The translations under genes and the position numbers were made by a program. The notes beneath the pieces were generated by a model. That model ran no database searches. It was not told the DNA's origin and saw nothing but the letters and a program-made list of their open reading frames with translations. A stretch of 64,000 bases of DNA, from the sequence record PP534475.1; one strand, 5' to 3'. Shown one piece after another: positions 1 through 64,000 of this stretch. Source of the stretch: Escherichia phage YJin-2024a. Numbering within the stretch: position 1 is the stretch's first letter; every line of letters begins with the position of its first letter.

Positions 1-306
1 TTTACCACTAGAAAGTGCATGCCATAACATATAGTCAGGAACAATTTGTTTGCTAGTAGTTTTGTCTTTATATGGCAGGATATAAGTAGAGAAACTCCAC
101 TCAGCTGCGTTTAAAGAGTCGTTAAAACGTTTAGAACCACGAGTTGGACGCGGACCAGCTTCATTAACAGTAATATCTGTTGAATTACTGTCCTGACCCC
201 AAGAAATATCATCCTGAACTAGAATCTCTTGCGTGTTGGTCTTATTATGACCAGTCTTAACCGTAGACACGAAGATTCGAGTATTACGTAATAGTTGTAA
301 AGACAT
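1..306 (-). CDS. major tail tube protein, N-terminal part (CDS runs off the window start)
   Basis: ATG at 304-306 preceded by AGGAG; lies immediately downstream of the neck genes in the late operon; product inferred from gene order. Confidence 0.5.
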   Translation of the reverse strand, partial: MSLQLLRNTRIFVSTVKTGHNKTNTQEILVQDDISWGQDSNSTDITVNEAGPRPTRGSKRFNDSLNAAEWSFSTYILPYKDKTTSKQIVPDYMLWHALSSGK

Positions 307-332
307 TTAATTATTTTCTCCTAATCTGTAAC

Positions 333-821
333 TTATCTGCGAAGTGACCTACGTGGAGGCTGATACCTCACTGTTACATTTATTTCTGCTAAACCATATG
401 GGGCCAGTAGACCCTCATCTGTACTAACTGATGTAATGATCATATCAGTTGCCTCACATGGGAAGGTCGATCCATTAGGTTTACTAACAGTATATTCTAA
501 ATTTCCACCTGTGTCAATAACGGTTTTTATATCCGCTACGAGTTTTTCCAGGGAAGTTTGAATGTCGCCATCTTTCTCTTTATCATACACCAGGATTGGA
601 AGTTCTAAAAACATCCACTGTTGGCCCGAAGGAAGATACTGCCCAGTTTCAGTTCCGATATGAACTGCCACATAAGGAAACTCTCGTATTTCCTCAAATT
701 TATAAGTTTGACGAGAAACGTTTCCGTATAGGTTATTAAAATATTCGTCAGGTTGAGAACCATCCATTTGTTTAGAGATTCGGTCAACCATAGCTTGTGC
801 AATACTTGTTCTATGATCCAT
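333..821 (-). CDS. tail completion / tail terminator-like protein
   Basis: 162 aa ORF between neck genes and the tail tube gene; assignment by synteny only. Confidence 0.45.
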   Translation of the reverse strand: MDHRTSIAQAMVDRISKQMDGSQPDEYFNNLYGNVSRQTYKFEEIREFPYVAVHIGTETGQYLPSGQQWMFLELPILVYDKEKDGDIQTSLEKLVADIKTVIDTGGNLEYTVSKPNGSTFPCEATDMIITSVSTDEGLLAPYGLAEINVTVRYQPPRRSLRR

Positions 822-824
822 TTA

Positions 825-1592
825 TTAAGTTCCTTGATTAACCTTAATTTTATATCTAGAGTGAATCAGGTCTCTTGCAGCTTTTGCTATAGCCTCACCA
901 ATAAGTTTTTGTGGGTTTCTAGCGCCAGGATAAGGTCGTAGAGATAATCTTCTGTATGTAGATACTGCCGGATTGAACACAGAATATGGACGAGTCATAT
1001 AATTATATGTTACGTTCAATTCAGGAGAGCCTTTACTAGTTTCAGAATCACGAAGCATAACATCTTTAATTTTTAAAGAGTTTGCAAAGCGACCGGTTCT
1101 AAATTTTAGTGGTGCTCCTGTCTTTTTCATATCCTTTATTAAGTACTCTTTAGCAACTATCTCTAGTATAACCTTCATATTGCTATTAGACACGAAACGT
1201 CCGGAAGCACCTGTTATTGCACCTGAATATCCATCCTCTACGTCTCTAGGATCCCCAAAGTTTACCTCTACTCTGCCTGTAGAACGTTTTTTACCTACAG
1301 CAGATTTTTTACCTGCGGTTGCCTGTATAAGATTTTCTAGAGCACCTAAATCTCCCGAAAGATCTAAACTAGAGGATACAGCTTTTAGTATAGAGGCTGT
1401 TCTAACATCAAGAAGATTTTGGGATACAGGTTTTGAAAACTTAAAAGATACTTGAGCAACAGTACCATCTCTGGTAGGATCTTTTAGCCCTGTTTCAACA
1501 GAGTACACAACAGTATTCTTATTATTTTCAGATCGTCCTGCAGTATCTAGCTGCTCTTTAATAATTTGTTTAGCTAGATCGGAAAGGGACAT
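825..1592 (-). CDS. structural (neck) protein, function unknown
   Basis: 255 aa ORF tightly packed in the head-tail joining block. Confidence 0.5.
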   Translation of the reverse strand: MSLSDLAKQIIKEQLDTAGRSENNKNTVVYSVETGLKDPTRDGTVAQVSFKFSKPVSQNLLDVRTASILKAVSSSLDLSGDLGALENLIQATAGKKSAVGKKRSTGRVEVNFGDPRDVEDGYSGAITGASGRFVSNSNMKVILEIVAKEYLIKDMKKTGAPLKFRTGRFANSLKIKDVMLRDSETSKGSPELNVTYNYMTRPYSVFNPAVSTYRRLSLRPYPGARNPQKLIGEAIAKAARDLIHSRYKIKVNQGT

Positions 1593-2104
1593 TATACCCT
1601 CCTATATACTTCAATAATAGTACGAATATGCTCTGGAATACCAGACTTAGTGCTATTGAAGGTCACTGTTTCACCACCAAGTGTTTTAGCTTGGCGATAA
1701 TCTTGTTTGTGCCAATGATCTACTAGCATACATGCTGCAAGTTTGAGATCTTCAGGTATTGGATTGAATCCACCTTGTGTATATGCTACGTCCATATAAC
1801 CCTCTGGAGGATTAAATTTGAGAAGGATAATACCGTCAGAGTATAGCTTATACTGCTCTGGGTCAATCTCATTATCGTTAATCGTCACTTTAGTTACGGA
1901 GGTAGCTGAGGGAGAACTTAAAAAGTATTTTTTACGAGTAGGTTTTGTATTGATTAACTGGTCTACCGCATCAGCGTCATCCATGCCTAGAAGGCTTGTA
2001 ATCAGTGCATTGGCAGCAGTAATCATCATTTCTACACCAGATTCTAATTCAGGTCGTTTTAAACCACCATATAATCTATAATCTTCAGCTGTGATGATTT
2101 GCAT
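1592..2104 (-). CDS. head completion / head-tail connector-like protein
   Basis: 170 aa ORF adjacent to 825..1592; synteny. Confidence 0.45.
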   Translation of the reverse strand: MQIITAEDYRLYGGLKRPELESGVEMMITAANALITSLLGMDDADAVDQLINTKPTRKKYFLSSPSATSVTKVTINDNEIDPEQYKLYSDGIILLKFNPPEGYMDVAYTQGGFNPIPEDLKLAACMLVDHWHKQDYRQAKTLGGETVTFNSTKSGIPEHIRTIIEVYRRV

Positions 2105-2156
2105 TTATTTTTCCAATAAAAAAGAGAGCCGAAGCTCTCTTTCGGCTAAAGAGCCG

Positions 2157-2729
2157 TTAACAAGAAAACATATAGTCATAAACTATTTGTTTTATTTCTG
2201 GTAGGTATTTCTCCAGACATGTTTCTGTATACCCATCAGGAAGTAAGGCGGGGGTAAGAAATCCTGAAGGGATGGCCTTTTTCACTAAACTTTCTAATAT
2301 AAATGCCTCTTTCCTGGAGTATAGTTGCACAGATAAGATTAGTTCATGAGAATAGGGGGAATGTCGGGATTGTTCTTTAATTCTAGTGTCAACAGTCCGA
2401 GAGGTGATCCCATACTTTAGAACTGAATAATAGTTATTAGACAACTTTTGAACGTAGAAAATAGTGGGGTTATCCTCTTCGAGTGCTACTTTATCGTCCC
2501 TCATATGTAAAAACCGCGTTTGACAACACTTAGGACATCTAGACCCAGTGTTCACAAAATTACGTATACTAGGTGTCCAACGATTACCATCTTTGGTACA
2601 CTCTAGTAATACTTTAGACTCCGAGTTTTTAAACTCACCAACTACCCCCCTGTACACATACCCCTCTTTTTTGCAAATATCTAGAATTTGTTTTTCTCTT
2701 ATTTCATAGGGTATTGCTTTTCCAGCCAT
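2157..2729 (-). CDS. hypothetical protein with Cys4 zinc finger; possible GIY-YIG-like endonuclease
   Basis: C-x4-C ... CPKCC cysteine cluster followed by YYSVLKYGIT...R...E resembling a GIY-YIG core; weak. Confidence 0.3.
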   Translation of the reverse strand: MAGKAIPYEIREKQILDICKKEGYVYRGVVGEFKNSESKVLLECTKDGNRWTPSIRNFVNTGSRCPKCCQTRFLHMRDDKVALEEDNPTIFYVQKLSNNYYSVLKYGITSRTVDTRIKEQSRHSPYSHELILSVQLYSRKEAFILESLVKKAIPSGFLTPALLPDGYTETCLEKYLPEIKQIVYDYMFSC

Positions 2730-2818
2730 TCGGTAATCTCCATATAAGTATATAGTACAGATATAGTACTATATCTGTACTATATATCCCCTCTAATGAG
2801 GGGATATAGGAACTACTA

Positions 2819-4195
2819 TTAAGATGCAGCGTAAGCACCAGATACAACGCCATTACTAAAGTAACGTTGCAGGTTAACACGCTGAGTAACGTAGTACGCG
2901 TCACGCTGTTTACCAGCTTGGCGCTCACGTTCAACAGTAACAGCACGCTGACGCGGCATTACGAAGTTATCTTTATAAACAATAACTGCGAACTCTGCAG
3001 AGTTAGCTTTAGCCGGGAAGAACTCAGAAACTACAACCGGCAGACCGTAAATACGACCAACCTGACCTTGCAGTTTAACAGCATCATTACCAACCTGGGC
3101 AACATCCTGCCATTCTTCATCTTCCAGCAGATCGTAATAAGCATCCATAGATACGATCAGTACCAGTTTGCTCAGTTTCAGACCATGACGACCCAGTTTA
3201 CGACGCAGTTTAGAGATAGTTTTAGCAGTTACTAGAACAGAACCATCAGCTTTAGCTTCAGTAATAACTTTAGCACTATCGCCTTCAGCCAGTTTCAGCA
3301 GACCCTTAGGCTTACCAGTACCGTCACCAGTCATGAAAGCTTCTTCGATAGAAACAGCGTGTGCTTCAATCAGACGCTTACGAAGCAGCGGCAGTAAGGA
3401 GAAGATTGCATCTTCTTCAGTTTCATCAGTAATGAAGGACTTAGCAGCCAGTTTGTAAGTACTGAAGTGAATTTCTTTAAGAGCACCTTTAACTTCACTA
3501 CCAGTGGTTTCATCAGTACCATAGGTAGAAGCAGCAACCCAAGTAGCTTTACCAGCATCTGGTTCAACCAGCATAGTAAGAATTTTGCTGGACATTGGCA
3601 GTTCTTCAAACAGAGCACCAACTACTAGTTCTTTTTGCAGGTCACGAATAATACGCTGGGAGAAAATAGTTTCATAATTTTCACTAGAAACTTCTACTGA
3701 AGAGGACTGGTTTACAGCTTTCAGGTGTCTCTGGCCATGTTCGGTATCAAATACACCTTTTTCCATCACGTAGGACAGAAGAACCAGTTTCTCCACTTCG
3801 TCTTCAAAGTTTTCTTGAGTACCATACAGTGCTTTAGCTACGCTATCACCGACGAAGGAACGACCTTCACGAGCTGCTAGCAGAGATTTAATTTCATCCT
3901 GAAGACCAACAATAGTTTCCTGCTGTTTTTCTACAGTCTGTGCAAACAGTTCCGCGCTCTTTTTAGATTTTTCATCCAGGGATTTAACCAGTTCCAGAGC
4001 TTCTTCTAGCTTCTGACGATCTTCGCCAACTGCTTTAGAAACCAGATCATTCATACGAGCCAGTTCTTTTTCTTCCTGCTCTTTACGCATACGTTCAGCT
4101 TCCGCAGCTTTCTGAGCAGCAGTCAGACCTTCCAGAGATTTAGCCAGATCACCCAGACCAAGTTCTTCCTTCAGCTTATTAATATCAATAGTCAT
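2819..4195 (-). CDS. major capsid protein with N-terminal scaffolding (delta) domain
   Basis: 458 aa; N-terminal ~150 aa charged coiled-coil region; directly downstream of prohead protease and portal. Confidence 0.85.
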   Translation of the reverse strand: MTIDINKLKEELGLGDLAKSLEGLTAAQKAAEAERMRKEQEEKELARMNDLVSKAVGEDRQKLEEALELVKSLDEKSKKSAELFAQTVEKQQETIVGLQDEIKSLLAAREGRSFVGDSVAKALYGTQENFEDEVEKLVLLSYVMEKGVFDTEHGQRHLKAVNQSSSVEVSSENYETIFSQRIIRDLQKELVVGALFEELPMSSKILTMLVEPDAGKATWVAASTYGTDETTGSEVKGALKEIHFSTYKLAAKSFITDETEEDAIFSLLPLLRKRLIEAHAVSIEEAFMTGDGTGKPKGLLKLAEGDSAKVITEAKADGSVLVTAKTISKLRRKLGRHGLKLSKLVLIVSMDAYYDLLEDEEWQDVAQVGNDAVKLQGQVGRIYGLPVVVSEFFPAKANSAEFAVIVYKDNFVMPRQRAVTVERERQAGKQRDAYYVTQRVNLQRYFSNGVVSGAYAAS

Positions 4196-4212
4196 TTTTA
4201 AATAATTCTCCG

Positions 4213-4845
4213 TTATTCTTTAACGTAGCCTAAAGCTATCGCAAGTTTTTCTAGTTCAGAAAGATTACGTTCTTGAGCTGGGACAGCTTTAGAACTTATT
4301 GCAGTAAAAGATTTACGCCATTCAGTATAATCATGACCATTCATGCTCTTAGCGAGATTGAACGTTGAGTCCTGATTACAAGGTACAGAAACTACCGAAA
4401 CTTCGTATAGTTCTAAATCTTTAATAATAAATATATCAGTAGCTTCATCCCACTCTGCATCTAGGCAGCGGAATCCGATACTAAAAGTTTTCAGTACACC
4501 GTTTTTAATTAGTGAAAAGATAGCCGGATCGGAACTTTCATAGATCTCACATTCGATTTCGAGACCCATTTCAGTAGGGTTAAGATCAATACACTTACCG
4601 ATTGGACGACGATGATCGTGTCCGAAAAGAATAATCGGGTTTTTCATGTAGTTAGTAAGTGCATTAGACGTTTTCCATGCAGAAGCAGGAATTACATCAC
4701 CAGCGCGATCTTTACTAATTGTATTAGCGAATCCACGGATTTTTACAACACCCTCTTTGGATTCGCTATCAATAGATTTAATATAAGCATCTAAATGAAC
4801 CGGTGCTGATTTTAACTTGTTATAGTCAATAGCAGCTTGTGTCAT
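4213..4845 (-). CDS. prohead maturation protease
   Basis: 210 aa between portal and capsid; FGHDHRRPIGK-type motif. Confidence 0.8.
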   Translation of the reverse strand: MTQAAIDYNKLKSAPVHLDAYIKSIDSESKEGVVKIRGFANTISKDRAGDVIPASAWKTSNALTNYMKNPIILFGHDHRRPIGKCIDLNPTEMGLEIECEIYESSDPAIFSLIKNGVLKTFSIGFRCLDAEWDEATDIFIIKDLELYEVSVVSVPCNQDSTFNLAKSMNGHDYTEWRKSFTAISSKAVPAQERNLSELEKLAIALGYVKE

Positions 4846-4848
4846 TTA

Positions 4849-5172
4849 TTAGCCTCCAACACCGGGGTTAACCGTTGCTGTGCCTGCGGTAGAATCCTTA
4901 CTATCCGTCACCGTTGCTCCCTCTTTAACAGGCATGCTAGCAGTTAAATCCTTAGAAGGAGTTAGTGGTGGAGTAGTTGGAACTGCTGTACCATAAGCCT
5001 CTACAAATTTCTTCCATACTTTACGGTTAGTATACTCAGATGAAAGTCCTAGTTCTCTACGCAGAAAAGCACAGCTAGGAACATACTTATGTGCAGCAAC
5101 CGTAGCAAAGAAGATATGAGATTCTGGCAGTTTTTCACCAAAAATGGTCTTTAGACCATTATAATCAATCAT
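4849..5172 (-). CDS. hypothetical protein
   Basis: 107 aa ORF between portal and protease. Confidence 0.45.
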   Translation of the reverse strand: MIDYNGLKTIFGEKLPESHIFFATVAAHKYVPSCAFLRRELGLSSEYTNRKVWKKFVEAYGTAVPTTPPLTPSKDLTASMPVKEGATVTDSKDSTAGTATVNPGVGG

Positions 5173-6386
5173 TCTTTATCTCCCTCGGTGGAACCTTGAG
5201 GTCTACCACCTTCTTGACCAGATACGCCTGTTGCAGAACCAGCAACGTTAGCAGGAATACGAATCTTATTCATCTGCTCATCATCTAAAGGTTCAAGGTT
5301 CAGCTCTAAACGAGCTTCGTTACCAGTCATAATACCATTATTAACCAATGAGGTTAAATGTTTAGCCTCAGCTTCTTTATCTGGTGTTAATGCAGCTACT
5401 TCCTTAGTATTAGGAGTAATCTTATAACCAAAAAAGAAAGTAAGAGAACTAGTCAGCTTGTTCAGCATAGGGATGATAGTCATGTAATAGAACAGTTCGA
5501 TATTTGGTCGAATGTTCGCATTATTACCACCATCAAGTAGCACCTGCGGAACACCAAAGGCTAGACAGATGGATTTATTAAATCCTTCGATGTCTTCCTT
5601 AAAGTCTAGATCTTTAAAAGAGGATATTTGGGAGTACGGTTTAGCTTTCATACCACCATCTAGAATCAGGACAGAGGACTGACCAGTACTAGGATTATAA
5701 TCTAGTTGTAATTCTTCTTGTTTACGCTCACGCAATTTCTTGTTCAGGATTTCATCCGTCTCAAGAATAAGACCAATCACGGTTCCGTTATCGAGGAATT
5801 TCTCTTTAAAGTTAAGCATCTTAGAACGCTTCTCAAGAGAATCGATAACAGTAGCAACACGAGATTGTCCAGAAATTTGAGAATTTGTGCCACACACGTA
5901 ACTGTTATCCTTTATAAAGATAATCTCATCTACGCGATAGTCTATCTGGTTATTAAATATAAATTTTTTGATAAACTTATTGGCATCTGCCTCTACTTGC
6001 ATTAGTGCAGCAGGGACATGGTAAAGTGCTGTGCCATCCCAATAGATGTATGCACAACCTTCAAAAAGTAGGTCAGTGACTACAAGTCTACGGAATGTGC
6101 TTATATCCATGAATGGATTAGGTCGTACATTTAAGAGAGTGTCTAGAGTCTTTGTCTTGATGCCGTTAGCATACGTGACAATATTATATTTATCTCCGAC
6201 AGTATAAGAACACTCCGCCGCACTATCTATAACCATATTAGCAGTTCTATTGAGAATCTCAATTTTACTGTAGGCTTGTCCAGTGGTAAAAGGCTTACGG
6301 TTAGTGCGATGACTAACTGGTTCCATGTCTCTTATAATACGTTGACCCGGATTTAGCTTTTCAGTAATCCAGCTTTTAAAACCCAT
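5169..6386 (-). CDS. portal protein
   Basis: 405 aa; position between terminase and protease. Confidence 0.8.
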   Translation of the reverse strand: MGFKSWITEKLNPGQRIIRDMEPVSHRTNRKPFTTGQAYSKIEILNRTANMVIDSAAECSYTVGDKYNIVTYANGIKTKTLDTLLNVRPNPFMDISTFRRLVVTDLLFEGCAYIYWDGTALYHVPAALMQVEADANKFIKKFIFNNQIDYRVDEIIFIKDNSYVCGTNSQISGQSRVATVIDSLEKRSKMLNFKEKFLDNGTVIGLILETDEILNKKLRERKQEELQLDYNPSTGQSSVLILDGGMKAKPYSQISSFKDLDFKEDIEGFNKSICLAFGVPQVLLDGGNNANIRPNIELFYYMTIIPMLNKLTSSLTFFFGYKITPNTKEVAALTPDKEAEAKHLTSLVNNGIMTGNEARLELNLEPLDDEQMNKIRIPANVAGSATGVSGQEGGRPQGSTEGDKE

Positions 6387-6823
6387 TATAAGAACCTTGC
6401 GAATCCTGATTTTGTTTCAGTCTTGACTTGTGTCTTTTCTTGAGGATTCTGTAATTTGTCTTTCTGCTTTTGAACCCACACTTTTTGCTTATTAGCAGAA
6501 AATAAAGGAGGTTCTTTTGTGTAAACCTTATGTAATAATTGGTGGTGATGCTGGCAGAGTGTTACTACTTCTTCAATTAGCTCTCGCTCATATTGCTTAT
6601 AGAATGCTTCCCTATTTGATAGGGTAACTTCCTCATCAGTGAAATCTAAATGATTTTCTTTAGCGAACTTTTTTACTAATTGAGAAACAGTAAAATAATG
6701 ATGCAACTCTAGGTCATCATTACTAGCACAAATGGCACAGCAATCACCTCTTCTATACCTAGATTTTATACCGTCACGCATGATTGAAATAGCGTCACGT
6801 TTAAACTTTACATTAGTTGCCAT
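6386..6823 (-). CDS. HNH homing endonuclease
   Basis: CCAICASNDDLELHHY HNH-type motif; internal ATG with AGGAG RBS chosen as start; inserted between terminase and portal. Confidence 0.6.
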   Translation of the reverse strand: MATNVKFKRDAISIMRDGIKSRYRRGDCCAICASNDDLELHHYFTVSQLVKKFAKENHLDFTDEEVTLSNREAFYKQYERELIEEVVTLCQHHHQLLHKVYTKEPPLFSANKQKVWVQKQKDKLQNPQEKTQVKTETKSGFARFL

Positions 6824-7083
6824 TAATGCTCCTAACTTTTTTATTATAATACTGTATGCGGTTATTATTAACTCTACTATACAGATTTTTATGCTGCCTC
6901 GGCGGGTATTTTTACCTCTAATATAGGCAACATAGCAAAATAATTTTTCTTGTTTACGTTCTATTATGGGAGAAGTTCTCCCGATCAATGAATATAGTAT
7001 ACATAATCGTATCGAATTTGTAAAGGGGATTTTAAAATGTAGGAATGGGATACCAACTGAGTAGTATCCCATCCTATACTTAT

Positions 7084-8400
7084 TTATTTACCACGGGAAA
7101 TAGAGTAAATTCCGTAGCGCAGAGCATCACAAAGGTGAGAGTTAGCATCATGACGTGGTTTTTCACGTGATAATTTTTCTTCACCTTCTTGGAAATCCCA
7201 CTTATAGTTCTGCAATGCATGGATTAATGAGGAACATGAAGCATCTACAATAATCTTACCTTGCTGGAATAGTGCTTGTAAACATGCTAGACCGTCTAGG
7301 ACAGACTTTTTAGCTGGGGCTGATGCAATTTCATGCTCATAAGCTAAGTCCTGACGGAACTGAGCTGCGGCAGAGTCAACAAAAACACGATCAACTTTAT
7401 AACGATCTATACAGTGCTGAATGTAAGCAGCATGCTGAGCTGTAGTTTTCTCCGCTTGCTGGTACTCCTCTAATACATAGTAAGTATCCGTATCGTAATG
7501 ATATTTAATAGTAAGAACTGCTGTAGGATCACGATAACCCACGTCAATGCCAAGCAATGTTTCAAAGGCTTCATCATCTTTAAAGAAGTGACGCATACCT
7601 TTAAGGTCTTTAACATGATCAATAGCATTAAAGGTATCGAAGATCTGACCTTCGAATACAGAGAAGTCAGCCTCGTATTCTTGGCGGAAGTAGTTTTTAC
7701 TAACAGTACGACGTGCTTCTTCGATATCATTCAGATCAGCACGTGGATTATCACGATATGTACCATGAATAGACACCCAGTTAGGCAACGTATCGTCAAA
7801 CCCATAGGCATAAAACTCTTTAAACCAGTTACCACCACGAGGAGTAGAGATAAATAGAGCCTTAGAGTTTGGTTTATCTAGGGTAGGGCGCAACTGAACT
7901 CTAAAGGCATCACCACCTACATCGGAAATTGCCGCCTCGTCAAAGATGATAAAGTCATATGAACGTCCAACTGCGGAGTCAGCCTGCGCCGCGGAAGCTA
8001 GTTTAAACAGTGAGCCGTTTGCCAGCTCAATCTCTTTATCTTTAGCGTTCTCACGTTCGGTTTGTAGGCCATACTTCTTAATGAGACCACGAATCTGAGA
8101 CCATCCGATGTTGGCCAGTGAATAGTTAGGAGCAACTACTAACACCTTCACGTTAGGTTCCAATAACTTTAGGAACCCAAGTGTGTATGCGATGAAGGAT
8201 TTACCTACACGGCGTGATACACACGCCGTTACAAAACGATGTCTAGGGTCCTCTAGAGCATTAATAATTGCTATTTGAGGACCATTAGGTGTTATACCTT
8301 CTTGTGCTAGTATTCCCGAAACAGGTAGACGAAAGAAACGTTTATCTATTCCGAAATCAATAACATCTACCGTATTAACGTAGGGTCTTGATACTTCCAT
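7084..8400 (-). CDS. terminase large subunit
   Basis: 438 aa; VGKSF Walker A-like N-terminal ATPase region and acidic nuclease region; upstream of portal. Confidence 0.85.
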   Translation of the reverse strand: MEVSRPYVNTVDVIDFGIDKRFFRLPVSGILAQEGITPNGPQIAIINALEDPRHRFVTACVSRRVGKSFIAYTLGFLKLLEPNVKVLVVAPNYSLANIGWSQIRGLIKKYGLQTERENAKDKEIELANGSLFKLASAAQADSAVGRSYDFIIFDEAAISDVGGDAFRVQLRPTLDKPNSKALFISTPRGGNWFKEFYAYGFDDTLPNWVSIHGTYRDNPRADLNDIEEARRTVSKNYFRQEYEADFSVFEGQIFDTFNAIDHVKDLKGMRHFFKDDEAFETLLGIDVGYRDPTAVLTIKYHYDTDTYYVLEEYQQAEKTTAQHAAYIQHCIDRYKVDRVFVDSAAAQFRQDLAYEHEIASAPAKKSVLDGLACLQALFQQGKIIVDASCSSLIHALQNYKWDFQEGEEKLSREKPRHDANSHLCDALRYGIYSISRGK

Positions 8401-8882
8401 TACTTCTTACCTCCAGTAGCTAGGGAAGTAATTAAGTCCATGTAGTTTTGATCCCCAGCTCCAGCAATAATATTGTTCTGGATATTGGTCTGGTTAGCTG
8501 GAGTACGGGCTGCTGCTTTCACTTTCTCCAACTCTACCATCATTTTCATTTCTTCCATTTTCATTTTATGTGCTTTCCAGAGAATATCCATAATATCCTG
8601 GTCAGAACCCATGCCAGTCTCTTCTAGTTCTTCCAGCTTACGTTTAATAACTTCATCTAGAACACCAAATAAACGATCCCTATTACGGAAACCACTTTCC
8701 ATAAAAATATCATTTAAGTAGTTCTTAACTTCACTACGATTCATAATATCTCGAAAAGCAATTTCGGACATTCCAAGGCTACGTGCGGCAGAAGGCACAT
8801 CGCTACCGCACTGTAAATAAGCTTCAATCACATCCATCCCTTCAGGGGACATAAGATCTGGTACTAATACATCATTTGCCAT
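8400..8882 (-). CDS. putative terminase small subunit / HTH DNA-binding protein
   Basis: 160 aa; helix-turn-helix-like [16 protein letters not shown]; TAATG overlap with the terminase large subunit start. Confidence 0.45.
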
Positions 8883-8892
8883 ATTTCCTCCT

Positions 8893-10680
8893 TTAGGTAA
8901 GGCGTTGAACTGTTACTCTTAATCTTGGTAGGAAAATAGCTGCAGCCTCATCTGCATGAATAATTACGCCCAATTCAGCATTACCATTTCCTAGATTTTT
9001 AATAGTATAAATATATCCGTTTCTTCTAAATGTTAACTCATCAGGTCTACTTGCCCAAGTTTGAGTATAACTATATGCAGTAGTGGAGTGATAAGGGACT
9101 AAGTATCCAGGAGGTAAGGTTAATATTTGATGGAATATTCCATCACCTTCCGTGTAACTATGCTGTCTTCTTCCTTGTACTTGCCAAGCAGCACCACCGT
9201 ATGTGCGTATGGCTCCTCCAGCCGTATTAATATTACCCATAATAACTTCCGTAGTTAATATTACCGTTGCGTTAGCGTTAGGCAATCCTAATCCTATGGT
9301 GGCCAAAGCTCTATAGTAGTTGCCTGCTCCAGGATACGCGGGGGTTATATCATCACCAACGTAGGTGCTAGCAACATTATTAGGAAATAGTCTTAAAGGT
9401 ACAGTACTAGGACTCCACACAGCTCCATGCTCATTACCGATAGTGTTATTACTTGAGTTTACGTACCATTGCTTACCTGCTCCGAATTTGTAAATACTGA
9501 TTTGAGACTTGGCTCCTCCATAATCTACAGGAGACCATAAAGATCCATTACTAGATCCTACAATTTCACATCTTGCAGTGGTATCCCCGAAGGCTCCAGT
9601 GTACGCTGCGTTATTTCCAATGTACTCCATATCTGGCCTATAGCCTAAGTTACCAAAAGCATTTTGGTTGATAAACTTATATCCAGTATTTGGTAAACTA
9701 ACCCCTTTTATAGTAAAATTAGATGGAGTTATAAGTATATCTGACCCAGTAAATGGATTACCAGATACACCCATATTACCATTAGAGTACCTTAGATTAA
9801 GTACATACCAAATAACCTTAGTAGGAGTTATGTTATACCAATCCTGCACATACACTTTCTTAGCGGCCTGTGCTGCTAGATTAGATGTTGAACCTTTACA
9901 TATATAAACCTTATCAGGATACGTAGGAGATTGGTATAATAAGTTAACATTAGCTGGTACTGTGCCCTTTTTACCTACGTAACCTCGTATATTAGAGTTA
10001 CAAACATAGAACCAATTATGCCCCCTATGGGCGGCCCCTATAGGAGCTTGCCAATTAGGATGCCAGTAGTCAGCATTACCACCGTCTATAGGTACTGTAG
10101 ATGCTCCTGCTGGAAATCCTGCTAAAGTCCATGCCCTACCTATAGCCTCACCAGCATATGCTCCTCCCGGCCTATATAAATTAAACCCGGAGGCTTGAGA
10201 TATGGTACCACCTGTACCCTGCCTAGCAATTGATTCTTCATGGCCTAAACCAGAGTTATAAATATAGGTGCCATGTGCTAAACTATTACCTGATGCAAAA
10301 GCTGACGTAAGACCTACTTCTGCACCTGCCCTACCAATAGGCGGATCTTCAAAAAATGCAGTAAATTGACCAACTTGAGACTGAGTACCATTAAGAAAAG
10401 CCCTATGAGTACCATTAATCTCAATAGCAGTTAGTATAACTCTACCTGGGTCATTGGATTTAATATTTATTATGTCAGAGGGCATCTGACATACAAAAAA
10501 CCCATTTCCAGCATTTCCTAATCCAGCCTCATAAGTGCCATCAACTAGGACAAATGGCATATCACTATGAAAAATACTATTGGCATTTGGACTATAATGA
10601 CGATTAATGTCACCACCAGATTCAGTATTTAAAGATAGTACGGTCTTACCATCGCTATATTTTCCAGCGAAAAAACCCAT
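8893..10680 (-). CDS. receptor-binding tail protein (pb5/Oad-like) or tail fibre
   Basis: 595 aa, Gly/Asn/Tyr-rich; last late gene before the repeat region; divergent lipoprotein gene next to it, as recalled for T5 oad-llp. Confidence 0.5.
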
Positions 10681-10705
10681 ATAATCTCCTATTATAAAAA
10701 TGTAT

Positions 10706-10734
10706 TTGCTTTCATCCCTCTATTTTGCTATAAT
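10706..10734 (+). promoter_or_regulatory. sigma70 promoter, near-identical to T5 PN25 (TTGCTT-17-TATAAT)
   Basis: aaaaatgtatTTGCTTtcatccctctattttgcTATAATagattcataaatt matches the PN25 core as I recall it. Confidence 0.75.
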
Positions 10735-10765
10735 AGATTCATAAATTAGAAATGGAGAGATAAAT

Positions 10766-11032
10766 ATGAAAAAGTTTGTGATTGCACTAGTTGCCGCAGT
10801 TATGTTATCTGGTTGTGCACCCGCTCCCAAACCATTTTGTACTGGATTTGTAAAATCTTTTGGTGGTGCGGGAGAAGAACATTACGGTCTCAAGATTCAA
10901 AAAGTTCGTATTAAGGGAGATCGCTTCCCAGTAGTACAGCTCCGTACTAAGTTTGGGTGGTGGGATCTCAGTCAGTTTGACCTTAAATATGGTGATTGTA
11001 AATTTAAACTAGAGCAATCTAACTACCTGTAA
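10766..11032 (+). CDS. lipoprotein, candidate Llp-like receptor-blocking (lytic conversion) protein
   Basis: Signal peptide with lipobox MLSGC; 88 aa; divergent from the receptor-binding protein gene. Confidence 0.55.
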   Translation: MKKFVIALVAAVMLSGCAPAPKPFCTGFVKSFGGAGEEHYGLKIQKVRIKGDRFPVVQLRTKFGWWDLSQFDLKYGDCKFKLEQSNYL

Positions 11033-11145
11033 TTAGTATAAAGCAAAAAGACATCCAAGTAAACTAAATTTTTTATTTCTTGAATGGTATATTGGCAGAA
11101 ACCACTATGTAAGAAAAGTAGAAGTCCTTCTAGGAAGTCACAAGC

Positions 11146-11328
11146 ATGGTTGGTTATGCACATATTTTAAAATATCATATTTATTGGAGCATGAAAGATA
11201 TGTCAAACAAAAGAAAGAATAGACGCGGAGAAGTGTATGATAGCTGGATAAATAGTTTTGGGTTCGGAACTATCTTATTCTTTATTTTCGTAGGTTTTTG
11301 GTTAGCAGCTATGGCGGGGTGGATTTAA
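11146..11328 (+). CDS. small membrane protein
   Basis: 60 aa; C-terminal hydrophobic helix; first of four overlapping small ORFs. Confidence 0.4.
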   Translation: MVGYAHILKYHIYWSMKDMSNKRKNRRGEVYDSWINSFGFGTILFFIFVGFWLAAMAGWI

Positions 11329-11435
11329 TGGAATGGGTAATTATTACACTACTGGGGATTGTGATTATTGGGCAGTGTATTTTAGATAATCATCTAGCTA
11401 GAATTGAAACCTTACTATCGGAGAAACGTAAATGA
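11328..11435 (+). CDS. small membrane peptide (35 aa)
   Basis: TAATG overlap with the upstream ORF; single TM helix; not in the ORF track (too short). Confidence 0.3.
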   Translation: MEWVIITLLGIVIIGQCILDNHLARIETLLSEKRK

Positions 11436-11626
11436 TGGAAGTGGCAGTTACACTAATAGTAATATTAGTCTGGGTAATCCTCATTGTCTCTCGTATCGTG
11501 TATCTCCGCCTAAAAACTCTAGAAGCTCAGGTGAAACAACAACAAGTTACTATAGAAAAGCTAGTACTACTGCAACGTTGTGATAGCACCCGTATTCTGC
11601 AAATTGAGAGGGAATTAGATGTTTAG
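11432..11626 (+). CDS. small membrane protein with coiled-coil tail
   Basis: ATGA overlap with the upstream ORF; N-terminal TM helix. Confidence 0.4.
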   Translation: MMEVAVTLIVILVWVILIVSRIVYLRLKTLEAQVKQQQVTIEKLVLLQRCDSTRILQIERELDV

Positions 11627-11864
11627 TATTGTAATTGCTTTTATTATCGGGATACTCGCGGGAGTTTTCGGGACGACTGCGGCAATCAACAAGCATCGGG
11701 AATATATTGTGGGAGTGACGCGAGAGATTGCGGAAAGGGAGCGGAAGTTTGACGAGAAACGTGCGGAGTTTGAGCGGGAGTGGTCGGATGGATCTCGGGC
11801 GTCGCGGAAGAGATTCCGTGAGTTCAGACCAGAACACAGGTTTGATGACCCTTCTATGCGCTAA
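11619..11864 (+). CDS. small membrane-anchored protein, Arg/Glu-rich tail
   Basis: 81 aa; N-terminal TM helix; overlaps the upstream ORF. Confidence 0.4.
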   Translation: MFSIVIAFIIGILAGVFGTTAAINKHREYIVGVTREIAERERKFDEKRAEFEREWSDGSRASRKRFREFRPEHRFDDPSMR

Positions 11865-12015
11865 TTTGACTTTTGCCAAATTTCATAAGATTACACATGG
11901 AGGTGTGCCCAGTGGCCTCCCGGATGAGAATGCGTCTCATTACCGCCCGGTACTTAGCAGACTAATAGTCACGGCATGTTATCATTGCACACCGTGACTA
12001 TTTCAATTTTAATTA

Positions 12016-12750
12016 TTATGCGACTTTTAGTTTCTCAATATATTGTTGCGGGCTGCAACTATATTCCGCGCGTTCTTCCTCGGTCATACTTTCCCAGCAT
12101 AACTTCAATCGATCGGCTAGAAATTGATAATCATTATCATCGTCGAGAGATTCATCAATAAAGGTTCCGCCTATCAATGCCACGCCGATGGATAGAATAT
12201 CATTAACGGCTTGCGCATCTAGCGTTTTAAATCCGTATGACGCCGCCGCTGATAATACACCTTTATGATCATCAATCATTGTAAAATCAGCGTTCGGATA
12301 TAGTTGCTTGAATAGCTCAAAGTAATGGCTTTTATATATATCGTCCTTGCTGTGGTATATCTCGCTAACCTTATCAGCCGTAAAATATTTGTGAAGTGTA
12401 TCGCGGGAAAACACGCGGATATTAGTATCCCCACGCCCGCGCAATCCTTGTTTGCGTAGGAAGTAATAATCTGACTTGCTCATCAGTCGAGCGGTACAAA
12501 TAATGTTTAAAGTGTTTGCGTCATTCATGCACTGGCGCATATATTCCACCAATGGCAATAAGGTATCTTGCATAATTAAATCATGCTTGCAAGCCTCATT
12601 TTTATACTTATTTAAATCTAAATTACCCTCGCTATCAAAGCAAGGTGCTACACGATGGAACGAATTAATGATTGTGCCATCAAGATCCCAGATCATGACA
12701 CGGGAAATATGCGGGAAATTACGGGTAATATTCGTTTTAACTTGATTCAT
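12016..12750 (-). CDS. dmp: 5'-deoxyribonucleotidase (HAD superfamily), Dmp-like
   Basis: HAD motif I WDLDGTI; start placed at the internal Met with GGAGA RBS (244 aa). Confidence 0.7.
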   Translation of the reverse strand: MNQVKTNITRNFPHISRVMIWDLDGTIINSFHRVAPCFDSEGNLDLNKYKNEACKHDLIMQDTLLPLVEYMRQCMNDANTLNIICTARLMSKSDYYFLRKQGLRGRGDTNIRVFSRDTLHKYFTADKVSEIYHSKDDIYKSHYFELFKQLYPNADFTMIDDHKGVLSAAASYGFKTLDAQAVNDILSIGVALIGGTFIDESLDDDNDYQFLADRLKLCWESMTEEERAEYSCSPQQYIEKLKVA

Positions 12751-12830
12751 TTTGTTACGTTCTCCATTAAAGGGATTTAGTTTATCCAGCATTACCCGCT
12801 ATTTATAAGCGGGTAATAATAAATCAACTA

Positions 12831-13223
12831 TTAAAGACCATAAGCCAACGCATCAGCGATGAAGCTAATATCTTCGCCGGATACATGAGAACGAATACCA
12901 GCGCAAGTATACACCTTTGCGCTCGTTAGCTGATCATCAAAGCAAGCTGGACAAGGCGCGACAACTGCAAACGCTAGGCCAGCTTTTACGGCGTCGATGA
13001 TAATCGTTTCCTGCTTCACCGTATCAACATAAACGCCTGCGGCCTTGATGTGACTACTTGCGCGGCCTTGAGTATAGGCAAAGGTAGTAACCTGCAAAGC
13101 GTCATTGAAGTCTAATAATTCATCAATAACGTGCCCCGCCTCAACGTGGTAACGTTCACCATTAGAATAAACCAGAACGATTGAGGATTGAGCGCGATCG
13201 AATGGAATATTTTGCTTTTTCAT
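12831..13223 (-). CDS. hypothetical protein (130 aa)
   Basis: ORF with conserved pre-early leader upstream; contains PCPAC motif but no convincing family assignment. Confidence 0.5.
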   Translation of the reverse strand: MKKQNIPFDRAQSSIVLVYSNGERYHVEAGHVIDELLDFNDALQVTTFAYTQGRASSHIKAAGVYVDTVKQETIIIDAVKAGLAFAVVAPCPACFDDQLTSAKVYTCAGIRSHVSGEDISFIADALAYGL

Positions 13224-13288
13224 GTTTATAACTCCAATTAATTTAATAAGGGATATAAGCGAGGTATATACCCCGCTTATAAAGTTAA

Positions 13289-14959
13289 TTATGCGAAAAA
13301 TTTGCCGTTTTTAAAGTCAATCAAAGTGCGCTGACCGTTCGCATAGGTAATTAAATGCGTTTGCGTCCAGCTTGACGCGCCAACGTTGTAACCCATATCG
13401 AGGGAACCAGCAACGCCCGCGGTATATACACCGCCGTAAATGCTTGCCGTATGCGTATGCCCCGTGTTTAACTTGCCCAATTTTTTAAATTGCTTCGGAT
13501 TGCCACGGCTGCCGTTAATGCCGTTGTGACCGTGTACGCCGCATTCAATGCCTGCAATTTTAAATGATTGGTCAGTCGTTAGGAAAATTGCGTTAAACTC
13601 GCAACCTGCAACCGTACGCAGCGCATAATCTAGCACGTTGAAAGTATCGTCATGATTACCGATTGCCGCGTAAATCGCAGCATTAAGGCGGTGATACAGT
13701 TCCGCGTTGGCTGGATCGTCTTTAATGTTAGCATTGCGATCATCAAGCCAACGAGAAAGCGCCAAATCGTGGTTTGATTCCACAATGATTGTTTGACTAA
13801 AATCACGTTCCATTGATTCCAGCACGCGCCCGGTGTCGATCAGATCATCAATAACCTTATCACGTCCGGCTGCATACTGTTTCGCTAGAAATACACCAGA
13901 CGCGCGGTTGTGATGGTTGCGTGATGTAAAATCATGCACGTCATGGACGAATTGATATTTTGGTTTGAGAATATCCACTAGCCCATAAGTATCACCGTGA
14001 CCCCATGACGCAGCGGCGCACTCCTCGTCTAATTTTTCGGCGTGAATATCGCCATATTGCAAGCCTAAAACATGCCCCGTTGTTTCAAAGCATCCGGTGG
14101 GAGTAGCGCAAACGTTCAGATCGTAAAACATGCCGCTTTCGTCCATTGTTTCAAGCTGGCGCACAAAAAACTCACCGTCTTCGTCGAACTCAACAATCAG
14201 CGCACCGTAATTATGCAATGCTTCCGCTTTTTGCCCTGCTTTCTGCTGAATGTAGTTTTTAAGCGTTGCCGTTCCGGTTGAATACATGCGGCGTACTACT
14301 TCACCTTTGAGAGCTGGGACGCTTTCGGCGGTGATTTTAGCGTGACCAATTGCCAGACCTTCAAGATTAAGCGCCGTTGCAGTTTCTGCAAATCCAGATA
14401 GCGGGTAATCTGCGGTGGGCAAAACATTAATTTCAGCCATGAAAGCGAAACGGCGGTTATTTAAAAACACGTTTTTGCTGCAAATATATTTATCAAATGC
14501 GGAATCATATTTTACACCGTCTGCGCCTTCACCATTTTGAAAGCCGTTTTTGTTATAAATATACTTAGAAACAAGCAAATCAGCGCCGATAAATTGGGCA
14601 TATTGTTCAAGCGAGGCTAAAAAGTTTTTATGAGGGAAAGTATTATTCTGAATCGATGTAATAATAAAGCGTTTGCCTTGTTTTACTTCCCACTGTTCAA
14701 CCGTGCTGGAAATAATTCCAGCCGCTTCGGGGCGCTCGTCGTTTTTAATGGCTTTTACAGCTTTCGCCGCTTTTGGTTTCGCTGGTTTATTTGCTTCTAA
14801 CCAATCGCAAATTGCGGTCGAGTGCTTCGTTGTGTCATATACCGCTTTAGAAATATCGTCACAAACTTCCAGCTTGGTGGCGCGCAGACGTTTACCGTAG
14901 AAATTAAAGTCAGCGGCCAGTTTCAGGATAACGGTTTGTTTTTCTGCGGAAAAAATCAT
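13289..14959 (-). CDS. A1: A1-like pre-early protein, calcineurin-like metallophosphoesterase
   Basis: GDIHA, GHGDTYG, SNHD and GHTH phosphoesterase motifs; 556 aa from the internal Met, the length I recall for T5 A1. Confidence 0.75.
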   Translation of the reverse strand: MIFSAEKQTVILKLAADFNFYGKRLRATKLEVCDDISKAVYDTTKHSTAICDWLEANKPAKPKAAKAVKAIKNDERPEAAGIISSTVEQWEVKQGKRFIITSIQNNTFPHKNFLASLEQYAQFIGADLLVSKYIYNKNGFQNGEGADGVKYDSAFDKYICSKNVFLNNRRFAFMAEINVLPTADYPLSGFAETATALNLEGLAIGHAKITAESVPALKGEVVRRMYSTGTATLKNYIQQKAGQKAEALHNYGALIVEFDEDGEFFVRQLETMDESGMFYDLNVCATPTGCFETTGHVLGLQYGDIHAEKLDEECAAASWGHGDTYGLVDILKPKYQFVHDVHDFTSRNHHNRASGVFLAKQYAAGRDKVIDDLIDTGRVLESMERDFSQTIIVESNHDLALSRWLDDRNANIKDDPANAELYHRLNAAIYAAIGNHDDTFNVLDYALRTVAGCEFNAIFLTTDQSFKIAGIECGVHGHNGINGSRGNPKQFKKLGKLNTGHTHTASIYGGVYTAGVAGSLDMGYNVGASSWTQTHLITYANGQRTLIDFKNGKFFA

Positions 14960-15048
14960 AATAATAAACTCCATTAAAGGGACTAGGTTAATAATGGCAA
15001 TGTTGCCAAATATAACGCCTTGAATAATAGGCGTTATAATTTGCAACA

Positions 15049-15246
15049 TTAATTTAAAGGCATCAGGCTAGAACTAACACCACAAACAATGGCAGCAATA
15101 AAACAAATCAGACCTAAACGCTTTGCCAATATTGATTTACGTTTAAAATAATACGAATCTAAATCATTTTGAAAATATGCGAACAATAATGAAGCCGCCA
15201 TAATAAATAAGCCTAGAATGAGCGATTCAGTGGGGTAAAAGATCAT
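15049..15246 (-). CDS. small membrane protein
   Basis: Hydrophobic 65 aa; start placed at the ATG preceded by the conserved pre-early leader (the ORF track begins at an upstream GTG). Confidence 0.4.
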   Translation of the reverse strand: MIFYPTESLILGLFIMAASLLFAYFQNDLDSYYFKRKSILAKRLGLICFIAAIVCGVSSSLMPLN

Positions 15247-15303
15247 TTTAATAACTCCAATTAAAGGGAAATTATAGTGGGGAATAATCCCCACTAGTTA
15301 AAT

Positions 15304-15711
15304 TTATTCACCTGCGGCCTGTTTTACCTCATCGGCAACGCCTAGCAGTTGCGCCACGGCGTCCAACGTTTCTAATTTTGCGCTTTCCAGTGATGCCAGA
15401 TCATCGGCGTCCTTGATAATGCCGGAATCAATAGCGTGTTTTGCAATTACTCGCACATAGTGAGCTTTACGGATTGAACTACCGCCGCCAACTTTGCGCG
15501 GCTTGTCGCTTTTCTGGTAGGCTTTCGCGCTGGTCAATTTCGAACGAACTGACACGGGAGAAGTAGCGCCCACTGCCTTTGCGATCTCTTTCAAGCCGTC
15601 GCTATTTGCAAAATCTAGCCCGTTTTCATTGATTAGTTGCTGATACATGGAAACAGCCTGCTGGGTGTTTTCTTCGTTCCAGGAAAATTTTGCGGTTTTT
15701 GCGTTAGTCAT
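15304..15711 (-). CDS. A2: A2-like pre-early protein
   Basis: 135 aa, basic C-terminal half; immediately downstream of A1; conserved leader upstream. Confidence 0.55.
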   Translation of the reverse strand: MTNAKTAKFSWNEENTQQAVSMYQQLINENGLDFANSDGLKEIAKAVGATSPVSVRSKLTSAKAYQKSDKPRKVGGGSSIRKAHYVRVIAKHAIDSGIIKDADDLASLESAKLETLDAVAQLLGVADEVKQAAGE

Positions 15712-15811
15712 GATATAAACTCCAATTAATTTAATTTAAGGGATTAAATGATTAACTAATGTTAATCGTTATATACCCCAAACTATCGGGGCATATAAAG
15801 TTAACACTAAT

Positions 15812-16063
15812 TTATAAAACGGCTTCCCATTTTTCGTTGCGTTGAACAACCTTTACAACGTCGCCGGATTTAACGCGAACGTTATAAATCGGCTTGCCGC
15901 TGTTACTGCGTTCTGTTTCAGCGTATACCGCGTCAATTGTATCGAACGGCATGAGCGCCGCGCCTTTAATACGTTCGGCTTTTCCGGTTAATTCGTCCGT
16001 TTTAGTAACGAAAGGAATAAAAACGGATTGACCAATTTTTGGCGCGGTAATAACGTTTTGCAT
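15812..16063 (-). CDS. hypothetical protein (83 aa)
   Basis: ORF with partial conserved leader upstream. Confidence 0.4.
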   Translation of the reverse strand: MQNVITAPKIGQSVFIPFVTKTDELTGKAERIKGAALMPFDTIDAVYAETERSNSGKPIYNVRVKSGDVVKVVQRNEKWEAVL

Positions 16064-16293
16064 AATATAAACTCCTGTTTATTTGCTGGATTGTTCCGCA
16101 TTACCTGCTAGAAAATAACAGGTAATAAGAAAAAATCCGCTCGCCATTGTAAAATCAATTTAAGGAACTCCACGAAGGCCGCTATATCCCAGTTAGGGGG
16201 CGGGGCACATTATGGCAAGTACCGGCCGTCAGATTTTATCAAGTTATCGCTCTTATCGAACTGGGTATATCTTAAAGCCTACCGGCTAGGTTG

Positions 16294-16497
16294 TCAAATA
16301 GTTTTTTGCGCTTTTTTATGATTTTCCTTCAGGTCAATCATAATGTTTCGCCAGATCATTTCTAGTCCTTGCTGGCGGCCTTTCTTGTACTGCTCAAATC
16401 GATATTTTACCGATCTTTGCGCTACTGTCAATAAATTTTTTGTTTTGCTATCCAGTGCCTTGCTAGGTTTACCAGTGATCAATAAAGTTTGTTTCAT
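16294..16497 (-). CDS. hypothetical basic protein (67 aa)
   Basis: ORF only. Confidence 0.3.
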   Translation of the reverse strand: MKQTLLITGKPSKALDSKTKNLLTVAQRSVKYRFEQYKKGRQQGLEMIWRNIMIDLKENHKKAQKTI

Positions 16498-17187
16498 ATC
16501 GTCGATTCCTTATAATGAATAAGTTTACCGCCGATAGGCTTTAAGATATACCCAATTTTTAAAGAGCGCGGCGGTAAACTTCCCGCCGTGTAGTTCGTCA
16601 TTGCCGCCCTACGAGATAAATAATAACAAACAACGAAAAAGGCGCAACCTTATATTTGTAAAGAAATGTAAAGACAAACGCCACCGGACACCGTGCGGCG
16701 ACCTGGGCGCAGCGCATTAAAATTAAAAGAAACGGGCGCGCGAATAACACAAAACATAGCAGATAGGCAAGTGATTTTTTCATTTATATTTGCTTTGGGG
16801 GTATTGACAAAATCTAAAAAGCTCGTGGCAGCGATAAACGGCTTATCCCTTTATGATTGGATGGCTAAAAACTTTATCGCGTTCTGGGGCGTTTTAGGCC
16901 GCCTATTTTCGACTTAACAAATCATTAACAAACGCAAAATTGAAAAATAGTTGGAAAAGGTCTTGACTTTTAAAAATCAAGGGGCGTTGCGTTAATTTAT
17001 TAAATAAAATATTTGACTTTTATTTGTTAGTATGCATCGGAAAGATAGCAGACTAATAATTGCTAGGATGATAATCATGCTGGTGGATTGTAACGGCCTG
17101 AATTATTAGCAGACTATTAATCACGGAAAATCTCATTAGCCAACTAACTATTTCATGATATATAATATACTTATAAATTAATGAGAA

Positions 17188-17270
17188 ATAATAACAATAA
17201 GAAATCATCACCATTATAATAATAACAATAAGAAATCATCACCAATATAATAATAACTATAAGAAACTAT
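17188..17270. repeat. tandem ~30 bp repeat, about 2.8 copies
   Basis: ataataacaataagaaatcatcacca repeated head-to-tail. Confidence 0.7.
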
Positions 17271-17280
17271 CGGCCTAAGT

Positions 17281-17410
17281 GAGAACCACTATCATTTAAG
17301 TTATCCACAACGTTTTCCACAGCACAAAATAACTTGACACGATAGGCGGCGATATGAGGGCTTTTACACATACTTATCCACAGGTTATCCTACTGTATAA
17401 ATATACAGGG
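17281..17410. repeat. inverted repeat arm A with DnaA-box motifs
   Basis: Two perfect TTATCCACA boxes (about 17301 and 17375); reverse complement matches 19575..19710. Confidence 0.75.
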
Positions 17411-17643
17411 TAGAAAGACAGTGTTAACGACTGCAATCAATTTTAAGCGGCTTAAAACGCTTTCTAACGAGCTGAAGGCTGCGGGGTAATATTAAAGTAA
17501 AGCCTCAATGCGTCGCCCTGGTGGCTTCGCCGTGTTTTGCTCTTTATTACACCGCTGCGCGGTTAGCATAAAAATAGGCGTTAGGCAAGAAAAAATTTAC
17601 CAATAACACCGAAAACGAGTAATAACTAGCCTATTGTAAAGTT

Positions 17644-17684
17644 TTGTAAAGGTCGCCTTTTATGGTGGCCTTTTTTGTTATAAT
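17644..17684 (+). promoter_or_regulatory. candidate promoter with extended -10 (TGTTATAAT)
   Basis: tgtTATAAT at 17677-17684, about 25 nt before the first plus-strand ORF. Confidence 0.35.
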
Positions 17685-17707
17685 GCCTTTACACCGTTTG
17701 AGGACGG

Positions 17708-17971
17708 TTGAAAATTTTCCCAAAAATTTGGAGGCTTAAAATGGTTGCTTTTTCTTCTTCTGACGCTCTTTTCACTGGTAAAGGCTGGGTATCAAATCGC
17801 TGGATTATTCAGGAAATGGTGCAAGAATACGGCATTGCTAAAACTTATACTACCATTCAGGCGCTTTATGATAATGATCAAATCGATCAGCAAACAGCGG
17901 GCTTTTTACTGGATACCCTGAAGGCGGAACACTGTACCAAAAAACAAGCCGCCAAAATTGTTTTAATGTAA
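17708..17971 (+). CDS. hypothetical protein (87 aa)
   Basis: GGAGG RBS; first gene of the plus-strand module. Confidence 0.5.
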   Translation: MKIFPKIWRLKMVAFSSSDALFTGKGWVSNRWIIQEMVQEYGIAKTYTTIQALYDNDQIDQQTAGFLLDTLKAEHCTKKQAAKIVLM

Positions 17972-18021
17972 TTAATAACGGGGCGATACTTTCGCCCCCA
18001 CTAACTAGGGGAGTATTAAAA

Positions 18022-18171
18022 ATGGTTATTTTTCGAGCTATTCTGGCGGGTATCTTGGGCGCTATTTTATCTTTGTTTGCAATAGCTTTCGACGTTCACG
18101 CGGTTATTATAGGCGCGGGTATCGCTGTATTTTCTTATCTGCTGGGCTGCATGAATAGTAAAGGAGAATAA
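18022..18171 (+). CDS. small membrane peptide (49 aa)
   Basis: GGGGAG RBS; hydrophobic throughout; not in the ORF track. Confidence 0.35.
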   Translation: MVIFRAILAGILGAILSLFAIAFDVHAVIIGAGIAVFSYLLGCMNSKGE

Positions 18172-18173
18172 AA

Positions 18174-18386
18174 ATGATCCGCAACGTTTCTCTTGCACGT
18201 TCGAAAGGTTTTAAGCTGGTGGACGCTAACACGTTCGAGCGTCCAGATTGTAAAATCGAATATGTAGCACGTAATAAAAATGCCTTTCGTGTTACCGAGA
18301 AAAAATTTGATAAGCGCGGCAACGTGATCCTTGAAACGGTTAGGCACTTTGCCACCTTTTACGCTGCATTTCGTGGGGTACTATGA
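18174..18386 (+). CDS. hypothetical protein (70 aa)
   Basis: AAGGAG RBS immediately upstream. Confidence 0.5.
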   Translation: MIRNVSLARSKGFKLVDANTFERPDCKIEYVARNKNAFRVTEKKFDKRGNVILETVRHFATFYAAFRGVL

Positions 18387-18508
18387 AAAGCGTTATTGTT
18401 GTTCTCCTTGCAATGGCTGGCGGTTTTATCGCCACCTTATTTAAGAATGATCCTCTTTCATTGGGGATCTTTATGTTATTATCAGGCTATCTGATCGGGA
18501 GGTTATAA
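18383..18508 (+). CDS. small membrane peptide (41 aa)
   Basis: ATGA overlap with the upstream ORF; hydrophobic. Confidence 0.35.
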   Translation: MKSVIVVLLAMAGGFIATLFKNDPLSLGIFMLLSGYLIGRL

Positions 18509-18509
18509 A

Positions 18510-18854
18510 ATGGTTATTTATGAGGGCAACCGTTTTGTTGCTAACTGCCGCCCGGCATTGTTAGCAAACTATTTGAACCAGCTTTCGCCAGCTTATAAGG
18601 GCGTTATTAATATTTATGAGGGCAAGGCGCATTATAAAATCAATGCGGTCGTTGCCCGTGAACTAGCGTTTCAATTTTTGACCTTTGCATCTTGCGACGT
18701 TCAGGTTATGGGTGAGGCATTAATCGCAGAAAATGAAGACGATTTTATTAATATTTTCCGTAAGGTGTGCACCGAGCGCCTGATAATGAAAGGCGCGTAT
18801 ATTCAATCCACGGCTGATAGTATTGAAACAGCGTTTCGAAAAATAGGTAAATAA
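18510..18854 (+). CDS. hypothetical protein (114 aa)
   Basis: GGGAGG RBS; largest ORF of the module. Confidence 0.5.
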   Translation: MVIYEGNRFVANCRPALLANYLNQLSPAYKGVINIYEGKAHYKINAVVARELAFQFLTFASCDVQVMGEALIAENEDDFINIFRKVCTERLIMKGAYIQSTADSIETAFRKIGK

Positions 18855-18855
18855 T

Positions 18856-19017
18856 ATGGCTGTTTATATTGCTTTGCTAGGATATGCGTTATCCCTTATT
18901 GTTGGTATGGTTATTTATAGCGCAATCGGCAATATTGTGTTATCCCTTGTTGTCTGCACTATATTAGGGCAGTTTTGCGGAATGTTCGTTATATATAAAT
19001 TAATGCAAGGAAAATAA
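18856..19017 (+). CDS. small membrane peptide (53 aa)
   Basis: Starts 2 nt after the upstream stop; hydrophobic. Confidence 0.35.
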   Translation: MAVYIALLGYALSLIVGMVIYSAIGNIVLSLVVCTILGQFCGMFVIYKLMQGK

Positions 19018-19127
19018 TACTAATGAGATTATATATTTTCGTTGGTAATGCTAGGGCAGCTAATGATTCCGCTGGTGGCGATAACGTTCGCCACTATTGG
19101 CAAAAATATATTTACTAGGGCATTATT

Positions 19128-19322
19128 ATGAGCAATAAAATTATTGTAACCAAAACTAGTACAATGGTTGATATTTTTTACGTGCCCGATACGCCGGAAA
19201 ACCGACAAGCGGTTGAGCGTGGGGAATATGATAAAGTGATCTATGATCACGATGGTTATTATCAGTATTTGGTGGATTCATATGGGGAGGAGGAAAAAAT
19301 CACGCATCGACTACCCGACTAA
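19128..19322 (+). CDS. hypothetical acidic protein (64 aa)
   Basis: ORF with upstream ATG context. Confidence 0.4.
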   Translation: MSNKIIVTKTSTMVDIFYVPDTPENRQAVERGEYDKVIYDHDGYYQYLVDSYGEEEKITHRLPD

Positions 19323-19365
19323 TAATCACGGGGCGCAACTATCCGGAAGTGCCCCCAATTTTCAA

Positions 19366-19384
19366 ATGATAATCATTCTCATTT
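19366..19384. promoter_or_regulatory. palindromic site AATGATAATCATTCTCATT (full-site version of the half-site repeat downstream)
   Basis: Near-perfect dyad built from the AATGAGAAT half-site. Confidence 0.5.
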
Positions 19385-19574
19385 GACCGCGCCCGCGATG
19401 GTTAGCCTGCTAATGGTTAGGGTGTTACGTGTCGCCTTGTGTGATCGTTAGCGGGCTAACTAATTTTCAAGCCTCCTCCAATTTTGCCCTTGTTTTAGTA
19501 CCTCCAACAAAATTAAACGCGTTAGAATGCGTTTGAGGGCGTTTTAACGCTATATTAGAACTATTCACTGCGTA

Positions 19575-19710
19575 GGAATACTGTATATTTATACAGTAGG
19601 ATAAGCTGTGGATAAGTCTGTTGATAACGCCTCAAAATGGCTAGGATTTTGTCAAGTCAAATCGTGCTGTTGATAAGTCTGTGAATAACTTAAATAACAG
19701 TGTTTCTCAC
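19575..19710. repeat. inverted repeat arm B with DnaA-box motifs
   Basis: Reverse complement aligns with 17281..17410 over about 130 bp; TGTGGATAA at about 19607. Confidence 0.75.
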
Positions 19711-19719
19711 TTCCATTCT

Positions 19720-19937
19720 TAAATGAGAATCATTATCGTTCGCATTCCGCTTTTTAAATGAGAATCGTTTCACTTCTTAAATGAGAATCATTCCGCTTTT
19801 TAAATGCGAATCATTATCATTTGCATTCCACTTCTTAAATGAGAATCATTCCGCTTTTTAAATGAGATTGATTCTCGTTTCACTTTCTAAATGCGAATTA
19901 TTATCATTCTCATTCCGCTTTTTAAATGAGAATGATT
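19720..19937 (+). repeat. array of 8 direct repeats TAAATG(A/C)GAAT(C/G)ATT
   Basis: Copies at about 19720, 19755, 19778, 19801, 19836, 19859, 19888, 19923. Confidence 0.8.
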
Positions 19938-19983
19938 CTTATTATCATTCGTATTTAGCGCAGGGCAATTGCCCTGCGCTTTT

Positions 19984-20583
19984 GTGCAAATCCGACATTG
20001 CTCCACGGGTGTTACGTGCGGGTGTATGTGCAAATCCGACAGGATTTTTGGTAGTGTGCAAATCCGACCCGAAAAATTTTTATAGTGTGCAAATCCGACA
20101 ATGAATTTTCCCAAAAACTCCAGCAATCTCGAACTGCGTTCGAATCCTGTGGGGTATGTGCAAATCCGACATGGTTTTTCTAGGATTAAGATGTGCGAAT
20201 CCGACAAGATTTTTATGACTTCGATTGGAGGGTGTGTGATTATGTGAGTTTGGGGAGAAGATGAGAGAGTGAGAGAAACTTGGGGGAACTGTGGGAGAGG
20301 CGCATGTTTGGTGCGGAGCACCCGATTTGCGGGGATTTTGGGGAAGAGTTGAGAAGATTTGGGTTAATTTGAGATTAGTGGAGATAAAGTAAAATTTTAT
20401 TAGCAAAATGGGGCAAAATAGCTTGACAAGTGAAAATTTCTGTGGCTCTAAAAACTCAGGTAAACATGGGCCTTCGGCCCGAAATAATGCTGCTATTTTC
20501 ATGAGATTATATGTTCCTAAAAACTTAGGCAATTGTGCAAATCCGACCATAAATTTCTAGAAACACAATGTGCAAATCCGACA
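19984..20583 (+). repeat. array of 8 direct repeats GTGCAAATCCGAC(A/C)
   Basis: Copies at about 19984, 20028, 20056, 20087, 20158, 20193, 20535, 20570, each followed by a short T-rich tract. Confidence 0.8.
20226..20400 (+). repeat. purine-rich block with several G4-5 tracts, almost no C on the plus strand
   Basis: gggagaag, tgggggaac, gcggggatt, ttggggaag within about 170 nt. Confidence 0.6.
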
Positions 20584-21118
20584 ATAAAATCCAGAAATGT
20601 GTTTTCAAAAAATGTCTCCTAGAAATAACCGCCCTCCCCATAACCGCCCTGTATTAAACCGCCTAGTATATGTTCCTAGAAACTTAGGAGAACCGCCCAC
20701 TAGAAGTATGATATCTCGTGAGAACTCTGGAGTTTCTAGGAAAGTGTTGTGCCATCCTAGCAGATGAGTGGCAACCGGTGTATCATCTTGAATGTAAATT
20801 ATGTGGACAAAAGTTTTACCTTTTATTTAAATAAAAGATCCCCAGGGTTCTCATATAGAGCTTTGCCCCCGCCAGAAGGTCTCGTGGTGTTTCTAGCAAT
20901 TTATATTAAATTACTTATTAACTTGTCCTGTCGCTCCGTATCCTCCGCTACAAGTTAGTAATTTTAAATTACTGAACCACCACACCTTCTGTGTGGCAAC
21001 TCTAAATGGTTAATTCTATTAACTCATAGAGTTATGATAACATACATTTAGCTATCTGTCAACGAGAGTTTGTATTTGAGTCTCGGTACAGGTATTGTGC
21101 ACCGAGACATGCAGGATC

Positions 21119-22003
21119 TTACAGTAACTCTTGGTATGCTTTTTGATACGCCTCAGTGTCAGTAGGTGTACCTTTTGCTAGTGCAATTAATTCATCTGTT
21201 ATCTGAATATTCGTATTATAACGTGTGTGGAACTCGTTAGGAATTTCTAGGTATCTATTGATGAATGCTGCAGCAAGCGGTGTGACTAAACCAATCTCTA
21301 GAGATAGCTTAACTTGTTTTTCGTAGATTAAATATTGAGAATCAGATGGGATTGGTTGGGTTACGTCAGTTTTCTCCGGTTCTTTTTCTGGAAGCAATGG
21401 ATTATTATATAATGCTTCATCTGGAAGCACAGATTTACGCTCTTTAAATATATAAGTTTCTAGATCCGATGCTTTAGATCCTGAGTATACCGCAAAGACG
21501 CTAGCTTTACCCTGGGATGCCCTAACTGGTAAATAACTAGTAGGATAGCTTCTTAATGCATCATGGAATGGACTTCCTGAGTACTTGTACGTATCCCCAT
21601 AGAGATCATCAATATTCATTCGTTCATCTTCAAAAATGTGAAAAGAGCTAAATGATGGGATAGTAAAGTATTCCATCTGTAACCCATAAACTAAGAAACG
21701 GTGTGCATATGCGCTAATCTTTAAGACTGTGAATGCTTTTTCACCTTCCTTATAAGAATTGCCCTTTGAAGTAACTTGATAACGTTTACAAAACATCTCT
21801 ACTAGACGTTTCTCATTAATATTAAGGGTGGAGTACAGTCGTCCACTTAATCCTATAAGTGCATCGAACATAAATGCTAGTTTATCTTTTTCTTCCTGAG
21901 ATAGTTCTGGAAACGGTAATACTTTCGCATTAGGAACATTATTGTTCTCTTTAGGTTTTGTTTTACCAGCATTTTGTCTTAGTTTATCTTTAAAGTTATA
22001 CAT
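21119..22003 (-). CDS. hypothetical early protein (294 aa)
   Basis: ATG with GGGAG RBS; first gene after the repeat region. Confidence 0.6.
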   Translation of the reverse strand: MYNFKDKLRQNAGKTKPKENNNVPNAKVLPFPELSQEEKDKLAFMFDALIGLSGRLYSTLNINEKRLVEMFCKRYQVTSKGNSYKEGEKAFTVLKISAYAHRFLVYGLQMEYFTIPSFSSFHIFEDERMNIDDLYGDTYKYSGSPFHDALRSYPTSYLPVRASQGKASVFAVYSGSKASDLETYIFKERKSVLPDEALYNNPLLPEKEPEKTDVTQPIPSDSQYLIYEKQVKLSLEIGLVTPLAAAFINRYLEIPNEFHTRYNTNIQITDELIALAKGTPTDTEAYQKAYQELL

Positions 22004-22082
22004 TATTATCTCCCGTTTTTAAGGTCTGGATGACCTTCTTTTTATTTTAGAGCCTCCGTAGAGGCTCATGTATTAGGAATTA

Positions 22083-22685
22083 TTAATCCTTTTTACTTTC
22101 ATTAATAGCAGCTCCCAACGCCTCCATAATAGCATCCTCTAAACTCCCATGTTTACTAGGATTATTAAAATGAATAGTACAAACAGAACTCCTAGAAACT
22201 CCAGCATCTGCAGGTGCTACGCTTCGCATATCAGATTCAAAAGCTTCTTGAGTATGTTTCAACTGCACAGAAGGGCCATAATCTTCCACAAACTTATATG
22301 ACTGCGTACTACTTACCACACCCCCACAAGGAACATTGTGCATATCCGGTGATTTATTTAGCATTGAGATTGTCCCTGGCTGCCACGGATCCCGAATAGT
22401 TACTGGAGTACTAGGGCGGTTCACCTCAGCCTTCACAAGTTTATATCCAGCGTCTATTAATGCATTAATAAGGTTATCAGCTGGAATGCGAGCCTTGCCA
22501 AAAATCTCACGAGCGTTGTTGAGCCTACCTTCAAAACCTTTACATGCTCTAATATTAGTGTGTGCAAAGGTTAGCTTCATAGATTTGAATTGTACAGTAG
22601 CAGTTAAATCTTTAAAGCTATAATCCCATGTATTCAGTTCATGGTCTGGTACTACTTGAATAGGTTGTTGTACATTAAAAGTCAT
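22083..22685 (-). CDS. hypothetical early protein (200 aa)
   Basis: ORF with ATG start. Confidence 0.6.
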   Translation of the reverse strand: MTFNVQQPIQVVPDHELNTWDYSFKDLTATVQFKSMKLTFAHTNIRACKGFEGRLNNAREIFGKARIPADNLINALIDAGYKLVKAEVNRPSTPVTIRDPWQPGTISMLNKSPDMHNVPCGGVVSSTQSYKFVEDYGPSVQLKHTQEAFESDMRSVAPADAGVSRSSVCTIHFNNPSKHGSLEDAIMEALGAAINESKKD

Positions 22686-22870
22686 TATTTATTCTCCAGT
22701 TTGTCTAACAGTTTATGGGCTGCGATGTTATATTGTTTAAGTTCACTATTAAGGATTTGGTTCTCACTCTTTAGCTCTAGATTCTTATTATTAAGAATAC
22801 TGCAGATTAGTAGAAGTGCTAGTATAACCAGCAAGGAGCCTACGAGCATTAAAAGAAAAAGAGTTTCCAT
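22685..22870 (-). CDS. small membrane protein
   Basis: 61 aa; N-terminal TM helix plus coiled coil. Confidence 0.4.
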   Translation of the reverse strand: METLFLLMLVGSLLVILALLLICSILNNKNLELKSENQILNSELKQYNIAAHKLLDKLENK

Positions 22871-23115
22871 TATTTAACTCCCATGTAACGTTTGGGATAC
22901 ACAATGAAGTCTTCTGCTGTATGCGCTGTGCTACCTTGAGCTACGAATAGCTTGAGAGCTTCACGTTGTAGTTTTAGACCCGCTACCTCACCGCGTAATT
23001 TTACTAGATCTTCTGCTAGTTCTCTAGCTCTACGCATAATAGCAAAAGATACAAGTACTACGATGAATAACATAACTACTAAAATAATTGCTATGATTTC
23101 CATATTAACATCCAA
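22870..23115 (-). CDS. small membrane protein
   Basis: 81 aa; N-terminal TM helix plus coiled coil. Confidence 0.4.
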   Translation of the reverse strand: MDVNMEIIAIILVVMLFIVVLVSFAIMRRARELAEDLVKLRGEVAGLKLQREALKLFVAQGSTAHTAEDFIVYPKRYMGVK

Positions 23116-23381
23116 CTTTTATCACACATTTGGGCATGCTCTATCAATTCATTCATTGATATACCGGCATCATAAATACTCTCTAGTATATACCTTCTGT
23201 CAAATTCGTCAACCAAATATTCTACGTTATTTATTATTACTTTATACAGATCTGGGACTAGAGAGCATGTATTTGGTATGGGGCGACTGCTTAAGTCTAT
23301 TTCATTATAGCCCCACGTTGTTTTAAATAGTTTGTTACTAAGTGCTGCTAATGGATTTGACCATATAATATAGCTACTCAC
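23091..23381 (-). CDS. hypothetical protein (96 aa)
   Basis: ORF only. Confidence 0.4.
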   Translation of the reverse strand: MSSYIIWSNPLAALSNKLFKTTWGYNEIDLSSRPIPNTCSLVPDLYKVIINNVEYLVDEFDRRYILESIYDAGISMNELIEHAQMCDKSWMLIWKS

Positions 23382-23922
23382 TATTTATCTCCATTCTTAA
23401 CTTTGAAAACTTATTATACCAAACTATATGATTATCGTCAATTACAAATTTATGATAACATGCTGGTACGGTATAAGTTCCATAATCCGTGACACGCTGC
23501 ACAACCTTGTGTGCACACAGTCGACAACCATGCCCTTCTAAATGAGATCTAGCAGTTTGCCAGTAATAACCATCATGGTCTGGACAGTAGATCTCTACTT
23601 GCTGTTGCATTGTTTTATAATTTACACGCTCATACCCGAAGAAAGCTCCATGAACTGCAACAGCTTTCTTGATAAATATAAGATTTAGTGCTTCTTGTTG
23701 AAAGTCGGGATGTAGCTGCTTAATCTTAGTTCTATTAATAGAACCATCAGATTTGATAAACCTATTTATTGGGAAGTTGTTAGCTTCCTCTATTAATAAT
23801 TCATTTACCTTTTCTCTCATATTAGATACTCTCACAGCTAAGGTAGAAACATTCGTAAGCATCACCAGTAAACTCTTTATCTTGTAGTATACACTTAGCC
23901 TGGTCTTCTGGTACTCCAGCAT
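23374..23922 (-). CDS. hypothetical protein with Cys/His cluster (182 aa)
   Basis: C-terminal CPDHDGYYW...H..HGC..C..H cluster; zinc-binding likely. Confidence 0.5.
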   Translation of the reverse strand: MLEYQKTRLSVYYKIKSLLVMLTNVSTLAVRVSNMREKVNELLIEEANNFPINRFIKSDGSINRTKIKQLHPDFQQEALNLIFIKKAVAVHGAFFGYERVNYKTMQQQVEIYCPDHDGYYWQTARSHLEGHGCRLCAHKVVQRVTDYGTYTVPACYHKFVIDDNHIVWYNKFSKLRMEINSE

Positions 23923-24046
23923 CTAATAATTGTTGTTTACTTGGCTTTTCAGCGAATACCTTTACAAAATATTCGCCATCCTGATTATACTCATTTATAT
24001 CTCTAGTAAGGACATATACTTGCATTTGAAGTTCCTTGAAACACAA
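23822..24046 (-). CDS. hypothetical protein (74 aa)
   Basis: ORF; 3' part overlaps the next gene, true extent uncertain. Confidence 0.3.
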   Translation of the reverse strand: MCFKELQMQVYVLTRDINEYNQDGEYFVKVFAEKPSKQQLLDAGVPEDQAKCILQDKEFTGDAYECFYLSCESI

Positions 24047-24079
24047 AAGGCCAGAACAATTAAGCCCTGGCCTCTAGAA

Positions 24080-24451
24080 TTAATGAAGTTGTTTACCACT
24101 TCTTAAAATAGTGGCCGTTTCCATAAGATTTAACGTTGTATCACGCTTTTTGATTTGTTTGTCGAGTTCATCGGTACGTTTGCCAATGTAAGCGTTAATA
24201 GCCATATTCATAGCTGAGGCGAGATCTTCTTTGGTTATCTCTTCATCATCTAAAGCTAATTTAGCCAAAGAATCGAAAGTACTAGAAAGTCCTATAAGAT
24301 CAGAAGCTTCCCCCGCCAAAATAGGGTTGAGATTATCTATTGTTACTTCTAACATAGAGTTAACAATATCTTCTCCGTCTACTAGACCAGATTCAATATT
24401 ACTCTCCCATTCCTTCATCTGCTCCAGCAATGGATTTTTCTTTTCTGTCAT
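24080..24451 (-). CDS. hypothetical acidic protein
   Basis: Start moved to the internal Met to limit overlap with 24399..24860. Confidence 0.4.
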   Translation of the reverse strand: MTEKKNPLLEQMKEWESNIESGLVDGEDIVNSMLEVTIDNLNPILAGEASDLIGLSSTFDSLAKLALDDEEITKEDLASAMNMAINAYIGKRTDELDKQIKKRDTTLNLMETATILRSGKQLH

Positions 24452-24860
24452 GGTAGAGGTTTCCTGTGTCAGTTGGTAAGAAGGATGATTGAGCTTTAGG
24501 TGGATGTTGTTTAGCAATCCAGTTAAGAATCAGTACACGACTAGGAACAATATCAGTGTTGTACCAGAAATCATGAACCCATTGACGAGCATCCTCAAAC
24601 TTACCAAATTTATATGCTTTCTTAAACAATTTAAACCCAAAACAATCTGGTGTAAAGTCTACTTCACGATACTGAACTACTTTAGAACCAGTTAGGTCTT
24701 GGATCGCTGCATTAATTTCTGTATGCGAGAATTTTGTCTCGTGAAACTTATTAAAGAATCGGTAGTTGAAGCGTCCGTTCGTTTCGACAAACAACTGGAT
24801 AAAGAGATCGTTAAATTGATTATCAAACCAGTAATTCTGTAGTTGTTGTAGTGCTGTCAT
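24399..24860 (-). CDS. hypothetical protein (153 aa)
   Basis: ORF only. Confidence 0.45.
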   Translation of the reverse strand: MTALQQLQNYWFDNQFNDLFIQLFVETNGRFNYRFFNKFHETKFSHTEINAAIQDLTGSKVVQYREVDFTPDCFGFKLFKKAYKFGKFEDARQWVHDFWYNTDIVPSRVLILNWIAKQHPPKAQSSFLPTDTGNLYHDRKEKSIAGADEGMGE

Positions 24861-25057
24861 TTACGAACTCCGTTAATTGCCACGATGATGCCTTCGTACA
24901 TAAAAGGAAGTAGTCCAGAAGTGTAGAAGATATTTTCCGTTATTCCTAGATGTCGAAAAAGTATATTAAATAATGCTGTTAGAAATACAATCTGAGGCAG
25001 TAATACAAAATACTCAGTTACAATCTTTGGTGCCTGATAAACAAGACGTTTTATCAT
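24857..25057 (-). CDS. small membrane protein (66 aa)
   Basis: Two hydrophobic segments. Confidence 0.4.
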   Translation of the reverse strand: MIKRLVYQAPKIVTEYFVLLPQIVFLTALFNILFRHLGITENIFYTSGLLPFMYEGIIVAINGVRK

Positions 25058-25156
25058 TGTTTTTAAGTCTCCTTATTACTTTGGCCTGCTCCACAATAAT
25101 AAAAGCTGCAAGCACTAATAGTGCTATTAGCCCCGCAGTAATTGGTACTAAATCAA

Positions 25157-25483
25157 TCATGGGAGACGCCATACGTAATTAGCTGTCTGTAGAGTTTTAG
25201 CAGTATCATCATGGTACATTACTACAGACTTTGGTGAATAACTATCCGCTAGTTCTTTACGAATCATTTTACACTCTTCACCAGTATCGATATTTTTAAC
25301 TATCACTTTCATATTAAGAGGTGTTAATATAGAAAGTGGTTTCCAGGAGTCCTCAATCTCAATTCCTACCTTTTTCTCAATTATCCTGAGAACTTCTAAT
25401 GTATCATCTGGAATACTAGTATTATTATTCACAAACTGTAATATCTCATGCAAGGTATTTAATTCATTAAAATTAAGCTTCAT
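25157..25483 (-). CDS. hypothetical protein (108 aa)
   Basis: ORF only. Confidence 0.45.
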   Translation of the reverse strand: MKLNFNELNTLHEILQFVNNNTSIPDDTLEVLRIIEKKVGIEIEDSWKPLSILTPLNMKVIVKNIDTGEECKMIRKELADSYSPKSVVMYHDDTAKTLQTANYVWRLP

Positions 25484-25718
25484 CTTTAAGAATGTCCTCT
25501 ACCATATCACAAGACTGTTGCAATTCATCCGCAATTCGTTTAATATCGGTTTTTGTTACTTTACCAACTAACATCACCAGTAGCATAGAAAAGATAATAA
25601 GTGGAACTGGAATAACAAATAAAGCTACCTTAACAACATTCTTTGGCGTCCATGTGTGGTATTTAGTAACCAGTACACCAACCACAATTAGATAAAACGC
25701 TAGAATAAACATCATCAT
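25473..25718 (-). CDS. small membrane protein (81 aa)
   Basis: Two TM helices. Confidence 0.4.
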   Translation of the reverse strand: MMMFILAFYLIVVGVLVTKYHTWTPKNVVKVALFVIPVPLIIFSMLLVMLVGKVTKTDIKRIADELQQSCDMVEDILKDEA

Positions 25719-25996
25719 TTTTTAATCTCCGTAATTATCTGTGCACGCATTACTTTATTAGGTAATTTTGTATTCCCAGCTATTGCTTCAATATTGTTTA
25801 GTTTTTCTTTTAGAATATCTGAGCGTCTTTGCGCTAGTTCAATATCTTGTTCTTGTTCTATTAAGCGGCAGTGAAGTCCACTATTAGTGGTAAGCATACT
25901 CTCCATGTTTTTTCGTATGCTTACAATACCAATAACCCCGCCAATCGCTGCTAGTGTCATAAGCACTAACAATCCAATAAGAATTTCAATTAACAT
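25715..25996 (-). CDS. small membrane protein with coiled coil (93 aa)
   Basis: N-terminal TM helix. Confidence 0.4.
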   Translation of the reverse strand: MLIEILIGLLVLMTLAAIGGVIGIVSIRKNMESMLTTNSGLHCRLIEQEQDIELAQRRSDILKEKLNNIEAIAGNTKLPNKVMRAQIITEIKK

Positions 25997-26159
25997 TAAA
26001 TACCCCTACATTTTTCGTTATTTGGAGTTACTTTGCAAATCTCTACATTTAGCTCATGGAGAGATTTGTCTACTTCAGTTAATCGCATGTTAAGAGCAAC
26101 CATATTATATATTAGTATTCCTATAAGGAATGACAGTATTGAAATTGATACTCTTTCCA

Positions 26160-26411
26160 TTATTTCTTACCTTTCAGTTGCTTAACTTCACGCTCAAAAG
26201 ATGCTGCACGACGTTCGGCAGTTGCCTGATGTTCTTTAGCAAAACGTGCTTCCTGTTTAGCGAGGTTGAATGCCATAGCATTCTTATTCAGGGAATCATA
26301 CATCTTTTTCATTGCTGGAATAGACATCTTCATGAGCTGGCCTTCAAAACCCTGCATGTCGAGGAGAATTGCCAGAACGTTAGCCATTTCATTTTTAGTC
26401 ATGTTTTCCAT
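26160..26411 (-). CDS. hypothetical protein
   Basis: Start at the ATG preceded by GAGAGG and a PN25-like promoter. Confidence 0.5.
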   Translation of the reverse strand: MENMTKNEMANVLAILLDMQGFEGQLMKMSIPAMKKMYDSLNKNAMAFNLAKQEARFAKEHQATAERRAASFEREVKQLKGKK

Positions 26412-26443
26412 TAGAATTTCCTCTCTCATTAATTTATAAACTT

Positions 26444-26472
26444 ATTATACAGAATTTTAAGGCTTAAAGCAA
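26444..26472 (-). promoter_or_regulatory. early sigma70 promoter, PN25-like family
   Basis: TTGCTT-17-TATAAT read on the minus strand, followed by the conserved ATAAATTAATGAGAGAGG leader. Confidence 0.65.
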
Positions 26473-26489
26473 CTGAATTTTTTAATTAC

Positions 26490-26921
26490 TTACCAATCGT
26501 TAACAACGCCGGAGAACTCAGAAGCAAAAACTTTTTCAAATTTCTCAGCAATTTCAGGATGATCTTTGCAGATCAGCTCAATACAGGCTTCTGGAGTCAT
26601 TCCTTCATCTTCAGGATCACCATAGTATTTATCCCAAAGATCATCAGGAATGATATGCTCCGCCAAATCTTGGAAAGAGATTAACTGATAACGTTCTGCC
26701 TCCTCAGGGATAAGAATTTCGCACAGATCTTTATCTATATCGCTACGATAATCCGCAATTAATAGGGCATTGCAAGCATGACATTCCCAGACCATCAAAC
26801 GTTCAGAGATAGGGTTAGACTTATTCTGAACGTAAGACTGGAACAAGGTTCGGAAAGTTGCCTTAACTTGTTCAAACTTATCTGCTGCTGCGAAAACTAG
26901 AGCTTTATCAACTTTGTTCAT
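26490..26921 (-). CDS. hypothetical acidic protein (143 aa)
   Basis: ORF with promoter and RBS upstream. Confidence 0.55.
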   Translation of the reverse strand: MNKVDKALVFAAADKFEQVKATFRTLFQSYVQNKSNPISERLMVWECHACNALLIADYRSDIDKDLCEILIPEEAERYQLISFQDLAEHIIPDDLWDKYYGDPEDEGMTPEACIELICKDHPEIAEKFEKVFASEFSGVVNDW

Positions 26922-26951
26922 TTTGATTCCTTCTCATCAATTTATAAAGTA

Positions 26952-26980
26952 ATTATACAGAAACTTAAGCATTTTAGCAA
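26952..26980 (-). promoter_or_regulatory. early sigma70 promoter, PN25-like family
   Basis: TTGCTA-17-TATAAT on the minus strand. Confidence 0.55.
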
Positions 26981-27088
26981 ATAAAACTTTTAATTAAAAT
27001 GCCTAATCCTGTGCCAATAGCAATACAAATGATTATAAGTATTGCTATCGCTTGTATGCTTCGTTTAATAATAGCCTCAGCTATACAC

Positions 27089-27610
27089 TTAGCCATTTAA
27101 CATCCAGCTAGTTTTATCGTGCGAAGTGTACTTACCACTCATGATGTCTTCCAGACGTACTGGTGATTTTGCATACTCGACACAAACGTTAATATAACGA
27201 GGATCCCCCATTAGCTCAAAGTGAGTATGCCCATGTAAGTTCTTCTTACCTCTCAGCTCCCCAGGGTGTATTGGAGCATGGGAAAGCCAGAAGTTTTTAT
27301 ACTTAACTAGTGATTGTACGTTATCTACAATCCCTATTAAGTCTTTGAAAGATAATCCTTCTCGTTCTAAGTCGTGGTTTCCTAAAACTAACGTAGTTCT
27401 AACATTGCCAAAGAGTTTTTCGAACTTCTCCAAACCATTTCTAGATACAAATGCGTCTCCTAAAATATAGAATACTGTACGCTTATCTTTCACGGATGTA
27501 ATAGTATCCATAATAAATTCGTCATGCTCTTCCATAGTAGAGAAGATTGGTCTGAATTTAGTAATATTTGTATGTCCTAAGTGGAGATCACTCCAAAAGC
27601 AAACTTTCAT
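27089..27610 (-). CDS. metallophosphoesterase / Ser-Thr phosphatase-like (173 aa)
   Basis: GDAF...GNHD...HGHTH motifs. Confidence 0.7.
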   Translation of the reverse strand: MKVCFWSDLHLGHTNITKFRPIFSTMEEHDEFIMDTITSVKDKRTVFYILGDAFVSRNGLEKFEKLFGNVRTTLVLGNHDLEREGLSFKDLIGIVDNVQSLVKYKNFWLSHAPIHPGELRGKKNLHGHTHFELMGDPRYINVCVEYAKSPVRLEDIMSGKYTSHDKTSWMLNG

Positions 27611-28485
27611 TAAAGAATCCTCTGTACACCGCAGCTATTATTTTTATCTGTGGTAAATGTGGTGATTTTGCCAGTTTCATCGTTAACTTGCGCAACCGTC
27701 AACTGCCCGTTGAAAACACCGCCAGTATCAAGATAAACACGGTTTTTATGAAGTATTGGGTAAGGAACCCCAGTATGTCCGTGAAACACGAAATCTACCC
27801 CTTTAACTTCCGGCACTTCTACCATGTATTTTTCTTTAAATCCTGCGTAACGCTGGAAATATGGGTGTTCCTCACCATTTTTGGACAAGTAGAAGCCTAT
27901 TTCTTGGATTACATCTCGATCCCATAAATATGGTTCAATATGGTATCCAGGATGGTCATGTGGGTCTTCCTTAGCTGCTTCTACTTGTGCAATAAGATTA
28001 TCCCATATTGGGGTTTCTACTTCATTACCACATTCTTTGTATGTAAAAGGTACACCACCGTGAACAACACCAAATTTCTTACCACGATGTCTAACAGTTA
28101 GGAATACTGGCATTTTTTCAGCCATATCTTCGGCAATATTTTTAATGGTGTCTGCATCTAGTTCATTCATAGCCCACATACCCCCATTATACATCCAATT
28201 AGCCCAATCTCCTGCAATCATAAATTGGTCATGATTACCACGGACACTGATAAAATGTGGATTATACAGGAATTTGGCTAAAACTTGTAGGTTTTGTGTG
28301 CCTCGGTCAATTAAGTCACCAACACATACTAAGCAATCTTTTTTGCCATTATACCCTGCTAATTTCAACGCATCTTCTAGCAAATCATTGCATCCATGAA
28401 TATCACCGACGAAAAACAAGTTGGCGTCATCCGGCACTACTAGAGTTTTATGTACATTAAATTCTTTTTTCATAATTATTCCCAA
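27610..28485 (-). CDS. Ser/Thr protein phosphatase (PPP family, lambda-phosphatase-like)
   Basis: GDIHGC, GDLIDRG, RGNHD motifs. Confidence 0.8.
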   Translation of the reverse strand: MGIIMKKEFNVHKTLVVPDDANLFFVGDIHGCNDLLEDALKLAGYNGKKDCLVCVGDLIDRGTQNLQVLAKFLYNPHFISVRGNHDQFMIAGDWANWMYNGGMWAMNELDADTIKNIAEDMAEKMPVFLTVRHRGKKFGVVHGGVPFTYKECGNEVETPIWDNLIAQVEAAKEDPHDHPGYHIEPYLWDRDVIQEIGFYLSKNGEEHPYFQRYAGFKEKYMVEVPEVKGVDFVFHGHTGVPYPILHKNRVYLDTGGVFNGQLTVAQVNDETGKITTFTTDKNNSCGVQRIL

Positions 28486-28721
28486 ATAACAGTTAAAATA
28501 GTTGTGCCATAATCATTAGATATTTGGAGAGTATAACCCTCTTTATAGAGGGCTTTTATAGCTTCATAACTAATTTCATCACGATTAAACTGTACAAAAG
28601 AGCCTCCAATCTCCACAGAAGAAACTATTCTCTTTTTAACATACTTATATGGTTTCTTTCTGCTATTAAGAAGTGCAGCTCTATTTATCCTGGCTAAACG
28701 TTTTGCTTGTTCCGCTAACAT
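28476..28721 (-). CDS. hypothetical protein (81 aa)
   Basis: ORF only. Confidence 0.45.
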   Translation of the reverse strand: MLAEQAKRLARINRAALLNSRKKPYKYVKKRIVSSVEIGGSFVQFNRDEISYEAIKALYKEGYTLQISNDYGTTILTVIWE

Positions 28722-28725
28722 TTAA

Positions 28726-29103
28726 TTATCTCCAGTGGTTAGTATGCTTCTCAGCTTCCTCATCGTTAGGCTCAAAGACAACATGGCAGTCAACTGCTTC
28801 CCAAAAAGCCTCACGGATTAAAGAGTTTTTAGCTGAAATGTCTAATTCTCCCCACTCTTCTAAAGTCTCTAGGTCTGTATCAACTTCGGTATCACAGCCA
28901 ACCAGCCCCAAAGAAACAACAATAGTAACGCGATCTTCACGTTGTTCGGGATAAACATCAGCATATTCCCAAGCAGCTTCTTCAACATAATATTGTTGTT
29001 CCTTTTCTGGAAGTGACTTATACTTTTCTTCTGTAATACCCATCTCAACAGCGCGAGTACCACAAACTACATTGTTATTAATAATTAGATATGCATAGTT
29101 CAT
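28726..29103 (-). CDS. hypothetical acidic protein (125 aa)
   Basis: ORF only. Confidence 0.5.
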   Translation of the reverse strand: MNYAYLIINNNVVCGTRAVEMGITEEKYKSLPEKEQQYYVEEAAWEYADVYPEQREDRVTIVVSLGLVGCDTEVDTDLETLEEWGELDISAKNSLIREAFWEAVDCHVVFEPNDEEAEKHTNHWR

Positions 29104-29212
29104 CGTAATACTCCTATTTCTTGAGTGGCAAAGATGGCTATTAATATGACTAAAATCCCTACAAAGATATGTGACATAATCATATTAATGTCTCTCATTA
29201 ATTTATATAAGT

Positions 29213-29241
29213 ATTATATCAAAATTTTTAGCAAAAAGCAA
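29213..29241 (-). promoter_or_regulatory. early sigma70 promoter, PN25-like family
   Basis: TTGCTT-17-TATAAT on the minus strand. Confidence 0.6.
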
Positions 29242-29282
29242 GTAAAATAAAAGCCTGATCAGCTAAGATCAGGCTTTGTTTA

Positions 29283-29573
29283 TTAGTCCTCTGGATTATC
29301 ATCCAGGAAATTTTTAATAGCTTCGTGCATAGTTTCTTTACGAAGCTGACGTCCAATCAGAATATGATTAGCTTCTACTCGACCATTAGGTAAGCGATCT
29401 GCCAGAACTACTACAGGAACTTGACGCACACCAAATTTCTGCATTAATTCTGTATTATCAGTCTCTTTATGGATTTCCAAATTATAGTCACTGACTACTT
29501 TATCAAATACTGGCTCAAACATTTTGCAAGGATTACAAGTGGAACCTTTCAATAGATATACTAATTTACTCAT
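29283..29573 (-). CDS. thioredoxin/glutaredoxin-like protein
   Basis: CNPC redox motif near the N-terminus; 96 aa. Confidence 0.6.
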   Translation of the reverse strand: MSKLVYLLKGSTCNPCKMFEPVFDKVVSDYNLEIHKETDNTELMQKFGVRQVPVVVLADRLPNGRVEANHILIGRQLRKETMHEAIKNFLDDNPED

Positions 29574-29997
29574 AGTTATTAATGGCCTCTAAGAAGTTTC
29601 TCATAGTTTTTACGGTTGCGGTGCTTAGATCAAGATTTACACCCAAACACTCGGTTAATGCCTCCTGATAAGGAGCCTTCAATCTGCCTTCTGGGACTTC
29701 TACCTTTTTATACTCTTTATTTTTGACCTTTTTAATCATAGTCTCTAGTACAAGGAGAGGTAATTTAGCACCTTCAATATCAGTACCCAAAAGTTTAGTT
29801 AAAATTTTATTAAGATCAAGACGAGTTAACTTTTTGCCCTTAGACATAGATGCACCTACCTTTGTATCAATAGATTTTTCCGCTTTCTTTTCGAGCTTTT
29901 TGTACTCAGGAGAGTCATGATCACGGAGTGCAATGTTTAGCTCGTAATGTGGTATACGAAAATGTTCCGCCATTTGAGTATAGAAACGATCAGACAT
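29566..29997 (-). CDS. hypothetical protein (143 aa)
   Basis: ORF only. Confidence 0.5.
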   Translation of the reverse strand: MSDRFYTQMAEHFRIPHYELNIALRDHDSPEYKKLEKKAEKSIDTKVGASMSKGKKLTRLDLNKILTKLLGTDIEGAKLPLLVLETMIKKVKNKEYKKVEVPEGRLKAPYQEALTECLGVNLDLSTATVKTMRNFLEAINNYE

Positions 29998-30072
29998 AAT
30001 ATATACCTCTCTTAACTAATTTATGTATATATTATATAATAACTAGGGCTAAAAGTCAACTACTTTTTTATC

Positions 30073-30489
30073 TTAATCTACTGCATGGATAAATCTTTTC
30101 CTAACTAGATACATAGTTATTGGGTAAATTGAGTACATAAGTATCGGGGAGAAAAGGGTGAAATAAGCTGTAACTCCCCCAGCTAACATCAAAGGTATTA
30201 ATGCTAGAGTAAGGGCCATAAGAATCATGCCGAATGAAACAGCCAAAGCTATGGATATAGGATTCTCTAGTTCCATCCATAACCAACAATATTTCGTATC
30301 TCTATGGCAATTGCATTTACAAACGCCGAATGAACCCATAATTATATACTCTAGTCCGTGAATAACCTTTATTAATAAGCTATTTCGGGTAGTTAATGCA
30401 AGGATAGTAAAGACTATCATTAAAACGAATACTACTAGACTTATTTTCCAGATACCTAGCAGCATCATAGTGAATAGTTCTGCAAACAT
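30073..30489 (-). CDS. multi-pass membrane protein (138 aa)
   Basis: Four hydrophobic segments. Confidence 0.5.
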   Translation of the reverse strand: MFAELFTMMLLGIWKISLVVFVLMIVFTILALTTRNSLLIKVIHGLEYIIMGSFGVCKCNCHRDTKYCWLWMELENPISIALAVSFGMILMALTLALIPLMLAGGVTAYFTLFSPILMYSIYPITMYLVRKRFIHAVD

Positions 30490-30530
30490 GGCTTTCTCCT
30501 ATCTTCAAAAATTATTAAAGCCCCCTTTGC

Positions 30531-30555
30531 CTAAAAAGGCGGGAATAGTCCCGCC
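30531..30555 (-). terminator. rho-independent terminator downstream of endolysin
   Basis: GGCGGGA-loop-TCCCGCC hairpin followed by a T-run on the minus strand. Confidence 0.5.
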
Positions 30556-30566
30556 TCAGTTATTAA

Positions 30567-30980
30567 TTAAACTAGTTCGACATGACCGCCATCATAGGTA
30601 CCACGTTTTATTTCATCGTGATAGTCTCCCGAAGCATTCCAATCAGCACCAAAACGAAGTTTAATGCCTAGTTCTTTACCTGCTTGTTCAAAAGCCTTTT
30701 TAACTGCCCAAAATGCTTCTAAGTCATTCCAATCAATCTTGCCATTAATGTATGGGGCAAAATCAAGAGCATCTCCAGTAATATGCTTGCTTTTACTAGG
30801 ATCTTTTAAAAATGAAGTACCGTTAGCAATATTCTGGGCACTTTGTGCTACTGTACGAATACCCTGTACGATCGTGAAATCATATGGAGATAATTCTAAA
30901 GCTCTACGAGCTACTTTTTGTAGCTCTGGCTTAACGGTAGCTAATTGTTTTTCGCTATTTTTACCAAATTTAAAACTCAT
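30567..30980 (-). CDS. endolysin, L-alanyl-D-glutamate peptidase (M15-type)
   Basis: 137 aa; HITGDALDF and DGGHVEL zinc-peptidase motifs. Confidence 0.8.
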   Translation of the reverse strand: MSFKFGKNSEKQLATVKPELQKVARRALELSPYDFTIVQGIRTVAQSAQNIANGTSFLKDPSKSKHITGDALDFAPYINGKIDWNDLEAFWAVKKAFEQAGKELGIKLRFGADWNASGDYHDEIKRGTYDGGHVELV

Positions 30981-31633
30981 ATTGATCTACCTAAAGATCT
31001 CTGTTGTGGGGAACAGAGCTTTGTTAAATACTCGTTAAATTTCTCAGAATCGGCTGCATCTACAGGATTATCTTTCCAAGCAATACCAATATATCCAGCA
31101 TAGATATTGTTTAGATTGAAATACGGACAAGTGTATATGTAATTAAAAGTAACGTTCTTAAACGCAGGTATATTTAACCCCATGTATTTATTTACTTTTA
31201 CACTTAAATCCGATGCGTAGTTAAAGCCGTCTAAGTGACGTCTATATAGCTCAGACGTCTTATTTACCGCTTTATCGGCCAAGTCAGCCCTATCTAATTG
31301 CGCATTGCTTTCCCATGCAATAATGTTAGAATAATCATTAATGGCATCGGGTTTATACTTGACTACAAAAACAGCATCCGCACCCGTTTGGGAAAAAAGC
31401 ACCATGCTCTTTTCTCTAGCTACGTTAGGAAAATTACTTATCCTTTGAGTTTGAACATCCTGTAGAACCGCAGACGTGGAGAAAGTCTTTAAGAATGACA
31501 TCACCTCACTAGTATTACTAACAAATAAGAAAATAATGACAGCAACTAAGATAGTTAGCAGACGTTTAAGAAGCGATGCTGGATCTTTCGCTTCTTGGAG
31601 CAGTACCGTTAATAATTGTAAGAACTTTTCCAA
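30977..31633 (-). CDS. holin-like membrane protein
   Basis: 218 aa with TM helix, immediately upstream of and overlapping the endolysin gene; apparent TTG start after GGAGG. Confidence 0.55.
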   Translation of the reverse strand: MEKFLQLLTVLLQEAKDPASLLKRLLTILVAVIIFLFVSNTSEVMSFLKTFSTSAVLQDVQTQRISNFPNVAREKSMVLFSQTGADAVFVVKYKPDAINDYSNIIAWESNAQLDRADLADKAVNKTSELYRRHLDGFNYASDLSVKVNKYMGLNIPAFKNVTFNYIYTCPYFNLNNIYAGYIGIAWKDNPVDAADSEKFNEYLTKLCSPQQRSLGRSI

Positions 31634-31657
31634 TTGTAACCTCCTCTAACCAGTACC

Positions 31658-31686
31658 ATTATACTAATTTTGGAGGAAAATTACAA
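31658..31686 (-). promoter_or_regulatory. early sigma70 promoter upstream of the lysis genes
   Basis: TTGTAA-17-TATAAT on the minus strand. Confidence 0.45.
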
Positions 31687-31789
31687 TGTGTTTTTAAAGA
31701 TCACTTCTGGAGCATAAAATTTTGTCGTTGTCAAGAAGAATTTTAGATAAAAGAAAAGCCAGGGTCGTTAAACCCTGGCTTAAAATTAC

Positions 31790-32389
31790 TTACTCTTCTT
31801 TATGCTCCTCTGATTGAGGTAACTGGGCTTTATTATATTGCTCAGATCGATATTTTGCCAAGATTTCAATACGCTTATGGATTTCTTTGCTATCTAGATA
31901 GATATTTTTGTTGTCTTTTACCATCTCGTCGATTTCGTCTATTGAGAAGAACGGATAGTAGACATCTAGCATCATATCTTCTACGAACTTGTTGTAAGAT
32001 TCATAGGCTTTCTTGATTTCTTGACCTTTCTCGCAGAACCCGCCAGAGAACGTGTGTCCCATTAGCGTAGCATGCGGATGTACTACCCATCCATGACAGG
32101 ATAGGAAAATTGTGCAGTAAGCAGAAGCACTAGGACCAACCAGATGTCCTATAACTGTTCCACGGCAATTAGCAATTAAGTTAGATAACTGTGCAGCAGT
32201 ATCAACATAACCACCTGGACCATTAATCATCAGATTAATTTCGTCGTCCTCATTTGCCTGCATAAGTACCATTGATAAATCACGGTATTCATCCGGCGGG
32301 CCTAATTCTTCATCAAAGAAAAAGGTATACTCATTAGATTGGCGAATGGAGTGAAACAGGTTAGTCTTTTCTTCTTTTTTATTAGTCAT
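31790..32389 (-). CDS. ClpP-like serine protease
   Basis: INGPGG and GPSAS motifs aligning with ClpP INSPGG and GQAAS. Confidence 0.6.
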   Translation of the reverse strand: MTNKKEEKTNLFHSIRQSNEYTFFFDEELGPPDEYRDLSMVLMQANEDDEINLMINGPGGYVDTAAQLSNLIANCRGTVIGHLVGPSASAYCTIFLSCHGWVVHPHATLMGHTFSGGFCEKGQEIKKAYESYNKFVEDMMLDVYYPFFSIDEIDEMVKDNKNIYLDSKEIHKRIEILAKYRSEQYNKAQLPQSEEHKEE

Positions 32390-32401
32390 AGCGATCCTTG
32401 A

Positions 32402-33154
32402 TTATCCAACTAGTGGTTCTAGCTCTAAGTCACAGAAGTTATAAACTTCTAGTTTAAGGTTATTGATACCATCGAATTTATTAACTAATTCGTGAGTAAT
32501 ATATTTTGCAGGAATACCACTTTCAGATGGATGATCTGATTTAATAGTGAACTTCTGCTCAGCGGGTACTACATTTACTATCAAAGAATCCATATCTAAA
32601 TGGTTTGTTTCTCTGAGTAACTCTCCTTCATTGGGGAATCTAACATCTGTTATTACGGCGACATCTGGGTCGTCTTTAGCGATGGATTGCTCCAGAATTA
32701 TGAGCCAAATGCGTTCATGCACCAGCTGCCTTCCTAGCTCTGTTCCTACGAGCTGTAACATTTTTCTCGGAGAAATAAATAAACTATAAAGTCCGTCTTC
32801 TTTACTCTCTGAGATAAGTTGTTGAGGATTAAGATATTTTTCCTCAAAAATAGGCCAAACGTGCGAGAAGTCTTCAAACTTATCGATACCGTACTTAAAC
32901 CACACATCTCTGGCTCGCTCCAATTGAGATTGTGTGACCGTAAACCATTGGTCAATCTCTTTTCCCCTGCGCTCTCCTAGAAACTCTGGAGTTACACCGA
33001 GGATTACGGATGCAAGTTCATAAACGGGCTTAGCAAAACTATAACGACGGGATAAACACGTTGGATACGTGTCATTACACCAATCGATAATTAATTTTGC
33101 AACGGTATCTTTTCCCGAACCAGCTTCACCATGTAAACCGACTAATACTGACAT
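32402..33154 (-). CDS. deoxynucleoside monophosphate kinase
   Basis: P-loop GEAGSGKDT; 250 aa. Confidence 0.7.
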   Translation of the reverse strand: MSVLVGLHGEAGSGKDTVAKLIIDWCNDTYPTCLSRRYSFAKPVYELASVILGVTPEFLGERRGKEIDQWFTVTQSQLERARDVWFKYGIDKFEDFSHVWPIFEEKYLNPQQLISESKEDGLYSLFISPRKMLQLVGTELGRQLVHERIWLIILEQSIAKDDPDVAVITDVRFPNEGELLRETNHLDMDSLIVNVVPAEQKFTIKSDHPSESGIPAKYITHELVNKFDGINNLKLEVYNFCDLELEPLVG

Positions 33155-33507
33155 TAATCTTTCCTATTGTTAATTGGTGGATAATATACTAAACAACGTT
33201 TTTCTTGCAAATCTTGACGATAGAAGCAAACCATACCTGTCAGTCGTGAAATATATGAATATTCTGCCTCACGGCATTTTGCCAACATATTCCAATCTTT
33301 ATATGGTACAACAACTACTACGCCATCTTCTCCATTTGTAGCTAATTTCTTTTCAAACTTAAAGTCAAAGCTACAAGGTTGGAGTCCTTTAGGCCAATCT
33401 ACATGAGCTGTTGGTAACTCATGTGAGGGTTCTGGCTTTATTTCTTGCGCACAGCCTGTGATTGTGATTGCGGCTGCGAGCAGTATTCCACACTTCCAGA
33501 AAGACAT
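33154..33507 (-). CDS. lipoprotein, o-spanin-like
   Basis: Signal peptide with lipobox ITGC; overlaps the 3' end of 33438..33881. Confidence 0.45.
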   Translation of the reverse strand: MSFWKCGILLAAAITITGCAQEIKPEPSHELPTAHVDWPKGLQPCSFDFKFEKKLATNGEDGVVVVVPYKDWNMLAKCREAEYSYISRLTGMVCFYRQDLQEKRCLVYYPPINNRKD

Positions 33508-33881
33508 GCTAATCTCTCCTCAAATTCTTTACTCTGCTTTTTAGCAATTAATGTTACCAATCCAGGCTTTGCAGCTATAATGTCTTGACGACTAAGTGCT
33601 TTATCAAGCTGACTAATCTTTTTGTCTAGATCTGCTTGCGAAATATTATTCATTGTGAAATACTGATTCATTCTAGTCTCACGAAGTTCGCTTTCAGCTT
33701 TCACTTTATTAAGGGAAGTCTCTAGAGAAGAAATCTTTTTAGTAGCTACCGCAAGATCTCCCGCCAAAGTCTCCACTTTATTTACTAAGTGATAAGCACC
33801 GAATCCGATGCCTATCGCTAGACCTGCTCCCAGGATATACCACTTACCTTTCCATAGAGAACCGATAAAGTTTTTTATCAT
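33438..33881 (-). CDS. membrane-anchored coiled-coil protein, i-spanin-like
   Basis: N-terminal TM helix plus long coiled coil; overlaps the downstream lipoprotein gene. Confidence 0.45.
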   Translation of the reverse strand: MIKNFIGSLWKGKWYILGAGLAIGIGFGAYHLVNKVETLAGDLAVATKKISSLETSLNKVKAESELRETRMNQYFTMNNISQADLDKKISQLDKALSRQDIIAAKPGLVTLIAKKQSKEFEERLACLSGSVEYCSQPQSQSQAVRKK

Positions 33882-34558
33882 CTTTTCATATTCCTGAATG
33901 ACGTAACCGTATCAAATCCATGTGCTGCTAGACGGTCTTTATCTGATACAGTAATCATATCAGGCTCGCCCGTCCCTAACACGCCCCAGATATATTGCTC
34001 GATCATCTGGTGCAAACGGTATAAGTTACTTTCAATTTCCTGCCACGGAATACCTGATAGGTGTAGACGCGGATTAGTTATAATCTTGAAGTATTTATTG
34101 CTATCTTTATCATTTGGAACTAATGAATCTAGAACTGCTAGCGGTACTCTTAGCTCAGATAAGGCTTCTTTAGCTTTCGGGGTAACTTCTTCTTGCCACG
34201 ATAAGATCGACTCTTTTGGCTTCCCTCTGTTTATGTCTAGCAAAGAAAACCCTGTTGACCATCCCTTCTCATCTAAAATTTCTAACGCCTTGTCCAGACT
34301 GAAGGTTTTTACTTGGGTATCCAGTACATCAATGTGGTATAACCAGTAAATCTCCCCAGCTAGGAAGAAAGGCAAAATTTTAAAGTAGCCAATCTTCCCC
34401 TCAATACGAGCAATCCTACGTTCTTGCATGATCATATAGTTGCCCTCATCTGGGGCTTTTATTGTTAGCTCTTCAGTTTTACGTTCCCAAACACGATCTG
34501 CGTCAAATAAACTGTTCTGCAAATCATACACATCTACGAATTTAGAGATGATTCTCAT
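33878..34558 (-). CDS. hypothetical protein (226 aa)
   Basis: ORF with PN25-like promoter upstream. Confidence 0.55.
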   Translation of the reverse strand: MRIISKFVDVYDLQNSLFDADRVWERKTEELTIKAPDEGNYMIMQERRIARIEGKIGYFKILPFFLAGEIYWLYHIDVLDTQVKTFSLDKALEILDEKGWSTGFSLLDINRGKPKESILSWQEEVTPKAKEALSELRVPLAVLDSLVPNDKDSNKYFKIITNPRLHLSGIPWQEIESNLYRLHQMIEQYIWGVLGTGEPDMITVSDKDRLAAHGFDTVTSFRNMKR

Positions 34559-34589
34559 ATTTAATCCTCTTGCCTCAATCTATGAGTAT

Positions 34590-34618
34590 ATTATACAAAA
34601 GTTTGGGCATCTAAGCAA
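34590..34618 (-). promoter_or_regulatory. early sigma70 promoter, PN25-like family
   Basis: TTGCTT-17-TATAAT on the minus strand. Confidence 0.55.
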
Positions 34619-34712
34619 CTAAAATTTTATTATAAAAATAGCCCAGTCGCAAAAGTGCAGGCTGGGCTTTGTCATTATTTGCTTTTGCTAGTAAGTTGAT
34701 TTAGCATCAATC

Positions 34713-35093
34713 TTATGTAATATTAGTTTCTCTAGCTTTGCGTAGTACCCCTGCATTTCTCCACAATTTGATGTCAGCAACTGTTTCTTTATAAGGAGCT
34801 ATGGTAAAACCTAGTGGGCCAGCACCAAATAATCCTAAGAATCCTATTGCACGCATGTAGAATAAACATTCTTCGCCTGTCATTTCTTCAACTGCTTTTC
34901 TTTGTTTTTCGTTTTCAAACCCGTGCTCCTTGTTGTCTATACGAAGGTGTTTAATGAACCATTCAGCAGAATATTCATCTAAGTGTCTAAGTATAGCTAT
35001 TGCATATCCAGCGCCAATTAAAAACCAAGCGGTAACAAGAATTAGTACTATAGTCATATAATCTCCAGTTAAGGTCAGCGACCAACTCACCAC
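34713..35093 (-). CDS. membrane protein (126 aa)
   Basis: Hydrophobic segments. Confidence 0.45.
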   Translation of the reverse strand: MVSWSLTLTGDYMTIVLILVTAWFLIGAGYAIAILRHLDEYSAEWFIKHLRIDNKEHGFENEKQRKAVEEMTGEECLFYMRAIGFLGLFGAGPLGFTIAPYKETVADIKLWRNAGVLRKARETNIT

Positions 35094-35168
35094 TTACCGC
35101 ACTAAGGGGGCACGACTCCCTTATCCGTAACAGTTGCAGGTGACGCAACTCGGTCCTACGCGAGTTCT

Positions 35169-35453
35169 TTAGGTATTCTGCATTTCAGCTTTAAATTTTT
35201 TCATATTACGAGTCTTTCTATAAAAGAAAAACACAGATGTTGGGCCTAGAAGAATATCCACAATAAATATCATAGATCTAGCACATCTGAGTAATGTTTT
35301 ATCATCAAGAGGAGGCAGATCTAACGGTCGAGTTTTATGTATAACGTATAATATTACATCTTTATTCTTAGAAACATACAGATCATCAACCAAGCTGTAA
35401 ATAGCTACTATAGATCCAATGACGAACCAAAGAGCAAATGGAGAGATAATCAT
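35169..35453 (-). CDS. membrane protein (94 aa)
   Basis: Hydrophobic N-terminus. Confidence 0.45.
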   Translation of the reverse strand: MIISPFALWFVIGSIVAIYSLVDDLYVSKNKDVILYVIHKTRPLDLPPLDDKTLLRCARSMIFIVDILLGPTSVFFFYRKTRNMKKFKAEMQNT

Positions 35454-35746
35454 TTCAGATCCTTTTCATTAATTAGAATATTAGTAAACAGTGGAGTAAC
35501 TCCTAGACTCATAGTAGGTCCAAACGTATTCATGGCTACCCACAATTGCATAGTGATCATCCCATCTTTAATCTCTGGATCTTTATATTCTTCGATACGT
35601 TTTTTGGCAAAGGCAACTACATCTGGAGTACTACCGTTCTTTACAACATGATCATGCCAAAACTGAGCGTTTTCACTCCGTAGGAATGTTAAAACATCCT
35701 TAGTTGCTGGAATCTGCACTGTGCTATTGATGTTTAGTCTTTTCAC
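35450..35746 (-). CDS. hypothetical protein (98 aa)
   Basis: ORF only. Confidence 0.45.
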   Translation of the reverse strand: MKRLNINSTVQIPATKDVLTFLRSENAQFWHDHVVKNGSTPDVVAFAKKRIEEYKDPEIKDGMITMQLWVAMNTFGPTMSLGVTPLFTNILINEKDLK

Positions 35747-36143
35747 GTTCTTCTCTCCGACGTTTGCGTTCTTTCATCATATGAGCTGCTACAACTTCAT
35801 GGTAGTAGTCATTAATGTTACCTTCTGGTAAGAAATGCTTAATAGTCTCTAACTGACAAATAACTCGATGAAGATGGTTATTTGGTAGACATAATTTTAT
35901 ACCTGCAACAAATCCAGAGAAGCCTGGAATACTGAACATGGGTTGGGCTTCTGCTCTACCTTCAGAGTTGATATTAAGCTCAATTGAGATACCCATTTTC
36001 ATACTATAAAGCTGGCAATATTCTCCATTACCAGACCTTGACCAAACAGTGAAATCCTCATCAATTTGATCTTGAATTTCCGTAATTGCAAATTTAATTC
36101 TAGGGTCTAAATTATTCATCTTCACCTTCAAAGTCGCAATCAT
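35724..36143 (-). CDS. hypothetical protein (139 aa)
   Basis: ORF only. Confidence 0.45.
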   Translation of the reverse strand: MIATLKVKMNNLDPRIKFAITEIQDQIDEDFTVWSRSGNGEYCQLYSMKMGISIELNINSEGRAEAQPMFSIPGFSGFVAGIKLCLPNNHLHRVICQLETIKHFLPEGNINDYYHEVVAAHMMKERKRRREEREKTKHQ

Positions 36144-36411
36144 AACGACAAGTAAAAGAACTGGAGCTATTAGTACGTTGAGTGGTTATTTCACCACGTT
36201 TGCTAATAGTAACGGCTGGAGTAGAGAAGTTTTTATTAGTATAGATCTCTACTTTACCATTACGTTCCTTAACATCACGAACTTTACCATACTCGGTAAT
36301 AATGCCGTTCTGTTGGACTTTAACATTACCATTTTTCATAGAAACTTTGGTAGATGCCAGAGAACCGAAACTAACTGCGGAGATCATCAGTGCAATAATA
36401 AACTTATTCAT
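36112..36411 (-). CDS. secreted periplasmic protein
   Basis: Signal peptide MNKFIIALMISAVSFGSLAS from the internal start. Confidence 0.45.
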   Translation of the reverse strand: MNKFIIALMISAVSFGSLASTKVSMKNGNVKVQQNGIITEYGKVRDVKERNGKVEIYTNKNFSTPAVTISKRGEITTQRTNSSSSFTCRYDCDFEGEDE

Positions 36412-36685
36412 CTTCATCCTCGCCACTACAATCACGACATACATCATAATCGTTGAAAGAACGTTCGTGAGCTTCACACCACCAAGAACAAGAATCGCAG
36501 AGAAACATTTCGGTTTTCTCCAGTGCTTGACCTAAAAGATCATCAGCTTCCTCAGCAGGAATCTTCAATCCGCACACATCTGCCACACGTTCTTTAATTA
36601 AACGACCTGCTTCGTGGTAAGACATACAGGTTCCCGTAACATCATGTTCAAGAACATGAACAGCACAGTCTAGACGAGTTTTCAT
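36404..36685 (-). CDS. zinc-ribbon protein (93 aa)
   Basis: CDSCSWWC ... CRDC cysteine pairs. Confidence 0.5.
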   Translation of the reverse strand: MKTRLDCAVHVLEHDVTGTCMSYHEAGRLIKERVADVCGLKIPAEEADDLLGQALEKTEMFLCDSCSWWCEAHERSFNDYDVCRDCSGEDEDE

Positions 36686-36715
36686 TTCAAACCTCTCTCA
36701 TCAATTTATAAACAT

Positions 36716-36744
36716 ATTATAGCAAGAAAAGAGAGGTTTAGCAA
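36716..36744 (-). promoter_or_regulatory. early sigma70 promoter, PN25-like family
   Basis: TTGCTA-17-TATAAT on the minus strand. Confidence 0.55.
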
Positions 36745-36761
36745 ATGAATTATTTCAGAAT

Positions 36762-37109
36762 TTAGTCATAGCACCACCATAACCCATGCTTACGCATGTC
36801 ATGATCGCGATTATAATCATAATTTTCTGGATCTTTCATCACGCGGTGGAGTTCTTGACGATTCCCTTGACGAACCATTTTATTAGAATGCCACTTAACA
36901 TTCTTACTAATAGAATTCCAGTTATAACCATCCTTTTTCTCATTACGAATGGTTGCTTCCTTCATTTCCTGTTCTACATCATCCCAGGATTTAGCATAAA
37001 TAACACGAATCCAGTAGCCATTTTCTTTGAGGAAAGAATATTCTTGAGAGAAGTGTTCTTTAGACTTCCACCACTGATCACCAGATTGTCTACGATAAGT
37101 ACGGCTCAT
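36762..37109 (-). CDS. hypothetical protein (115 aa)
   Basis: ORF only. Confidence 0.5.
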   Translation of the reverse strand: MSRTYRRQSGDQWWKSKEHFSQEYSFLKENGYWIRVIYAKSWDDVEQEMKEATIRNEKKDGYNWNSISKNVKWHSNKMVRQGNRQELHRVMKDPENYDYNRDHDMRKHGLWWCYD

Positions 37110-37230
37110 ATTACCTCCATTAAGTCTTTTAAATTAACCTAATGTGGATGAATTTTATTATACATAAACTATTTTCCTGTATACAGAAAAACCCCAGACT
37201 ACTTATTCAATAGCTGGGGTTTGTTATTAA

Positions 37231-37545
37231 TTACAGATCGGGGCGTTCATCTTCGAAACAGCCTGAGCTAATTCCTTCTCCGAATCCTACAAAGCCATCA
37301 AATTCATCATTTGAGATGCCCATAATCATTGCTTCCATTTTCCTAATCTCCGAGATTTTCATGCCTGCTTTACTATTCTTATAGTACTTGCGAGGGTTCC
37401 CACACATCCAACAAGAACAGATGCAAGGAGTAGTAGTGATAATACCTAACCGTTTAGGGCTTTCTTCATGTGGGAAGACTGTCCAATACTTTTTGCGATT
37501 GTTCTTCACACGTTGCCGGTGATGACGTCTTAATGCTCGATCCAC
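37231..37545 (-). CDS. Cys-rich hypothetical protein (104 aa)
   Basis: CICSCWMCGNP cluster. Confidence 0.45.
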   Translation of the reverse strand: MDRALRRHHRQRVKNNRKKYWTVFPHEESPKRLGIITTTPCICSCWMCGNPRKYYKNSKAGMKISEIRKMEAMIMGISNDEFDGFVGFGEGISSGCFEDERPDL

Positions 37546-37626
37546 ACATTTCTCCTAAAACTTGGGAGATAAACGGAGTTTGCTCGACTACCTTGCGTAG
37601 CTGGTAGAAATCGTATCCAAACCCCA

Positions 37627-37995
37627 TTACATCGCCTGAGTAAATGTACGACTAATAACGTCGTTCTGTTGTTCACGCGTCAATGCATTAAATCGAACAG
37701 CATAGCCAGAGACACGGATTGTCAGCTGAGGATATTTTTCAGGATGTTTCTGCGCATCCAAAAGCTGATCACGGCTTAATACATTGACATTTAGGTGCTG
37801 ACCACCTTCGATTTGAGGGGCGACTTCCACTTTGACTTCACGGAAGGCTTCGGGATCGAATTGTGGTGTGATACCTTCTAGATCTTCAACTAGAACTTTC
37901 TGTTTAAGTTCACCGTTGTCGGAGTATAGCTGAATAATCTGATTTTCATGGACAAGGTTAATTACGCCAGATTTAAGATTTTGATATGCTTTCAT
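37627..37995 (-). CDS. autonomous glycyl-radical cofactor, GrcA/YfiD-like
   Basis: C-terminus [25 protein letters not shown] is the glycyl-radical signature and closely resembles E. coli GrcA as I recall it. Confidence 0.75.
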
Positions 37996-38037
37996 TAGAT
38001 CTCCCCGATGTTAGAATTTGGCTCAGCTATTTATTCT

Positions 38038-38232
38038 TTATACTTTTCCATAGTATACGGAAACTGTCTTACCAGTTTGGTTCATAACATATGCTACTTC
38101 ATCTTCTTTTAAAAAGATAGCTTGGTCTACTCCAACTATAGCCAATCTTTTATTTCTAGGATTAAAGCTTACACTTTTGCCTGTATGAATCTGTTCCCCA
38201 TTCTTGGCTGACATTATTTTAATTGTTAACAT
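38038..38232 (-). CDS. hypothetical protein (64 aa)
   Basis: ORF only. Confidence 0.4.
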   Translation of the reverse strand: MLTIKIMSAKNGEQIHTGKSVSFNPRNKRLAIVGVDQAIFLKEDEVAYVMNQTGKTVSVYYGKV

Positions 38233-38269
38233 AGCTGCTCCTAAAGTTAGCTATCTCTAGCTCTTTTAA

Positions 38270-38345
38270 TGGTAGTTAGTAGTGGATTTGAACCACTGTA
38301 GTCGCTCCGTATGAAGGAGGTGCATAACCACTCTGCCAACTAACT
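38270..38345 (-). tRNA. tRNA with CAU anticodon (Met or Ile2)
   Basis: T-arm, 7-bp acceptor pairing, CCA encoded; anticodon loop UUCAUAC. Confidence 0.7.
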
Positions 38346-38441
38346 GTTATGTTTTACTAGACTAAGTAAGTATTCTTTATACTCTTTAGACCAACTAGCT
38401 TTTTTAAACTTTCCTGGACGCATAGTCTTAATTCCTAAATT

Positions 38442-38518
38442 TGGTACTCCGGGAGGGATTTAAACCCCCGATCTCTCGGTTATCAGCCGAGTGCTTTAGA
38501 TCGCTAAGCTACCGAAGC
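38442..38518 (-). tRNA. tRNA-Ile (GAU)
   Basis: Acceptor and T-arm pairing, CCA encoded; loop CUGAUAA. Confidence 0.7.
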
Positions 38519-38519
38519 A

Positions 38520-38726
38520 TTAATATTTAATTGCAGAACGTTTACCATTTCTAGGCGCACCTGGAAGTCGTGCACGTTCTGCCATTCTTCGCTTAATCTT
38601 TGAGATATTTTCTAGTGTTTGTTCTTCAGGCTTAATACCTGAAACACTACACCACTGATTACCATCCCATGCGATAATGATCATAACACCATTACCCATA
38701 ATCTTTTCTGTGAAAGTAATTCTCAT
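38520..38726 (-). CDS. hypothetical protein
   Basis: ORF between tRNA genes; start at internal Met. Confidence 0.35.
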   Translation of the reverse strand: MRITFTEKIMGNGVMIIIAWDGNQWCSVSGIKPEEQTLENISKIKRRMAERARLPGAPRNGKRSAIKY

Positions 38727-39019
38727 TATAGCAACTCGTCTAAGCAAGAGGTATATTTAAGTTTACCATCTTTATCTACTTTGATTTCGACTTCCGCTCG
38801 TGGTACTTGACGAACTACACCATGAATCATCTTATAGCGAATGCCTTTAGCTGGTTCACGATCTTTTGGAAATACTTGCTTAACCGTTACTACCTTGAAA
38901 CCCTCACGCGGTGTTAACACTACTACTTGATCACCTTCTTTGATCTTCCAAGAGCTAGGAAATTCATAGGTATAGCGTTGACCACCAGTTTGGAACACAA
39001 CAGAAAGATAACGTTTCAT
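38726..39019 (-). CDS. hypothetical protein (97 aa)
   Basis: ORF with PN25-like promoter upstream. Confidence 0.5.
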   Translation of the reverse strand: MKRYLSVVFQTGGQRYTYEFPSSWKIKEGDQVVVLTPREGFKVVTVKQVFPKDREPAKGIRYKMIHGVVRQVPRAEVEIKVDKDGKLKYTSCLDELL

Positions 39020-39049
39020 TTGGTTTCCCTCTCATTAATTTATATAAAT

Positions 39050-39078
39050 ATTATAACAAGAAATAAGAGAGAAGGCAA
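39050..39078 (-). promoter_or_regulatory. early sigma70 promoter, PN25-like family
   Basis: TTGCCT-17-TATAAT on the minus strand. Confidence 0.5.
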
Positions 39079-39086
39079 ATGAATTT

Positions 39087-39254
39087 TTAATAAAGTTTAG
39101 TCACTTCATAAACTATACTACGAGATTCTTTATTACGTTGTATTAAATTAGCGTATGCTTCTTCAGCTTCATTTTTAGTATTAAAGTCTATAACGTGAGA
39201 GGTATTAGCTCTATTTGATTGGCTATACCAGATAACTACTAGGAGTTTAAACAT
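39087..39254 (-). CDS. hypothetical protein
   Basis: Start moved to the internal Met with AAGGAT RBS to avoid the adjacent tRNA. Confidence 0.35.
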   Translation of the reverse strand: MFKLLVVIWYSQSNRANTSHVIDFNTKNEAEEAYANLIQRNKESRSIVYEVTKLY

Positions 39255-39268
39255 ACTAATCCTTAAAT

Positions 39269-39355
39269 TGGTGCTGGGCACAGGATTCGAACCTGCAACG
39301 GGATTACTCCTCCTGATTACAAATCAGGTGCATTCAACCATTCTGCCAACCCAGC
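39269..39355 (-). tRNA. type II tRNA (long variable arm), anticodon loop UUUGUAA, isotype uncertain
   Basis: 87 nt; 3-bp D stem and 15-nt variable arm; anticodon reads UGU, which is atypical for a type II body. Confidence 0.5.
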
Positions 39356-39520
39356 AGAACCCGTTATTTCAACGGGATTTCTTTTTCAATAACAAGAGAC
39401 TTGTCAGTCATAACTGTCATTGCCATTTGTTGTAGAAATTCAAAGGTGAAGGCTACACGTTCTTCACCAATCTCTACTTCTACACGTTTCTTTTGTTTAT
39501 CGATCTTGACTTTTAGGTTA

Positions 39521-39742
39521 TCAGCCATCTTCGGGTTCTCGTTGCTGCGCTACTTCTAGCCAGTCTGGTAGAAGAAACTTTGTACGAAATTCTTCGTAAG
39601 TTTCTTTGGGATAAAAGCTAAAACCTCCTTTCTCGTCATTCAGGATAACAGAGCCGTCAGTTTGTTCGTATGCTCGGTATGTTTCTCCAATAACAATAAC
39701 TCGTTTATCGGTACTTTTATTACGAAATTCAAAAACGTGCAT
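39521..39742 (-). CDS. hypothetical protein (73 aa)
   Basis: ORF only. Confidence 0.45.
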   Translation of the reverse strand: MHVFEFRNKSTDKRVIVIGETYRAYEQTDGSVILNDEKGGFSFYPKETYEEFRTKFLLPDWLEVAQQREPEDG

Positions 39743-39758
39743 AACGTTTCCTTAAAGT

Positions 39759-39834
39759 TGGAGCGGCTAGAGGGAATCGAACCCTACTCAGCGAGGCTTG
39801 GAAGGCCTGCGACACAACCCGTGTGCTTAACCGC
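39759..39834 (-). tRNA. tRNA-Gly (UCC)
   Basis: Acceptor and T-arm pairing; loop CUUCCAA. Confidence 0.7.
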
Positions 39835-39842
39835 TTATTGTT

Positions 39843-39919
39843 TGGCTGGAGAAGGAGGAATCGAACCTACCATTAACGGAGTCAAAGGCCGTTGTGCTAA
39901 CCGTTACACTACTCTCCAA
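39843..39919 (-). tRNA. tRNA-Gln (UUG)
   Basis: Acceptor and T-arm pairing; loop CUUUGAC. Confidence 0.7.
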
Positions 39920-39924
39920 TTATT

Positions 39925-40000
39925 TGGCTGGAGTGCCTGGGATCGAACCAGGAACCTTCGGAGTCAGAGGCCGACGATCTGCCAATTGATCTACACTCCA
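39925..40000 (-). tRNA. tRNA-Gln (CUG)
   Basis: Perfect acceptor pairing; loop CUCUGAC. Confidence 0.7.
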
Positions 40001-40008
40001 ATAATCCT

Positions 40009-40209
40009 TTACTCTACAGGAACCGTGGCTATTGGTTCTGGTTCTTCTAGACGTTTGCCTTCATGATCTACACGAATAACACCACAACCTTCACAGATTA
40101 CAACAGCACCGTAGCCTTCTTTAACTTCGGCTTCTGTAATCAAACCAGAAAGATCACCAGTATCTTTACCCCACATATCAATGGAGCATTGTTTGCAGAA
40201 ATCAGCCAT
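40009..40209 (-). CDS. zinc-ribbon protein (66 aa)
   Basis: CKQC ... CEGCG cysteine pairs. Confidence 0.45.
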   Translation of the reverse strand: MADFCKQCSIDMWGKDTGDLSGLITEAEVKEGYGAVVICEGCGVIRVDHEGKRLEEPEPIATVPVE

Positions 40210-40234
40210 ATTTTATTTCCTATTTAAGTTAATT

Positions 40235-40311
40235 TGGGGTGGCTAGTGGAATTCGAATCCACATAGGCCTGATTCACAATCAGGATCATTAACCAATTAT
40301 GATATAGCCAC
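40235..40311 (-). tRNA. tRNA-His (GUG)
   Basis: Perfect acceptor and T stems; loop UUGUGAA. Confidence 0.7.
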
Positions 40312-40680
40312 AATTGAAAACTCGCAGGGTTAGCGAAACCTTCCTCAATTAGCATGTTCTAGAATACTAATCAAGTTATCTCCTATTGCACGCAGCTCAA
40401 GACGAGTACGAGTTTTCAATTGTGGCGGCTCTCCGAAACTCTTCTACTCTAGCCTTAGCAGCTTACTCCCGAACGCATGTCGGGAAAGTCTTACTAAGAG
40501 CATCAAATAGCTCCGTTACACTTTGAGCCATAGATGTATCAAGAAGCAGAAGGACTTGAACCTTCACGAGATAGACCATTTATCTCAGCCGCTTTATGAG
40601 GTATGTTGTAGAGAGTGGATGTTCTCTATAAACCTTTTAGGCAGCCCCGTCTACCAATTCCGGCATACTTCAAGAATTTC

Positions 40681-40863
40681 TTATAAACCAGCAGAAGCCT
40701 CATTTAAAGCATCAACAATAGCCTGTTGTTGCGTCCATCCTCTACCAGTAGAATTAACATGTGGAAGATATACTTCCCAATAACCGTCCTCTAGTAAGGT
40801 TATTTGTGCACTAAACTCTGTGCCATCAGTTAGTGTAACCTTCACAGTTTTTGTTAAAGACAT
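40681..40863 (-). CDS. hypothetical protein (60 aa)
   Basis: ORF only. Confidence 0.4.
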   Translation of the reverse strand: MSLTKTVKVTLTDGTEFSAQITLLEDGYWEVYLPHVNSTGRGWTQQQAIVDALNEASAGL

Positions 40864-40879
40864 ATATTATCCTATAAGT

Positions 40880-40969
40880 TGGCAGAAGATAATGGAGTCG
40901 AACCATCACCGTATCGCTACAGCGGGCTGGTTTTCAAGACCAGTTACGTACCACTACGTCCTATCTTCT
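40880..40969 (-). tRNA. tRNA-Ser (UGA), type II
   Basis: 90 nt; perfect acceptor pairing; loop CUUGAAA. Confidence 0.7.
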
Positions 40970-40975
40970 ATTGTT

Positions 40976-41066
40976 TGGCGGAAGAGGAGAGATTTGAACT
41001 CTCAAGCCGTTTTACCAGTCAGCCACTTTCCAAGCGGTTTTCGTCGCCAATTCGATTTGCTCTTCC
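40976..41066 (-). tRNA. tRNA-Ser (GGA), type II
   Basis: 91 nt; perfect acceptor and T stems; loop UUGGAAA. Confidence 0.6.
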
Positions 41067-41178
41067 AATAATAAGATGATGCCTCTATCACACCAGGCAG
41101 TTACGCCTCGCTGGGATTCGAACCCATTAAAACAGCTCAACCGAGATAGTAGGTTTAATTTACTCTGACCATCAAATT

Positions 41179-41255
41179 TGGTGCGTGACAAGGGATTCGA
41201 ACCCTCAAAACCCGACTTCTAAGGACGGTATGTATGCCAATTCCATCAATCACGC
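41179..41255 (-). tRNA. tRNA, anticodon UAG (Leu-like) with short variable arm
   Basis: Acceptor and T-arm pairing; GAATTGG D-loop; loop CUUAGAA. Confidence 0.55.
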
Positions 41256-41260
41256 ATGTT

Positions 41261-41339
41261 TGGTGGAGAATAACGGAATCGAACCGTTCTGATGTCCTCG
41301 GTGCAAGCGAGGTGTCCACTCCATGCAGACCCATTCCCC
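41261..41339 (-). tRNA. tRNA-Ala (UGC)
   Basis: Acceptor and T-arm pairing; loop CUUGCAC. Confidence 0.65.
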
Positions 41340-41671
41340 AAATTCTTTAGTTTACTAAGGCTATTAGCTCGGCGTAACTACAGCACCTTCGCTTCAAGCG
41401 GAAGGAACCGCGTCATCTCGCAAACCCGATACACTATTCAGTTGCCACTGAATCTAGTGGACTAATCTAGAACTTCTCCCGAATCGTAGGGATCGTGCTT
41501 TTTGGCAGCCAGTCCTAGGTCGAGCTAATACCTTAGTGAACTAAATTGATGGATACCAGACTAATTTTGCTACGACGTTTATCCTGGGGATCTCTTTTTC
41601 GGTAGCTCTGCTAGTGTAGACGTCATACACCTGGTATCTAGGCAGCTATTTTCGCATCAATTTATATAAAT

Positions 41672-41700
41672 ATAATAACAAGAAATTAAGCATCAAGCAA
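41672..41700 (-). promoter_or_regulatory. early sigma70 promoter feeding a tRNA operon through a ~330 nt non-coding leader
   Basis: TTGCTT-17-TATTAT on the minus strand; no ORF downstream before the tRNAs. Confidence 0.45.
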
Positions 41701-41718
41701 CTACGTTTTTCTTGAAAT

Positions 41719-41797
41719 TGGTAGATCGCCTGGGACTCGAACCCAGAACCTTCCGATTAAAAGTCGGATGCTACTAAACCTATTGAGCTAGCGATCT
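41719..41797 (-). tRNA. tRNA-Lys (UUU)
   Basis: Perfect acceptor, T and anticodon stems; loop CUUUUAA. Confidence 0.7.
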
Positions 41798-41986
41798 ATT
41801 AGTAACCATTGTATACTTCTTTAATAGAGTGAACTTTCAGGTAATGGTGATTAGTACTAAACTCTACCATTACTTCATCCCAATTTTTACCATAATGGGC
41901 AAGTAAGGATTTTGATGTATTCTTACCTAACCGTTTGTCACTTACTACTAATCGAAATACTTTCATTTCGAAATCCTCTATTAAAA

Positions 41987-42064
41987 TGGAAGCGGGTGCA
42001 GGAATCGAACCTACCTCTTTCTAGCTTATGAGACTAGCGATCTCTACCAGAGATCTAACCCGCA
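41987..42064 (-). tRNA. tRNA with CAU anticodon (second copy; Met/fMet/Ile2)
   Basis: Loop CUCAUAA; 1-72 position unpaired, as in initiator-type tRNAs. Confidence 0.6.
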
Positions 42065-42070
42065 ATTGTT

Positions 42071-42148
42071 TGGTCTCCGTGAGAGGATTTGAACCCCCGA
42101 CCCTATCGCCCCAAACGAAACGCTCTGGCCAAACTGAGCTACACGGAG
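42071..42148 (-). tRNA. tRNA-Pro (UGG)
   Basis: Perfect acceptor pairing; loop UUUGGGG. Confidence 0.65.
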
Positions 42149-42150
42149 AA

Positions 42151-42310
42151 TATTATTTCTTCAACCACAACAAAGATAAGCCCAGCATACTAAAGCCGCT
42201 AACTAATCCGATACATTTTTCTTCTATAGTAAAAGTATCTAGATTAAATGCTGTTATAGCTATTGGCATACACCATAATGCCATAAAAACTTGAGCTATC
42301 TTGTGTTTCA
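42151..42310 (-). CDS. small membrane peptide (53 aa)
   Basis: GAAGGAAAG RBS; hydrophobic; behind a PN25-like promoter; not in the ORF track. Confidence 0.35.
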
Positions 42311-42343
42311 TTTTGCTTTCCTTCTCTTCACTTTATAAAATAT

Positions 42344-42372
42344 ATTATACAGAGAATTAAGCAGAATAGCAA
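42344..42372 (-). promoter_or_regulatory. early sigma70 promoter, PN25-like family
   Basis: TTGCTA-17-TATAAT on the minus strand. Confidence 0.55.
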
Positions 42373-42764
42373 ATGAATTTTTAATAAATTTACTTATTGT
42401 GTAGGCCACCTGGAGGCTATGAACCCCACGGCTGACAAAGAAGTTTGCGAGACCTCTCTTAAATGCCAGAATAGACCCGCCGATCTATCGGAACCTACAT
42501 AATAAGTAAACTTTATAGTGTCATTCTAGACAGGACTCGAACCTGTTATCACTTGTGCGGACTTACGAGAACCATTCTTTCACTCGAATCGAACGAGCTT
42601 CTGCCCTAGCCAAGCTGGTTTCCCCATCAACCACGCTAGAATGTTTGATTGTTTTCAGTGCAAGAGTCCGAGTCTTGGACACGACCGCTTCGCAAGTACA
42701 TAGGCAGCTTATCATGAGTCAGCACTTCCGAATTGCTAGCTCCGTGTTCTGCACTGAAATTTTG

Positions 42765-43112
42765 TTAATTTAATAGTAAAGTACGATCTACTTCACCATT
42801 AATTGTTCGGCATTCTTCTGGGATTGCTGGTGTAGTCTTATATTCCCACCATTCAGAACCATCATATTCACCACGTTCTAACCAAGTTCCGTCAGTAAAC
42901 CATACATTACCATAAAGCAATTGCCCACCGAAACCCGAGTCATATTTAAAGTCTAGATTATTTAGAAAATCTTCAATATCTTTTTCTGTATAACCTACGG
43001 GCAATACCCAAACTTCTTTGTCTCCATAATAACCGAATTCTATCTTAATACACTTAACTTCAGAATTAGTATTCTTTAGGGCAAGTAACAACTCTTCTTT
43101 AGCATTAATCAT
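42765..43112 (-). CDS. hypothetical protein (115 aa)
   Basis: ORF only. Confidence 0.5.
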   Translation of the reverse strand: MINAKEELLLALKNTNSEVKCIKIEFGYYGDKEVWVLPVGYTEKDIEDFLNNLDFKYDSGFGGQLLYGNVWFTDGTWLERGEYDGSEWWEYKTTPAIPEECRTINGEVDRTLLLN

Positions 43113-43138
43113 AGCATATTTCTCGTGCTAGTTTAATT

Positions 43139-43215
43139 TGGCGCGACCGATGGGATTCGAACCCACATTCTCTCCCGTGACAGGGGAGTACCATTACCAA
43201 GCCAGCCCCGGTCGC
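43139..43215 (-). tRNA. tRNA-Asp (GUC)
   Basis: Perfect acceptor pairing; loop CUGUCAC. Confidence 0.75.
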
Positions 43216-43224
43216 ATAATTCAT

Positions 43225-43410
43225 TTACTCAGCTTTGAGTTTTTCAATAGCTGCATTAAGTTCCTTAAGAAACTCTTTTCGTACATTAAGACGATTAAGA
43301 CTTACTAGTATATCATGTTTAAGTTCTTCGATGTATTTCTTCTCAACTTCAATATTGTTGATAGTGCTATCACGATGAACTTCTAGCTGCGCAATTACAT
43401 TCTTGGACAT
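43225..43410 (-). CDS. hypothetical coiled-coil protein (61 aa)
   Basis: ORF only. Confidence 0.4.
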   Translation of the reverse strand: MSKNVIAQLEVHRDSTINNIEVEKKYIEELKHDILVSLNRLNVRKEFLKELNAAIEKLKAE

Positions 43411-43512
43411 GCTTGTTTCCTCAGTTATTAATGAAAATGGTATCTGTGGCTGAATTCGATGTCAGCAATGATAGCTGGTTGGCTACCGGTTTACTTAACT
43501 CTACACAGAATT

Positions 43513-43595
43513 TGGCGGGCCGTGTAGGATTCGAACCTACGTTGTCTTTCGACATGGATTAACAGTCCACCGCCAAACCGCTTGGCTAACGACCC
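43513..43595 (-). tRNA. tRNA with GUU anticodon (Asn) on a body carrying a 13-nt variable hairpin
   Basis: 83 nt; acceptor and T-arm pairing; loop CUGUUAA; extra arm GTC-GAAA-GAC. Confidence 0.55.
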
Positions 43596-43747
43596 TAAAT
43601 TTATATTGCTGACTAGGATTTTCACCTAGACGGAGTTAGCACCGTAGCGTGTAGCGGCATACCTCTCCAAACCGTGCCTCATCTTTCAATTACGGAGACA
43701 GTGTTCCTACGCGTGCCTGAATTGTTTTAACAATTCTTTCAGCAAAT

Positions 43748-43823
43748 TGGACGACCGCATGAGATTTGAACTCACATAAAAAGGATTTGCAATCCTTCGC
43801 CTAAGCCATTCAGCCAACGGTCG
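43748..43823 (-). tRNA. tRNA-Cys (GCA)
   Basis: Acceptor pairing; perfect anticodon stem; loop UUGCAAA. Confidence 0.7.
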
Positions 43824-43871
43824 ATTTATCTTATTCTATCATGTTGCTTCTCCAGTTCAATTTATGTAATT

Positions 43872-43900
43872 ATTATACAGAACTTTTGGAAACTAAGCAA
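43872..43900 (-). promoter_or_regulatory. early sigma70 promoter upstream of tRNA-Cys
   Basis: TTGCTT-17-TATAAT on the minus strand. Confidence 0.5.
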
Positions 43901-44180
43901 CTACATTTTTTAAGAATTTGATGCCTTTCTTTTTCTTCTTATATTTCCACGTTAATGGATTCTGTCGATTGTGAACGCTTGAGATCTTTGTCTCGTCAAA
44001 GTTCTTCAATATCATGTAATCACAAGATAATTGTTCTAATGGAATGTGATCACCGTCAAAAGCGTATACATAAGGCTGTTGACTAGCACGATAATGATAG
44101 ACTTTGTTAATTCTACGTTTCAGCGACTTATCCGCGCAGTAAATAAAGAAGTTTTCAGGATGCATCAGCAGCTCCTTCAA
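43893..44180 (-). CDS. hypothetical basic protein (95 aa)
   Basis: ORF only. Confidence 0.45.
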   Translation of the reverse strand: MKELLMHPENFFIYCADKSLKRRINKVYHYRASQQPYVYAFDGDHIPLEQLSCDYMILKNFDETKISSVHNRQNPLTWKYKKKKKGIKFLKNVVA

Positions 44181-44263
44181 ATTGGTGCACCCTGTTCGTA
44201 TCGAACGAACCTCTCAAGCTCTTCAGGCAAGCGCTAATCCATCTCAGCTAAAGGTGCAAATTT

Positions 44264-44340
44264 TGGCAAACCTACTAGGACTCGAACCTAGACCGTACGG
44301 TTTTGGAGACCGACATGCTGTCCAGTAACACTCTAGGAAT
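44264..44340 (-). tRNA. tRNA-like, anticodon loop CUCCAAA (Trp CCA) but acceptor stem does not pair
   Basis: Perfect T-arm and anticodon arm; CCA encoded; no complementary 5' acceptor strand found. Confidence 0.4.
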
Positions 44341-44348
44341 GCAGGAAT

Positions 44349-44425
44349 TGGCGTCCTGTGCGGGGATCGAACCCGCAAATCCTACCTTGAAAGGGTAGTG
44401 ACTTTACCAGTTTGTCTAACAGGAC
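44349..44425 (-). tRNA. tRNA-Glu (UUC)
   Basis: Perfect acceptor, T and anticodon stems; loop CUUUCAA. Confidence 0.75.
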
Positions 44426-44431
44426 TTAAAT

Positions 44432-44519
44432 TGGTGGGGAAAGATGGAGTCGAACCACCCGAGTCGCAATGACAACTGATTTACAGTCAGCTCTGCTACC
44501 ACTTACAGAATATTTCCCC
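44432..44519 (-). tRNA. tRNA-Tyr (GUA), type II
   Basis: 88 nt; perfect acceptor pairing; loop CUGUAAA. Confidence 0.7.
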
Positions 44520-44650
44520 ATATTTAGAAGTATTCAAAAAATTCTAATTTAAACACTTTTAAATATGTTTCCAAATTAGATAACTATTATACCAAGTTTT
44601 AAGGCACTGAGCAAGTCAAATTTTAAAGAACTTGCTCAGTGCTGTATTAG

Positions 44651-44926
44651 TTAGTCGAACTTAGGAGCGACAGTTAAGGAGAACGGAAGTTCGAAAACTT
44701 CTTCGCCCTCATCACTAACAGTAATTACACGACCTTTAAGTTCAGACATTGAAATATCAATATCAGCTTTTGCATCTGGAGCCATGCCAGCTTCAACACA
44801 TTTAGCTTTAATTTCCGGCAGAAGTTCTACATCGTAGAAATAAAGCCATTCAATCTCACCTTCCCAGCCTTCCCAGGATTTACAGATTGCACTTTCAATA
44901 CCAGTTGCTATAACACGATTTTGCAT
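44651..44926 (-). CDS. hypothetical acidic protein (91 aa)
   Basis: ORF with promoter upstream. Confidence 0.5.
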   Translation of the reverse strand: MQNRVIATGIESAICKSWEGWEGEIEWLYFYDVELLPEIKAKCVEAGMAPDAKADIDISMSELKGRVITVSDEGEEVFELPFSLTVAPKFD

Positions 44927-44956
44927 TCGTTAACTCCTTCATCAATTTATATAACT

Positions 44957-44986
44957 ATTATACCAGAAATTTAAAGCAAAAGGCAA
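44957..44986 (-). promoter_or_regulatory. early sigma70 promoter, PN25-like family
   Basis: TTGCCT-18-TATAAT on the minus strand. Confidence 0.45.
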
Positions 44987-45016
44987 GTACATTTTTAAAA
45001 ATTCTGTTTGGAGGAG

Positions 45017-45223
45017 CTAAACTCCAGATTCTTCAGCCAAGTCTAGACTAATAAGAGATATAGCCATAATTGCCGCTCCATGTTCTTTTTCTCCAGTCTC
45101 TTTAGCTAGAGTTATAATGTCAAGAAATTGCTTATGAAAATCTGCAACCTCTTGAGTTATACCTGCCTCAGCAATCATACCTTTAAGCATGAAACGTTGT
45201 GCGGTAATTTCAGGATTAGCCAT
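45017..45223 (-). CDS. hypothetical protein (68 aa)
   Basis: ORF only. Confidence 0.4.
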   Translation of the reverse strand: MANPEITAQRFMLKGMIAEAGITQEVADFHKQFLDIITLAKETGEKEHGAAIMAISLISLDLAEESGV

Positions 45224-45398
45224 GTTGTTTCTCCAGTTTCATCTTTAATAGTCTACAAATAAAATCAATGTCTTCATCCGTGCCTAGATCTCTATCTTCA
45301 AGAGTTGCCTTGAAGTTTTTAGTCAATTCCATAAGGATGACTTCCCTAGAACGACGTGTTGGCGGAGGTGGATGTCTATACATCTTATTTCCTTAATT

Positions 45399-45475
45399 TG
45401 GTAGGGGTGGTGGGATTCGAACCCACAAAACCTGAATTTTAAGTCCAGTACCTATGCCAATTCGATTACACCCCC
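45399..45475 (-). tRNA. tRNA, anticodon UAA (Leu-like) with short variable arm
   Basis: Acceptor and T-arm pairing; GAATTGG D-loop; loop CUUAAAA. Confidence 0.55.
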
Positions 45476-45576
45476 GTGTAATCAGTTTATTAGTTGATAC
45501 ATATTATAGCCTAGTGAAAATCCTACTACTAGTCCCACAAACCAACCAATATAATAATCTTTTAGTTTCACAGGTA

Positions 45577-45762
45577 TTATCCTCGTTCAATATCTAGGGA
45601 AATACCACAGTTAGGATTAATACCTGTACCACTGCAATTTGGGCAAACCCAGATATTGCAAAAAGTATCTCCTGCTTCTGCATCAGAACTTTCACCAATT
45701 CCCCTACACTCAGGGCAGACACATTCTTCTAGCTCTTGCTTGAGTTCTTGAAACTTAGACAT
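45577..45762 (-). CDS. small zinc-finger protein with two CxxCxGxG motifs (DnaJ-type zinc centre)
   Basis: CPECRGIG and CPNCSGTG. Confidence 0.5.
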   Translation of the reverse strand: MSKFQELKQELEECVCPECRGIGESSDAEAGDTFCNIWVCPNCSGTGINPNCGISLDIERG

Positions 45763-45770
45763 ATAGTCTC

Positions 45771-46172
45771 CTAATTAAGTTTTTCAAAACGACCTAGAGA
45801 ATCTCTAGTCATCTTATTTAAGATTTTTCCCATATTCTGCTTTCTTGTGAATAATTCTAGGTTAGGTAAAGCATTATTAGACTTATCATCATCTTTGTGC
45901 TCTATTTCATAGCCTTCCGGTATTTCACCGTTGAAAGCCATCCATACGAGTCTGTGCACATATTCATTTTTACCTAGTCCCTTATTGCAAATTTTCACCT
46001 GAAAATATCCAGATTTACCATTGCAACGTGGAGATAATACCTTTCCTTTTATAGTTCTAGTGTACTCGCTATATTGATTTCGTTGTGTTATTATTCTATC
46101 CTTAGTTTCTATTGTACCATTTAAGTGTACAATTAAAATAACACCAAAGTACTCAAATTCAACCTTTTCCAT
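45771..46172 (-). CDS. HNH homing endonuclease
   Basis: EIEHKDDDKSNNALPNLELFTRKQN HNH-family motif. Confidence 0.65.
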   Translation of the reverse strand: MEKVEFEYFGVILIVHLNGTIETKDRIITQRNQYSEYTRTIKGKVLSPRCNGKSGYFQVKICNKGLGKNEYVHRLVWMAFNGEIPEGYEIEHKDDDKSNNALPNLELFTRKQNMGKILNKMTRDSLGRFEKLN

Positions 46173-46186
46173 ACGTAATACCTAAT

Positions 46187-46261
46187 TGGTGGGTCGGAGG
46201 AGAATCTAACTCCTACTCATTAGCTTATGAGGCCACCGCTTTAACTTTAAGCTACCGACCC
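46187..46261 (-). tRNA. tRNA-like with non-canonical anticodon loop and T-loop
   Basis: Perfect acceptor and T stems, CCA encoded, but a 6-nt anticodon loop between perfect 5-bp stems and a TTAGATT T-loop. Confidence 0.4.
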
Positions 46262-46267
46262 TATGTT

Positions 46268-46361
46268 TGGAGGAAGATGCCAGACTCGAACTGGCACACC
46301 GTGTTTCCACAGTTACTGGCTGTTTAGCAAACAGCTCCCTTACCTTTAGGGTTAATCTTCC
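46268..46361 (-). tRNA. tRNA-Ser (GCU), type II
   Basis: 94 nt; perfect acceptor and T stems; loop UUGCUAA. Confidence 0.65.
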
Positions 46362-46382
46362 AAATTTATAAGATATATTATA

Positions 46383-46844
46383 TTAGAAATTTAGCTTCAT
46401 AGCAAGAAAATTTTTCAAGTTTTCGGTAGACATCTCATCCACATCTATAGGAGAAACAAAGCCGTTTAATTTTCTAGCAAATTTTTCACCTGCAGGGTCA
46501 TTATCCCCGACAGCTACCAATTTAAAAGGTAGTAATTTCAGTTGCTTTAATAACGCAACTGCCTTAAATACAGATTCAGCAATCAATACTACTTTTTCAT
46601 CTCCATTGAGAGTTTCTAGTCCCCATACACACTGGGTAGTAGAATGAGTAAAGTATTTAGCTTCAAAGGGGCACTTACCATGACCTTTTGGAGCAGAAGG
46701 ATTATAAGTTTGATAGCCCCTCAACATCCCAGAGAAGTCATATAACGGGACTGTTAGCCATCCTTCCGGACTTAACCAGCAATGATATTTATCTGTATCA
46801 AATCCTCTAGATAAGAGGTGCTGTGTTAGCTCATCAACATTCAT
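46383..46844 (-). CDS. Toprim-like domain protein
   Basis: VVLIAESVF ... VAVGDNDPAG resembles the Toprim acidic motif. Confidence 0.45.
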   Translation of the reverse strand: MNVDELTQHLLSRGFDTDKYHCWLSPEGWLTVPLYDFSGMLRGYQTYNPSAPKGHGKCPFEAKYFTHSTTQCVWGLETLNGDEKVVLIAESVFKAVALLKQLKLLPFKLVAVGDNDPAGEKFARKLNGFVSPIDVDEMSTENLKNFLAMKLNF

Positions 46845-46874
46845 ATTTGGTTCCTCTCTCAAATTTATAGATAT

Positions 46875-46903
46875 ATTATACAGAGAATTTAGCATTCAAG
46901 CAA
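46875..46903 (-). promoter_or_regulatory. early sigma70 promoter, PN25-like family
   Basis: TTGCTT-17-TATAAT on the minus strand. Confidence 0.55.
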
Positions 46904-47019
46904 TCAAATTTTTTAACTTTTTAGAGAAAAATCATAGGGCACTTAAGGATAGCAGATAAGTGGTGAGGACCAAAATTTGTGACCCCACTAAAAATCCGGG
47001 GGTAATTTTTAAAGACCCC

Positions 47020-47048
47020 TTGACATTTTCGCTGGGGTAGTGTAAAGT
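47020..47048 (+). promoter_or_regulatory. sigma70 promoter for the plus-strand island (TTGACA-17-TAAAGT)
   Basis: Perfect -35 TTGACA at 47020-47025; weaker -10. Confidence 0.5.
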
Positions 47049-47110
47049 ATATGTTATGGATGAGTGATCAAAGAGACACACATTTTCTATATACTAGGAG
47101 GTGTCAAAAA

Positions 47111-55909: not shown

Positions 55910-56190
55910 TTTTTACGCCCCGCATCTTTAGCCTCCTCGGCGGTATAGATATACTGATAAGCCCCTTTGGAGTAGGCTGGAGCAGTACACATTTTCTTAC
56001 GCTCAATCTCTTCTTGAGCTTTTCTTTCGCGTTCCGCTAATTCTTCGTCCAGATAAACTAAACGTTGTTCTGGAGGAGGTGGAAGACGTGTTTCTGGCTC
56101 ACCAATATTAGCCTTTCTTATTTGACGAGGCGATTGTGCACGTTTTCTCAATGGTTTAAATCCTAATGAATTTGAGTTATAAATCCGCAT
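55906..56190 (-). CDS. hypothetical protein (94 aa)
   Basis: ORF only. Confidence 0.45.
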   Translation of the reverse strand: MRIYNSNSLGFKPLRKRAQSPRQIRKANIGEPETRLPPPPEQRLVYLDEELAERERKAQEEIERKKMCTAPAYSKGAYQYIYTAEEAKDAGRKK

Positions 56191-56266
56191 AAAGCCCTCC
56201 TCACTTTCAATACGAATATTATACTAAATTAGAGGGCTTTAAGCAAGAAAATTTTTAATTTATTTA

Positions 56267-56743
56267 TCACATCTCAGCCATTTCAGCTTCAGTAATAACT
56301 GTATTACACAATGCATCTACAGCTTCATTACCACTAATACCAGAATGCCCTTTAACCTTAATAAAGGTAGGATTAGTATTATGAAAGTTGATATACTGCT
56401 GTGTTAATTTAAATGCTTCCTGCCAAAGTTCTAGATTAAGAGGAACTTCACCATCTGCTTTCTTCCAGCCTTTCCTTTGCCAAGAAAACATCCAACTTTC
56501 CATGCCATTTTTGCAATAAGCAGAGTCAGTATAGATAGCAATTGGTCTATTATCTTTTTTAACAGACCAACGTAGAGCTTCTACAATAGCTGTGAGTTCC
56601 ATCTCATTATTTGTAGTTTTAGGATTATAACCAGATTTAGAACCCAAACGATCGTCGTTATCATTATAGACAATAAAACCCCAAGCACCTGGACCTGGGT
56701 TAGACTTACAAGCACCATCTGTGTAAATGTGGAAAACCGACAT
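56267..56743 (-). CDS. rnh: ribonuclease H
   Basis: VFHIYTDGACKSNPGPGAWG ... TNNEMEL RNase HI motifs; start at the ATG with GGGAGG RBS. Confidence 0.8.
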   Translation of the reverse strand: MSVFHIYTDGACKSNPGPGAWGFIVYNDNDDRLGSKSGYNPKTTNNEMELTAIVEALRWSVKKDNRPIAIYTDSAYCKNGMESWMFSWQRKGWKKADGEVPLNLELWQEAFKLTQQYINFHNTNPTFIKVKGHSGISGNEAVDALCNTVITEAEMAEM

Positions 56744-57024
56744 TATACCTCCCAACTAATTTTAAGACCCATGTCCACAAAGGCAGCTTCTCGGTAATAT
56801 TGAGAGATATGATACCCCTTATCCGATAAGGTTTTTAGTACCGATTTAGCTGCTCCTGGCATTTCTCTAGGATTATATAGCCACCTAGCGTAAGGATTAT
56901 CTCGAATAATTATTTCTGTATTTCCAGACTTAGCAGCTTCTACAATCTTTTCTTCTATAAACTTTAGAAATGCGGGTACTTCTGTTAATCCTGCAAGTTC
57001 TTGAGCTTCTTTGGCTGAAATCAC
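56743..57024 (-). CDS. hypothetical protein (93 aa)
   Basis: ORF behind a PN25-like promoter. Confidence 0.5.
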   Translation of the reverse strand: MISAKEAQELAGLTEVPAFLKFIEEKIVEAAKSGNTEIIIRDNPYARWLYNPREMPGAAKSVLKTLSDKGYHISQYYREAAFVDMGLKISWEV

Positions 57025-57049
57025 TATATACCTCCAATTTATAAAATAT

Positions 57050-57078
57050 ATTATATTTAAATTTCACTAAATAAGCAA
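57050..57078 (-). promoter_or_regulatory. early sigma70 promoter, PN25-like family
   Basis: TTGCTT-17-TATAAT on the minus strand. Confidence 0.55.
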
Positions 57079-57117
57079 ATGAAATTTAAATATAATAGCC
57101 CCGAAGGGCTATTTGAG

Positions 57118-57471
57118 CTAAATTATAATTAAGATTATGAGAGCATAGGTTAAGTAATGGAGTAACTGATCAAATCCTAAAGCTATCCAAAACCTGGAAT
57201 CACTTATATCGTATTTACAGCATTGTGCTTTCCAGTAATCTATGATAAAGTGTAGAATTAATTCCATTATAGCTAAAGTTATAGCCATTCCTAGTGATGT
57301 GAACATAGTAAGAATTATAAAGGTTAGTCCAGCATGTACTAGAGAATGGGTTAGTAATGGAAGTTTCCACCCTATTTTGTGGGTCTTCCTTAACATGTAT
57401 GGAGTTTGGAGTGGATAATCAGCCATAAAATGTTTCAGGAAGAATACAACAAATAATAATATTGTCAACAT
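57118..57471 (-). CDS. multi-pass membrane protein (117 aa)
   Basis: Three to four hydrophobic helices. Confidence 0.5.
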   Translation of the reverse strand: MLTILLFVVFFLKHFMADYPLQTPYMLRKTHKIGWKLPLLTHSLVHAGLTFIILTMFTSLGMAITLAIMELILHFIIDYWKAQCCKYDISDSRFWIALGFDQLLHYLTYALIILIII

Positions 57472-57474
57472 ATA

Positions 57475-58329
57475 TTATACCGTAAAGGGATATGCAATAG
57501 CAGGGTGGTGTTCGTAACCACGAACAGTAAAATCATCCTTGCTTACCCAGGTCAATACATCCTCCAGAGTTCGGATATTTGGATTGATTTCTAGAGTAGG
57601 AGGTGCAAAAGGTTCACGATCGAATTGCTTATGCTCCATCAAAACATTATACTGATCCTCATAGATATGAAGATTGATAATCTTCTGGCGTGCAATTCCT
57701 GGTTTAAGGCCTGTAATTTGTGCCATTAATGCTAGAAGCGTATAACACTGAACCATGTTAAATACTTGGCCTAATAGGAAGTCATTAGATCTCTGGAAAG
57801 AGTTCAGGTATAATGTATCTCCCAAAATAGAGAACTGATGAGTGTGCATACATGGACGTAAGCAACCCTTTGAGAACTCCCCAGGATTCCAGAAGGTTAG
57901 AATTTCCCCCCGATCATCAATGCCCTTCTTCAGATTATGATAAATCTTGGCTAGTTGGTCAAACATAAGACCATCGGAATTAGTCCACTGACGTCCTTGA
58001 ACACCATAGACTCGTCCCATATCATCCTCACCTTTACGGTATGGATTGTCTAGCCAAGCTAAGTTTTCATTTGCATTAGCATTCCATGTGTTAACACCAA
58101 TAGCGCGGAATTGTGCTGCTGAATCATACCCACGTAGATACCCAATCATTTCCATTATTGCTTGTTTTGCAAACGCCTTACGAGTAGTAATAAGTGGAAA
58201 TTCCCCTGCACCTACGTTAAAAGTAAAGTCTGCATCAATAATAGTGAGGCAACGAACCCCTGTTCTAGGATTCGTTACCCACTGACCCTCTGATAAAATA
58301 CGTTTTCCAACTTCAATATACTGATCCAT
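57475..58329 (-). CDS. thymidylate synthase
   Basis: CHTHQF-type motif region (PCMHTHQF); 284 aa. Confidence 0.85.
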
Positions 58330-58862
58330 TAATAAGTAACCAATTCCTGTACAAATCGCAGGCTGTTATCACTGTTTGCGCCAGTTGCGTAAACTAAACG
58401 AGTAGATTCATAGTTGTAATCTAGAATCGTATTATCCAGATGTACATCTGCCTCTAGTTTTTGATTACTAAAGATTGTGGATACAAAAGCACTTTCAATA
58501 TGTCCATGAATATACATTTCGTACAATAATGTTGCGCCACCTAAAACCACTGTCTGTTGATCTTTTAAGAATGTAGGTAATGTATCCCCAATCTTAGAAA
58601 TTGGGGTATAGATACCATGTTTAATATCATCAGGCAGAGGACGATCTGCACGAATAAAGAGGTCAGATTCTCCAATCATACGTTGTCGAACAACTTCTGG
58701 AAGTGCTAAATAAGTACCAGCACCAATGATGATGTTATCTGGATTCAACATGTCCAGTTGAGAATAGAAAGCATCTAGTTCTTCTTTGAAGGAACCCCAT
58801 GGAAGTTTACCGCGGAGGCCGAACTCCCCATTCGGCCCAACTGCATACATTGCTGTAATCAT
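58329..58862 (-). CDS. dihydrofolate reductase
   Basis: 177 aa; N-terminal [15 protein letters not shown]; ATGA overlap with thymidylate synthase. Confidence 0.75.
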
Positions 58863-60004
58863 AAGAAATCTCCAAATTCATTACCCAGATCTTTCAGAGT
58901 ATCAGTAGAGGTTTCGGTGACTTGACCTACACGATATGCTGCACCAATCTGGATTTCTTGTGGAGCAGGCTGTAAAGAAGTGGTATCCAGCCAGTTCATG
59001 ATCCATGGAATAGGGTTCTTGGTGATTACCGGCAGGTTACTTGGCCATTCTACACCAATGTGCATAAACGCATTACGTCCCACAAAATATAGGTACTCTT
59101 CTAGAAGTTCTGCGTTCAAACCAATCAGACTACGACCTTTGAAAATGAAATGACCCCACTCAATTTCAGTTTTCAGAGTTTTCAGGAGCTGTGCTGGTGC
59201 TTTAGCTACTGCTTCATCTACCAGATCTTTGTCAAATTGTTGAAACATAATCTGGATGATTGCTTTGGACATCTGGGTGTGCAGAGCTTCATCTTTAGCG
59301 ATTAATTGTAGATTTTTAGCAATACCTTGCAGAATATCGTTCTCTGCTAATGCAAAGGTACATGCAAAGGATGCGTAAAACTGCATTGCTTCCAGACCGT
59401 AGATCGCAAAGTAAGCGTCTAATAGTTTAGCCTGAGTTTCACGTTTAACTTCAGGGAACTCAGTTTCTGGATATGTATTGTCACCACGATGATCGCGTAC
59501 TGCGATGAAATACTGACCTAACTGGTACAGTTCATCAAATAGTTCAACAGAATCAGCGATGCGTGCGAATGCTTCTTGGTTTTTGGTTACAGAATCAATA
59601 AATTCTGCTGGATCAGTTAACACATTACGAATAATATTGCTATAAGCACGACTATGCAGATCTTCGAAGTAGCTCCACTGTTTGAGCATACCCTCTAATT
59701 CTGGACGACTTACAAGCGGCATAATAGCTGCTTCAGGAGCACGACTGATAAAGGAATCAGTTTGAGTCTGCCATGCTAAGTTCAGGAGTGTAATTTCCTG
59801 AATTTCACGTGGGAGGTTAGGCCATTGTTTCTTATCTGCTTCCAGACTGATTTCAGTTTCAGTCCAAAATTGAGAGCGTTGCAGAAGTGCCAGACGTTCT
59901 AGTTCTGGATGTGCTACACGTACATAATCTGCGATACCGAGAGAATCTCCCAGGAAAAGGTCAGCGTTAGTATGATCCCAATTCAGGTTTAGTAAAGTAG
60001 TCAT
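58859..60004 (-). CDS. nrdB: ribonucleotide reductase small subunit
   Basis: 381 aa; diiron-ligand region (EALHT, EAMQF); overlaps the DHFR start. Confidence 0.85.
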   Translation of the reverse strand: MTTLLNLNWDHTNADLFLGDSLGIADYVRVAHPELERLALLQRSQFWTETEISLEADKKQWPNLPREIQEITLLNLAWQTQTDSFISRAPEAAIMPLVSRPELEGMLKQWSYFEDLHSRAYSNIIRNVLTDPAEFIDSVTKNQEAFARIADSVELFDELYQLGQYFIAVRDHRGDNTYPETEFPEVKRETQAKLLDAYFAIYGLEAMQFYASFACTFALAENDILQGIAKNLQLIAKDEALHTQMSKAIIQIMFQQFDKDLVDEAVAKAPAQLLKTLKTEIEWGHFIFKGRSLIGLNAELLEEYLYFVGRNAFMHIGVEWPSNLPVITKNPIPWIMNWLDTTSLQPAPQEIQIGAAYRVGQVTETSTDTLKDLGNEFGDFL

Positions 60005-60077
60005 TGATTTTCCTCTTTCTCACTATTTCAGGAATATTATAGCAAATCTGGTAGCGATTAGCAAGTAAAATTTCAAA

Positions 60078-60110
60078 GAAAAAAGGAGACCCGAAGATCT
60101 CCTTGTTTTT
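60078..60110. terminator. hairpin flanked by A-run and T-run between nrdA and nrdB
   Basis: AGGAGA-loop-TCTCCT with aaaaaa upstream and tgttttt downstream. Confidence 0.45.
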
Positions 60111-60111
60111 A

Positions 60112-62442
60112 TTAAATAGTACAACCACCGGATGCACAACCGGCTGCTTCTTCTCCAGCACCTCCACCATTTGCGGTATTGAAGTTAGCATAATACCAAG
60201 TTTTCCACCCATACTTAACAGCAGTCATGAAATCACGAACTACTACTGGGCCAGGAATGATTTCATTCTCAAACTTGGTGTAGTCATAGTACATATTCGT
60301 ACTGATAGACTGACTGAAGAATTTCTGCATAGTTGCTACCCACTTGATCCACTCGATACGATCTACATCATAAGCCAGTTTATAGCTCATTAACATTTCC
60401 CAATCGGTTGCACCTGGAGCAATTGCAATTACTTTATTAACTGCACTACCCTTGATAGATACAATCTTACGAGGTGGTTCGATAGAGTTAGTAACACCTA
60501 ACAGAACAGAAGAACTTTCTCCCGGCATCTGAGCAGTCAGAACAGAGTTACGCATACCATATTTCAGAATATCTGCACGTAGAGACTCCCAATCCATTTC
60601 TAGACCTACGGATACCAGTTCATCAACAGTTTTCTTGTACGTGTCGATTACCAGAATTCCTTTAGATGGTTTAGTACGATCAAACCACTCACATGCGCCC
60701 TGTTCTTTAGCTAGGCGTACAGAGGCTTTATGCAGGAAGTAAGACAGTTTTTCAGCCTCACGGTGAATCCAGTTACGGGCTTCAATACCTTCATAAGCCA
60801 GACCTTCTGCTGCCATTGCACCTGCTGCGTTCATCAGGCCAATACCCACATTACGACGTTTCTTAGCCGTATATTCCATAGTTGGGAACGGATAATCCTG
60901 AATTTCAATAATTGTATCAACGAATTTCAGGAGGATGTAGCAAGTTTTTTCCCACTCGGCCAGAGATTCCATGCGTCCAAGTACAACACCACCTAAGTTA
61001 CACAGAGATACTTCACCAATATCCTCCGGCTTCATTTGATCAAGCTGCTCTTTTGTCTTGTACAGCTCTGTAATGTGATGGAACGGGCGTGTAGGCTGAG
61101 TAATTTCAACACAAAGGTTTGTCATACGGATCGGATCAAGGAAGTTACCGTGACGATTAGATTCCCCAATGTGGTGAGCATACATACGTCCTGTTTCCAT
61201 TCGGATACGTAGCCAAGTATCTAGGATTTCTTTTGCAGAGACTTTAGGAGCTGCAGGAACTGTTTTTCCTTCGTGGTCGATCTTTGTAAGAGATGCCACA
61301 CGTTTCTCCGCTGCCACGTAGATTTCTTCAAATTTAGCCTCGTCATCACTATAAAACGCTTCATGAACTTCTGGAGCATAGAAGTATGACATTAGCGTAA
61401 TATCTTCGTTTTTAAGATAACGTTTTAACAAAAGATTGTTAAAGCTCAGAGAATAATCCATCTTATCGATTTTATTCTCATCTGTAGCACGTTGTTGCTT
61501 AACCTGCATCAATTGAATGATTTCAGGGTCGAAGTACGGATAAGACACTGTGGCAGAACCACCACGAGTTTGCTGAGTATTGGCCTTTACTGAGCGGTCA
61601 ATGTGTCGATAATATGGCAGTTTTCCGGAATGCGGGAATGCCCCATTTCGCACCGGATCAGCAATTGATCGGCTTTCAAGATGATACCCGATTCCCGCTC
61701 TGGCTGCGACCATTTTGAAGACGATGTGCTCGGCGGTGTCGATTGAATCCAACGTGTCAGTGGAATCCACGAGGCAGCAACTAGCAAATCCACGGTCACT
61801 AGAGCGCAGACCAACCAGTGGCGGCGTAGGAACGTTGATTTTGTGGAGTGACATTGCGTTATAGAGGTCGATTGCATCTAGAATTGTCCAGTTAGGTTGA
61901 GATAACATCGCCATTGCCATACCCATGTAGGCGAACTGCGGAGTTTCATAAATTTCACCAGTGGCTATGTTACGACGGGAATACTTATCAAAGAACTGTT
62001 TCAGTCCACCACTAGTAAAAAGACGATCACGATCATGGTCGATAACTTGATTCAGAGCTTCAAATTGCTCATCGGTAATCCATGCACTCATGTTTTCCCA
62101 TGCACCTACGCTAACCATGTGGTCATGGAAGAAGCGTAGAGAAGGTGGTTCGAAAGAATCATAAAGGCGTTTACGCATTTGCGCAAGACGTAATTCCTTT
62201 GCTGGCACATCATATGCTGGATTATCTTTGATAAGACTTTCAGCAGCTTTAATTAATGCATCCATCAGAGTGTCGGAATCTACAACCCCTTTAGGCAGAG
62301 TTTTTTGAGCAGCCATAGTAATGGCTGACCAACTTACATCAACTGTTTTGCAACCATACTCCGCCCAACCATTGAGTTTTTCAGGAGCAAAGTCTTCTAC
62401 AGTACCGTCACGTTTAATTACTTTTTCAATGCGATGGCTCAT
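60112..62442 (-). CDS. nrdA: ribonucleotide reductase large subunit
   Basis: ATP-cone N-terminus (VIKRDGTVEDF), C-terminal redox cysteines; start at internal Met with AAGGAAAG RBS. Confidence 0.85.
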   Translation of the reverse strand: MSHRIEKVIKRDGTVEDFAPEKLNGWAEYGCKTVDVSWSAITMAAQKTLPKGVVDSDTLMDALIKAAESLIKDNPAYDVPAKELRLAQMRKRLYDSFEPPSLRFFHDHMVSVGAWENMSAWITDEQFEALNQVIDHDRDRLFTSGGLKQFFDKYSRRNIATGEIYETPQFAYMGMAMAMLSQPNWTILDAIDLYNAMSLHKINVPTPPLVGLRSSDRGFASCCLVDSTDTLDSIDTAEHIVFKMVAARAGIGYHLESRSIADPVRNGAFPHSGKLPYYRHIDRSVKANTQQTRGGSATVSYPYFDPEIIQLMQVKQQRATDENKIDKMDYSLSFNNLLLKRYLKNEDITLMSYFYAPEVHEAFYSDDEAKFEEIYVAAEKRVASLTKIDHEGKTVPAAPKVSAKEILDTWLRIRMETGRMYAHHIGESNRHGNFLDPIRMTNLCVEITQPTRPFHHITELYKTKEQLDQMKPEDIGEVSLCNLGGVVLGRMESLAEWEKTCYILLKFVDTIIEIQDYPFPTMEYTAKKRRNVGIGLMNAAGAMAAEGLAYEGIEARNWIHREAEKLSYFLHKASVRLAKEQGACEWFDRTKPSKGILVIDTYKKTVDELVSVGLEMDWESLRADILKYGMRNSVLTAQMPGESSSVLLGVTNSIEPPRKIVSIKGSAVNKVIAIAPGATDWEMLMSYKLAYDVDRIEWIKWVATMQKFFSQSISTNMYYDYTKFENEIIPGPVVVRDFMTAVKYGWKTWYYANFNTANGGGAGEEAAGCASGGCTI

Positions 62443-62584
62443 TTGGCTTTCCTTTTTATAGTTATCAGGATTTAAGGAATATTCTACTTTATTATCGGTC
62501 ATTAGGCAAATAAAATTTTCTGATAGAAAAGGCCCGAGTATTTTCATACCCAGGCCCTGTATATTACCAGTCTAGCTTTTTAGC

Positions 62585-62806
62585 TTATTCAATTACTTTA
62601 GCTCTAGCTACTTCTTTTAATAGAATATCTATGGAGGTGCTCAGCTCGTTATAATTGAATGGTTTATTTGGATTTGAGGTTACAATTTTCCACGCTAGGG
62701 TTGTCTTAGGACTTTCTTCCCCTTCCTTACGTGTAATCATATTAGCAGCACTCAGTGAAGTACGATGTATTTTAGTTTTACGGCTCAGATGAACGACGTT
62801 TCCCAT
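62585..62806 (-). CDS. hypothetical protein
   Basis: ORF downstream of phoH; start placed at internal Met to avoid overlap. Confidence 0.3.
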   Translation of the reverse strand: MGNVVHLSRKTKIHRTSLSAANMITRKEGEESPKTTLAWKIVTSNPNKPFNYNELSTSIDILLKEVARAKVIE

Positions 62807-62807
62807 A

Positions 62808-63560
62808 TTACACCTTCCCCATGTCTTTAAAAATATCATAGAATGCTTTAGACTCAACAGAACGAACGTTATCAATCAGTTCGATCATTGAGAATGGGGC
62901 ATTTTCGTATTTCTCATAGACTTCCATAAGGAGTGCTAGACCTGAGTCACCTTTAATGTCTTTCTGAGCTATATCTCCGCAGATAATTAAACGGCAGTCT
63001 TGTCCTACACGAGTTAGGAGACAAATCATTGCCTCAACGGAAATATTCTGAGCTTCATCGACAATTACATAGGAGTTGTTGAAAGTTCTGCCACGAGCAT
63101 GTTCGATAGCCAAAAATTTAATTTTCTGACGTTCGACATATCCCTTATAGGCATGATCGCCGATGGCCCATTTCATACCATCAGCTATTGGCTCCAACCA
63201 AGGCTCTAGCTTTTCTGCTAGATCACCAGGAAGCATACCAAGAGACTTACCTAGAGGTTCATTAGGACGTACGAGAATCACCTGCTCAATATCTGAGTGA
63301 ATGTCTACGAGTTCCTGAGCTGCAAGAACGGACGGAATAAAGGTTTTACCAGTACCTGGCTCACCGATACCCACAGTCACTGTGTTGTTCTTGATCATAT
63401 TGATATATGATTTTTGCTCGCGGTTTTTACCTACTAGGGATTTAGCAACTGGGTTAGCGTAATCATTAGAAAAATCAGCCTGAATTACGTTATTCTCATA
63501 TTTGTTGCCACGCTTTCTTGAACCATTGCGGTTCTCTCTTTTTTGACGTGCTTTTCCCAT
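62808..63560 (-). CDS. phoH: PhoH-like ATPase
   Basis: Walker A GEPGTGKTF; start at the ATG with AGGAG RBS (the ORF track begins at an upstream GTG). Confidence 0.85.
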   Translation of the reverse strand: MGKARQKRENRNGSRKRGNKYENNVIQADFSNDYANPVAKSLVGKNREQKSYINMIKNNTVTVGIGEPGTGKTFIPSVLAAQELVDIHSDIEQVILVRPNEPLGKSLGMLPGDLAEKLEPWLEPIADGMKWAIGDHAYKGYVERQKIKFLAIEHARGRTFNNSYVIVDEAQNISVEAMICLLTRVGQDCRLIICGDIAQKDIKGDSGLALLMEVYEKYENAPFSMIELIDNVRSVESKAFYDIFKDMGKV

Positions 63561-63636
63561 AAATAACACTCCTATAGTGTACTTCGCTTCTAACAGAGGA
63601 TCAACAAAGAGATCTTGTTTATCAACTTACAAATAC

Positions 63637-63665
63637 ATTATAACAAGGTTTACAGCAAAAAGCAA
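63637..63665 (-). promoter_or_regulatory. early sigma70 promoter upstream of phoH
   Basis: TTGCTT-17-TATAAT on the minus strand. Confidence 0.5.
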
Positions 63666-63837
63666 GTATAATTTTAAATAAACCTATGATATTGCTTTTA
63701 AATAAAAAATTTACTTGCTTATAAAGGTAGAAGTATGATACTAGATAATCATTTATTTATATGTAAAGATATTATGCTGTATAGCATCAATAAAAATTGA
63801 TAAAAATCAAAAGTCAAATAGTATTAGAAAAATGTAG

Positions 63838-63866
63838 TTGACGTATGGGGTGGAATTATGTATAAT
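63838..63866 (+). promoter_or_regulatory. sigma70 promoter (TTGACG-17-TATAAT) for a plus-strand gene
   Basis: Good -35 and perfect -10 followed by AAGGAG and ATG. Confidence 0.6.
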
Positions 63867-63887
63867 ATGTAAATTAAGGAGAATTTA

Positions 63888-64000
63888 ATGGTAAGAAAGA
63901 GAATAACTACAGAAGATGTGAACTTAGCACTTGCTCCTAGAGGAATAGTTATGCTAAGCACGTATATATCAGCTAAATCCAACGCTATATTTAAGTGCTC
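63888..64000 (+). CDS. hypothetical protein, N-terminal part (runs off the window end)
   Basis: AAGGAG RBS 7 nt before the ATG; divergent from phoH. Confidence 0.5.
   Translation, partial: MVRKRITTEDVNLALAPRGIVMLSTYISAKSNAIFKC

What the first reader, a model, noticed from the sequence alone, without database searches (positions are those of the whole stretch)
10700..21110. Late-to-early junction looks like a single collapsed terminal repeat carrying the pre-early genes
Between the last late gene (ends 10680) and the first early gene (starts about 22003) lie dmp-, A1- and A2-like genes followed by repeat-dense non-coding DNA. That is the content and order I recall for the T5 terminal repeat, including the repeat-rich first-step-transfer stop region. 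In a linear T5-type genome this block is present at both ends, so its appearance once between late and early genes implies a circularised or collapsed assembly, with physical ends expected near 10.7 kb and 20.7-21.1 kb.
Basis: inference. Interest (0 to 1): 0.5.

Follow-up and report, generated by a model that had tools for sequence, protein, structure and literature searches.

The report
Collapsed T5-type terminal repeat, ends refined

Summary
The window comes from a T5-like phage (Tequintavirus). The repeat-dense non-coding DNA is the homologue of the T5 injection-stop (iss) region.

One copy of this block joins the right-end unique genes (pb5, llp, T5.159-162 homologues) to the left-end unique genes (T5.018 homologue onward). 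In T5-type virion DNA that can only happen if the two terminal repeats are merged into one. The collapsed or circularised reading is therefore supported by comparison. Read data to prove it are not available.

The proposed physical ends are wrong. The ends of T5 (as deposited), BF23 (read termini), Elw, NBEco002 and NBSal005 all map to window 11906/11907 and 20448. Read-depth boundaries in chee24 fall just inside these. The repeat is 8,542-8,543 bp. The 1.2 kb at 10.7-11.9 kb (llp plus four small membrane-protein genes) and the 0.66 kb at 20.45-21.1 kb are unique DNA.

The small terminase subunit is 160/160 identical to T5's, so T5-type packaging is expected. This is known biology and a known assembly outcome, so interest is low.

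The parts
8893..10680 (-). pb5/oad receptor-binding tail protein, the last late gene; left flank, not part of the repeat
   Evidence: PHROG 4815, E 1.9e-282. Only 30% aa identity to T5 pb5. Same length (595 aa) as BF23 oad.
10766..11032 (+). llp-type receptor-blocking lipoprotein; unique right-end DNA, not repeat
   Evidence: Cor/lipoprotein families. 87/88 aa identical to the BF23 receptor-blocking protein. In T5 and BF23 this gene lies outside the right terminal repeat.
11200..11864 (+). Four small membrane-protein genes, homologues of T5.159-T5.162; unique right-end DNA
   Evidence: tblastn 77-95% aa identity to T5.159-162. PHROGs 8596, 5851 and 6447. They match only the right end of T5.
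11907..20448 (.). Inferred single copy of the long direct terminal repeat (8,542 bp; 8,543 bp if it starts at 11906 as in the T5 record)
   Evidence: The left ends of the T5, BF23, Elw, NBEco002 and NBSal005 records align to 11906/11907, and their right ends to 20448. BF23 ends came from PhageTerm. chee24 read-depth boundaries fall just inside, at about 12000 and 20242.
12016..12750 (-). dmp, deoxynucleoside-5'-monophosphatase; its stop codon is 109 bp from the inferred left end
   Evidence: 94.7% aa identity to T5 dmp over 244 aa. In Elw and NBEco002 dmp sits 109 bp from the record start, and in T5 and BF23 122-123 bp.
12831..13223 (-). T5.002 homologue, function unknown
   Evidence: 87% aa identity; PHROG 4576.
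13289..14959 (-). A1, the pre-early protein needed for host DNA degradation and second-step transfer
   Evidence: 95.3% aa identity to T5 A1 over 556 aa. PHROG 1745 'DNA transfer protein', E 5e-244. Function taken from the papers read.
15049..15246 (-). T5.005 homologue, a small membrane protein
   Evidence: 95.4% aa identity; PHROG 4820.
15304..15711 (-). A2, a DNA-binding protein needed with A1 for second-step transfer
   Evidence: 97.8% aa identity to T5 A2; PHROG 1725.
15812..16601 (-). T5.007, T5.008 and T5.009 homologues (15812-16063, 16294-16497, 16497-16601)
   Evidence: 84-94% aa identity; DUF7177 and DUF7416.
17187..17266 (+). 31-nt tandem repeat, 2.6 copies, in the central repeat region (R1/R2 of T5)
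17277..17408 (+). Left arm of the long inverted repeat (IRC-spacer-IRD of T5). It carries two pairs of consensus DnaA boxes at 17301/17313 and 17362/17374.
   Evidence: 132 nt, 77% complementary to 19581-19712. Boxes located. Layout as described by Davison.
17741..19322 (+). Rightward pre-early gene block: T5.012, .013, .014, .015 and .017 homologues. T5.016 is reduced to its first 19 codons, and the T5.011 homologue is absent (gap at 17594/17596).
   Evidence: tblastn; PHROGs; gap seen.
19318..20378 (+). Homologue of the T5 injection stop signal (iss) region, untranslated
   Evidence: The T5 iss feature 9140-10149 maps here through the alignments. No ORF in it has a family match.
19581..19712 (+). 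Right arm of the long inverted repeat (IRD'-spacer-IRC'). It carries two pairs of DnaA or DnaA-like boxes at 19607/19619 and 19668/19680, with 3-bp gaps within pairs and 61 bp between pairs.
19716..19950 (+). Array of TTAAATGAGAATCATT-containing repeats (periods of 23, 35 and 81 nt; the DRE/DRC region of T5)
19960..19981 (-). Palindrome GCGCAGGGCAATTGCCCTGCGC. It contains the homologue of the T5 major single-strand interruption, inferred between 19979 and 19980 on the minus strand, 8,073 nt from the left end.
   Evidence: The T5 feature at 9748^9749 aligned by eye to the window using the sequences. The physical nick was not tested.
19983..20582 (+). Eight same-strand copies of TGTGCAAATCCGAC (DRD), six inside the repeat and two beyond its end
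   Evidence: 8 copies against 0.21 expected. Their offsets from the repeat end are the same within 8 bp in T5 and BF23.
20449..21118 (.). Unique non-coding DNA at the left end of the unique region; not repeat
   Evidence: It aligns to T5 10220-10935, which lies outside the T5 repeat, and the right-end records stop at 20448.
21119..22003 (-). T5.018 homologue, the first early gene; right flank
   Evidence: 95.9% aa identity; PHROG 8583.
7084..8882 (-). Terminase large (7084-8400) and small (8400-8882) subunits, the enzymes that would cut at the repeat ends
   Evidence: TerS is 160/160 aa identical to T5.156. TerL is 436/438 identical to Elw and Kenya-K16, and its first 145 aa are identical to T5's. 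PHROGs.

Best explanation
Window 11907-20448 (8.5 kb) is the one retained copy of the long direct terminal repeat of a T5-like phage. In the virion this segment should be present at both ends of a linear genome. Here the two copies are merged, so the right-end unique genes (pb5, llp, T5.159-162 homologues) run through the repeat into the left-end unique genes (T5.018 homologue onward).

How it works is inferred from T5. The left copy enters the cell first. Entry pauses at the untranslated iss region (19.3-20.4 kb). That region holds paired DnaA boxes in a long inverted repeat, tandem repeats, a conserved nick site and a DRD array. Host RNA polymerase then expresses the pre-early genes. A1 degrades host DNA, dmp dephosphorylates the released nucleotides, and A1 plus A2 allow the rest of the genome to enter. 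The two repeats later recombine, giving circles or concatemers with one repeat per unit. Terminase cuts at 11906/11907 and 20448/20449 and restores two copies on packaging.

Shown here: gene homology, order and strand; the repeat anatomy; and where relatives' ends map. Inferred: duplication in this phage's virions, the exact cut sites, the nick, and every functional step.
For: 1. Identity. There are 546 matching phage records, nearly all T5-like. dmp, A1 and A2 are 95-98% aa identical to T5.
2. Flanks. Window 11163-11905 aligns only to the T5 right end, and 20449-23163 only to the T5 left end. The repeat aligns to both.
3. Ends. T5, Elw, NBEco002, NBSal005 and BF23 all start at the position homologous to 11906/11907 and stop at 20448. 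BF23's ends were set from read termini by PhageTerm. chee24's repeats were set from read depth above 130% and fall just inside, at about 12000 and 20242.
4. End sequences. The roughly 40 bp around each end are nearly identical to these relatives.
5. Packaging enzymes. TerS is 160/160 identical to T5's and TerL is 436/438 identical to Elw's.
6. iss anatomy matches the conserved plan described for 25 T5-like phages. It has eight DnaA-type boxes in two arms, the DRD array, and extends past the repeat end as in T5.
7. The length of 8.5 kb lies within the known range of 8,081-12,854 bp.
8. Single-copy deposits are common. In one search, 527 records gave 686 places, so at most about 30% hold a second copy. 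Davison notes that assemblers mishandle these repeats.
9. Replicating T5 circles one repeat shorter than virion DNA have been reported.
Against: No reads, depth or termini are available for this sequence, so duplication in its virions is not shown. The source contig could not be found.

Some relatives annotate different ends. Kenya-K16 ends at the homologue of 19695, Kenya-K37 at 20419, and both start 16-20 bp inside 11907. How the NB and Elw ends were set is not known to me, and they may have been trimmed by homology to T5.

One paper read a single-copy T5-like genome (phiLLS) as headful and circularly permuted.
Confidence: 0.9

Rival explanations
1. The phage has a circularly permuted genome packaged by the headful mechanism, with no fixed ends. 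The single copy between late and early genes would then be the true arrangement, not a collapse.
For: The phiLLS paper drew this conclusion for a single-copy T5-like genome that is about 88% identical to this region. Its evidence was a terminase tree and submolar restriction fragments.
Against: TerS is identical to T5's and TerL is 99.5% identical to that of a phage deposited with both repeats. The sequences at both T5/BF23 cut sites are conserved here. BF23 and chee24 read data show fixed ends and raised depth. Submolar fragments in T5-like DNA can also arise by breakage at pre-existing nicks.
Confidence: 0.03
2. A terminal repeat exists but spans the reader's coordinates (about 10.7 kb to 20.7-21.1 kb). 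llp and the four small genes would then be duplicated at both ends.
For: The intergenic gaps after pb5 (10681-10765) and before the T5.018 homologue (20449-21118) are plausible places for a boundary. The DRD repeats do run to 20582.
Against: In T5, BF23 and Elw the llp-to-T5.162 block occurs only at the right end, and the DNA after the 20448 homologue only at the left end. No relative examined has ends near those positions.
Confidence: 0.03
3. The one-copy junction is not an assembler artefact. It reflects real intracellular DNA, either replicating circles or concatemers with one repeat per unit, or a deliberate circular presentation by the depositor.
For: Electron microscopy of replicating T5 found circles one repeat shorter than virion DNA. 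Two relatives with both repeats are even labelled 'circular' in their records.
Against: The sequence is the same under either origin, so the window cannot discriminate. Phage genomes are normally sequenced from virions, where the collapse happens in assembly.
Confidence: 0.05

Closest known systems
Terminal repeat / first-step-transfer region of Escherichia phage T5 (AY543070, 1-10219 and 111532-121750)
   Same: Same gene order and strands: dmp, T5.002, A1, T5.005, A2 and T5.007-009 leftward, then T5.012-017 rightward. Same three repeat regions, the same iss layout, the same nick-site sequence and the same end sequences. Nucleotide identity is about 85-87% throughout, including the non-coding part.
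   Different: It is 1.7 kb shorter. It lacks T5.003, the HNH endonuclease hegG and T5.011, and T5.016 is truncated. It has 8 rather than 9-10 DRD copies. All four boxes in the left arm match the DnaA consensus, whereas T5 has lost one box. Only one copy is present in the sequence.
Terminal repeat of phage BF23 (OR083247, 9,743 bp, ends set by PhageTerm)
   Same: The ends map to the same homologous positions. DRD offsets match within 2 bp. The adjacent receptor module is the same type, with llp 87/88 aa identical.
   Different: BF23 keeps homologues of the roughly 1-kb T5.011 gene and a 495-bp ORF that the window lacks.
Single-copy (collapsed or permuted) GenBank records of T5-like phages, e.g. 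Salmonella phage vB_SalS_ABTNLsp9 (MW149275, 109,695 bp)
   Same: The same late | repeat | early arrangement lies in the interior of the record. This is the closest nucleotide match to the region, at 93.4%.
   Different: ABTNLsp9 keeps the T5.011 homologue and differs from the window at 20844-22082.
Phage DT57C, the smallest reported T5-like terminal repeat (8,081 bp)
   Same: A short repeat produced by loss of dispensable pre-early genes, including T5p010/011.
   Different: DT57C also lacks T5p008/009, which the window keeps. I did not align DT57C here.

Membership tests
T5-type long terminal repeat / first-step-transfer (FST) region (Tequintavirus, Markadamsvirinae) | dmp, A1 and A2 occur in that order, transcribed leftward, at the left end of the repeat | tested here: met
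   95-98% aa identity to T5, same order and strand. The dmp stop is 109 bp from the inferred end, as in Elw and NBEco002.
T5-type long terminal repeat / first-step-transfer (FST) region (Tequintavirus, Markadamsvirinae) | A large untranslated iss region lies at the right end. It has IRD'-spacer-IRC' and its distant inverted partner, paired DnaA-type boxes, and DRE and DRD repeats that overrun the repeat end. | tested here: met
   132-nt inverted repeat 17277-17408 / 19581-19712. Eight boxes in four pairs with 3-bp gaps. Eight DRD copies, two beyond 20448. Layout as described.
T5-type long terminal repeat / first-step-transfer (FST) region (Tequintavirus, Markadamsvirinae) | The flanks are the right-end unique genes (oad, llp, small membrane proteins) on one side and the left-end early genes (T5.018 onward) on the other | tested here: met
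T5-type long terminal repeat / first-step-transfer (FST) region (Tequintavirus, Markadamsvirinae) | Conserved terminal sequences at the positions where relatives' virion DNA begins and ends | tested here: met
   Alignments with the ends of T5, BF23, Elw, NBEco002 and NBSal005.
T5-type long terminal repeat / first-step-transfer (FST) region (Tequintavirus, Markadamsvirinae) | The segment is physically present as a direct repeat at both ends of the virion DNA | not testable with these tools
   Only one copy occurs in the 64-kb window. No reads are available and the source contig was not found.
T5-type long terminal repeat / first-step-transfer (FST) region (Tequintavirus, Markadamsvirinae) | A site-specific single-strand interruption in the minus strand lies near the iss (the '7.9%' nick of T5) | not testable with these tools
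   The sequence context is conserved (CCCTGCGC^TTTTGTGCAAATCCGAC), but a nick is a physical property of virion DNA.
T5-type long terminal repeat / first-step-transfer (FST) region (Tequintavirus, Markadamsvirinae) | DNA entry pauses at the iss, and A1 and A2 are required for second-step transfer | not testable with these tools
   This is a functional property, known for T5 and BF23 only from the literature.
Collapsed terminal repeat in an assembly | Both unique ends are joined through a single repeat copy in the interior of the sequence | tested here: met
Collapsed terminal repeat in an assembly | About twofold read depth over the repeat, with read termini piled at its borders | not testable with these tools
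   No read data are available. In relatives this was seen for chee24 (depth) and BF23 (PhageTerm).
Headful-packaged, circularly permuted genome (considered and rejected) | The terminase is related to pac/headful terminases, and no conserved fixed-end sequences are present | tested here: not met
   TerS is identical to T5's and TerL is 99.5% identical to that of a phage deposited with two repeats. Fixed-end sequences are conserved.

The most novel reading that the evidence does not exclude
The DRD 14-mer array may not be part of the injection stop at all. It may instead be the platform that positions the terminase for the right-hand cut that defines the repeat.

Eight same-strand copies of TGTGCAAATCCGAC keep almost fixed offsets from the repeat end in the window, T5 and BF23. 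The offsets are about -466, -421, -394, -363, -290 and -257, then +86 and +121. The cut falls in the conserved 328-bp gap between copies 6 and 7, and the conserved nick site lies 3 bp before copy 1.

Nothing here tests binding, and the fixed geometry could equally serve the injection stop.
Probability: 0.1. Interest if true: 0.45.

Novelty: already known. Interest (0 to 1): 0.12.

Why it matters
The value is mainly practical.
- The true genome of this phage should be about 8.5 kb longer than a one-copy assembly suggests.
- Its gene map should start at 11907 and end with a second copy finishing at 20448.
- Anyone annotating it or engineering it should treat dmp, A1, A2 and the other repeat genes as two-copy loci.

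It also adds one more natural example of a short repeat that lacks hegG, T5.003 and T5.011. That fits recent genetics showing most pre-early genes are dispensable. It does not change what is known about T5 biology.

Tried and rejected
1. I looked for the source contig to check its length and topology. An exact 45-mer across the left junction was absent from the viral, metagenome and genome collections. Exact A1 (two start choices) and dmp proteins were not on record. No GenBank phage record matches at near-identity: the best is 93.4% over the repeat and 98.7-99.2% in the early region.
2. I looked for a motif shared by the two cut sites. Within 60 bp of the two ends, only chance-level 7-mers are shared in the window, T5 and BF23.
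3. An Rfam scan of 10000-22500 gave only a sub-threshold CrcZ hit (23 bits against a gathering score of 95) on the A-rich 31-nt tandem repeat. I treated it as chance.
4. The consensus promoter and terminator scan gave counts close to shuffled expectation (40 against 33.9, and 16 against 11.2). I did not use it to map pre-early promoters.
5. The long ORFs inside the iss region (144, 156 and 80 aa) have no family match, so I treated them as spurious.
6. A literature search for the T5 nicking enzyme gave nothing usable.
7. The Kenya-K16, Kenya-K37 and chee24 end annotations differ from the consensus. chee24's were set by a depth threshold. The Kenya method is unknown to me. I did not use them to fix the ends.

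Full report
**What the window is.** The region 10000-22500 matches 546 phage records, almost all T5-like phages of Salmonella, Escherichia and Klebsiella. The best match is Salmonella phage vB_SalS_ABTNLsp9 (Tequintavirus), at 93.4% over 90% of the query. No record is the source: the best identities are 93.4% over this region and 98.7-99.2% in the early region. An exact 45-mer and exact proteins were also absent from the other collections.

**Checking the observation.**
- The last late gene is the receptor-binding tail protein at 8893-10680 (-).
- The first early gene is the T5.018 homologue at 21119-22003 (-), 95.9% aa identical.
- Between them, tblastn with every protein annotated in the T5 repeat finds these homologues on the minus strand, in T5 order:
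  - dmp (12016-12750, 94.7%)
  - T5.002
  - A1 (13289-14959, 95.3%)
  - T5.005
  - A2 (15304-15711, 97.8%)
  - T5.007, T5.008 and T5.009
- T5.012, .013, .014, .015 and .017 then follow on the plus strand.
- T5.003, hegG and T5.011 have no homologue. T5.016 is cut to 19 codons.
- From about 19330 to 21118 no ORF has a family match, and the DNA is dense with repeats:
  - eight TGTGCAAATCCGAC copies against 0.21 expected
  - eleven TTAAATGAGAATCATT-like copies here (12 window-wide) against 2.2 expected for the whole window
  - tandem arrays with periods of 23, 35 and 81 nt
  - a 132-nt inverted repeat pairing 17277-17408 with 19581-19712

So the gene calls and the repeat-rich DNA are real.

**Where the repeat really begins and ends.** The T5 record AY543070 annotates the left repeat as 1-10219 and the right repeat as 111532-121750.
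- Window 11163-11905 aligns only to the T5 right end, upstream of the right repeat.
- Window 20449-23163 aligns only to the T5 left end, downstream of the left repeat.
- The last base of T5 aligns to window 20448.
- Base-level alignments put the first base of T5 at window 11906. The first base of Elw, NBEco002, NBSal005 and BF23 is at 11907. The last base of all five is at 20448.

BF23's ends were set from read termini with PhageTerm. chee24's repeats were set as the zone with more than 130% of mean depth. They map to about 12000-20242, just inside the same limits. Kenya-K37 is 16 bp and 29 bp inside. Kenya-K16 ends at the homologue of 19695, and I cannot explain that.

The repeat is therefore 11907-20448, or 8,542 bp. 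That is within the reported range of 8,081-12,854 bp. The extra left-hand DNA holds llp (87/88 aa identical to the BF23 receptor-blocking protein) and the four T5.159-162 homologues. These are single-copy in T5, BF23 and Elw.

**Is it a collapse?** In the virion DNA of T5 and BF23 the pb5-llp side is followed by the right repeat and then the end of the molecule. The T5.018 side is preceded by the left repeat. A sequence that runs pb5-llp -> one repeat -> T5.018 can exist only if the two copies are merged.
- The repeat occurs once in the window.
- The small terminase subunit is 160/160 identical to T5's. The large subunit is 436/438 identical to that of Elw, which was deposited with both repeats.
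- The DNA around both cut sites is nearly identical to these relatives.

T5-type packaging with fixed ends is therefore strongly expected. Single-copy deposits are the majority. In one search, 527 records gave 686 places, so at most about 30% carry a second copy. Davison states that assemblers mishandle these repeats.

The same one-repeat junction also exists in vivo. Replicating T5 circles one repeat shorter than virion DNA have been seen. The sequence alone cannot tell assembly collapse from intracellular DNA. Direct proof needs reads, which I do not have.

**Anatomy of the stop region.** The T5 iss feature (9140-10149) maps to window 19318-20378.
- *DnaA-type boxes.* The right arm of the long inverted repeat carries TTATCCACA/TTATCAACA at 19607/19619 and TTATCAACA/TTATTCACA at 19668/19680. 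The left arm carries four consensus DnaA boxes at 17301/17313 and 17362/17374. Each pair is separated by 3 bp, and pairs are 61 bp apart. Six of the eleven consensus boxes in the 64-kb window lie in these two arms. This is the eight-box plan Davison found in 25 T5-like phages.
- *Nick site.* The T5 major single-strand interruption (9748^9749, minus strand) corresponds to 19979^19980, inside a perfect palindrome GCGCAGGGCAATTGCCCTGCGC.
- *DRD array.* It starts 3 bp later. Its eight copies sit at nearly the same offsets from the repeat end in the window, T5 and BF23, with six inside and two outside.
- *Conservation.* The non-coding DNA is about as conserved against T5 (85%) as the A1 region (86%).

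**How it most likely works.** This is inferred from T5 and BF23 and was not tested here.
1. The left copy is injected first.
2. Entry pauses at the iss. The cause is unknown. Davison proposes that membrane-bound DnaA holds the eight boxes, and the BF23 authors note that this has not been tested.
3. Host polymerase expresses the pre-early genes.
4. A1, a predicted metallophosphatase, is necessary and sufficient for host DNA degradation. dmp dephosphorylates dNMPs. A1 and A2 are the only genes essential for completing transfer.
5. The absence of hegG, T5.003 and T5.011 here fits the finding that 13 of 17 pre-early genes are dispensable.

**Rivals.**
- A headful, circularly permuted genome was claimed for the single-copy relative phiLLS. 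The terminase identity and the conserved fixed-end sequences contradict that reading.

**Verdict.** The finding is real and its core reading is right, but it describes known biology and a known assembly outcome. The useful correction is the position of the ends: 11906/11907 and 20448.

Noticed in passing
window 19983-20582: The eight DRD 14-mers (TGTGCAAATCCGAC) keep nearly fixed offsets from the repeat end in the window, T5 and BF23: about -466, -421, -394, -363, -290 and -257, then +86 and +121. The cut site lies in the gap between copies 6 and 7, and the nick-site homologue lies 3 bp before copy 1.
   Followed up: partly
window 8893-11032: The receptor module is BF23-type rather than T5-type. 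pb5 is only about 30% identical to T5 pb5 and has the BF23 length of 595 aa. The lipoprotein llp is 87/88 identical to the BF23 receptor-blocking protein, which suggests BtuB rather than FhuA as the receptor.
   Followed up: partly
window 17594-17596: There is a clean gap of about 1.06 kb relative to T5, BF23 and the closest relative ABTNLsp9. It removes the T5.011 homologue. hegG and T5.003 are also absent, and T5.016 is reduced to 19 codons.
   Followed up: partly
window 20844-22082: The sequence is mosaic at the repeat/unique border. The closest relative over the repeat (ABTNLsp9, 93-94%) does not align here, yet the encoded T5.018 homologue is 95.9% aa identical to T5. The early region further on is 98.7-99.2% identical to other Salmonella phages (SP33, PHB06).
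   Followed up: no
window 21034-21062 (minus strand): A near-consensus sigma-70-like site (TTGACA, 17-nt spacer, TATCAT, with TG) points from the early-gene side into the non-coding DNA toward the repeat. No gene lies downstream of it and its function is unexplained.
   Followed up: no
window 11955, 17107 and 19312: A 20-21-nt element (TAGCAGACTAATAGTCACGG, 0-3 mismatches) occurs three times, all inside the repeat and all on the plus strand. One is 48 bp from the left end, one is in the central repeat region and one is at the start of the iss region. None is expected by chance.
   Followed up: partly
window 17187-17266: A 31-nt A-rich tandem repeat (2.6 copies, 95% matching) gives a sub-threshold CrcZ hit in Rfam (23 bits against a gathering score of 95), which is very likely chance.
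   Followed up: partly
window 6386-7072 (minus strand): The ORF between the portal and large terminase genes has a weak HNH-endonuclease match. The record for relative Elw labels its homologue 'nicking site-specific endonuclease'. It is a candidate for the enzyme that makes the T5-type nicks, including the one expected at 19979/19980.
   Followed up: partly
window 10700-10765: From memory, the llp promoter region (TTGCTT, 17-nt spacer, TATAAT, then AGATTCATAAAT) closely resembles the T5 PN25 promoter used in pQE-type expression vectors. I did not check this against a reference sequence.
   Followed up: no
window 38270-49918 (minus strand): A cluster of 23 tRNA genes lies in the early region, as is typical of T5-like phages.
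   Followed up: no
L004 (Kenya-K16, OQ291030) right end: This record's annotated terminal repeat ends inside the IRD'-spacer-IRC' inverted repeat, at the homologue of window 19695. That is about 750 bp short of the end seen in T5, BF23, Elw and the NB phages, so it is probably an annotation or assembly artefact in that record.
   Followed up: no

What the first reader, a model, noticed from the sequence alone, without database searches (positions are those of the whole stretch)
10706..11032. PN25-like promoter driving a lipoprotein gene divergent from the receptor-binding protein gene
The sequence at 10690-10760 is nearly identical to the T5 PN25 early promoter as I recall it, and it drives an 88 aa lipoprotein (lipobox MLSGC) transcribed away from the 595 aa tail protein gene. 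In T5 the Llp lipoprotein, encoded next to the receptor-binding protein gene, blocks the phage receptor after infection. This pair looks like the equivalent module, and the lipoprotein sequence could point to which outer-membrane receptor this phage uses.
Basis: partly seen in the sequence, partly recalled or inferred. Interest (0 to 1): 0.5.

Follow-up and report, generated by a model that had tools for sequence, protein, structure and literature searches.

The report
Known BtuB-blocking phage lipoprotein gene
This is the well-known gene pair of T5-like phages, a tail-tip receptor-binding protein and next to it a small early-expressed lipoprotein that blocks the same receptor after infection; here it is the common BF23/SPC35 version that targets the vitamin B12 transporter BtuB, so the finding is correct but ordinary.

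Summary
The features are real. An 88-aa lipoprotein gene (10766-11032, +) lies 85 bp from, and divergent to, a 595-aa pb5-type receptor-binding protein gene (8893-10680, -). It sits behind a sigma-70 promoter: TTGCTT, 17 nt, TGcTATAAT.

The lipoprotein is 100% identical to the "receptor-blocking protein" of Salmonella phage SPC35. It differs at one residue from BF23 Llp and at two from DT57C Llp, both shown experimentally to exclude BtuB-dependent phages. The binding protein is 99% identical to SPC35's (BtuB receptor), 84% to BF23 Hrs and 30% to T5 pb5.

"Nearly identical to PN25" is overstated. True PN25 lies upstream of ORF102 in T5's early region, not at llp. The window promoter matches it at 45/70 positions: two exact blocks and an unrelated spacer. 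Several other T5 early promoters score almost as well.

Already known; low interest.

The parts
8893..10680 (-). Receptor-binding tail-tip protein gene (pb5/Hrs type, 595 aa), BtuB-specific allele
   Evidence: ORF. 99% aa identity to the SPC35 binding protein, 84% to BF23, 65% to DT57C, 30% to T5 pb5. PDB pb5 8b14/8a8c E=1.1e-46. phrog_4815.
10681..10765 (.). 85-bp divergent intergenic region. It carries the llp early promoter, and presumably part of the late promoter of the binding-protein gene on the other strand.
   Evidence: Identical to SPC35 and 3 nt different from BF23. T5 and BF23 records annotate an early (+) and a late (-) promoter here. It is an island of 71% identity to T5 between two stretches with no nucleotide similarity. 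The minus-strand promoter was not located here.
10690..10705 (+). A/T-rich upstream block (TATTATAAAAATGTAT), with AAAAAT-TA conserved upstream of the -35
   Evidence: AAAAAT and TA are invariant across the window, BF23, TrudiRoth, phiR2-01 and T5 llp promoters. The stretch 10684-10705 is 82% A+T.
10706..10711 (+). -35 hexamer TTGCTT
   Evidence: Invariant in five diverged llp promoters. Shared with PN25 and most T5 early promoters.
10726..10734 (+). Extended -10, TGcTATAAT (17-nt spacer from the -35)
   Evidence: The -10 is conserved (TATACT in phiR2-01).
10735..10747 (+). Discriminator and start-site block AGATTCATAAATT, identical to PN25. Inferred transcription start near A10741.
   Evidence: 19/19 identity to PN25 across -10 to about +7. 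ATAAATT is invariant. The start site is inferred from my own knowledge that the PN25 transcript begins AUAAAUUUGAGAG; it was not measured here.
10754..10759 (+). Shine-Dalgarno GGAGAG, 6 nt before the ATG
10766..11032 (+). llp: receptor-blocking (lytic conversion / superinfection exclusion) lipoprotein precursor, 88 aa. Signal peptide is aa 1-16 (10766-10813), the lipidated Cys17 codon is 10814-10816, and the mature protein is 72 aa with Cys9 and Cys62.

Best explanation
This is the BF23/SPC35-type host-recognition cassette of a T5-like phage (Demerecviridae).

Proposed mechanism:
1. The 595-aa protein is the pb5/Hrs tail-tip protein. It binds the outer-membrane vitamin B12 transporter BtuB and triggers DNA ejection.
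2. Host sigma-70 RNA polymerase transcribes the divergent 88-aa gene (llp) early in infection, from a strong T5-class early promoter.
3. The product is exported and lipidated at Cys17. Because residue +2 is Ala, it is sorted to the inner leaflet of the outer membrane.
4. There it binds BtuB and makes it unusable as a phage receptor. This prevents superinfection and the loss of progeny on cell debris.
5. By analogy with T5 Llp and FhuA, it probably binds the periplasmic face and plug of BtuB and closes the extracellular loops by reverse allostery.

Shown here: gene anatomy, lipoprotein signals, promoter elements and their conservation, and near-identity to proteins of tested function.

Taken from the literature on near-identical proteins: BtuB specificity and the exclusion phenotype.

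Inferred: early timing in this phage, periplasmic location, and the plug-jamming mechanism on BtuB.
For: - Gene order terL, terS, binding-protein gene (-), llp (+), small ORFs, terminal repeat is the same as in T5, BF23, SPC35 and DT57C.
- Llp is 100% identical to SPC35, 99% to BF23 and 98% to DT57C. The mature protein differs from the tested BF23 and DT57C proteins by a single change (Ile in the window, Val in BF23/DT57C).
- DT57C Llp expression cut plating of BF23 and DT57C more than 100-fold but not of T5. BF23 Llp is reported to block BtuB (PMC4728585).
- The binding protein is 99% identical to that of SPC35. BtuB is the receptor of SPC35, BF23, DT57C and EPS7 (PMC8624392), and most Markadamsvirinae target BtuB (PMC8594841).
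- Lipobox and LPAM_1 match.
- The promoter's TTGCTT, TATAAT and ATAAATT blocks are conserved across llp modules whose proteins are only 24-69% identical, while the spacer varies.
- The promoter belongs to the T5 early-promoter family: 13 matches in the window against 0.14 expected, and it resembles many T5 early promoters. The same site is annotated as an early promoter in T5 and BF23.
- T5 Llp is 'expressed early during infection' (title of Decker 1994, cited).
Against: - Nothing contradicts the assignment.
- No transcript or phenotype data exist for this particular phage.
- No BtuB-Llp structure was found in the searched literature, so the plug-jamming step is analogy only.
- Mature BF23-type Llp is basic (pI 9.3) whereas T5 Llp is acidic (pI 5.6), so the interfaces must differ.
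Confidence: 0.93

Rival explanations
1. The lipoprotein is a lysis component (an outer-membrane spanin, Rz1-like) or another envelope protein, and does not block the receptor.
For: It is a small outer-membrane-type lipoprotein. A distant relative, P0013, has a weak PHROG hit to 'Rz-like spanin' (E=0.0067).
Against: - The near-identical BF23 and DT57C proteins give receptor-specific exclusion when expressed alone (PMC4728585).
- The gene is linked to the binding-protein gene, not to the holin and endolysin genes, which lie in the early region in T5.
- The AF2 model is a folded beta domain, whereas outer-membrane spanins are, to my knowledge, largely unstructured and proline-rich.
- The window protein's own significant PHROG hit is phrog_1119, Cor/Llp.
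Confidence: 0.02
2. The module targets an outer-membrane receptor other than BtuB (for example FepA or FhuA), because the binding protein has diverged 16% from BF23 Hrs.
For: The binding protein is only 84% identical to BF23 and 65% to DT57C. T5-like phages with FhuA or FepA specificity exist (PMC8594841).
Against: - The binding protein is 99% identical to that of SPC35, whose receptor is reported as BtuB.
- DT57C, with an even more divergent binding protein, still uses BtuB and is excluded by the same Llp.
- Llp is essentially invariant across these phages.
- The binding protein is only 30% identical to FhuA-specific T5 pb5.
Confidence: 0.03
3. The promoter is a true orthologue or recent copy of PN25, rather than an independent member of the early-promoter family.
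For: PN25 is the top-scoring T5 promoter (54/67). It shares an exact 19-nt block from -10 to the start site and an exact 12-nt block at the -35.
Against: - PN25 sits upstream of ORF102 at about 63 kb in T5. That is a different locus, and by offset it lies outside this window.
- The 17-nt spacer is unrelated.
- Five other T5 early promoters reach 53 identities.
- The syntenic T5 llp promoter (T5P41) has the same architecture.
- BF23 already has a mismatch inside the 19-nt block.
Confidence: 0.1

Closest known systems
BF23 hrs-llp module (Mondigler, Ayoub & Heller 2006); the same module in SPC35 and DT57C
   Same: Same position and divergent orientation. The Llp precursor is 99% (BF23), 100% (SPC35) and 98% (DT57C) identical. 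The intergenic promoter region is identical to SPC35 and 3 nt different from BF23. The binding protein is 99% identical to SPC35. The BtuB receptor and BtuB blocking are documented for these phages.
   Different: The binding protein is only 84% identical to BF23 Hrs and 65% to DT57C, while Llp is conserved. This is the mosaicism within the module that Golomidova et al. 2016 already noted. The genome backbone is no more than about 94% identical to any deposited phage over the first 25 kb.
T5 oad(pb5)-llp module; FhuA-Llp structure 8A60
   Different: The receptor is FhuA, not BtuB. Llp identity is only about 24-30%. There is no nucleotide similarity across the bodies of either gene. T5 Llp is shorter (62 against 72 mature residues) and acidic rather than basic. 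T5 is not excluded by BF23-type Llp.
T5 early promoter PN25 (T5P33, upstream of ORF102)
   Same: -35 TTGCTT, 17-nt spacer, -10 TATAAT, and an identical 19-nt TATAATAGATTCATAAATT and 12-nt TATTTGCTTTCA. The A/T-rich upstream region is similar.
   Different: Different locus and different downstream gene. The spacer and the transcribed region after +8 are unrelated. Overall identity is 45/70. The window promoter has a TGn extended -10, which PN25 lacks in that register.
Cor lipoproteins of T1, phi80, N15 and HK022 (FhuA-blocking superinfection exclusion)
   Same: Small outer-membrane lipoproteins encoded next to the host-recognition genes. PHROG 1119 carries the 'Cor' name and many records annotate this gene as Cor.
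   Different: The NCBIfam Cor equivalog NF047972 is not met: 16.1 bits against a cut-off of 31, with only the signal-peptide region aligned. tblastn identity to T1-like Cor is 27-36% at E about 1e-3. The target is FhuA.

Membership tests
T5-like receptor-binding / receptor-blocking module, BF23 (BtuB) type | Small lipoprotein gene immediately adjacent to, and divergently transcribed from, the pb5/hrs gene, between terS and the terminal repeat | tested here: met
   the same order as in T5, BF23, SPC35 and DT57C. The intergenic region is 85 bp.
T5-like receptor-binding / receptor-blocking module, BF23 (BtuB) type | High sequence identity of the lipoprotein to BF23 Llp | tested here: met
   87/88 identical to BF23, 88/88 to SPC35 and 86/88 to DT57C.
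T5-like receptor-binding / receptor-blocking module, BF23 (BtuB) type | Type II signal peptide with a lipobox and an outer-membrane sorting residue | tested here: met
   MKK, a hydrophobic core, L-S-G-C17 and Ala at +2. Pfam LPAM_1 scores 23.9 bits against a cut-off of 20.
T5-like receptor-binding / receptor-blocking module, BF23 (BtuB) type | Partner protein is a pb5/Hrs-type receptor-binding protein | tested here: met
   PDB pb5 E=1.1e-46. phrog_4815 E=1.9e-282. 84% identity to BF23 and 99% to SPC35.
T5-like receptor-binding / receptor-blocking module, BF23 (BtuB) type | Expression confers resistance to BtuB-dependent phages and blocks BtuB | not testable with these tools
   Reported for BF23 Llp and DT57C Llp (PMC4728585). 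These differ from the mature protein here by one conservative residue.
T5-like receptor-binding / receptor-blocking module, BF23 (BtuB) type | Early transcription from its own sigma-70 promoter | tested here: inconclusive
   Promoter elements are present, conserved and of the T5 early class, and are annotated as early in T5 and BF23. Timing cannot be measured in silico.
Llp/Cor superfamily (phrog_1119) | Full-length profile match, including the mature domain | tested here: met
   Precursor E=1.7e-26 over 1-78 of 78 profile positions. Mature part alone E=4e-15. T5 Llp gives 1.1e-19 and 2.2e-10. Caveat: both types may be members of the PHROG seed alignment.
Llp/Cor superfamily (phrog_1119) | Conserved intramolecular Cys pair tying the N- and C-termini | tested here: met
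   Cys25 and Cys78 are invariant in 12 family members and align with T5 Llp Cys11/Cys58. A disulphide is reported for T5 Llp. Bond formation here is inferred.
Llp/Cor superfamily (phrog_1119) | Same fold as T5 Llp (8A60 chain B, 7QJF) | tested here: inconclusive
NCBIfam NF047972 'phage exclusion lipoprotein Cor' (equivalog) | Score above the curated cut-off | tested here: not met
   16.1 bits against a cut-off of 31, with only residues 1-34 aligned.
PN25 promoter (T5P33) orthologue | Located upstream of the ORF102 homologue in the early region | tested here: not met
   PN25 is at about 63.1 kb in T5, upstream of ORF102. The window promoter is at llp, syntenic with T5P41.
PN25 promoter (T5P33) orthologue | Near-identity over the whole -50 to +20 region | tested here: not met
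   45/70 ungapped and 54/67 gapped. Other T5 early promoters score 53 identities over 63-67 aligned positions.
T5 early promoter class | A/T-rich upstream region, TTGCTT-like -35, TATAAT, and a conserved A(G/T)ATT...ATAAATT discriminator and start region | tested here: met
   The early-class discriminator motif is described in PMC7472727.

The most novel reading that the evidence does not exclude
BF23-type Llp, described in the literature as non-homologous to T5 Llp, is in fact a diverged member of the same Llp/Cor small beta-barrel lipoprotein family, with the same disulphide-clamped termini. If so, it most likely blocks BtuB as T5 Llp blocks FhuA: from the periplasm, by jamming the plug and folding the extracellular loops inward. 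That would make reverse allostery a general, portable way for phages to exclude competitors at TonB-dependent transporters. No BtuB-Llp structure turned up in the literature searched.
Probability: 0.55. Interest if true: 0.3.

Novelty: already known. Interest (0 to 1): 0.1.

Why it matters
For annotation, it fixes the terminal receptor of this phage as BtuB. It also names two genes that many deposited relatives still list as "hypothetical protein".

It predicts that infected cells, or cells expressing this gene, become resistant to other BtuB-dependent phages. Whether B12 uptake or E-colicin entry is also affected is my own expectation and was not tested. This matters when BtuB-targeting phages are combined in cocktails.

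Scientifically it adds nothing new beyond one more allele combination: an SPC35-type binding protein and Llp on a somewhat different backbone. There is also a modest hint that the BtuB- and FhuA-blocking lipoproteins share ancestry.

Tried and rejected
- **Generic promoter and terminator scan.** It missed the llp promoter because TTGCTT matches TTGACA at only 3 of 6 positions. It found no intrinsic terminator between llp and the terminal repeat, so the 3' end of the transcript is undefined.
- **phmmer of the lipoprotein against PDB sequences.** Only noise (E>=0.2); T5 Llp was not retrieved.
- **hhalign of the family alignment against T5 Llp.** Only the signal peptide and first Cys aligned (28 columns).
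- **Word-indexed protein search and the exhaustive profile search of 1.84 billion representatives.** These gave 11 clusters and 3 hits respectively. One hit was a repetitive 541-aa false positive (P0012). The family is narrow and phage-restricted, and no new distant relatives appeared beyond P0013.
- **PN25 as the T5 llp promoter.** Rejected: PN25 is T5P33 upstream of ORF102.
- **Late promoter of the binding-protein gene.** I looked on the minus strand of the 85-bp spacer. Only ambiguous A/T-rich -10-like strings are there (TATTAT overlapping the plus-strand -10, and TATAAT abutting the Shine-Dalgarno sequence), so I made no call.
- **NCBIfam Cor equivalog.** Below the cut-off.

Full report
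**What is there**

The window carries an 88-aa ORF at 10766-11032 (+). It starts MKKFVIALVAAVMLSGC and lies 85 bp from a 595-aa ORF at 8893-10680 (-), so the two are divergent.

- The small protein has a basic n-region, a hydrophobic core and the lipobox L-S-G-C17. It passes Pfam LPAM_1 (23.9 bits, cut-off 20).
- Residue +2 of the mature protein is Ala. By the established Lol sorting rule this predicts an outer-membrane lipoprotein.
- GGAGAG lies 6 nt before the ATG.
- Upstream are TTGCTT (10706-10711), a 17-nt spacer, and TGcTATAAT (10726-10734), preceded by an 82% A+T stretch.
- The composite pattern TTGCTT-N16-18-TATAATAGATTCAT occurs once in the window, against 0.00 expected in shuffles.
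- The generic scanner missed the promoter only because TTGCTT matches TTGACA at 3 of 6 positions.

**The PN25 claim**

The PN25 sequence I recalled is 100% exact in T5 at AY587007 63118-63187. That is essentially the annotated "putative early promoter T5P33" (63117-63186), upstream of ORF102 in the early region. It is not the T5 llp promoter, which is T5P41 at 110421-110509.

Aligned to PN25, the window promoter is identical at 45 of 70 positions ungapped, or 54/67 with gaps. Two blocks are exact: TATTTGCTTTCA around the -35, and TATAATAGATTCATAAATT (19/19) from the -10 into the start region. The 17-nt spacer and the sequence after about +8 are unrelated.

PN25 is the top-scoring T5 promoter, but five others (T5P8, P16, P17, P18, P23) reach 53 identities. 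The window itself holds 13 matches with up to 3 mismatches to the 19-mer, against 0.14 expected. Eleven of them are on the minus strand of the early region.

So this is a bona fide member of the T5 early-promoter family, and "nearly identical to PN25" is an overstatement.

The elements are under selection. In the llp promoters of BF23, TrudiRoth (Bas30), phiR2-01 and T5, the Llp proteins are 99, 69, 53 and 24% identical to this one. In all of them AAAAAT-TA-TTGCTT, TATAAT (TATACT in phiR2-01) and ATAAATTA are conserved while the spacer varies.

By analogy with PN25, whose transcript to my knowledge starts AUAAAUUUGAGAG, the start site should be near A10741. That would give a 25-nt leader.

**What it is**

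The window is a T5-like phage. It is about 94% identical over its first 25 kb to Salmonella phages NR01 and SP33. It has the T5 gene order: portal, sciA, terL, terS, binding-protein gene (-), llp (+), small ORFs, terminal repeat with dmp and A1.

Binding protein:
- Hits solved T5 pb5 (8b14, 8a8c) at E=1.1e-46.
- Hits phrog_4815 "receptor binding tail protein" at E=1.9e-282.
- Is 30% identical to T5 pb5, 84% to BF23 Hrs, 65% to DT57C and 99% to SPC35.

Lipoprotein:
- 88/88 identical to SPC35 "receptor-blocking protein".
- 87/88 to BF23 Llp (Ile44 here, Val in BF23).
- 86/88 to DT57C Llp, where the second change is in the signal peptide.
- The intergenic region is identical to SPC35 and 3 nt different from BF23.
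- The published BF23 llp cloning primers match the window with a single mismatch.

Against T5 DNA the window is 93-94% identical up to 8930. It has no detectable nucleotide similarity across the binding-protein gene body (8931-10660) or the llp body and its trailer (10777-11162). A 71% island covers the 5' end of the binding-protein gene, the promoters and the start of the llp signal peptide (10661-10776). Identity resumes at 85% from 11163. This is the exchangeable cassette described for BF23 by Mondigler et al. 2006 (title cited).

**How it most likely works**

Literature on near-identical proteins:
- BF23 Hrs recognises BtuB, and BF23 Llp blocks BtuB on infected cells.
- DT57C Llp expressed from a leaky T7 promoter cut plating of DT57C-group phages and BF23 more than 100-fold and did not affect T5 (PMC4728585).
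- SPC35, EPS7, DT57C and BF23 all use BtuB (PMC8624392).
- The vast majority of Markadamsvirinae target BtuB (PMC8594841).
- T5 Llp is expressed early (title of Decker 1994). It is periplasmic, binds a non-native state of the FhuA plug, and folds loops EL7 and EL8 over the pb5 site (PMC9586334).

My account is therefore as follows. Host RNA polymerase fires the early promoter soon after second-step DNA transfer. Llp is secreted, lipidated and sorted to the inner leaflet of the outer membrane. There it binds BtuB so that further pb5/Hrs binding fails. The last step, periplasmic plug-jamming of BtuB, is inference.

**Relation to T5 Llp and Cor**

Papers state that BF23 and T5 Llp are non-homologous. 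The evidence here is mixed.

In favour of homology:
- Pairwise BLASTP gives 30% over 67 residues, E=2e-4.
- Both proteins match phrog_1119 over its full length (1.7e-26 and 1.1e-19). They still match with the signal peptide and lipid Cys removed (4e-15 and 2.2e-10).
- The two non-lipid cysteines are invariant in the BF23-type family. They align with the T5 Llp Cys11-Cys58 disulphide pair.

Against, or weak:
- hhalign aligns only 28 columns.
- Foldseek finds nothing.
- The PHROG may simply contain both types as members.
- The NCBIfam Cor equivalog is not met.

I rate distant homology as likely but unproven.

The BF23-type family is narrow. It comprises 11 clusters at 90% identity. In an exhaustive profile search of 1.84 billion representatives it gave one 50%-identity representative plus one distant 86-aa relative.

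**Verdict**

The receptor question is answered: BtuB. All of this is already known and annotated in many GenBank records. The only correction is that the promoter is a generic T5 early promoter rather than PN25 itself. Interest is low.

Noticed in passing
window 11900-22000 and 38270-49918: The window runs straight from the late region (llp) through a single copy of the terminal-repeat genes into the early region. The repeat genes include a dmp-like ORF at 12016..12792 (-) and an A1-like ORF at 13289..15049 (-). The early region holds 23 tRNA genes on the minus strand. The source record therefore looks like a collapsed or circularised assembly of a genome that, in T5 and BF23, is linear with about 10-kb direct terminal repeats.
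   Followed up: partly
window 17161-53570 (13 sites): There are thirteen matches with up to 3 mismatches to TATAATAGATTCATAAATT, against 0.14 expected. Eleven are on the minus strand between 26 and 54 kb. This is the dispersed T5 early-promoter family, whose -10, discriminator and start-site block is conserved as a unit.
   Followed up: partly
window 8931-11162: Against T5 DNA the host-recognition cassette has no nucleotide similarity, except for a 71% island at 10661-10776. The island covers the 5' end of the binding-protein gene, the divergent promoters and the start of the llp signal peptide. The flanks are 85-94% identical. The conserved island could serve as a recombination point inside the module. 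That would fit the binding protein diverging (99/84/65% to SPC35/BF23/DT57C) while Llp stays at least 98% identical.
   Followed up: partly
window 6386-7072 (-): The mechanical 228-aa ORF is over-extended. Positions 6386-6823 align with T5 ORF142/sciA, the nicking HNH endonuclease of about 145 aa. The window lacks the T5 'YomD' ORF between sciA and terL; the BF23 record also shows no such ORF there.
   Followed up: partly
window 10681-10765, minus strand: The late promoter of the binding-protein gene must overlap the llp early promoter back to back within 85 bp. T5 and BF23 records annotate such overlapping promoters. On the minus strand only ambiguous -10-like strings are visible. Possible interference between the early and late promoters was not resolved.
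   Followed up: partly
window 11033-12015: No intrinsic terminator was predicted between llp and the terminal repeat. Four small overlapping ORFs (60, 45, 64 and 81 aa; 11146-11864, +) correspond to T5 ORF148-151 and BF23_00172-175. Two of them are annotated as putative membrane proteins in DT57C. They may be co-transcribed with llp. Their function is unknown.
   Followed up: no

What the first reader, a model, noticed from the sequence alone, without database searches (positions are those of the whole stretch)
11146..11864. Four translationally coupled plus-strand genes for tiny membrane proteins
Four ORFs of 60, 35, 64 and 81 aa overlap by TAATG, ATGA or 8 nt. Each has one hydrophobic helix, and the last two carry charged coiled-coil tails. 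They sit after the lipoprotein gene at the start of the pre-early block, opposite in orientation to dmp, A1 and A2. The function is unknown; candidates are superinfection exclusion, membrane depolarisation or control of DNA transfer.
Basis: seen in the sequence. Interest (0 to 1): 0.5.

Follow-up and report, generated by a model that had tools for sequence, protein, structure and literature searches.

The report
T5 llp-operon tiny membrane genes
These are the already-annotated, function-unknown small membrane-protein genes T5.159–T5.162 of T5-like phages: real, conserved and dispensable in the laboratory.

Summary
The window is a T5-like phage (Tequintavirus) assembled with one copy of the terminal repeat. 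The four overlapping plus-strand ORFs are real genes, orthologues of T5.159–T5.162. T5's record already notes each as having a "single transmembrane domain", and each has its own PHROG family.

- The first gene is 42 aa (start 11200), not 60 aa.
- The cassette lies about 42 nt outside the terminal repeat, so it is not pre-early.

Supporting evidence:
- In the relative Bas33, these transcripts vanish when second-step DNA transfer is blocked, while pre-early dmp is unaffected.
- The genes follow llp behind a promoter nearly identical to T5's early PN25 promoter. No conserved promoter or terminator lies between llp and the cassette, and a conserved hairpin follows it.
- The cassette is found in about as many coli/Salmonella T5-like records (443) as carry a close dmp (about 441). 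It is under purifying selection and does not depend on receptor type.
- It has no homologue outside the clade.
- It scored "Not Fit" in a T5 CRISPRi-ART screen.
- T5 has its own holin, endolysin and spanins elsewhere.

Function is unproven. My best guess, at low confidence, is an accessory inner-membrane complex that complements Llp in exclusion or envelope protection after DNA entry. Novelty is low: already known, uncharacterised genes.

The parts
10706..10746 (+). llp promoter of the T5 early type: −35 TTGCTT (10706–10711), 17-nt spacer with TG, −10 TATAAT (10729–10734), then AGATTCATAAAT.
   Evidence: It occurs once in the window. It is conserved in T5, DT57C, Bas33, chee24, SP3 and BD13. 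It is near-identical to T5 promoter PN25, whose sequence I confirmed at T5 63048–63117 with the annotation 'promoter'.
10766..11032 (+). llp: Cor/Llp-type receptor-blocking lipoprotein (88 aa, lipobox LSGC), of the BtuB-phage (BF23/DT57C) type.
   Evidence: It matches PHROG 1119 'Cor superinfection exclusion protein' at E = 1.7e-26 and the Pfam lipoprotein attachment site. It is 98% identical to DT57C llp.
11200..11328 (+). ORF1, orthologue of T5.159 (42 aa). It has a basic N-terminus (MSNKRKNRRGE) and a C-terminal aromatic-rich transmembrane helix. Predicted topology is N-in.
   Evidence: It matches PHROG 8596 at E = 1e-31 over residues 19–60 of the 60-aa ORF. The start at 11200 is conserved while the ATG at 11146 is not. 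pN/pS is 0.15. A transmembrane segment is predicted.
11328..11435 (+). ORF2, orthologue of T5.160 (35 aa). It has an N-terminal transmembrane helix and a short amphipathic tail ending in KRK. Predicted topology is N-out/C-in.
   Evidence: It matches PHROG 6369 at E = 7e-26. pN/pS is 0.17. Bas33 carries a 51-aa paralogue next to it.
11432..11626 (+). ORF3, orthologue of T5.161 (64 aa). It has an N-terminal transmembrane helix and a heptad-like tail with an invariant C-terminal RI.Q.ERELDV motif.
   Evidence: It matches PHROG 5851 at E = 4e-31. Its length is 64 aa in all ten phages compared, including the 42%-identical BD13 form. pN/pS is 0.52, the lowest of the six frames. Hydrophobic residues fill 8 of 11 a/d heptad positions.
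11619..11864 (+). ORF4, orthologue of T5.162 (81 aa). A transmembrane helix continues into a long Glu/Arg/Lys-rich helix, followed by a variable disordered tail.
   Evidence: It matches PHROG 6447 'membrane protein' at E = 1.4e-46. AlphaFold2 predicts a helix over residues 2–69. tblastn finds it in 443 phage records. A profile search of 1.84 billion representative proteins found only 5 representatives, all of the family itself. pN/pS is 0.41.
11878..11907 (+). Conserved 30-nt block (AAATTTCATAAGATTACACATGGAGGTGTG) ending at the position that aligns with T5's left genome terminus. The terminal repeat starts at about 11906.
   Evidence: This comes from an alignment with T5 position 1 and with T5's right-repeat junction. 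The block occurs only once in the window. The repeat annotations of T5, chee24, Kenya-K16, DT57C and Shivani all start downstream of the fourth gene.
11964..12013 (+). Stem-loop (AUAGUCACGGC…CCGUGACUAU) followed by a U-rich stretch. It is the probable intrinsic terminator of the llp operon and lies inside the first ~100 nt of the terminal repeat, just before the 3' end of dmp (12016–12750, minus strand).
   Evidence: The fold of 11865–12015 gives −39.9 kcal/mol, z = −2.7. T5 and DT57C have a different stem sequence at the same place that still pairs, GTTTCACCCTGCAA…TTGCAGGGTGAAAC. The simple consensus scan did not call it a terminator.

Best explanation
**Shown**
- The four genes are the orthologues of T5.159, T5.160, T5.161 and T5.162.
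- They encode 42-, 35-, 64- and 81-aa single-pass membrane proteins.
- They lie at the extreme right of the unique genome, between llp and the right terminal repeat. They reach the cell only with second-step transfer and are not pre-early.

**Inferred with fair confidence**
- They are the distal genes of one early operon. A PN25-type early promoter comes first, then llp, ORF1–4, and a hairpin terminator just inside the repeat.
- They are translated in a coupled way, as the 1-, 4- and 8-nt overlaps suggest. This would deliver roughly matched amounts of four small proteins that assemble in the inner membrane.
- By the positive-inside rule, ORF1 has a basic cytoplasmic N-terminus. ORF2–4 have the N-terminus out and helical tails in the cytoplasm.

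**Inferred with low confidence (the functional guess)**
- The complex is an accessory, receptor-independent partner of Llp in 'lytic conversion'. Llp plugs the outer-membrane receptor. The small proteins would act at the inner membrane to close or protect the DNA-entry route against further T5-like DNA, once the phage's own genome is fully inside.
- Being the last unique genes to enter fits a function that must not act before entry is complete.

My confidence is about 0.9 for the identity and genomic context and about 0.3 for the functional part. The single figure given covers the whole statement.
For: **Identity**
- All four genes match PHROG families at E = 1e-26 to 1e-47.

**Real genes**
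- Order, lengths and overlaps are conserved in ten phages.
- The annotated frame has the lowest pN/pS of the six frames in every gene.
- ORF4 is found in 443 phage records, against about 441 records with dmp at 80% identity or more.

**Outside the repeat and not pre-early**
- T5's terminus aligns to about 11906 in the window.
- Repeat annotations in five relatives start downstream of the fourth gene.
- In Bas33 RNA-seq at 20 min, llp gives 219/127 TPM, the ORF2 paralogue 162/137, ORF3 462/408 and ORF4 22/13.
- All of these drop to 0–1 reads with daunorubicin, which arrests infection after first-step transfer. dmp changes by log2FC +0.67 (PMC13250531).

**Operon**
- The llp promoter is near-identical to T5 PN25.
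- Between llp and ORF1, only the last ~45 nt are conserved across Llp types, and no conserved promoter or predicted terminator lies there.
- A hairpin maintained by different, still-pairing stem sequences follows ORF4.

**Membrane proteins**
- Each has a transmembrane segment, and flanking charges support the stated topology.
- ORF4 is modelled as one long helix.

**Accessory role**
- T5.159–162 are all 'Not Fit' in the CRISPRi-ART screen (PMC11879866 source data).

**Receptor-independent**
- The cassette is constant whether the RBP–Llp module is T5's own FhuA type (no detectable similarity to the window's Llp), the BF23/DT57C BtuB type, or Shivani's non-matching gene.

**Link to exclusion**
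- The cassette shares an operon with the only characterised superinfection-exclusion gene of these phages. Llp function is taken from PMC9586334 and PMC10644984.
Against: **No direct functional data**
- There is no functional experiment on these proteins.
- No sequence or profile similarity exists to any known exclusion protein or anything else. Pfam, NCBIfam and PADLOC gave nothing significant. The three large-database searches and the exhaustive profile search found only the family itself.

**Weak points in the argument**
- Sharing an operon with llp is weak evidence for shared function.
- Klebsiella phage FZ41 has architecturally similar genes at this position without a recognisable llp.
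- The predicted cytoplasmic location of the tails is not obviously suited to blocking an entry channel.
- T5 has about ten other small transmembrane ORFs in its early region, so such genes are common and need not relate to exclusion.

**Limits of the expression and fitness data**
- The Bas33 counts are erratic: about 1 TPM for the 108- and 129-bp genes, and an unexplained tenfold drop for ORF4.
- The CRISPRi-ART T5 screen also scored several virion genes 'Not Fit', so its negatives are weak.
- Translation of the four proteins has not been shown in any data I could read.
Confidence: 0.35

Rival explanations
1. The genes are lysis-timing regulators. The small membrane proteins would modulate the T5 holin as antiholin-like or RI/RIII-like factors, or otherwise tune when the membrane is permeabilised.
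For: - T5's lysis system resembles T4's. Its holin has a single transmembrane domain (T5.041, a 657-nt gene, about 218 aa), and its spanins are annotated as similar to T4 PseT.2.
- From my own knowledge, T4 regulates such a holin with small proteins (RI, membrane-tethered; RIII, cytoplasmic).
- No such regulators are annotated in T5.
- ORF2–4 are membrane-anchored helices with predicted cytoplasmic tails that could bind a holin's cytoplasmic end.
- They are dispensable in the laboratory, as T4 rI and rIII are.
Against: - The cassette is about 100 kb from the lysis genes on the physical genome. It is not next to the holin or endolysin.
- It shows no similarity to any holin or antiholin family.
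- From my own knowledge, lysis inhibition is not a described property of T5.
Confidence: 0.15
2. The genes act in host takeover or anti-defence at the membrane. The proteins would bind and inhibit a host inner-membrane protein such as a transporter, a divisome component or a membrane-bound abortive-infection or defence sensor. The benefit would appear only in natural hosts.
For: - They are expressed after DNA entry and are dispensable on laboratory E. coli K-12, yet near-universal and under purifying selection. This is the pattern expected for conditionally useful accessory genes.
- PHROG 6447 (ORF4) is filed under 'moron, auxiliary metabolic gene and host takeover'.
- The architecture of a transmembrane helix plus a coiled coil resembles small bitopic divisome proteins. 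The only hit, to FtsL, is far below threshold (E = 0.11).
Against: - No homology exists to any known anti-defence or takeover protein.
- The PHROG category is not based on an experiment.
- The FtsL and LapA matches are insignificant.
- A pre-early host division inhibitor is already described for these phages (PMC13250531 discussion).
Confidence: 0.2
3. The genes form a spanin-like or other outer-envelope disruption module together with the neighbouring lipoprotein. ORF3 or ORF4 would be the inner-membrane component and Llp the outer-membrane one.
For: The layout looks superficially similar: a lipoprotein gene lies next to genes for an N-terminal transmembrane helix plus a coiled coil.
Against: - T5 already has two annotated Rz-like spanin genes (T5.044 and T5.045) close to its holin and endolysin genes (see also PMC4342426).
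- Llp has an established, structurally characterised role as a receptor blocker (PMC9586334).
- The 39–58-residue tails are much shorter than Rz-type periplasmic domains (my knowledge: about 130 residues).
- The tails are predicted to be cytoplasmic.
- The cassette stays constant while llp is exchanged for unrelated lipoproteins.
Confidence: 0.03
4. Some of the ORFs are not translated, and the conservation reflects DNA- or RNA-level constraints next to the packaging or terminal-repeat boundary.
For: - The region abuts the repeat boundary and a conserved 30-nt block.
- The ORF3 selection signal is modest (0.52 against 0.72–1.02 in other frames).
- No peptide evidence was available to me.
- Bas33 counts for two of the genes are about 1 TPM.
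Against: - In all four genes the annotated frame has the lowest pN/pS of the six frames.
- Indels are in multiples of three and heptad-sized.
- Start codons, Shine-Dalgarno motifs and stop/start overlaps are conserved.
- BD13's ORF3 is only 42% identical yet keeps its length, its transmembrane helix and its C-terminal motif.
- ORF2 has a diverged paralogue that keeps the same architecture.
Confidence: 0.05

Closest known systems
T5 genes T5.159–T5.162 (PHROGs 8596, 6369, 5851, 6447)
   Same: They are direct orthologues. They share order, lengths (42/35/64/81 aa), overlaps and position between llp and the right terminal repeat. Protein identity is 77–95%.
   Different: Nothing essential differs. 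In this window a chance upstream ATG lengthens the first ORF to 60 aa. The neighbouring RBP–Llp module is of the BtuB (BF23/DT57C) type rather than T5's FhuA type.
Llp/Cor receptor-blocking lipoprotein of T5-like phages
   Same: It is on the same strand and apparently in the same early transcription unit. It is an accessory envelope protein made after DNA entry (PMC9586334).
   Different: Llp is an outer-membrane lipoprotein specific for one receptor and is exchanged together with the RBP. The four small proteins have no lipobox, are predicted to be in the inner membrane, and stay constant across receptor types.
Small inner-membrane superinfection-exclusion proteins (T4 Imm and Sp, HK97 gp15), recalled from my own knowledge
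   Same: They are tiny, non-essential phage membrane proteins with one or two transmembrane helices, made early. This is the class the proposed mechanism would resemble.
   Different: There is no sequence or profile similarity. Here there are four translationally linked genes rather than one. The predicted tails are cytoplasmic. No exclusion phenotype has been tested.
Two-component spanins (λ Rz/Rz1, T4 PseT.3/PseT.2, T5.044/T5.045)
   Same: An N-terminal transmembrane helix plus a coiled-coil protein is encoded beside a lipoprotein gene.
   Different: The tails are much shorter and the predicted topology is opposite. The genes are not in the lysis cassette, and T5 already has spanins.
Unannotated positional analogues in Klebsiella Sugarlandvirus (phage FZ41)
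   Same: Two ORFs (74 and 153 aa) with an N-terminal transmembrane helix plus a coiled coil lie between the RBP gene and dmp, transcribed divergently from the RBP.
   Different: BLASTP finds no similarity. There are two genes instead of four, no recognisable llp, and a long Ser-rich tail on the second protein.

Membership tests
T5.159–T5.162 orthologous groups (PHROGs 8596/6369/5851/6447) | Significant full-length match to each family profile | tested here: met
   E = 1e-31, 7e-26, 4e-31 and 1.4e-46, each covering the whole profile.
T5.159–T5.162 orthologous groups (PHROGs 8596/6369/5851/6447) | Conserved synteny: RBP (minus strand), llp (plus), the four genes (plus), terminal repeat with dmp (minus) | tested here: met
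   The layout is the same in T5, DT57C, chee24, Kenya-K16, ABTNLsp9, SP3, SelmaRatti, BD13 and Bas33.
T5 pre-early gene class | Located within the terminal repeat / first-step-transfer DNA | tested here: not met
   The T5 terminus aligns to about 11906 in the window, 42 nt after the ORF4 stop. Repeat annotations in five relatives begin after the fourth gene.
T5 pre-early gene class | Expressed when only first-step-transfer DNA is in the cell | tested here: not met
   With daunorubicin, the Bas33 orthologues give 0–1 reads (log2FC −9 to −12; the two shortest genes have almost no reads in either condition), while dmp is at +0.67 (PMC13250531 Dataset S1). This comes from published data on a relative, not on this phage.
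T5 early gene class | Driven by an early-type σ70 promoter and transcribed after second-step transfer | tested here: inconclusive
   The llp promoter is near-identical to PN25, and transcripts are present at 20 min in Bas33. No time course or 5'-end mapping was available. Early expression of llp itself is taken from Decker et al. 1994, as cited in PMC4342426.
Two-component spanin (i-spanin) | N-in/C-out membrane protein with a long periplasmic coiled-coil domain, paired with an o-spanin lipoprotein gene in the lysis cassette | tested here: not met
   The tails are 39–58 residues, and the charge distribution predicts C-in. The genes are not near the holin or endolysin, and T5.044/045 are the annotated spanins.
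Holin / antiholin | Membership of a known holin or antiholin family, or adjacency to the endolysin gene | tested here: not met
   There are no Pfam, NCBIfam or PHROG lysis matches. The T5 holin and endolysin are T5.041 and T5.040, far away. A functional effect on lysis was not testable here.
Known superinfection-exclusion or defence protein families | Sequence or profile similarity to a described exclusion or defence protein | tested here: not met
   PADLOC gave no hits, and Pfam and NCBIfam gave nothing above threshold. This lowers the claim 'is a member of family X' but not the claim 'works as an exclusion factor'.
Known superinfection-exclusion or defence protein families | Expression reduces infection or DNA entry by a second phage | not testable with these tools
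   This requires plating and DNA-entry assays.

The most novel reading that the evidence does not exclude
The four proteins form a dedicated inner-membrane 'door-closing' complex. It is encoded, together with Llp, as the very last unique DNA to enter the cell. As a result, the entry route is sealed, and further T5-like DNA excluded regardless of outer-membrane receptor, only after the phage's own two-step injection has finished. Gene position would then serve as a timing device for exclusion.
Probability: 0.12. Interest if true: 0.6.

Novelty: already known. Interest (0 to 1): 0.22.

Why it matters
As a discovery it matters little. The genes have been in the T5 annotation for two decades and recur in hundreds of deposited genomes.

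The useful outcome is a corrected picture of where they sit and when they are expressed:
- They are not pre-early.
- They probably belong to the llp early operon.
- They do not depend on receptor type.
- They were scored 'Not Fit' in a laboratory screen.

This narrows the sensible experiments to exclusion, lysis timing and host-specific fitness.

If they turned out to be the inner-membrane half of T5 'lytic conversion', that would add a second, receptor-independent layer to a textbook exclusion system. It could also matter for designing T5-like therapeutic phage cocktails.

Tried and rejected
- **Remote homology.** Pfam, NCBIfam and PADLOC scans gave nothing significant. The LapA-domain (E = 0.003) and FtsL (E = 0.11) matches are well below their thresholds. 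Large-database searches with ORF4, ORF3 and ORF1 and an exhaustive profile search with ORF4 returned only close T5-like relatives.
- **Paralogy among the four genes.** hhalign of ORF2 against ORF3 gave 31% probability, and ORF3 against ORF4 gave nothing. Only the Bas33 extra gene is a clear ORF2 paralogue.
- **Spanin idea.** Rejected because T5 has annotated spanins elsewhere.
- **Own promoter in the llp–ORF1 spacer.** The candidate motifs I read by eye (TGgTATATT; TTGGTT-17-TATCAT) are not conserved in Bas33 or T5, and the scan found none there.
- **Antisense ORF 11550–11879 (109 aa).** It stays open in all relatives, but its pN/pS is no better than other non-coding frames. It is a composition artefact of the purine-rich ORF4.
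- **Rfam scan of 10500–12100.** No RNA family was found.
- **Literature.** Searches for T5.159–162 and T5p155–158 found no paper that discusses these genes. The BF23, T5 two-step-injection and φR2-01 papers do not mention them. The DRT4 paper has no supplementary files held as text.
- **Second copy of the terminus-flanking block.** None was found in the window.
- **Lysis genes in the window.** My first guess at their position was wrong. I used the T5 record instead.
Full report
**What the window is**

The region 10700–12000 is 97.7% identical to Salmonella phage ABTNLsp9. It matches 318 T5-like records in total. The layout of the window is as follows:
- late and structural genes, then terminase;
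- the receptor-binding protein (8893–10680, minus strand);
- llp (10766–11032, plus strand);
- the four small ORFs;
- dmp (12016–12750, minus strand), A1 (13289–15049, minus strand) and A2;
- the early region, with 23 tRNA genes.

This is the arrangement expected when a T5-type genome is assembled with its two terminal repeats collapsed into one copy.

**Checking the observation**

Each is preceded by a Shine-Dalgarno-like motif. Each has one segment predicted to insert into a membrane. ORF3 and ORF4 have charged helical tails. AlphaFold2, run with a 23-sequence alignment, models ORF4 as a single helix over residues 2–69 with a disordered end.

One correction is needed. The 60-aa reading of the first ORF depends on an ATG at 11146 that only this window has.
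- The closest relative has an in-frame stop 8 codons upstream of the conserved ATG.
- Kenya-K16 has no upstream in-frame start at all.
- The 42-position PHROG profile matches residues 19–60.

The gene is therefore 11200–11328, 42 aa.

**Are they real genes?**

Yes. The evidence is:
- The same four genes occur with the same order, lengths and overlaps in T5, DT57C, chee24, Kenya-K16, ABTNLsp9, SP3, SelmaRatti, Shivani, BD13 and Bas33.
- tblastn with ORF4 finds 443 phage records. About 441 records carry dmp at 80% identity or more. The cassette therefore appears to be near-universal in the coli/Salmonella T5-like phages.
- Nei-Gojobori counts give pN/pS of 0.15, 0.17, 0.52 and 0.41. In every gene the annotated frame is the lowest of the six.
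- Indels in ORF4 are in-frame and often heptad-sized.
- BD13's ORF3 is only 42% identical but keeps its length, its transmembrane helix and the C-terminal ERELDV motif.
- A 109-aa antisense ORF over ORF4 stays open in all relatives. It shows no coding-type selection and is a by-product of ORF4's purine-rich codons.

**They are already known**

The T5 reference record lists them as T5.159 (42 aa), T5.160 (35 aa), T5.161 (64 aa) and T5.162 (81 aa). Each has its own PHROG family. I found no paper that discusses them. Names such as 'tail assembly protein' or 'tail fiber protein' attached to some homologues have no support and look like propagated mis-annotation.

**Where they sit: not in the pre-early block**

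T5's right terminal repeat is annotated from 111532, which is 42 nt after the T5.162 stop. Position 1 of T5 aligns to about 11906 in the window, 42 nt after the ORF4 stop at 11864. Four other relatives with annotated repeats also place the boundary downstream of the fourth gene.

Published data on the close relative Bas33 agree. Twenty minutes after infection, llp and the cassette give the following TPM values in the two replicates (PMC13250531 Dataset S1; gene map):

| Gene | TPM (two replicates) |
|---|---|
| llp | 219 / 127 |
| ORF2 paralogue | 162 / 137 |
| ORF3 | 462 / 408 |
| ORF4 | 22 / 13 |

With daunorubicin, which arrests infection after first-step transfer, all of these fall to 0–1 reads. 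Pre-early dmp changes by log2FC +0.67. The four genes therefore need second-step transfer. They cannot be pre-early, and they cannot control the phage's own first-to-second-step transfer.

**Transcription unit**

- The promoter in front of llp is TTGCTT, a 17-nt spacer with TG, then TATAAT followed by AGATTCATAAAT (10706–10746). It is conserved in all relatives examined.
- It is almost identical to T5's strong early promoter PN25. I confirmed the PN25 sequence at T5 63048–63117, where it is annotated as a promoter.
- Between llp and ORF1, only the last ~45 nt, which include the ribosome-binding site, are conserved between phages with unrelated Llp proteins. No conserved promoter and no predicted terminator lies there.
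- After ORF4, just inside the repeat, a stem-loop with a U-rich tail lies at 11964–12013. It is kept in T5 and DT57C with a different stem sequence that still pairs.

The simplest reading is one early operon: promoter, llp, ORF1–4, terminator. This is an inference, because no 5'- or 3'-end mapping was available.

The Bas33 counts along the operon are erratic. The 108- and 129-bp genes give about 1 TPM, as do other genes under 130 bp, which suggests a counting artefact. ORF4 is more than tenfold below ORF3, and I cannot explain that.

**What the proteins look like**

- **ORF1** has a strongly basic N-terminus (KRKNRR) and a C-terminal aromatic- and Gly-rich transmembrane helix. This predicts N-in topology.
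- **ORF2–4** start directly with the transmembrane helix. They have an acidic or uncharged N-terminal end and Lys/Arg just after the helix. This predicts N-out/C-in topology with cytoplasmic helical tails.
- **ORF3's tail** is heptad-like.
- **ORF4's tail** is a Glu/Arg/Lys-rich helix followed by a variable end. In many relatives that end has been replaced where an HNH homing endonuclease gene is inserted.
- **Bas33** has a fifth gene, a 51-aa paralogue of ORF2.

None of the proteins has a detectable relative outside this phage clade. Three searches of a 5.8-billion-protein database and an exhaustive profile search of 1.84 billion representative proteins returned only the families themselves. 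Pfam, NCBIfam and PADLOC gave nothing significant.

Klebsiella phage FZ41 (Sugarlandvirus) has two unannotated ORFs with the same architecture at the same position, without sequence similarity and without a recognisable llp. A Proteus relative and a Vibrio relative have nothing comparable there.

**Function**

Nothing is shown directly. The constraints are:
- expression only after full DNA entry;
- probable co-transcription with llp;
- tight translational linkage, which suggests a complex;
- constancy while the RBP–Llp module is swapped between receptor types;
- a 'Not Fit' score for all four genes in the T5 CRISPRi-ART screen (scores −3.6 to −4.1; PMC11879866 source data), although that screen also missed several virion genes;
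- the existence of separate T5 holin, endolysin and spanin genes.

The explanation I rank first, at about 0.3, is an accessory inner-membrane complex. It would complement Llp by protecting or closing the entry route in a receptor-independent way. Their position as the last unique genes to enter would prevent them from acting on the phage's own DNA.

The rivals are:
- lysis-timing regulators of the single-transmembrane-domain holin (0.15);
- host-takeover or anti-defence factors acting on a host membrane protein (0.2);
- a spanin-like module (0.03);
- non-translated conservation (0.05).

T5's early region contains about ten further small transmembrane ORFs, so this cluster is not exceptional for the phage.

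**Verdict**

The genomic and temporal assignment is wrong. The object is an already annotated, uncharacterised gene set. Interest is low to moderate, and its value lies in a sharper set of experiments.

Noticed in passing
window 11878–11907 and about 11906: A 30-nt block (AAATTTCATAAGATTACACATGGAGGTGTG) is conserved in all relatives aligned. It ends exactly where T5's left genome terminus aligns, so it may be part of the terminase cutting context. It occurs only once in the window.
   Followed up: partly
window 11964–12013: A stem-loop with a U-rich tail lies inside the first ~100 nt of the terminal repeat. T5 and DT57C have a different stem sequence at the same place that still pairs. It is a likely terminator for plus-strand transcription coming out of the llp operon.
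   Followed up: partly
L006 (Shivani) 2706–3203; L007 (SP3) 2700–3197; L009 (SelmaRatti) 2685–3182; L012 (Bas33) 2881–3420: The 3' end of ORF4 is a hot spot for free-standing HNH homing endonuclease genes. In Shivani, SP3 and SelmaRatti the insertion overlaps ORF4 and replaces its last ~14 residues. Bas33's HNH lies after an intact 81-aa ORF4. Shivani has a second HNH between its llp-position gene and ORF1.
   Followed up: partly
L012 (Bas33) 3999–4154, minus strand: Bas33 carries a fifth small gene (bas33_0190, 51 aa) between ORF1 and ORF2. It is a longer paralogue of ORF2 with the same MEWVII… transmembrane start and …RIETLLEERK end.
   Followed up: yes
L008 (BD13) 1823–2137; L004 (T5) about 3170–3320: BD13 has an extra 104-aa ORF between llp and ORF1. 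T5's llp–T5.159 spacer contains sequence that aligns to part of it, which suggests a decayed remnant in T5.
   Followed up: no
L013 (Klebsiella phage FZ41) 5275–5499 and 4811–5272, minus strand: Two unannotated ORFs (74 and 153 aa) lie between the RBP gene and an HNH/dmp. Each has an N-terminal transmembrane helix plus a coiled coil, and the second has a Ser-rich tail. They are positional analogues of ORF3 and ORF4 with no sequence similarity.
   Followed up: partly
window 19350–20600: A dense array of direct and inverted repeats lies in a largely non-coding stretch near the inner end of the terminal repeat. Examples are AAATGAGAATCATT-type units and at least five copies of TGTGCAAATCCGAC. This corresponds in position to T5's annotated injection stop signal region.
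   Followed up: no
window 11550–11879, minus strand: A 109-aa antisense ORF over ORF4 stays open in all relatives. Its pN/pS (0.66–1.35 across the minus-strand frames) is no better than other non-coding frames, so it is an artefact of ORF4's purine-rich codons.
   Followed up: yes
Bas33 RNA-seq (PMC13250531 Dataset S1), genes bas33_0187–0192: Read counts alternate between hundreds or thousands and about 1 along adjacent genes of the operon. Genes under 130 bp are essentially uncounted. ORF4 (246 bp) is more than tenfold below ORF3, which length does not explain.
   Followed up: partly
database names of ORF3 and ORF4 homologues: Several records and UniRef entries call these tiny membrane proteins 'tail assembly protein' or 'tail fiber protein'. 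One SP3-family entry is called 'H-N-H endonuclease'. These names are unsupported and look like propagated annotation errors.
   Followed up: partly
window 38270–49918: A cluster of 23 tRNA genes lies on the minus strand, as expected for the T5 early region.
   Followed up: no

What the first reader, a model, noticed from the sequence alone, without database searches (positions are those of the whole stretch)
12750..16080. Conserved leader motif immediately upstream of at least five pre-early genes
The start codons of the dmp-like gene (12750), 12831..13223, A1 (14959), 15049..15246 and A2 (15711) are each preceded by a shared mRNA leader of the form ATCCCTT(A/T)AATTAAATTAATTGGAGTT, with a partial copy upstream of 15812..16063. 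Small hairpins lie between the genes (for example 12793-12826, 13243-13270, 15279-15296). A shared leader suggests coordinated translational control or processing of the pre-early transcripts.
Basis: seen in the sequence. Interest (0 to 1): 0.55.

Follow-up and report, generated by a model that had tools for sequence, protein, structure and literature searches.

The report
Conserved C-box leader before pre-early genes
Five consecutive first-expressed genes of this T5-like phage each carry the same short pyrimidine box (AUCCCUU) and A/U-rich stretch just before a minimal ribosome-binding site, and this element is kept across distant relatives, is almost confined to this gene class and was not found described in the papers searched, so it is probably an extra ribosome-recruiting signal.

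Summary
On the minus strand, dmp, the T5.002-like gene, A1, the T5.005-like gene and A2 are each preceded by (A/T)(A/T)TCCCTT, an A/T-only spacer (4-14 nt), GGAG, 8-13 nt, then ATG. The strict pattern occurs 5 times in 64 kb (0.15 expected), always at these starts. A degenerate copy (AATCCAG...AGGAGTT) precedes the T5.007-like gene, and the rightward pre-early gene at 17741 also has a box. The window is a T5-like phage. The box persists in relatives down to 34% A1 identity. It is as invariant as GGAG, while the sequence just upstream varies or is replaced. In T5 it marks 7 of 17 pre-early genes against 3 of about 145 others. It is absent from translationally coupled genes. A structurally conserved mRNA-sense hairpin lies upstream of each leader in this window. 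The box is not a boxA (no G2), not an Rfam family and not a terminator. I found no description of it in the papers searched. Best reading (about 45%): a pyrimidine plus A/U upstream enhancer or standby site, probably an S1 contact, that lets ribosomes start independently at internal cistrons with a 4-nt SD. Rivals: an operator for class-specific shutoff, a processing determinant, or a recombination junction. Function is untested. Separately, rrn-type boxA elements lie upstream of the operon in most lineages.

The parts
12751..12777 (-). dmp leader: AATCCCTTTAATGGAGAACGTAACAAA, followed by ATG (C-box, 4-nt A/T spacer, GGAG, 13-nt spacer)
   Evidence: conserved in relatives
13224..13255 (-). T5.002-like gene leader, long form: TATCCCTTATTAAATTAATTGGAGTTATAAAC, followed by ATG
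   Evidence: At least four unrelated upstream contexts in relatives converge exactly at the box.
14960..14984 (-). A1 leader, short form: AGTCCCTTTAATGGAGTTTATTATT, followed by ATG
   Evidence: The box is kept before A1 down to 34% protein identity (L053, L061).
15247..15271 (-). T5.005-like membrane protein gene leader: TTTCCCTTTAATTGGAGTTATTAAA, followed by ATG
15712..15745 (-). A2 leader, long form: AATCCCTTAAATTAAATTAATTGGAGTTTATATC, followed by ATG
   Evidence: The long spacer (12-16 nt) is kept before A2 in five of six lineages.
16064..16092 (-). Degenerate copy before the T5.007-like gene: AATCCAGCAAATAAACAGGAGTTTATATT, followed by ATG
   Evidence: AATCC is invariant; the third C is present in about half of the relatives and in T5 (AATCCCCCTT).
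17715..17740 (+). Box-type leader of the rightward pre-early gene (T5.012-like): TTTTCCCAAAAATTTGGAGGCTTAAA, followed by ATG
   Evidence: same in T5
12791..12820 (-). Intercistronic hairpin upstream of the dmp leader
   Evidence: z -4.9; six different stem sequences at this position in relatives
13255..13280 (-). Intercistronic hairpin directly abutting the T5.002-like box; it contains a G.U pair that works only in the mRNA sense
14998..15052 (-). Long interrupted stem (about 21 bp) starting at the stop codon of the T5.005-like gene, upstream of the A1 leader
   Evidence: z -5.6
15275..15296 (-). Hairpin TAGTGGGGATTATTCCCCACTA upstream of the T5.005-like leader
   Evidence: compensatory TAGCGGGG/CCCCGCTA in L038-L040
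15754..15812 (-). Long stem (about 25 bp) upstream of the A2 leader; a conserved small hairpin GATTAACATTAGTTAATC (15750-15767) overlaps its 3' arm
16099..16129 (-). Hairpin upstream of the T5.007-like leader
   Evidence: C:G to U:A double changes
16556..16588 (-). Context, not part of the leaders: rrn-type boxA CGCTCTTTAAAAA (16556-16568), preceded on the RNA by hairpin CGGCGGGAAGTTTACCGCCG (16569-16588)
16269..16431 (-). Context: the two strong sigma-70 promoter matches that drive the operon (TTGACA-17-TAAGAT at 16269-16297; TTGACA-16-TAAAAT at 16404-16431). They correspond to T5 P_D/E20 and P_H22.

Best explanation
The motif is a 5' extension of the translation initiation regions of the internal cistrons of the leftward pre-early operon (T5.007-A2-T5.005-A1-T5.002-dmp) of T5-like phages. 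On the polycistronic mRNA each unit reads as follows: stop codon; a stable hairpin (in this window); a variable linker; the pyrimidine C-box (W-A-U-C-C-C-U-U); an A/U-only spacer; a minimal 4-nt Shine-Dalgarno (GGAG, flanked by bases that do not extend pairing with 16S rRNA); an A/U-rich spacer; then AUG. I propose that the C-box plus A/U tract is a single-stranded landing site for the 30S subunit. The most likely contact is ribosomal protein S1, which touches about 11 nt upstream of the SD and binds pyrimidine-rich RNA. Such a site would compensate for the short SD and let ribosomes start de novo and fast at every cistron that is not translationally coupled to its neighbour. The spacer length is gene-specific (long before A2, short before A1 and dmp) and could set relative yields. 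Shown here: the anatomy, strand, position, conservation, class specificity and absence from coupled genes. Inferred: the S1 or standby contact and any enhancing effect.
For: 1. Position and strand. The box always lies 22-32 nt before the AUG and 4-14 nt before GGAG in this window (3-16 nt from the end of the C-run in relatives), on the mRNA-sense strand, and nowhere else in 64 kb.
2. Purifying selection. The ATCCCTT columns are conserved at 90% or more, like GGAG. Leader identity is 0.74-0.92. At four of the six genes this exceeds the 25 nt just upstream (0.43-0.74). It exceeds synonymous third-codon positions at four of the six genes.
3. The box survives replacement of its upstream context. 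At least four unrelated contexts occur before T5.002-like genes and two before T5.005-like genes.
4. Deep conservation. The box is present in Klebsiella, Pectobacterium and Proteus phages and in metagenomic lineages with A1 identity of 75-34%.
5. It is tied to de novo initiation. 40 of 66 operon genes with an intergenic gap have it, against 1 of 12 coupled genes and 5 of 32 same-strand ORFs outside the operon.
6. The SD is only GGAG, flanked by U or C.
7. A/U-rich enhancers are a documented class that co-operates with the SD (PMC2176067). S1 is reported to contact about 11 nt upstream of the SD and is assayed on poly(rC-U) (PMC11959540). In the short-form leaders those 11-12 nt are AAUCCCUUUAAU.
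8. MFE folds leave the box-to-AUG stretch unpaired, apart from marginal 2-4-bp helices, downstream of a strong hairpin.
Against: 1. Predicted accessibility of the leaders is not significantly higher than for 90 other genes (0.53 vs 0.47, p = 0.13, n = 5).
2. The A/U-enhancer model does not explain why three C residues are the invariant core.
3. Early and late genes, many of them highly expressed, do without the box. A general ribosome enhancer would not need to be class-specific.
4. Leaders in one genome share lineage-specific SD-flank patterns (CTGGAGAA, TAGGAGT, ACGGAGTA). The host ribosome should not impose these, which hints at a co-evolving factor or at gene conversion.
5. The box is dispensable in at least two genomes for the T5.002-like gene (L018, L027).
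6. It is weak or absent in the Vibrio and Aeromonas relatives.
7. There is no experimental evidence of any kind.
Confidence: 0.45

Rival explanations
1. Operator for class-specific post-transcriptional control. A phage-encoded or phage-modified factor (a repressor like T4 RegA, or a nuclease like T4 RegB that cuts GGAG in early SD regions) recognises the C-box plus SD and switches off translation of all pre-early cistrons together. This would contribute to the long-known A1-dependent shutoff of pre-early protein synthesis.
For: The element is nearly confined to one temporal class: 7 of 17 pre-early genes against 3 of about 145 others in T5, and 5 of 5 against 1 of 90 in the window. The invariant core is a specific sequence (CCC), not just base composition. 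Leaders within one genome share lineage-specific patterns, as expected if they co-evolve with a phage factor. The T5 annotation states that A1 is required for shutoff of pre-early genes.
Against: No candidate RNA-binding protein was found among the pre-early products. Genes 002, 003, 005, 007, dmp and the whole right half of the pre-early region are dispensable, so only A1, A2, hdi, 009 or a later gene could supply the factor. A1 copurifies with RNA polymerase, which points to transcriptional shutoff. Spacing between box and SD varies from 3 to 16 nt from the end of the C-run, which is awkward for a single protein site spanning both. No RegA or RegB homologue is annotated in T5.
Confidence: 0.2
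2. RNA processing and stability determinant. The polycistronic pre-early RNA is cut between the hairpin and the box (RNase E type cleavage in the A/U-rich linker, or RNase III in the 21-25-bp stems). The hairpin then protects the 3' end of the upstream segment, and the box marks the 5' end of a monocistronic mRNA, in the way T7 early mRNA is processed.
For: In this window each leader lies downstream of a conserved mRNA-sense hairpin, with compensatory changes in relatives. The stems before A1 and A2 reach RNase III size. Conservation begins abruptly at the box while the linker is variable, as expected if the box is the first functional nucleotide stretch of a processed RNA.
Against: The box also occurs with no hairpin, immediately after a stop codon, when T5.002 follows a T5.003-like gene. 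The distance from hairpin to box varies from 1 to 16 nt. Most stems are only 9-12 bp, too short for RNase III. No RNase E-type motif is common to all leaders. No 5'-end data exist.
Confidence: 0.12
3. Recombination junction or concerted evolution. The leaders are copies of one short module spread by duplication or gene conversion. They serve mainly as micro-homology for shuffling small pre-early genes, analogous to the promoter-stem-loop cassettes of T4-type phages, and the CCC has no specific role in expression.
For: Gene-content breakpoints fall within about 3 nt of the box. Examples are the presence or absence of T5.003, at least four upstream contexts of T5.002, and two of T5.005. Leaders of different genes in one genome are as similar as orthologous leaders between lineages (0.684 vs 0.666; background 0.636). 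L053 carries the identical 15-mer three times.
Against: The box is kept at orthologous positions with gene-specific spacer lengths down to 34-43% A1 identity. Neutral micro-homology would not survive that divergence. It is always on the coding strand at a fixed range from the SD. It is absent from coupled genes. The within-genome excess in similarity is small.
Confidence: 0.1
4. Extra boxA-like NusB/NusE sites. UCCCUUUAA resembles boxA (GCUCUUUAA) and might load or retain Nus factors at each cistron.
For: It shares C-x-C-U-U-U-A-A with boxA. Genuine boxA elements lie upstream of the same operon.
Against: boxA requires G2, C5 and U6, and G2U inactivates it (PMC3177189). The box has U or A at position 2. 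Many variants (AUCCCAUAAC, UUCCCAAUUA) lack U6-U8. boxA acts once near the promoter, not before every SD.
Confidence: 0.03
5. Chance, or merely an SD in A/T-rich intergenic DNA.
For: The genome is A/T-rich, so A/T spacers next to an SD are expected.
Against: 5 hits against 0.15 expected. CCC is present in 5 of 5 operon genes against 13 of 90 others, p = 1.5e-4. It is conserved across lineages.
Confidence: 0.01

Closest known systems
A/U-rich, S1-dependent translational enhancers upstream of the SD (for example the T7 gene 10 'epsilon' leader and the manY enhancer)
   Same: It lies immediately 5' of the SD within the 30S footprint. It is A/U-rich and predicted mostly single-stranded. It accompanies the SD of phage genes that must be expressed fast. 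The short form CCCUUUAAU-GGAG shares CUUUAA plus SD with the T7 gene 10 RBS, AACUUUAAGAAGGAG (T7 sequence recalled from my own knowledge).
   Different: The invariant core is a C-run, not A/U. The full epsilon sequence UUAACUUUA is absent. The element is repeated at internal cistrons of one operon and is specific to one temporal class. The SD is minimal (4 nt), whereas Vimberg et al. found that enhancers help strong SDs most. No functional test exists.
T4 RegA / RegB control of early mRNAs, and the T4 gene 32 operator
   Same: A shared feature at the ribosome-binding sites of many genes of one early class. RegB cuts within GGAG of early intergenic SDs. The long-form leaders (UUAAAUUAAAUUAAUU) resemble the UUAAA repeats of the gene 32 operator. 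These comparisons rest on my own knowledge.
   Different: No RegA, RegB or gp32-like regulator was identified here. The C-box has no counterpart in those operators. Spacing to the SD is variable.
boxA (NusB-NusE binding element of rrn and lambdoid nut sites)
   Same: The sequence resembles C-x-C-U-U-U-A-A. Genuine boxA elements occur in the same operon's upstream region.
   Different: It lacks the essential G2 and often U6-U8. It is placed before each SD rather than once after the promoter.
T7 early-region RNase III sites, and T4 promoter-stem-loop (PeSL) cassettes
   Same: Stem-loops sit between consecutive small early genes. Gene-content breakpoints coincide with the repeated module.
   Different: Most stems here are too short for RNase III. 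There is no promoter in the module. The conserved part is a single-stranded box next to the SD, not the stem.

Membership tests
A/U-rich S1-dependent upstream translational enhancer | Located directly 5' of the SD, within about 35 nt of the start codon, on the mRNA strand | tested here: met
   The box lies at -22 to -32 in the window; the spacer is A/T only.
A/U-rich S1-dependent upstream translational enhancer | Single-stranded (accessible) in the mRNA | tested here: inconclusive
   MFE folds leave it unpaired apart from marginal 2-4-bp helices. Ensemble unpaired probability is 0.53 against 0.47 for other genes, p = 0.13.
A/U-rich S1-dependent upstream translational enhancer | Raises translation in an S1-dependent way | not testable with these tools
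   Needs reporter fusions and S1 or 30S binding assays.
T7 gene 10 epsilon element | Sequence UUAACUUUA (complementary to 16S nt 458-466) | tested here: not met
   Only CUUUAA is shared. Leaders read CCCUUUAAU or CCCUUAAAUU. The epsilon sequence is from my own knowledge.
boxA (NusB/NusE site) | G2, C5 and U6 (and U8) of xGCUCUUUA | tested here: not met
   The box has U or A at position 2, and G2U inactivates boxA (PMC3177189). Variants lack U6-U8.
boxA (NusB/NusE site) | Promoter-proximal, about once per transcription unit | tested here: not met
   The box precedes each of 5-7 cistrons. The true boxA is at 16556-16568.
Intrinsic terminator (for the intergenic hairpins) | G+C-rich stem followed by a U-run on the transcribed strand | tested here: not met
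   The scan flags none of the minus-strand intergenic hairpins in the window. Some relatives (My1, Proteus phage) do have U-runs.
RNase III processing site (T7 early type) | About 20 bp or more of interrupted double-stranded stem | tested here: inconclusive
   The stems before A1 (about 21 bp) and A2 (about 25 bp) qualify by size. The others are 9-12 bp. Cleavage is not testable here.
T4 RegB/RegA-type early-mRNA control | Presence of the cognate nuclease or repressor gene | tested here: not met
   None is annotated in T5. Pfam and PHROGs on nine small pre-early proteins of the window give no RNA-binding family. Distant homologues were not searched exhaustively.
Known RNA family (Rfam) | Covariance-model hit at or above the gathering score | tested here: not met
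   Only two hits, far below gathering score, and neither lies at the leaders.

The most novel reading that the evidence does not exclude
The C-box is the cis-acting address label of the pre-early class. A factor made or activated after first-step transfer (A1-dependent, or an early gene product) recognises AUCCCUU next to GGAG and blocks or cleaves all pre-early ribosome-binding sites together. That would make it the missing post-transcriptional arm of the classic A1-dependent shutoff of pre-early protein synthesis in T5. The lineage-specific leader patterns would then reflect co-evolution with that factor.
Probability: 0.17. Interest if true: 0.75.

Novelty: new variant of a known kind. Interest (0 to 1): 0.5.

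Why it matters
T5 is a classic model phage whose two-step DNA injection depends on very fast expression, and then shutoff, of a handful of pre-early genes. How those genes are translated so efficiently from one hairpin-studded polycistronic RNA is not known. How the class is switched off is also unknown. A deeply conserved, class-specific box next to a minimal SD gives a small, mutable handle on both questions. If it is an enhancer, it extends the rules for strong bacterial ribosome-binding sites (a pyrimidine box plus A/U tract compensating for a 4-nt SD) and could be useful for expression design. If it is an operator, it identifies the target of pre-early shutoff. The accompanying observation that rrn-type boxA elements precede the operon in most Demerecviridae lineages suggests that host Nus-factor antitermination is used to read through the intercistronic hairpins. 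That idea is directly testable in nusB or nusE mutants.

Tried and rejected
1. SD sequestration by the box. Only UCC/GGA (3 bp) can pair, and the folds give marginal helices. Spacers of up to 16 nt (from the end of the C-run) make a hairpin implausible. Rejected as the main function.
2. boxA identity. Rejected on G2.
3. Antisense or sRNA partner encoded elsewhere. No inverted or degenerate copy exists in 64 kb at 3 mismatches or fewer. The rest of the phage genome of this window was not available. The T5 scan found no cluster of copies.
4. Known RNA family. None.
5. Exceptional accessibility of the leaders. Not significant.
6. Consensus fold of the dmp intergenic alignment. It failed because MAFFT mixed non-homologous hairpins. 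It was replaced by per-sequence folds.
7. Base pairing of the box to 16S rRNA. I considered AAGGGA near nt 449-454, the 790 loop, and GGAU at 1529-1532, working from recalled rRNA sequence. Each gives 6 bp or fewer, or the wrong polarity relative to the SD duplex. Not pursued, and no tool result supports it.
8. DnaA-box or IHF-site resemblance at the DNA level. At most 6 of 9 matches, and it would not explain the strand and SD linkage.
9. A phage RNA-binding protein among the pre-early products. None by Pfam or PHROGs. Structure prediction of the T5.007-like protein was dropped because gene 007 is dispensable.
10. Literature. No paper in the library mentions the motif, a pre-early leader, or boxA in T5. 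Davison's 2015 review was not held.

Full report
IDENTITY OF THE REGION. The window is a T5-like phage (Demerecviridae). Positions 12000-16500 match T5 NC_005859 108-4921 at 87% identity and Salmonella phage SP33 at 93%. By the T5 annotation, the minus-strand genes are dmp (12016-12750), a T5.002 homologue (12831-13223), A1 (13289-14959, 556 aa), a T5.005-like membrane protein (15049-15246), A2 (15304-15711), a T5.007 homologue (15812-16063) and hdi/T5.008 (16294-16497). T5.003 is absent. These lie in the terminal repeat, the first-step-transfer DNA. They are regarded as one operon driven by the strong promoters P_H22 and P_D/E20. Matches to both promoters occur at 16404-16431 and 16269-16297.

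Read on the minus strand, the five start codons are preceded by these sequences:
- dmp: AATCCCTTTAATGGAGAACGTAACAAA
- T5.002-like: TATCCCTTATTAAATTAATTGGAGTTATAAAC
- A1: AGTCCCTTTAATGGAGTTTATTATT
- T5.005-like: TTTCCCTTTAATTGGAGTTATTAAA
- A2: AATCCCTTAAATTAAATTAATTGGAGTTTATATC

The pattern [TC]CCCTT[AT]{2,18}GGAG occurs five times in 64 kb, only at these sites, against 0.15 expected. So there are two forms: short (4-5 nt between CCCTT and GGAG) and long (12-14 nt). The T5.007-like gene has a degenerate copy (AATCCAG...AGGAGTT). Among about 95 putative genes of the window, only one other has a C-run, an A/T-only spacer and GGAG. That gene is the rightward pre-early gene at 17741, TTTTCCCAAAAATTTGGAGG. 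Fisher tests give 5/5 against 1/90, p = 1e-7.

CONSERVATION. T5 has the box before dmp, T5.002, A1, T5.005, A2 and T5.007. I fetched the A1 neighbourhood from annotated phages and 57 loci from IMG/VR. The box precedes most operon genes in the following:
- Klebsiella phages (A1 75% identical), e.g. ATCCCATAACTGGAG
- L045 (68%)
- Pectobacterium phage My1 (66%), e.g. AATCCCTTTGATTGGAG and TATCCCTTAATTGGAG
- Proteus phages (43%), e.g. TTTCCCTTTAATTAGGAG
- Two metagenomic lineages (34%): L053, AACCCTTTCTAGGAG and CCCCTTTAAATTTTCCCGTAATGACGGAG; and L061, ACCCTTTAAAAGGAG

The box is weak in an Aeromonas phage (dmp only) and a Vibrio phage. It is absent from unrelated phages that merely carry an A1-like protein. 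The lineage-balanced consensus is W-A-T-C-C-C-T-T-W-A-A.

Among close relatives the ATCCCTT columns are conserved at 90% or more, like GGAG. Mean pairwise identity from box to ATG is 0.74-0.92. At four of the six genes (T5.005-like, A1, T5.002-like, dmp) this exceeds the 25 nt just upstream (0.43-0.74); at A2 and the T5.007-like gene the upstream stretch is as conserved as the leader or slightly more (about 0.82). Leader identity exceeds synonymous third-codon positions at four of the six genes (A2, A1, T5.002-like, dmp). Before T5.002-like genes, at least four unrelated upstream contexts join the same leader exactly at the box. In two genomes the junction lies just 3' of it and the box is lost.

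SPECIFICITY. In 110 kb of T5, a relaxed box sits at annotated starts of 7 of 17 pre-early genes and 3 of about 145 others (p = 4e-6). Across the ten representative lineages that could be scored (the script found no A1-sized ORF in the Aeromonas locus L062), 40 of 66 operon genes with an intergenic gap of 25 nt or more have it. That compares with 1 of 12 translationally coupled operon genes and 5 of 32 same-strand ORFs outside the operon. One of those five is really the T5.007 homologue, which belongs to the operon. The element is therefore tied to de novo initiation at internal cistrons of the pre-early class.

SURROUNDINGS. In this window each leader lies downstream of a hairpin, with z-scores of -2.6 to -5.6. 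Relatives keep the structure while the sequence changes: six stem families occupy the dmp position, C:G to U:A double changes occur at T5.007, and GCGGGG/CCCCGC is replaced by GCTGGAA/TTCCAGC at T5.002. One stem in the window has a G.U pair that works only in the mRNA sense. The hairpins are not canonical terminators in the window. The stems before A1 and A2 are 21-25 bp long. Hairpin and box are separable: the box also follows a stop codon directly when a T5.003-like gene is present.

WHAT IT IS NOT.
- Not boxA. NusB-NusE requires G2, C5 and U6, and G2U inactivates boxA (PMC3177189). The box has U or A at position 2.
- Not an Rfam family.
- It has no antisense partner in the window.
- Not a stable SD-sequestering hairpin.
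- None of nine small pre-early proteins scanned has a recognisable RNA-binding domain.
- Genes 002, 003, 005, 007 and dmp are dispensable in T5. [quoted passage not shown]
- I found no mention of the motif in the literature held here.

MECHANISM. The best-supported reading is an extended translation initiation region. The box and A/U tract lie inside the part of the mRNA covered by the 30S subunit (own knowledge: protection reaches about -35). This is also where S1 is reported to contact about 11 nt upstream of the SD (PMC11959540). The SD itself is only GGAG, with flanks that do not extend pairing. A/U-rich enhancers that co-operate with the SD are documented (PMC2176067). Spacer length is gene-specific and conserved: A2 has 12-16 nt in five of six lineages, A1 6-12 nt and dmp 6-8 nt. 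This suggests tuning of output.

Several points weigh against this reading. Accessibility is not significantly higher than for other genes. The C residues are unexplained by an A/U model. Other gene classes do without the box. Leaders within one genome share lineage-specific SD-flank patterns: within-genome similarity is 0.684, orthologues 0.666 and background 0.636. These points keep three rivals alive: a class-specific operator for pre-early shutoff (RegA/RegB-like), a processing or stability determinant working with the hairpins (T7-like), and a recombination or gene-conversion module. I put the enhancer at about 0.45, the operator at 0.20, processing at 0.12, the junction at 0.10, boxA-like at 0.03 and chance at about 0.01.

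SIDE FINDING. Sequences identical to rrn boxA at positions 2-12 ([CT]GCTCTTTAA[AC]AA) lie in the operon sense upstream of the pre-early operon in most Demerecviridae lineages examined. Copy numbers are: window 1 (16556-16568, preceded by a hairpin), T5 1, L039/L040 2, Klebsiella phages 2, L045 3, My1 4, Proteus phages 4, Vibrio phage 1, and a weaker match in the Aeromonas phage. L053 and L061 have none in the stretch held. In several lineages the element lies about 20-30 nt after a TTGACA-17-TATAAT promoter. An antisense copy occurs only in the Proteus phages, one per genome. No paper in the library links T5 with boxA. This suggests that host Nus-factor antitermination helps RNA polymerase traverse the hairpin-rich operon. 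In the T5 subgroup the boxA lies upstream of P_H22 and P_D/E20, so transcripts from those two promoters would lack it. That needs experimental clarification.

VERDICT. The finding is a real, conserved, class-specific cis element that I did not find described. Its kind (an upstream element of a ribosome-binding site) is known. Its sequence, repetition within one operon and class specificity are new. Its function remains to be tested.

Noticed in passing
window 16556-16588 (minus strand); also L003, L004, L005, L039-L050: An rrn-type boxA (CGCTCTTTAAAAA) lies in the operon sense and is preceded on the RNA by a hairpin (CGGCGGGAAGTTTACCGCCG). One to four such boxA elements lie upstream of the pre-early operon in most Demerecviridae lineages examined (none in the held stretch of L053 and L061). 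They often sit about 20-30 nt after a consensus sigma-70 promoter. An antisense copy occurs only in the Proteus phages. This suggests Nus-factor antitermination of pre-early transcription. No paper in the library links T5 and boxA.
   Followed up: partly
window 16263-16279 (minus) and 16537-16553 (plus): The same 17-nt module, GGCTTTAAGATATACCC, containing the -10 region of the P_D/E20-like promoter, occurs once on each strand about 260 bp apart. This would give divergent promoter-like sites flanking hdi.
   Followed up: no
window 10729-10754 (+) and 12 minus-strand sites between 26409 and 55428: Thirteen genes share a different promoter-plus-leader module: TATAAT, 5-10 nt, (A/T)TAAATT(G/A)ATGAGAGG, then ATG. 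The early class therefore has its own conserved short 5' leader, distinct from the pre-early C-box. This resembles published T5 early promoters such as P_N25 (own knowledge).
   Followed up: partly
window 17187-17266, 19599-20109; DnaA boxes at 17301-17382 and 19607-19615: The untranslated part of the terminal repeat holds tandem repeats (31-nt unit x2.6; 81-nt and 23-nt units; 31-nt unit x2.8) and several perfect TTATCCACA DnaA boxes. This matches Davison's description of the injection-stop-signal region (10.1101/866236).
   Followed up: partly
window 13224-13290 compared with T5 (L001) 1334-1705: T5.003 is absent from this phage. In T5 its leader has the order C-run (ATTCCCC), then hairpin, then ACAGGAG, so the hairpin sits between box and SD. 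If the hairpin folds, box and SD come about 6 nt apart. hegG is also absent from the window.
   Followed up: partly
L053 5505, 5983, 8057 (metagenomic T5-like contig, A1 34% identical): Three genes share the identical 15-mer CCCGTAATGACGGAG, in which CCG can pair with CGG of the SD region. Upstream of it lies a second CCCTTT(AA) run. This is a lineage-specific double-box variant.
   Followed up: no
window 13289-15049 and 15049-15294: The mechanical ORF list offers longer versions of A1 (586 aa, starting at 15049) and of the T5.005-like gene (81 aa, GTG at 15294). The conserved leaders and the T5 annotation support the shorter starts at 14959 and 15246.
   Followed up: yes
A2, A1 and dmp leaders across lineages: The box-to-SD spacer length is gene-specific and conserved over large distances: A2 12-16 nt in five of six lineages, A1 6-12 nt, dmp 6-8 nt. 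This suggests tuned translation rates.
   Followed up: partly
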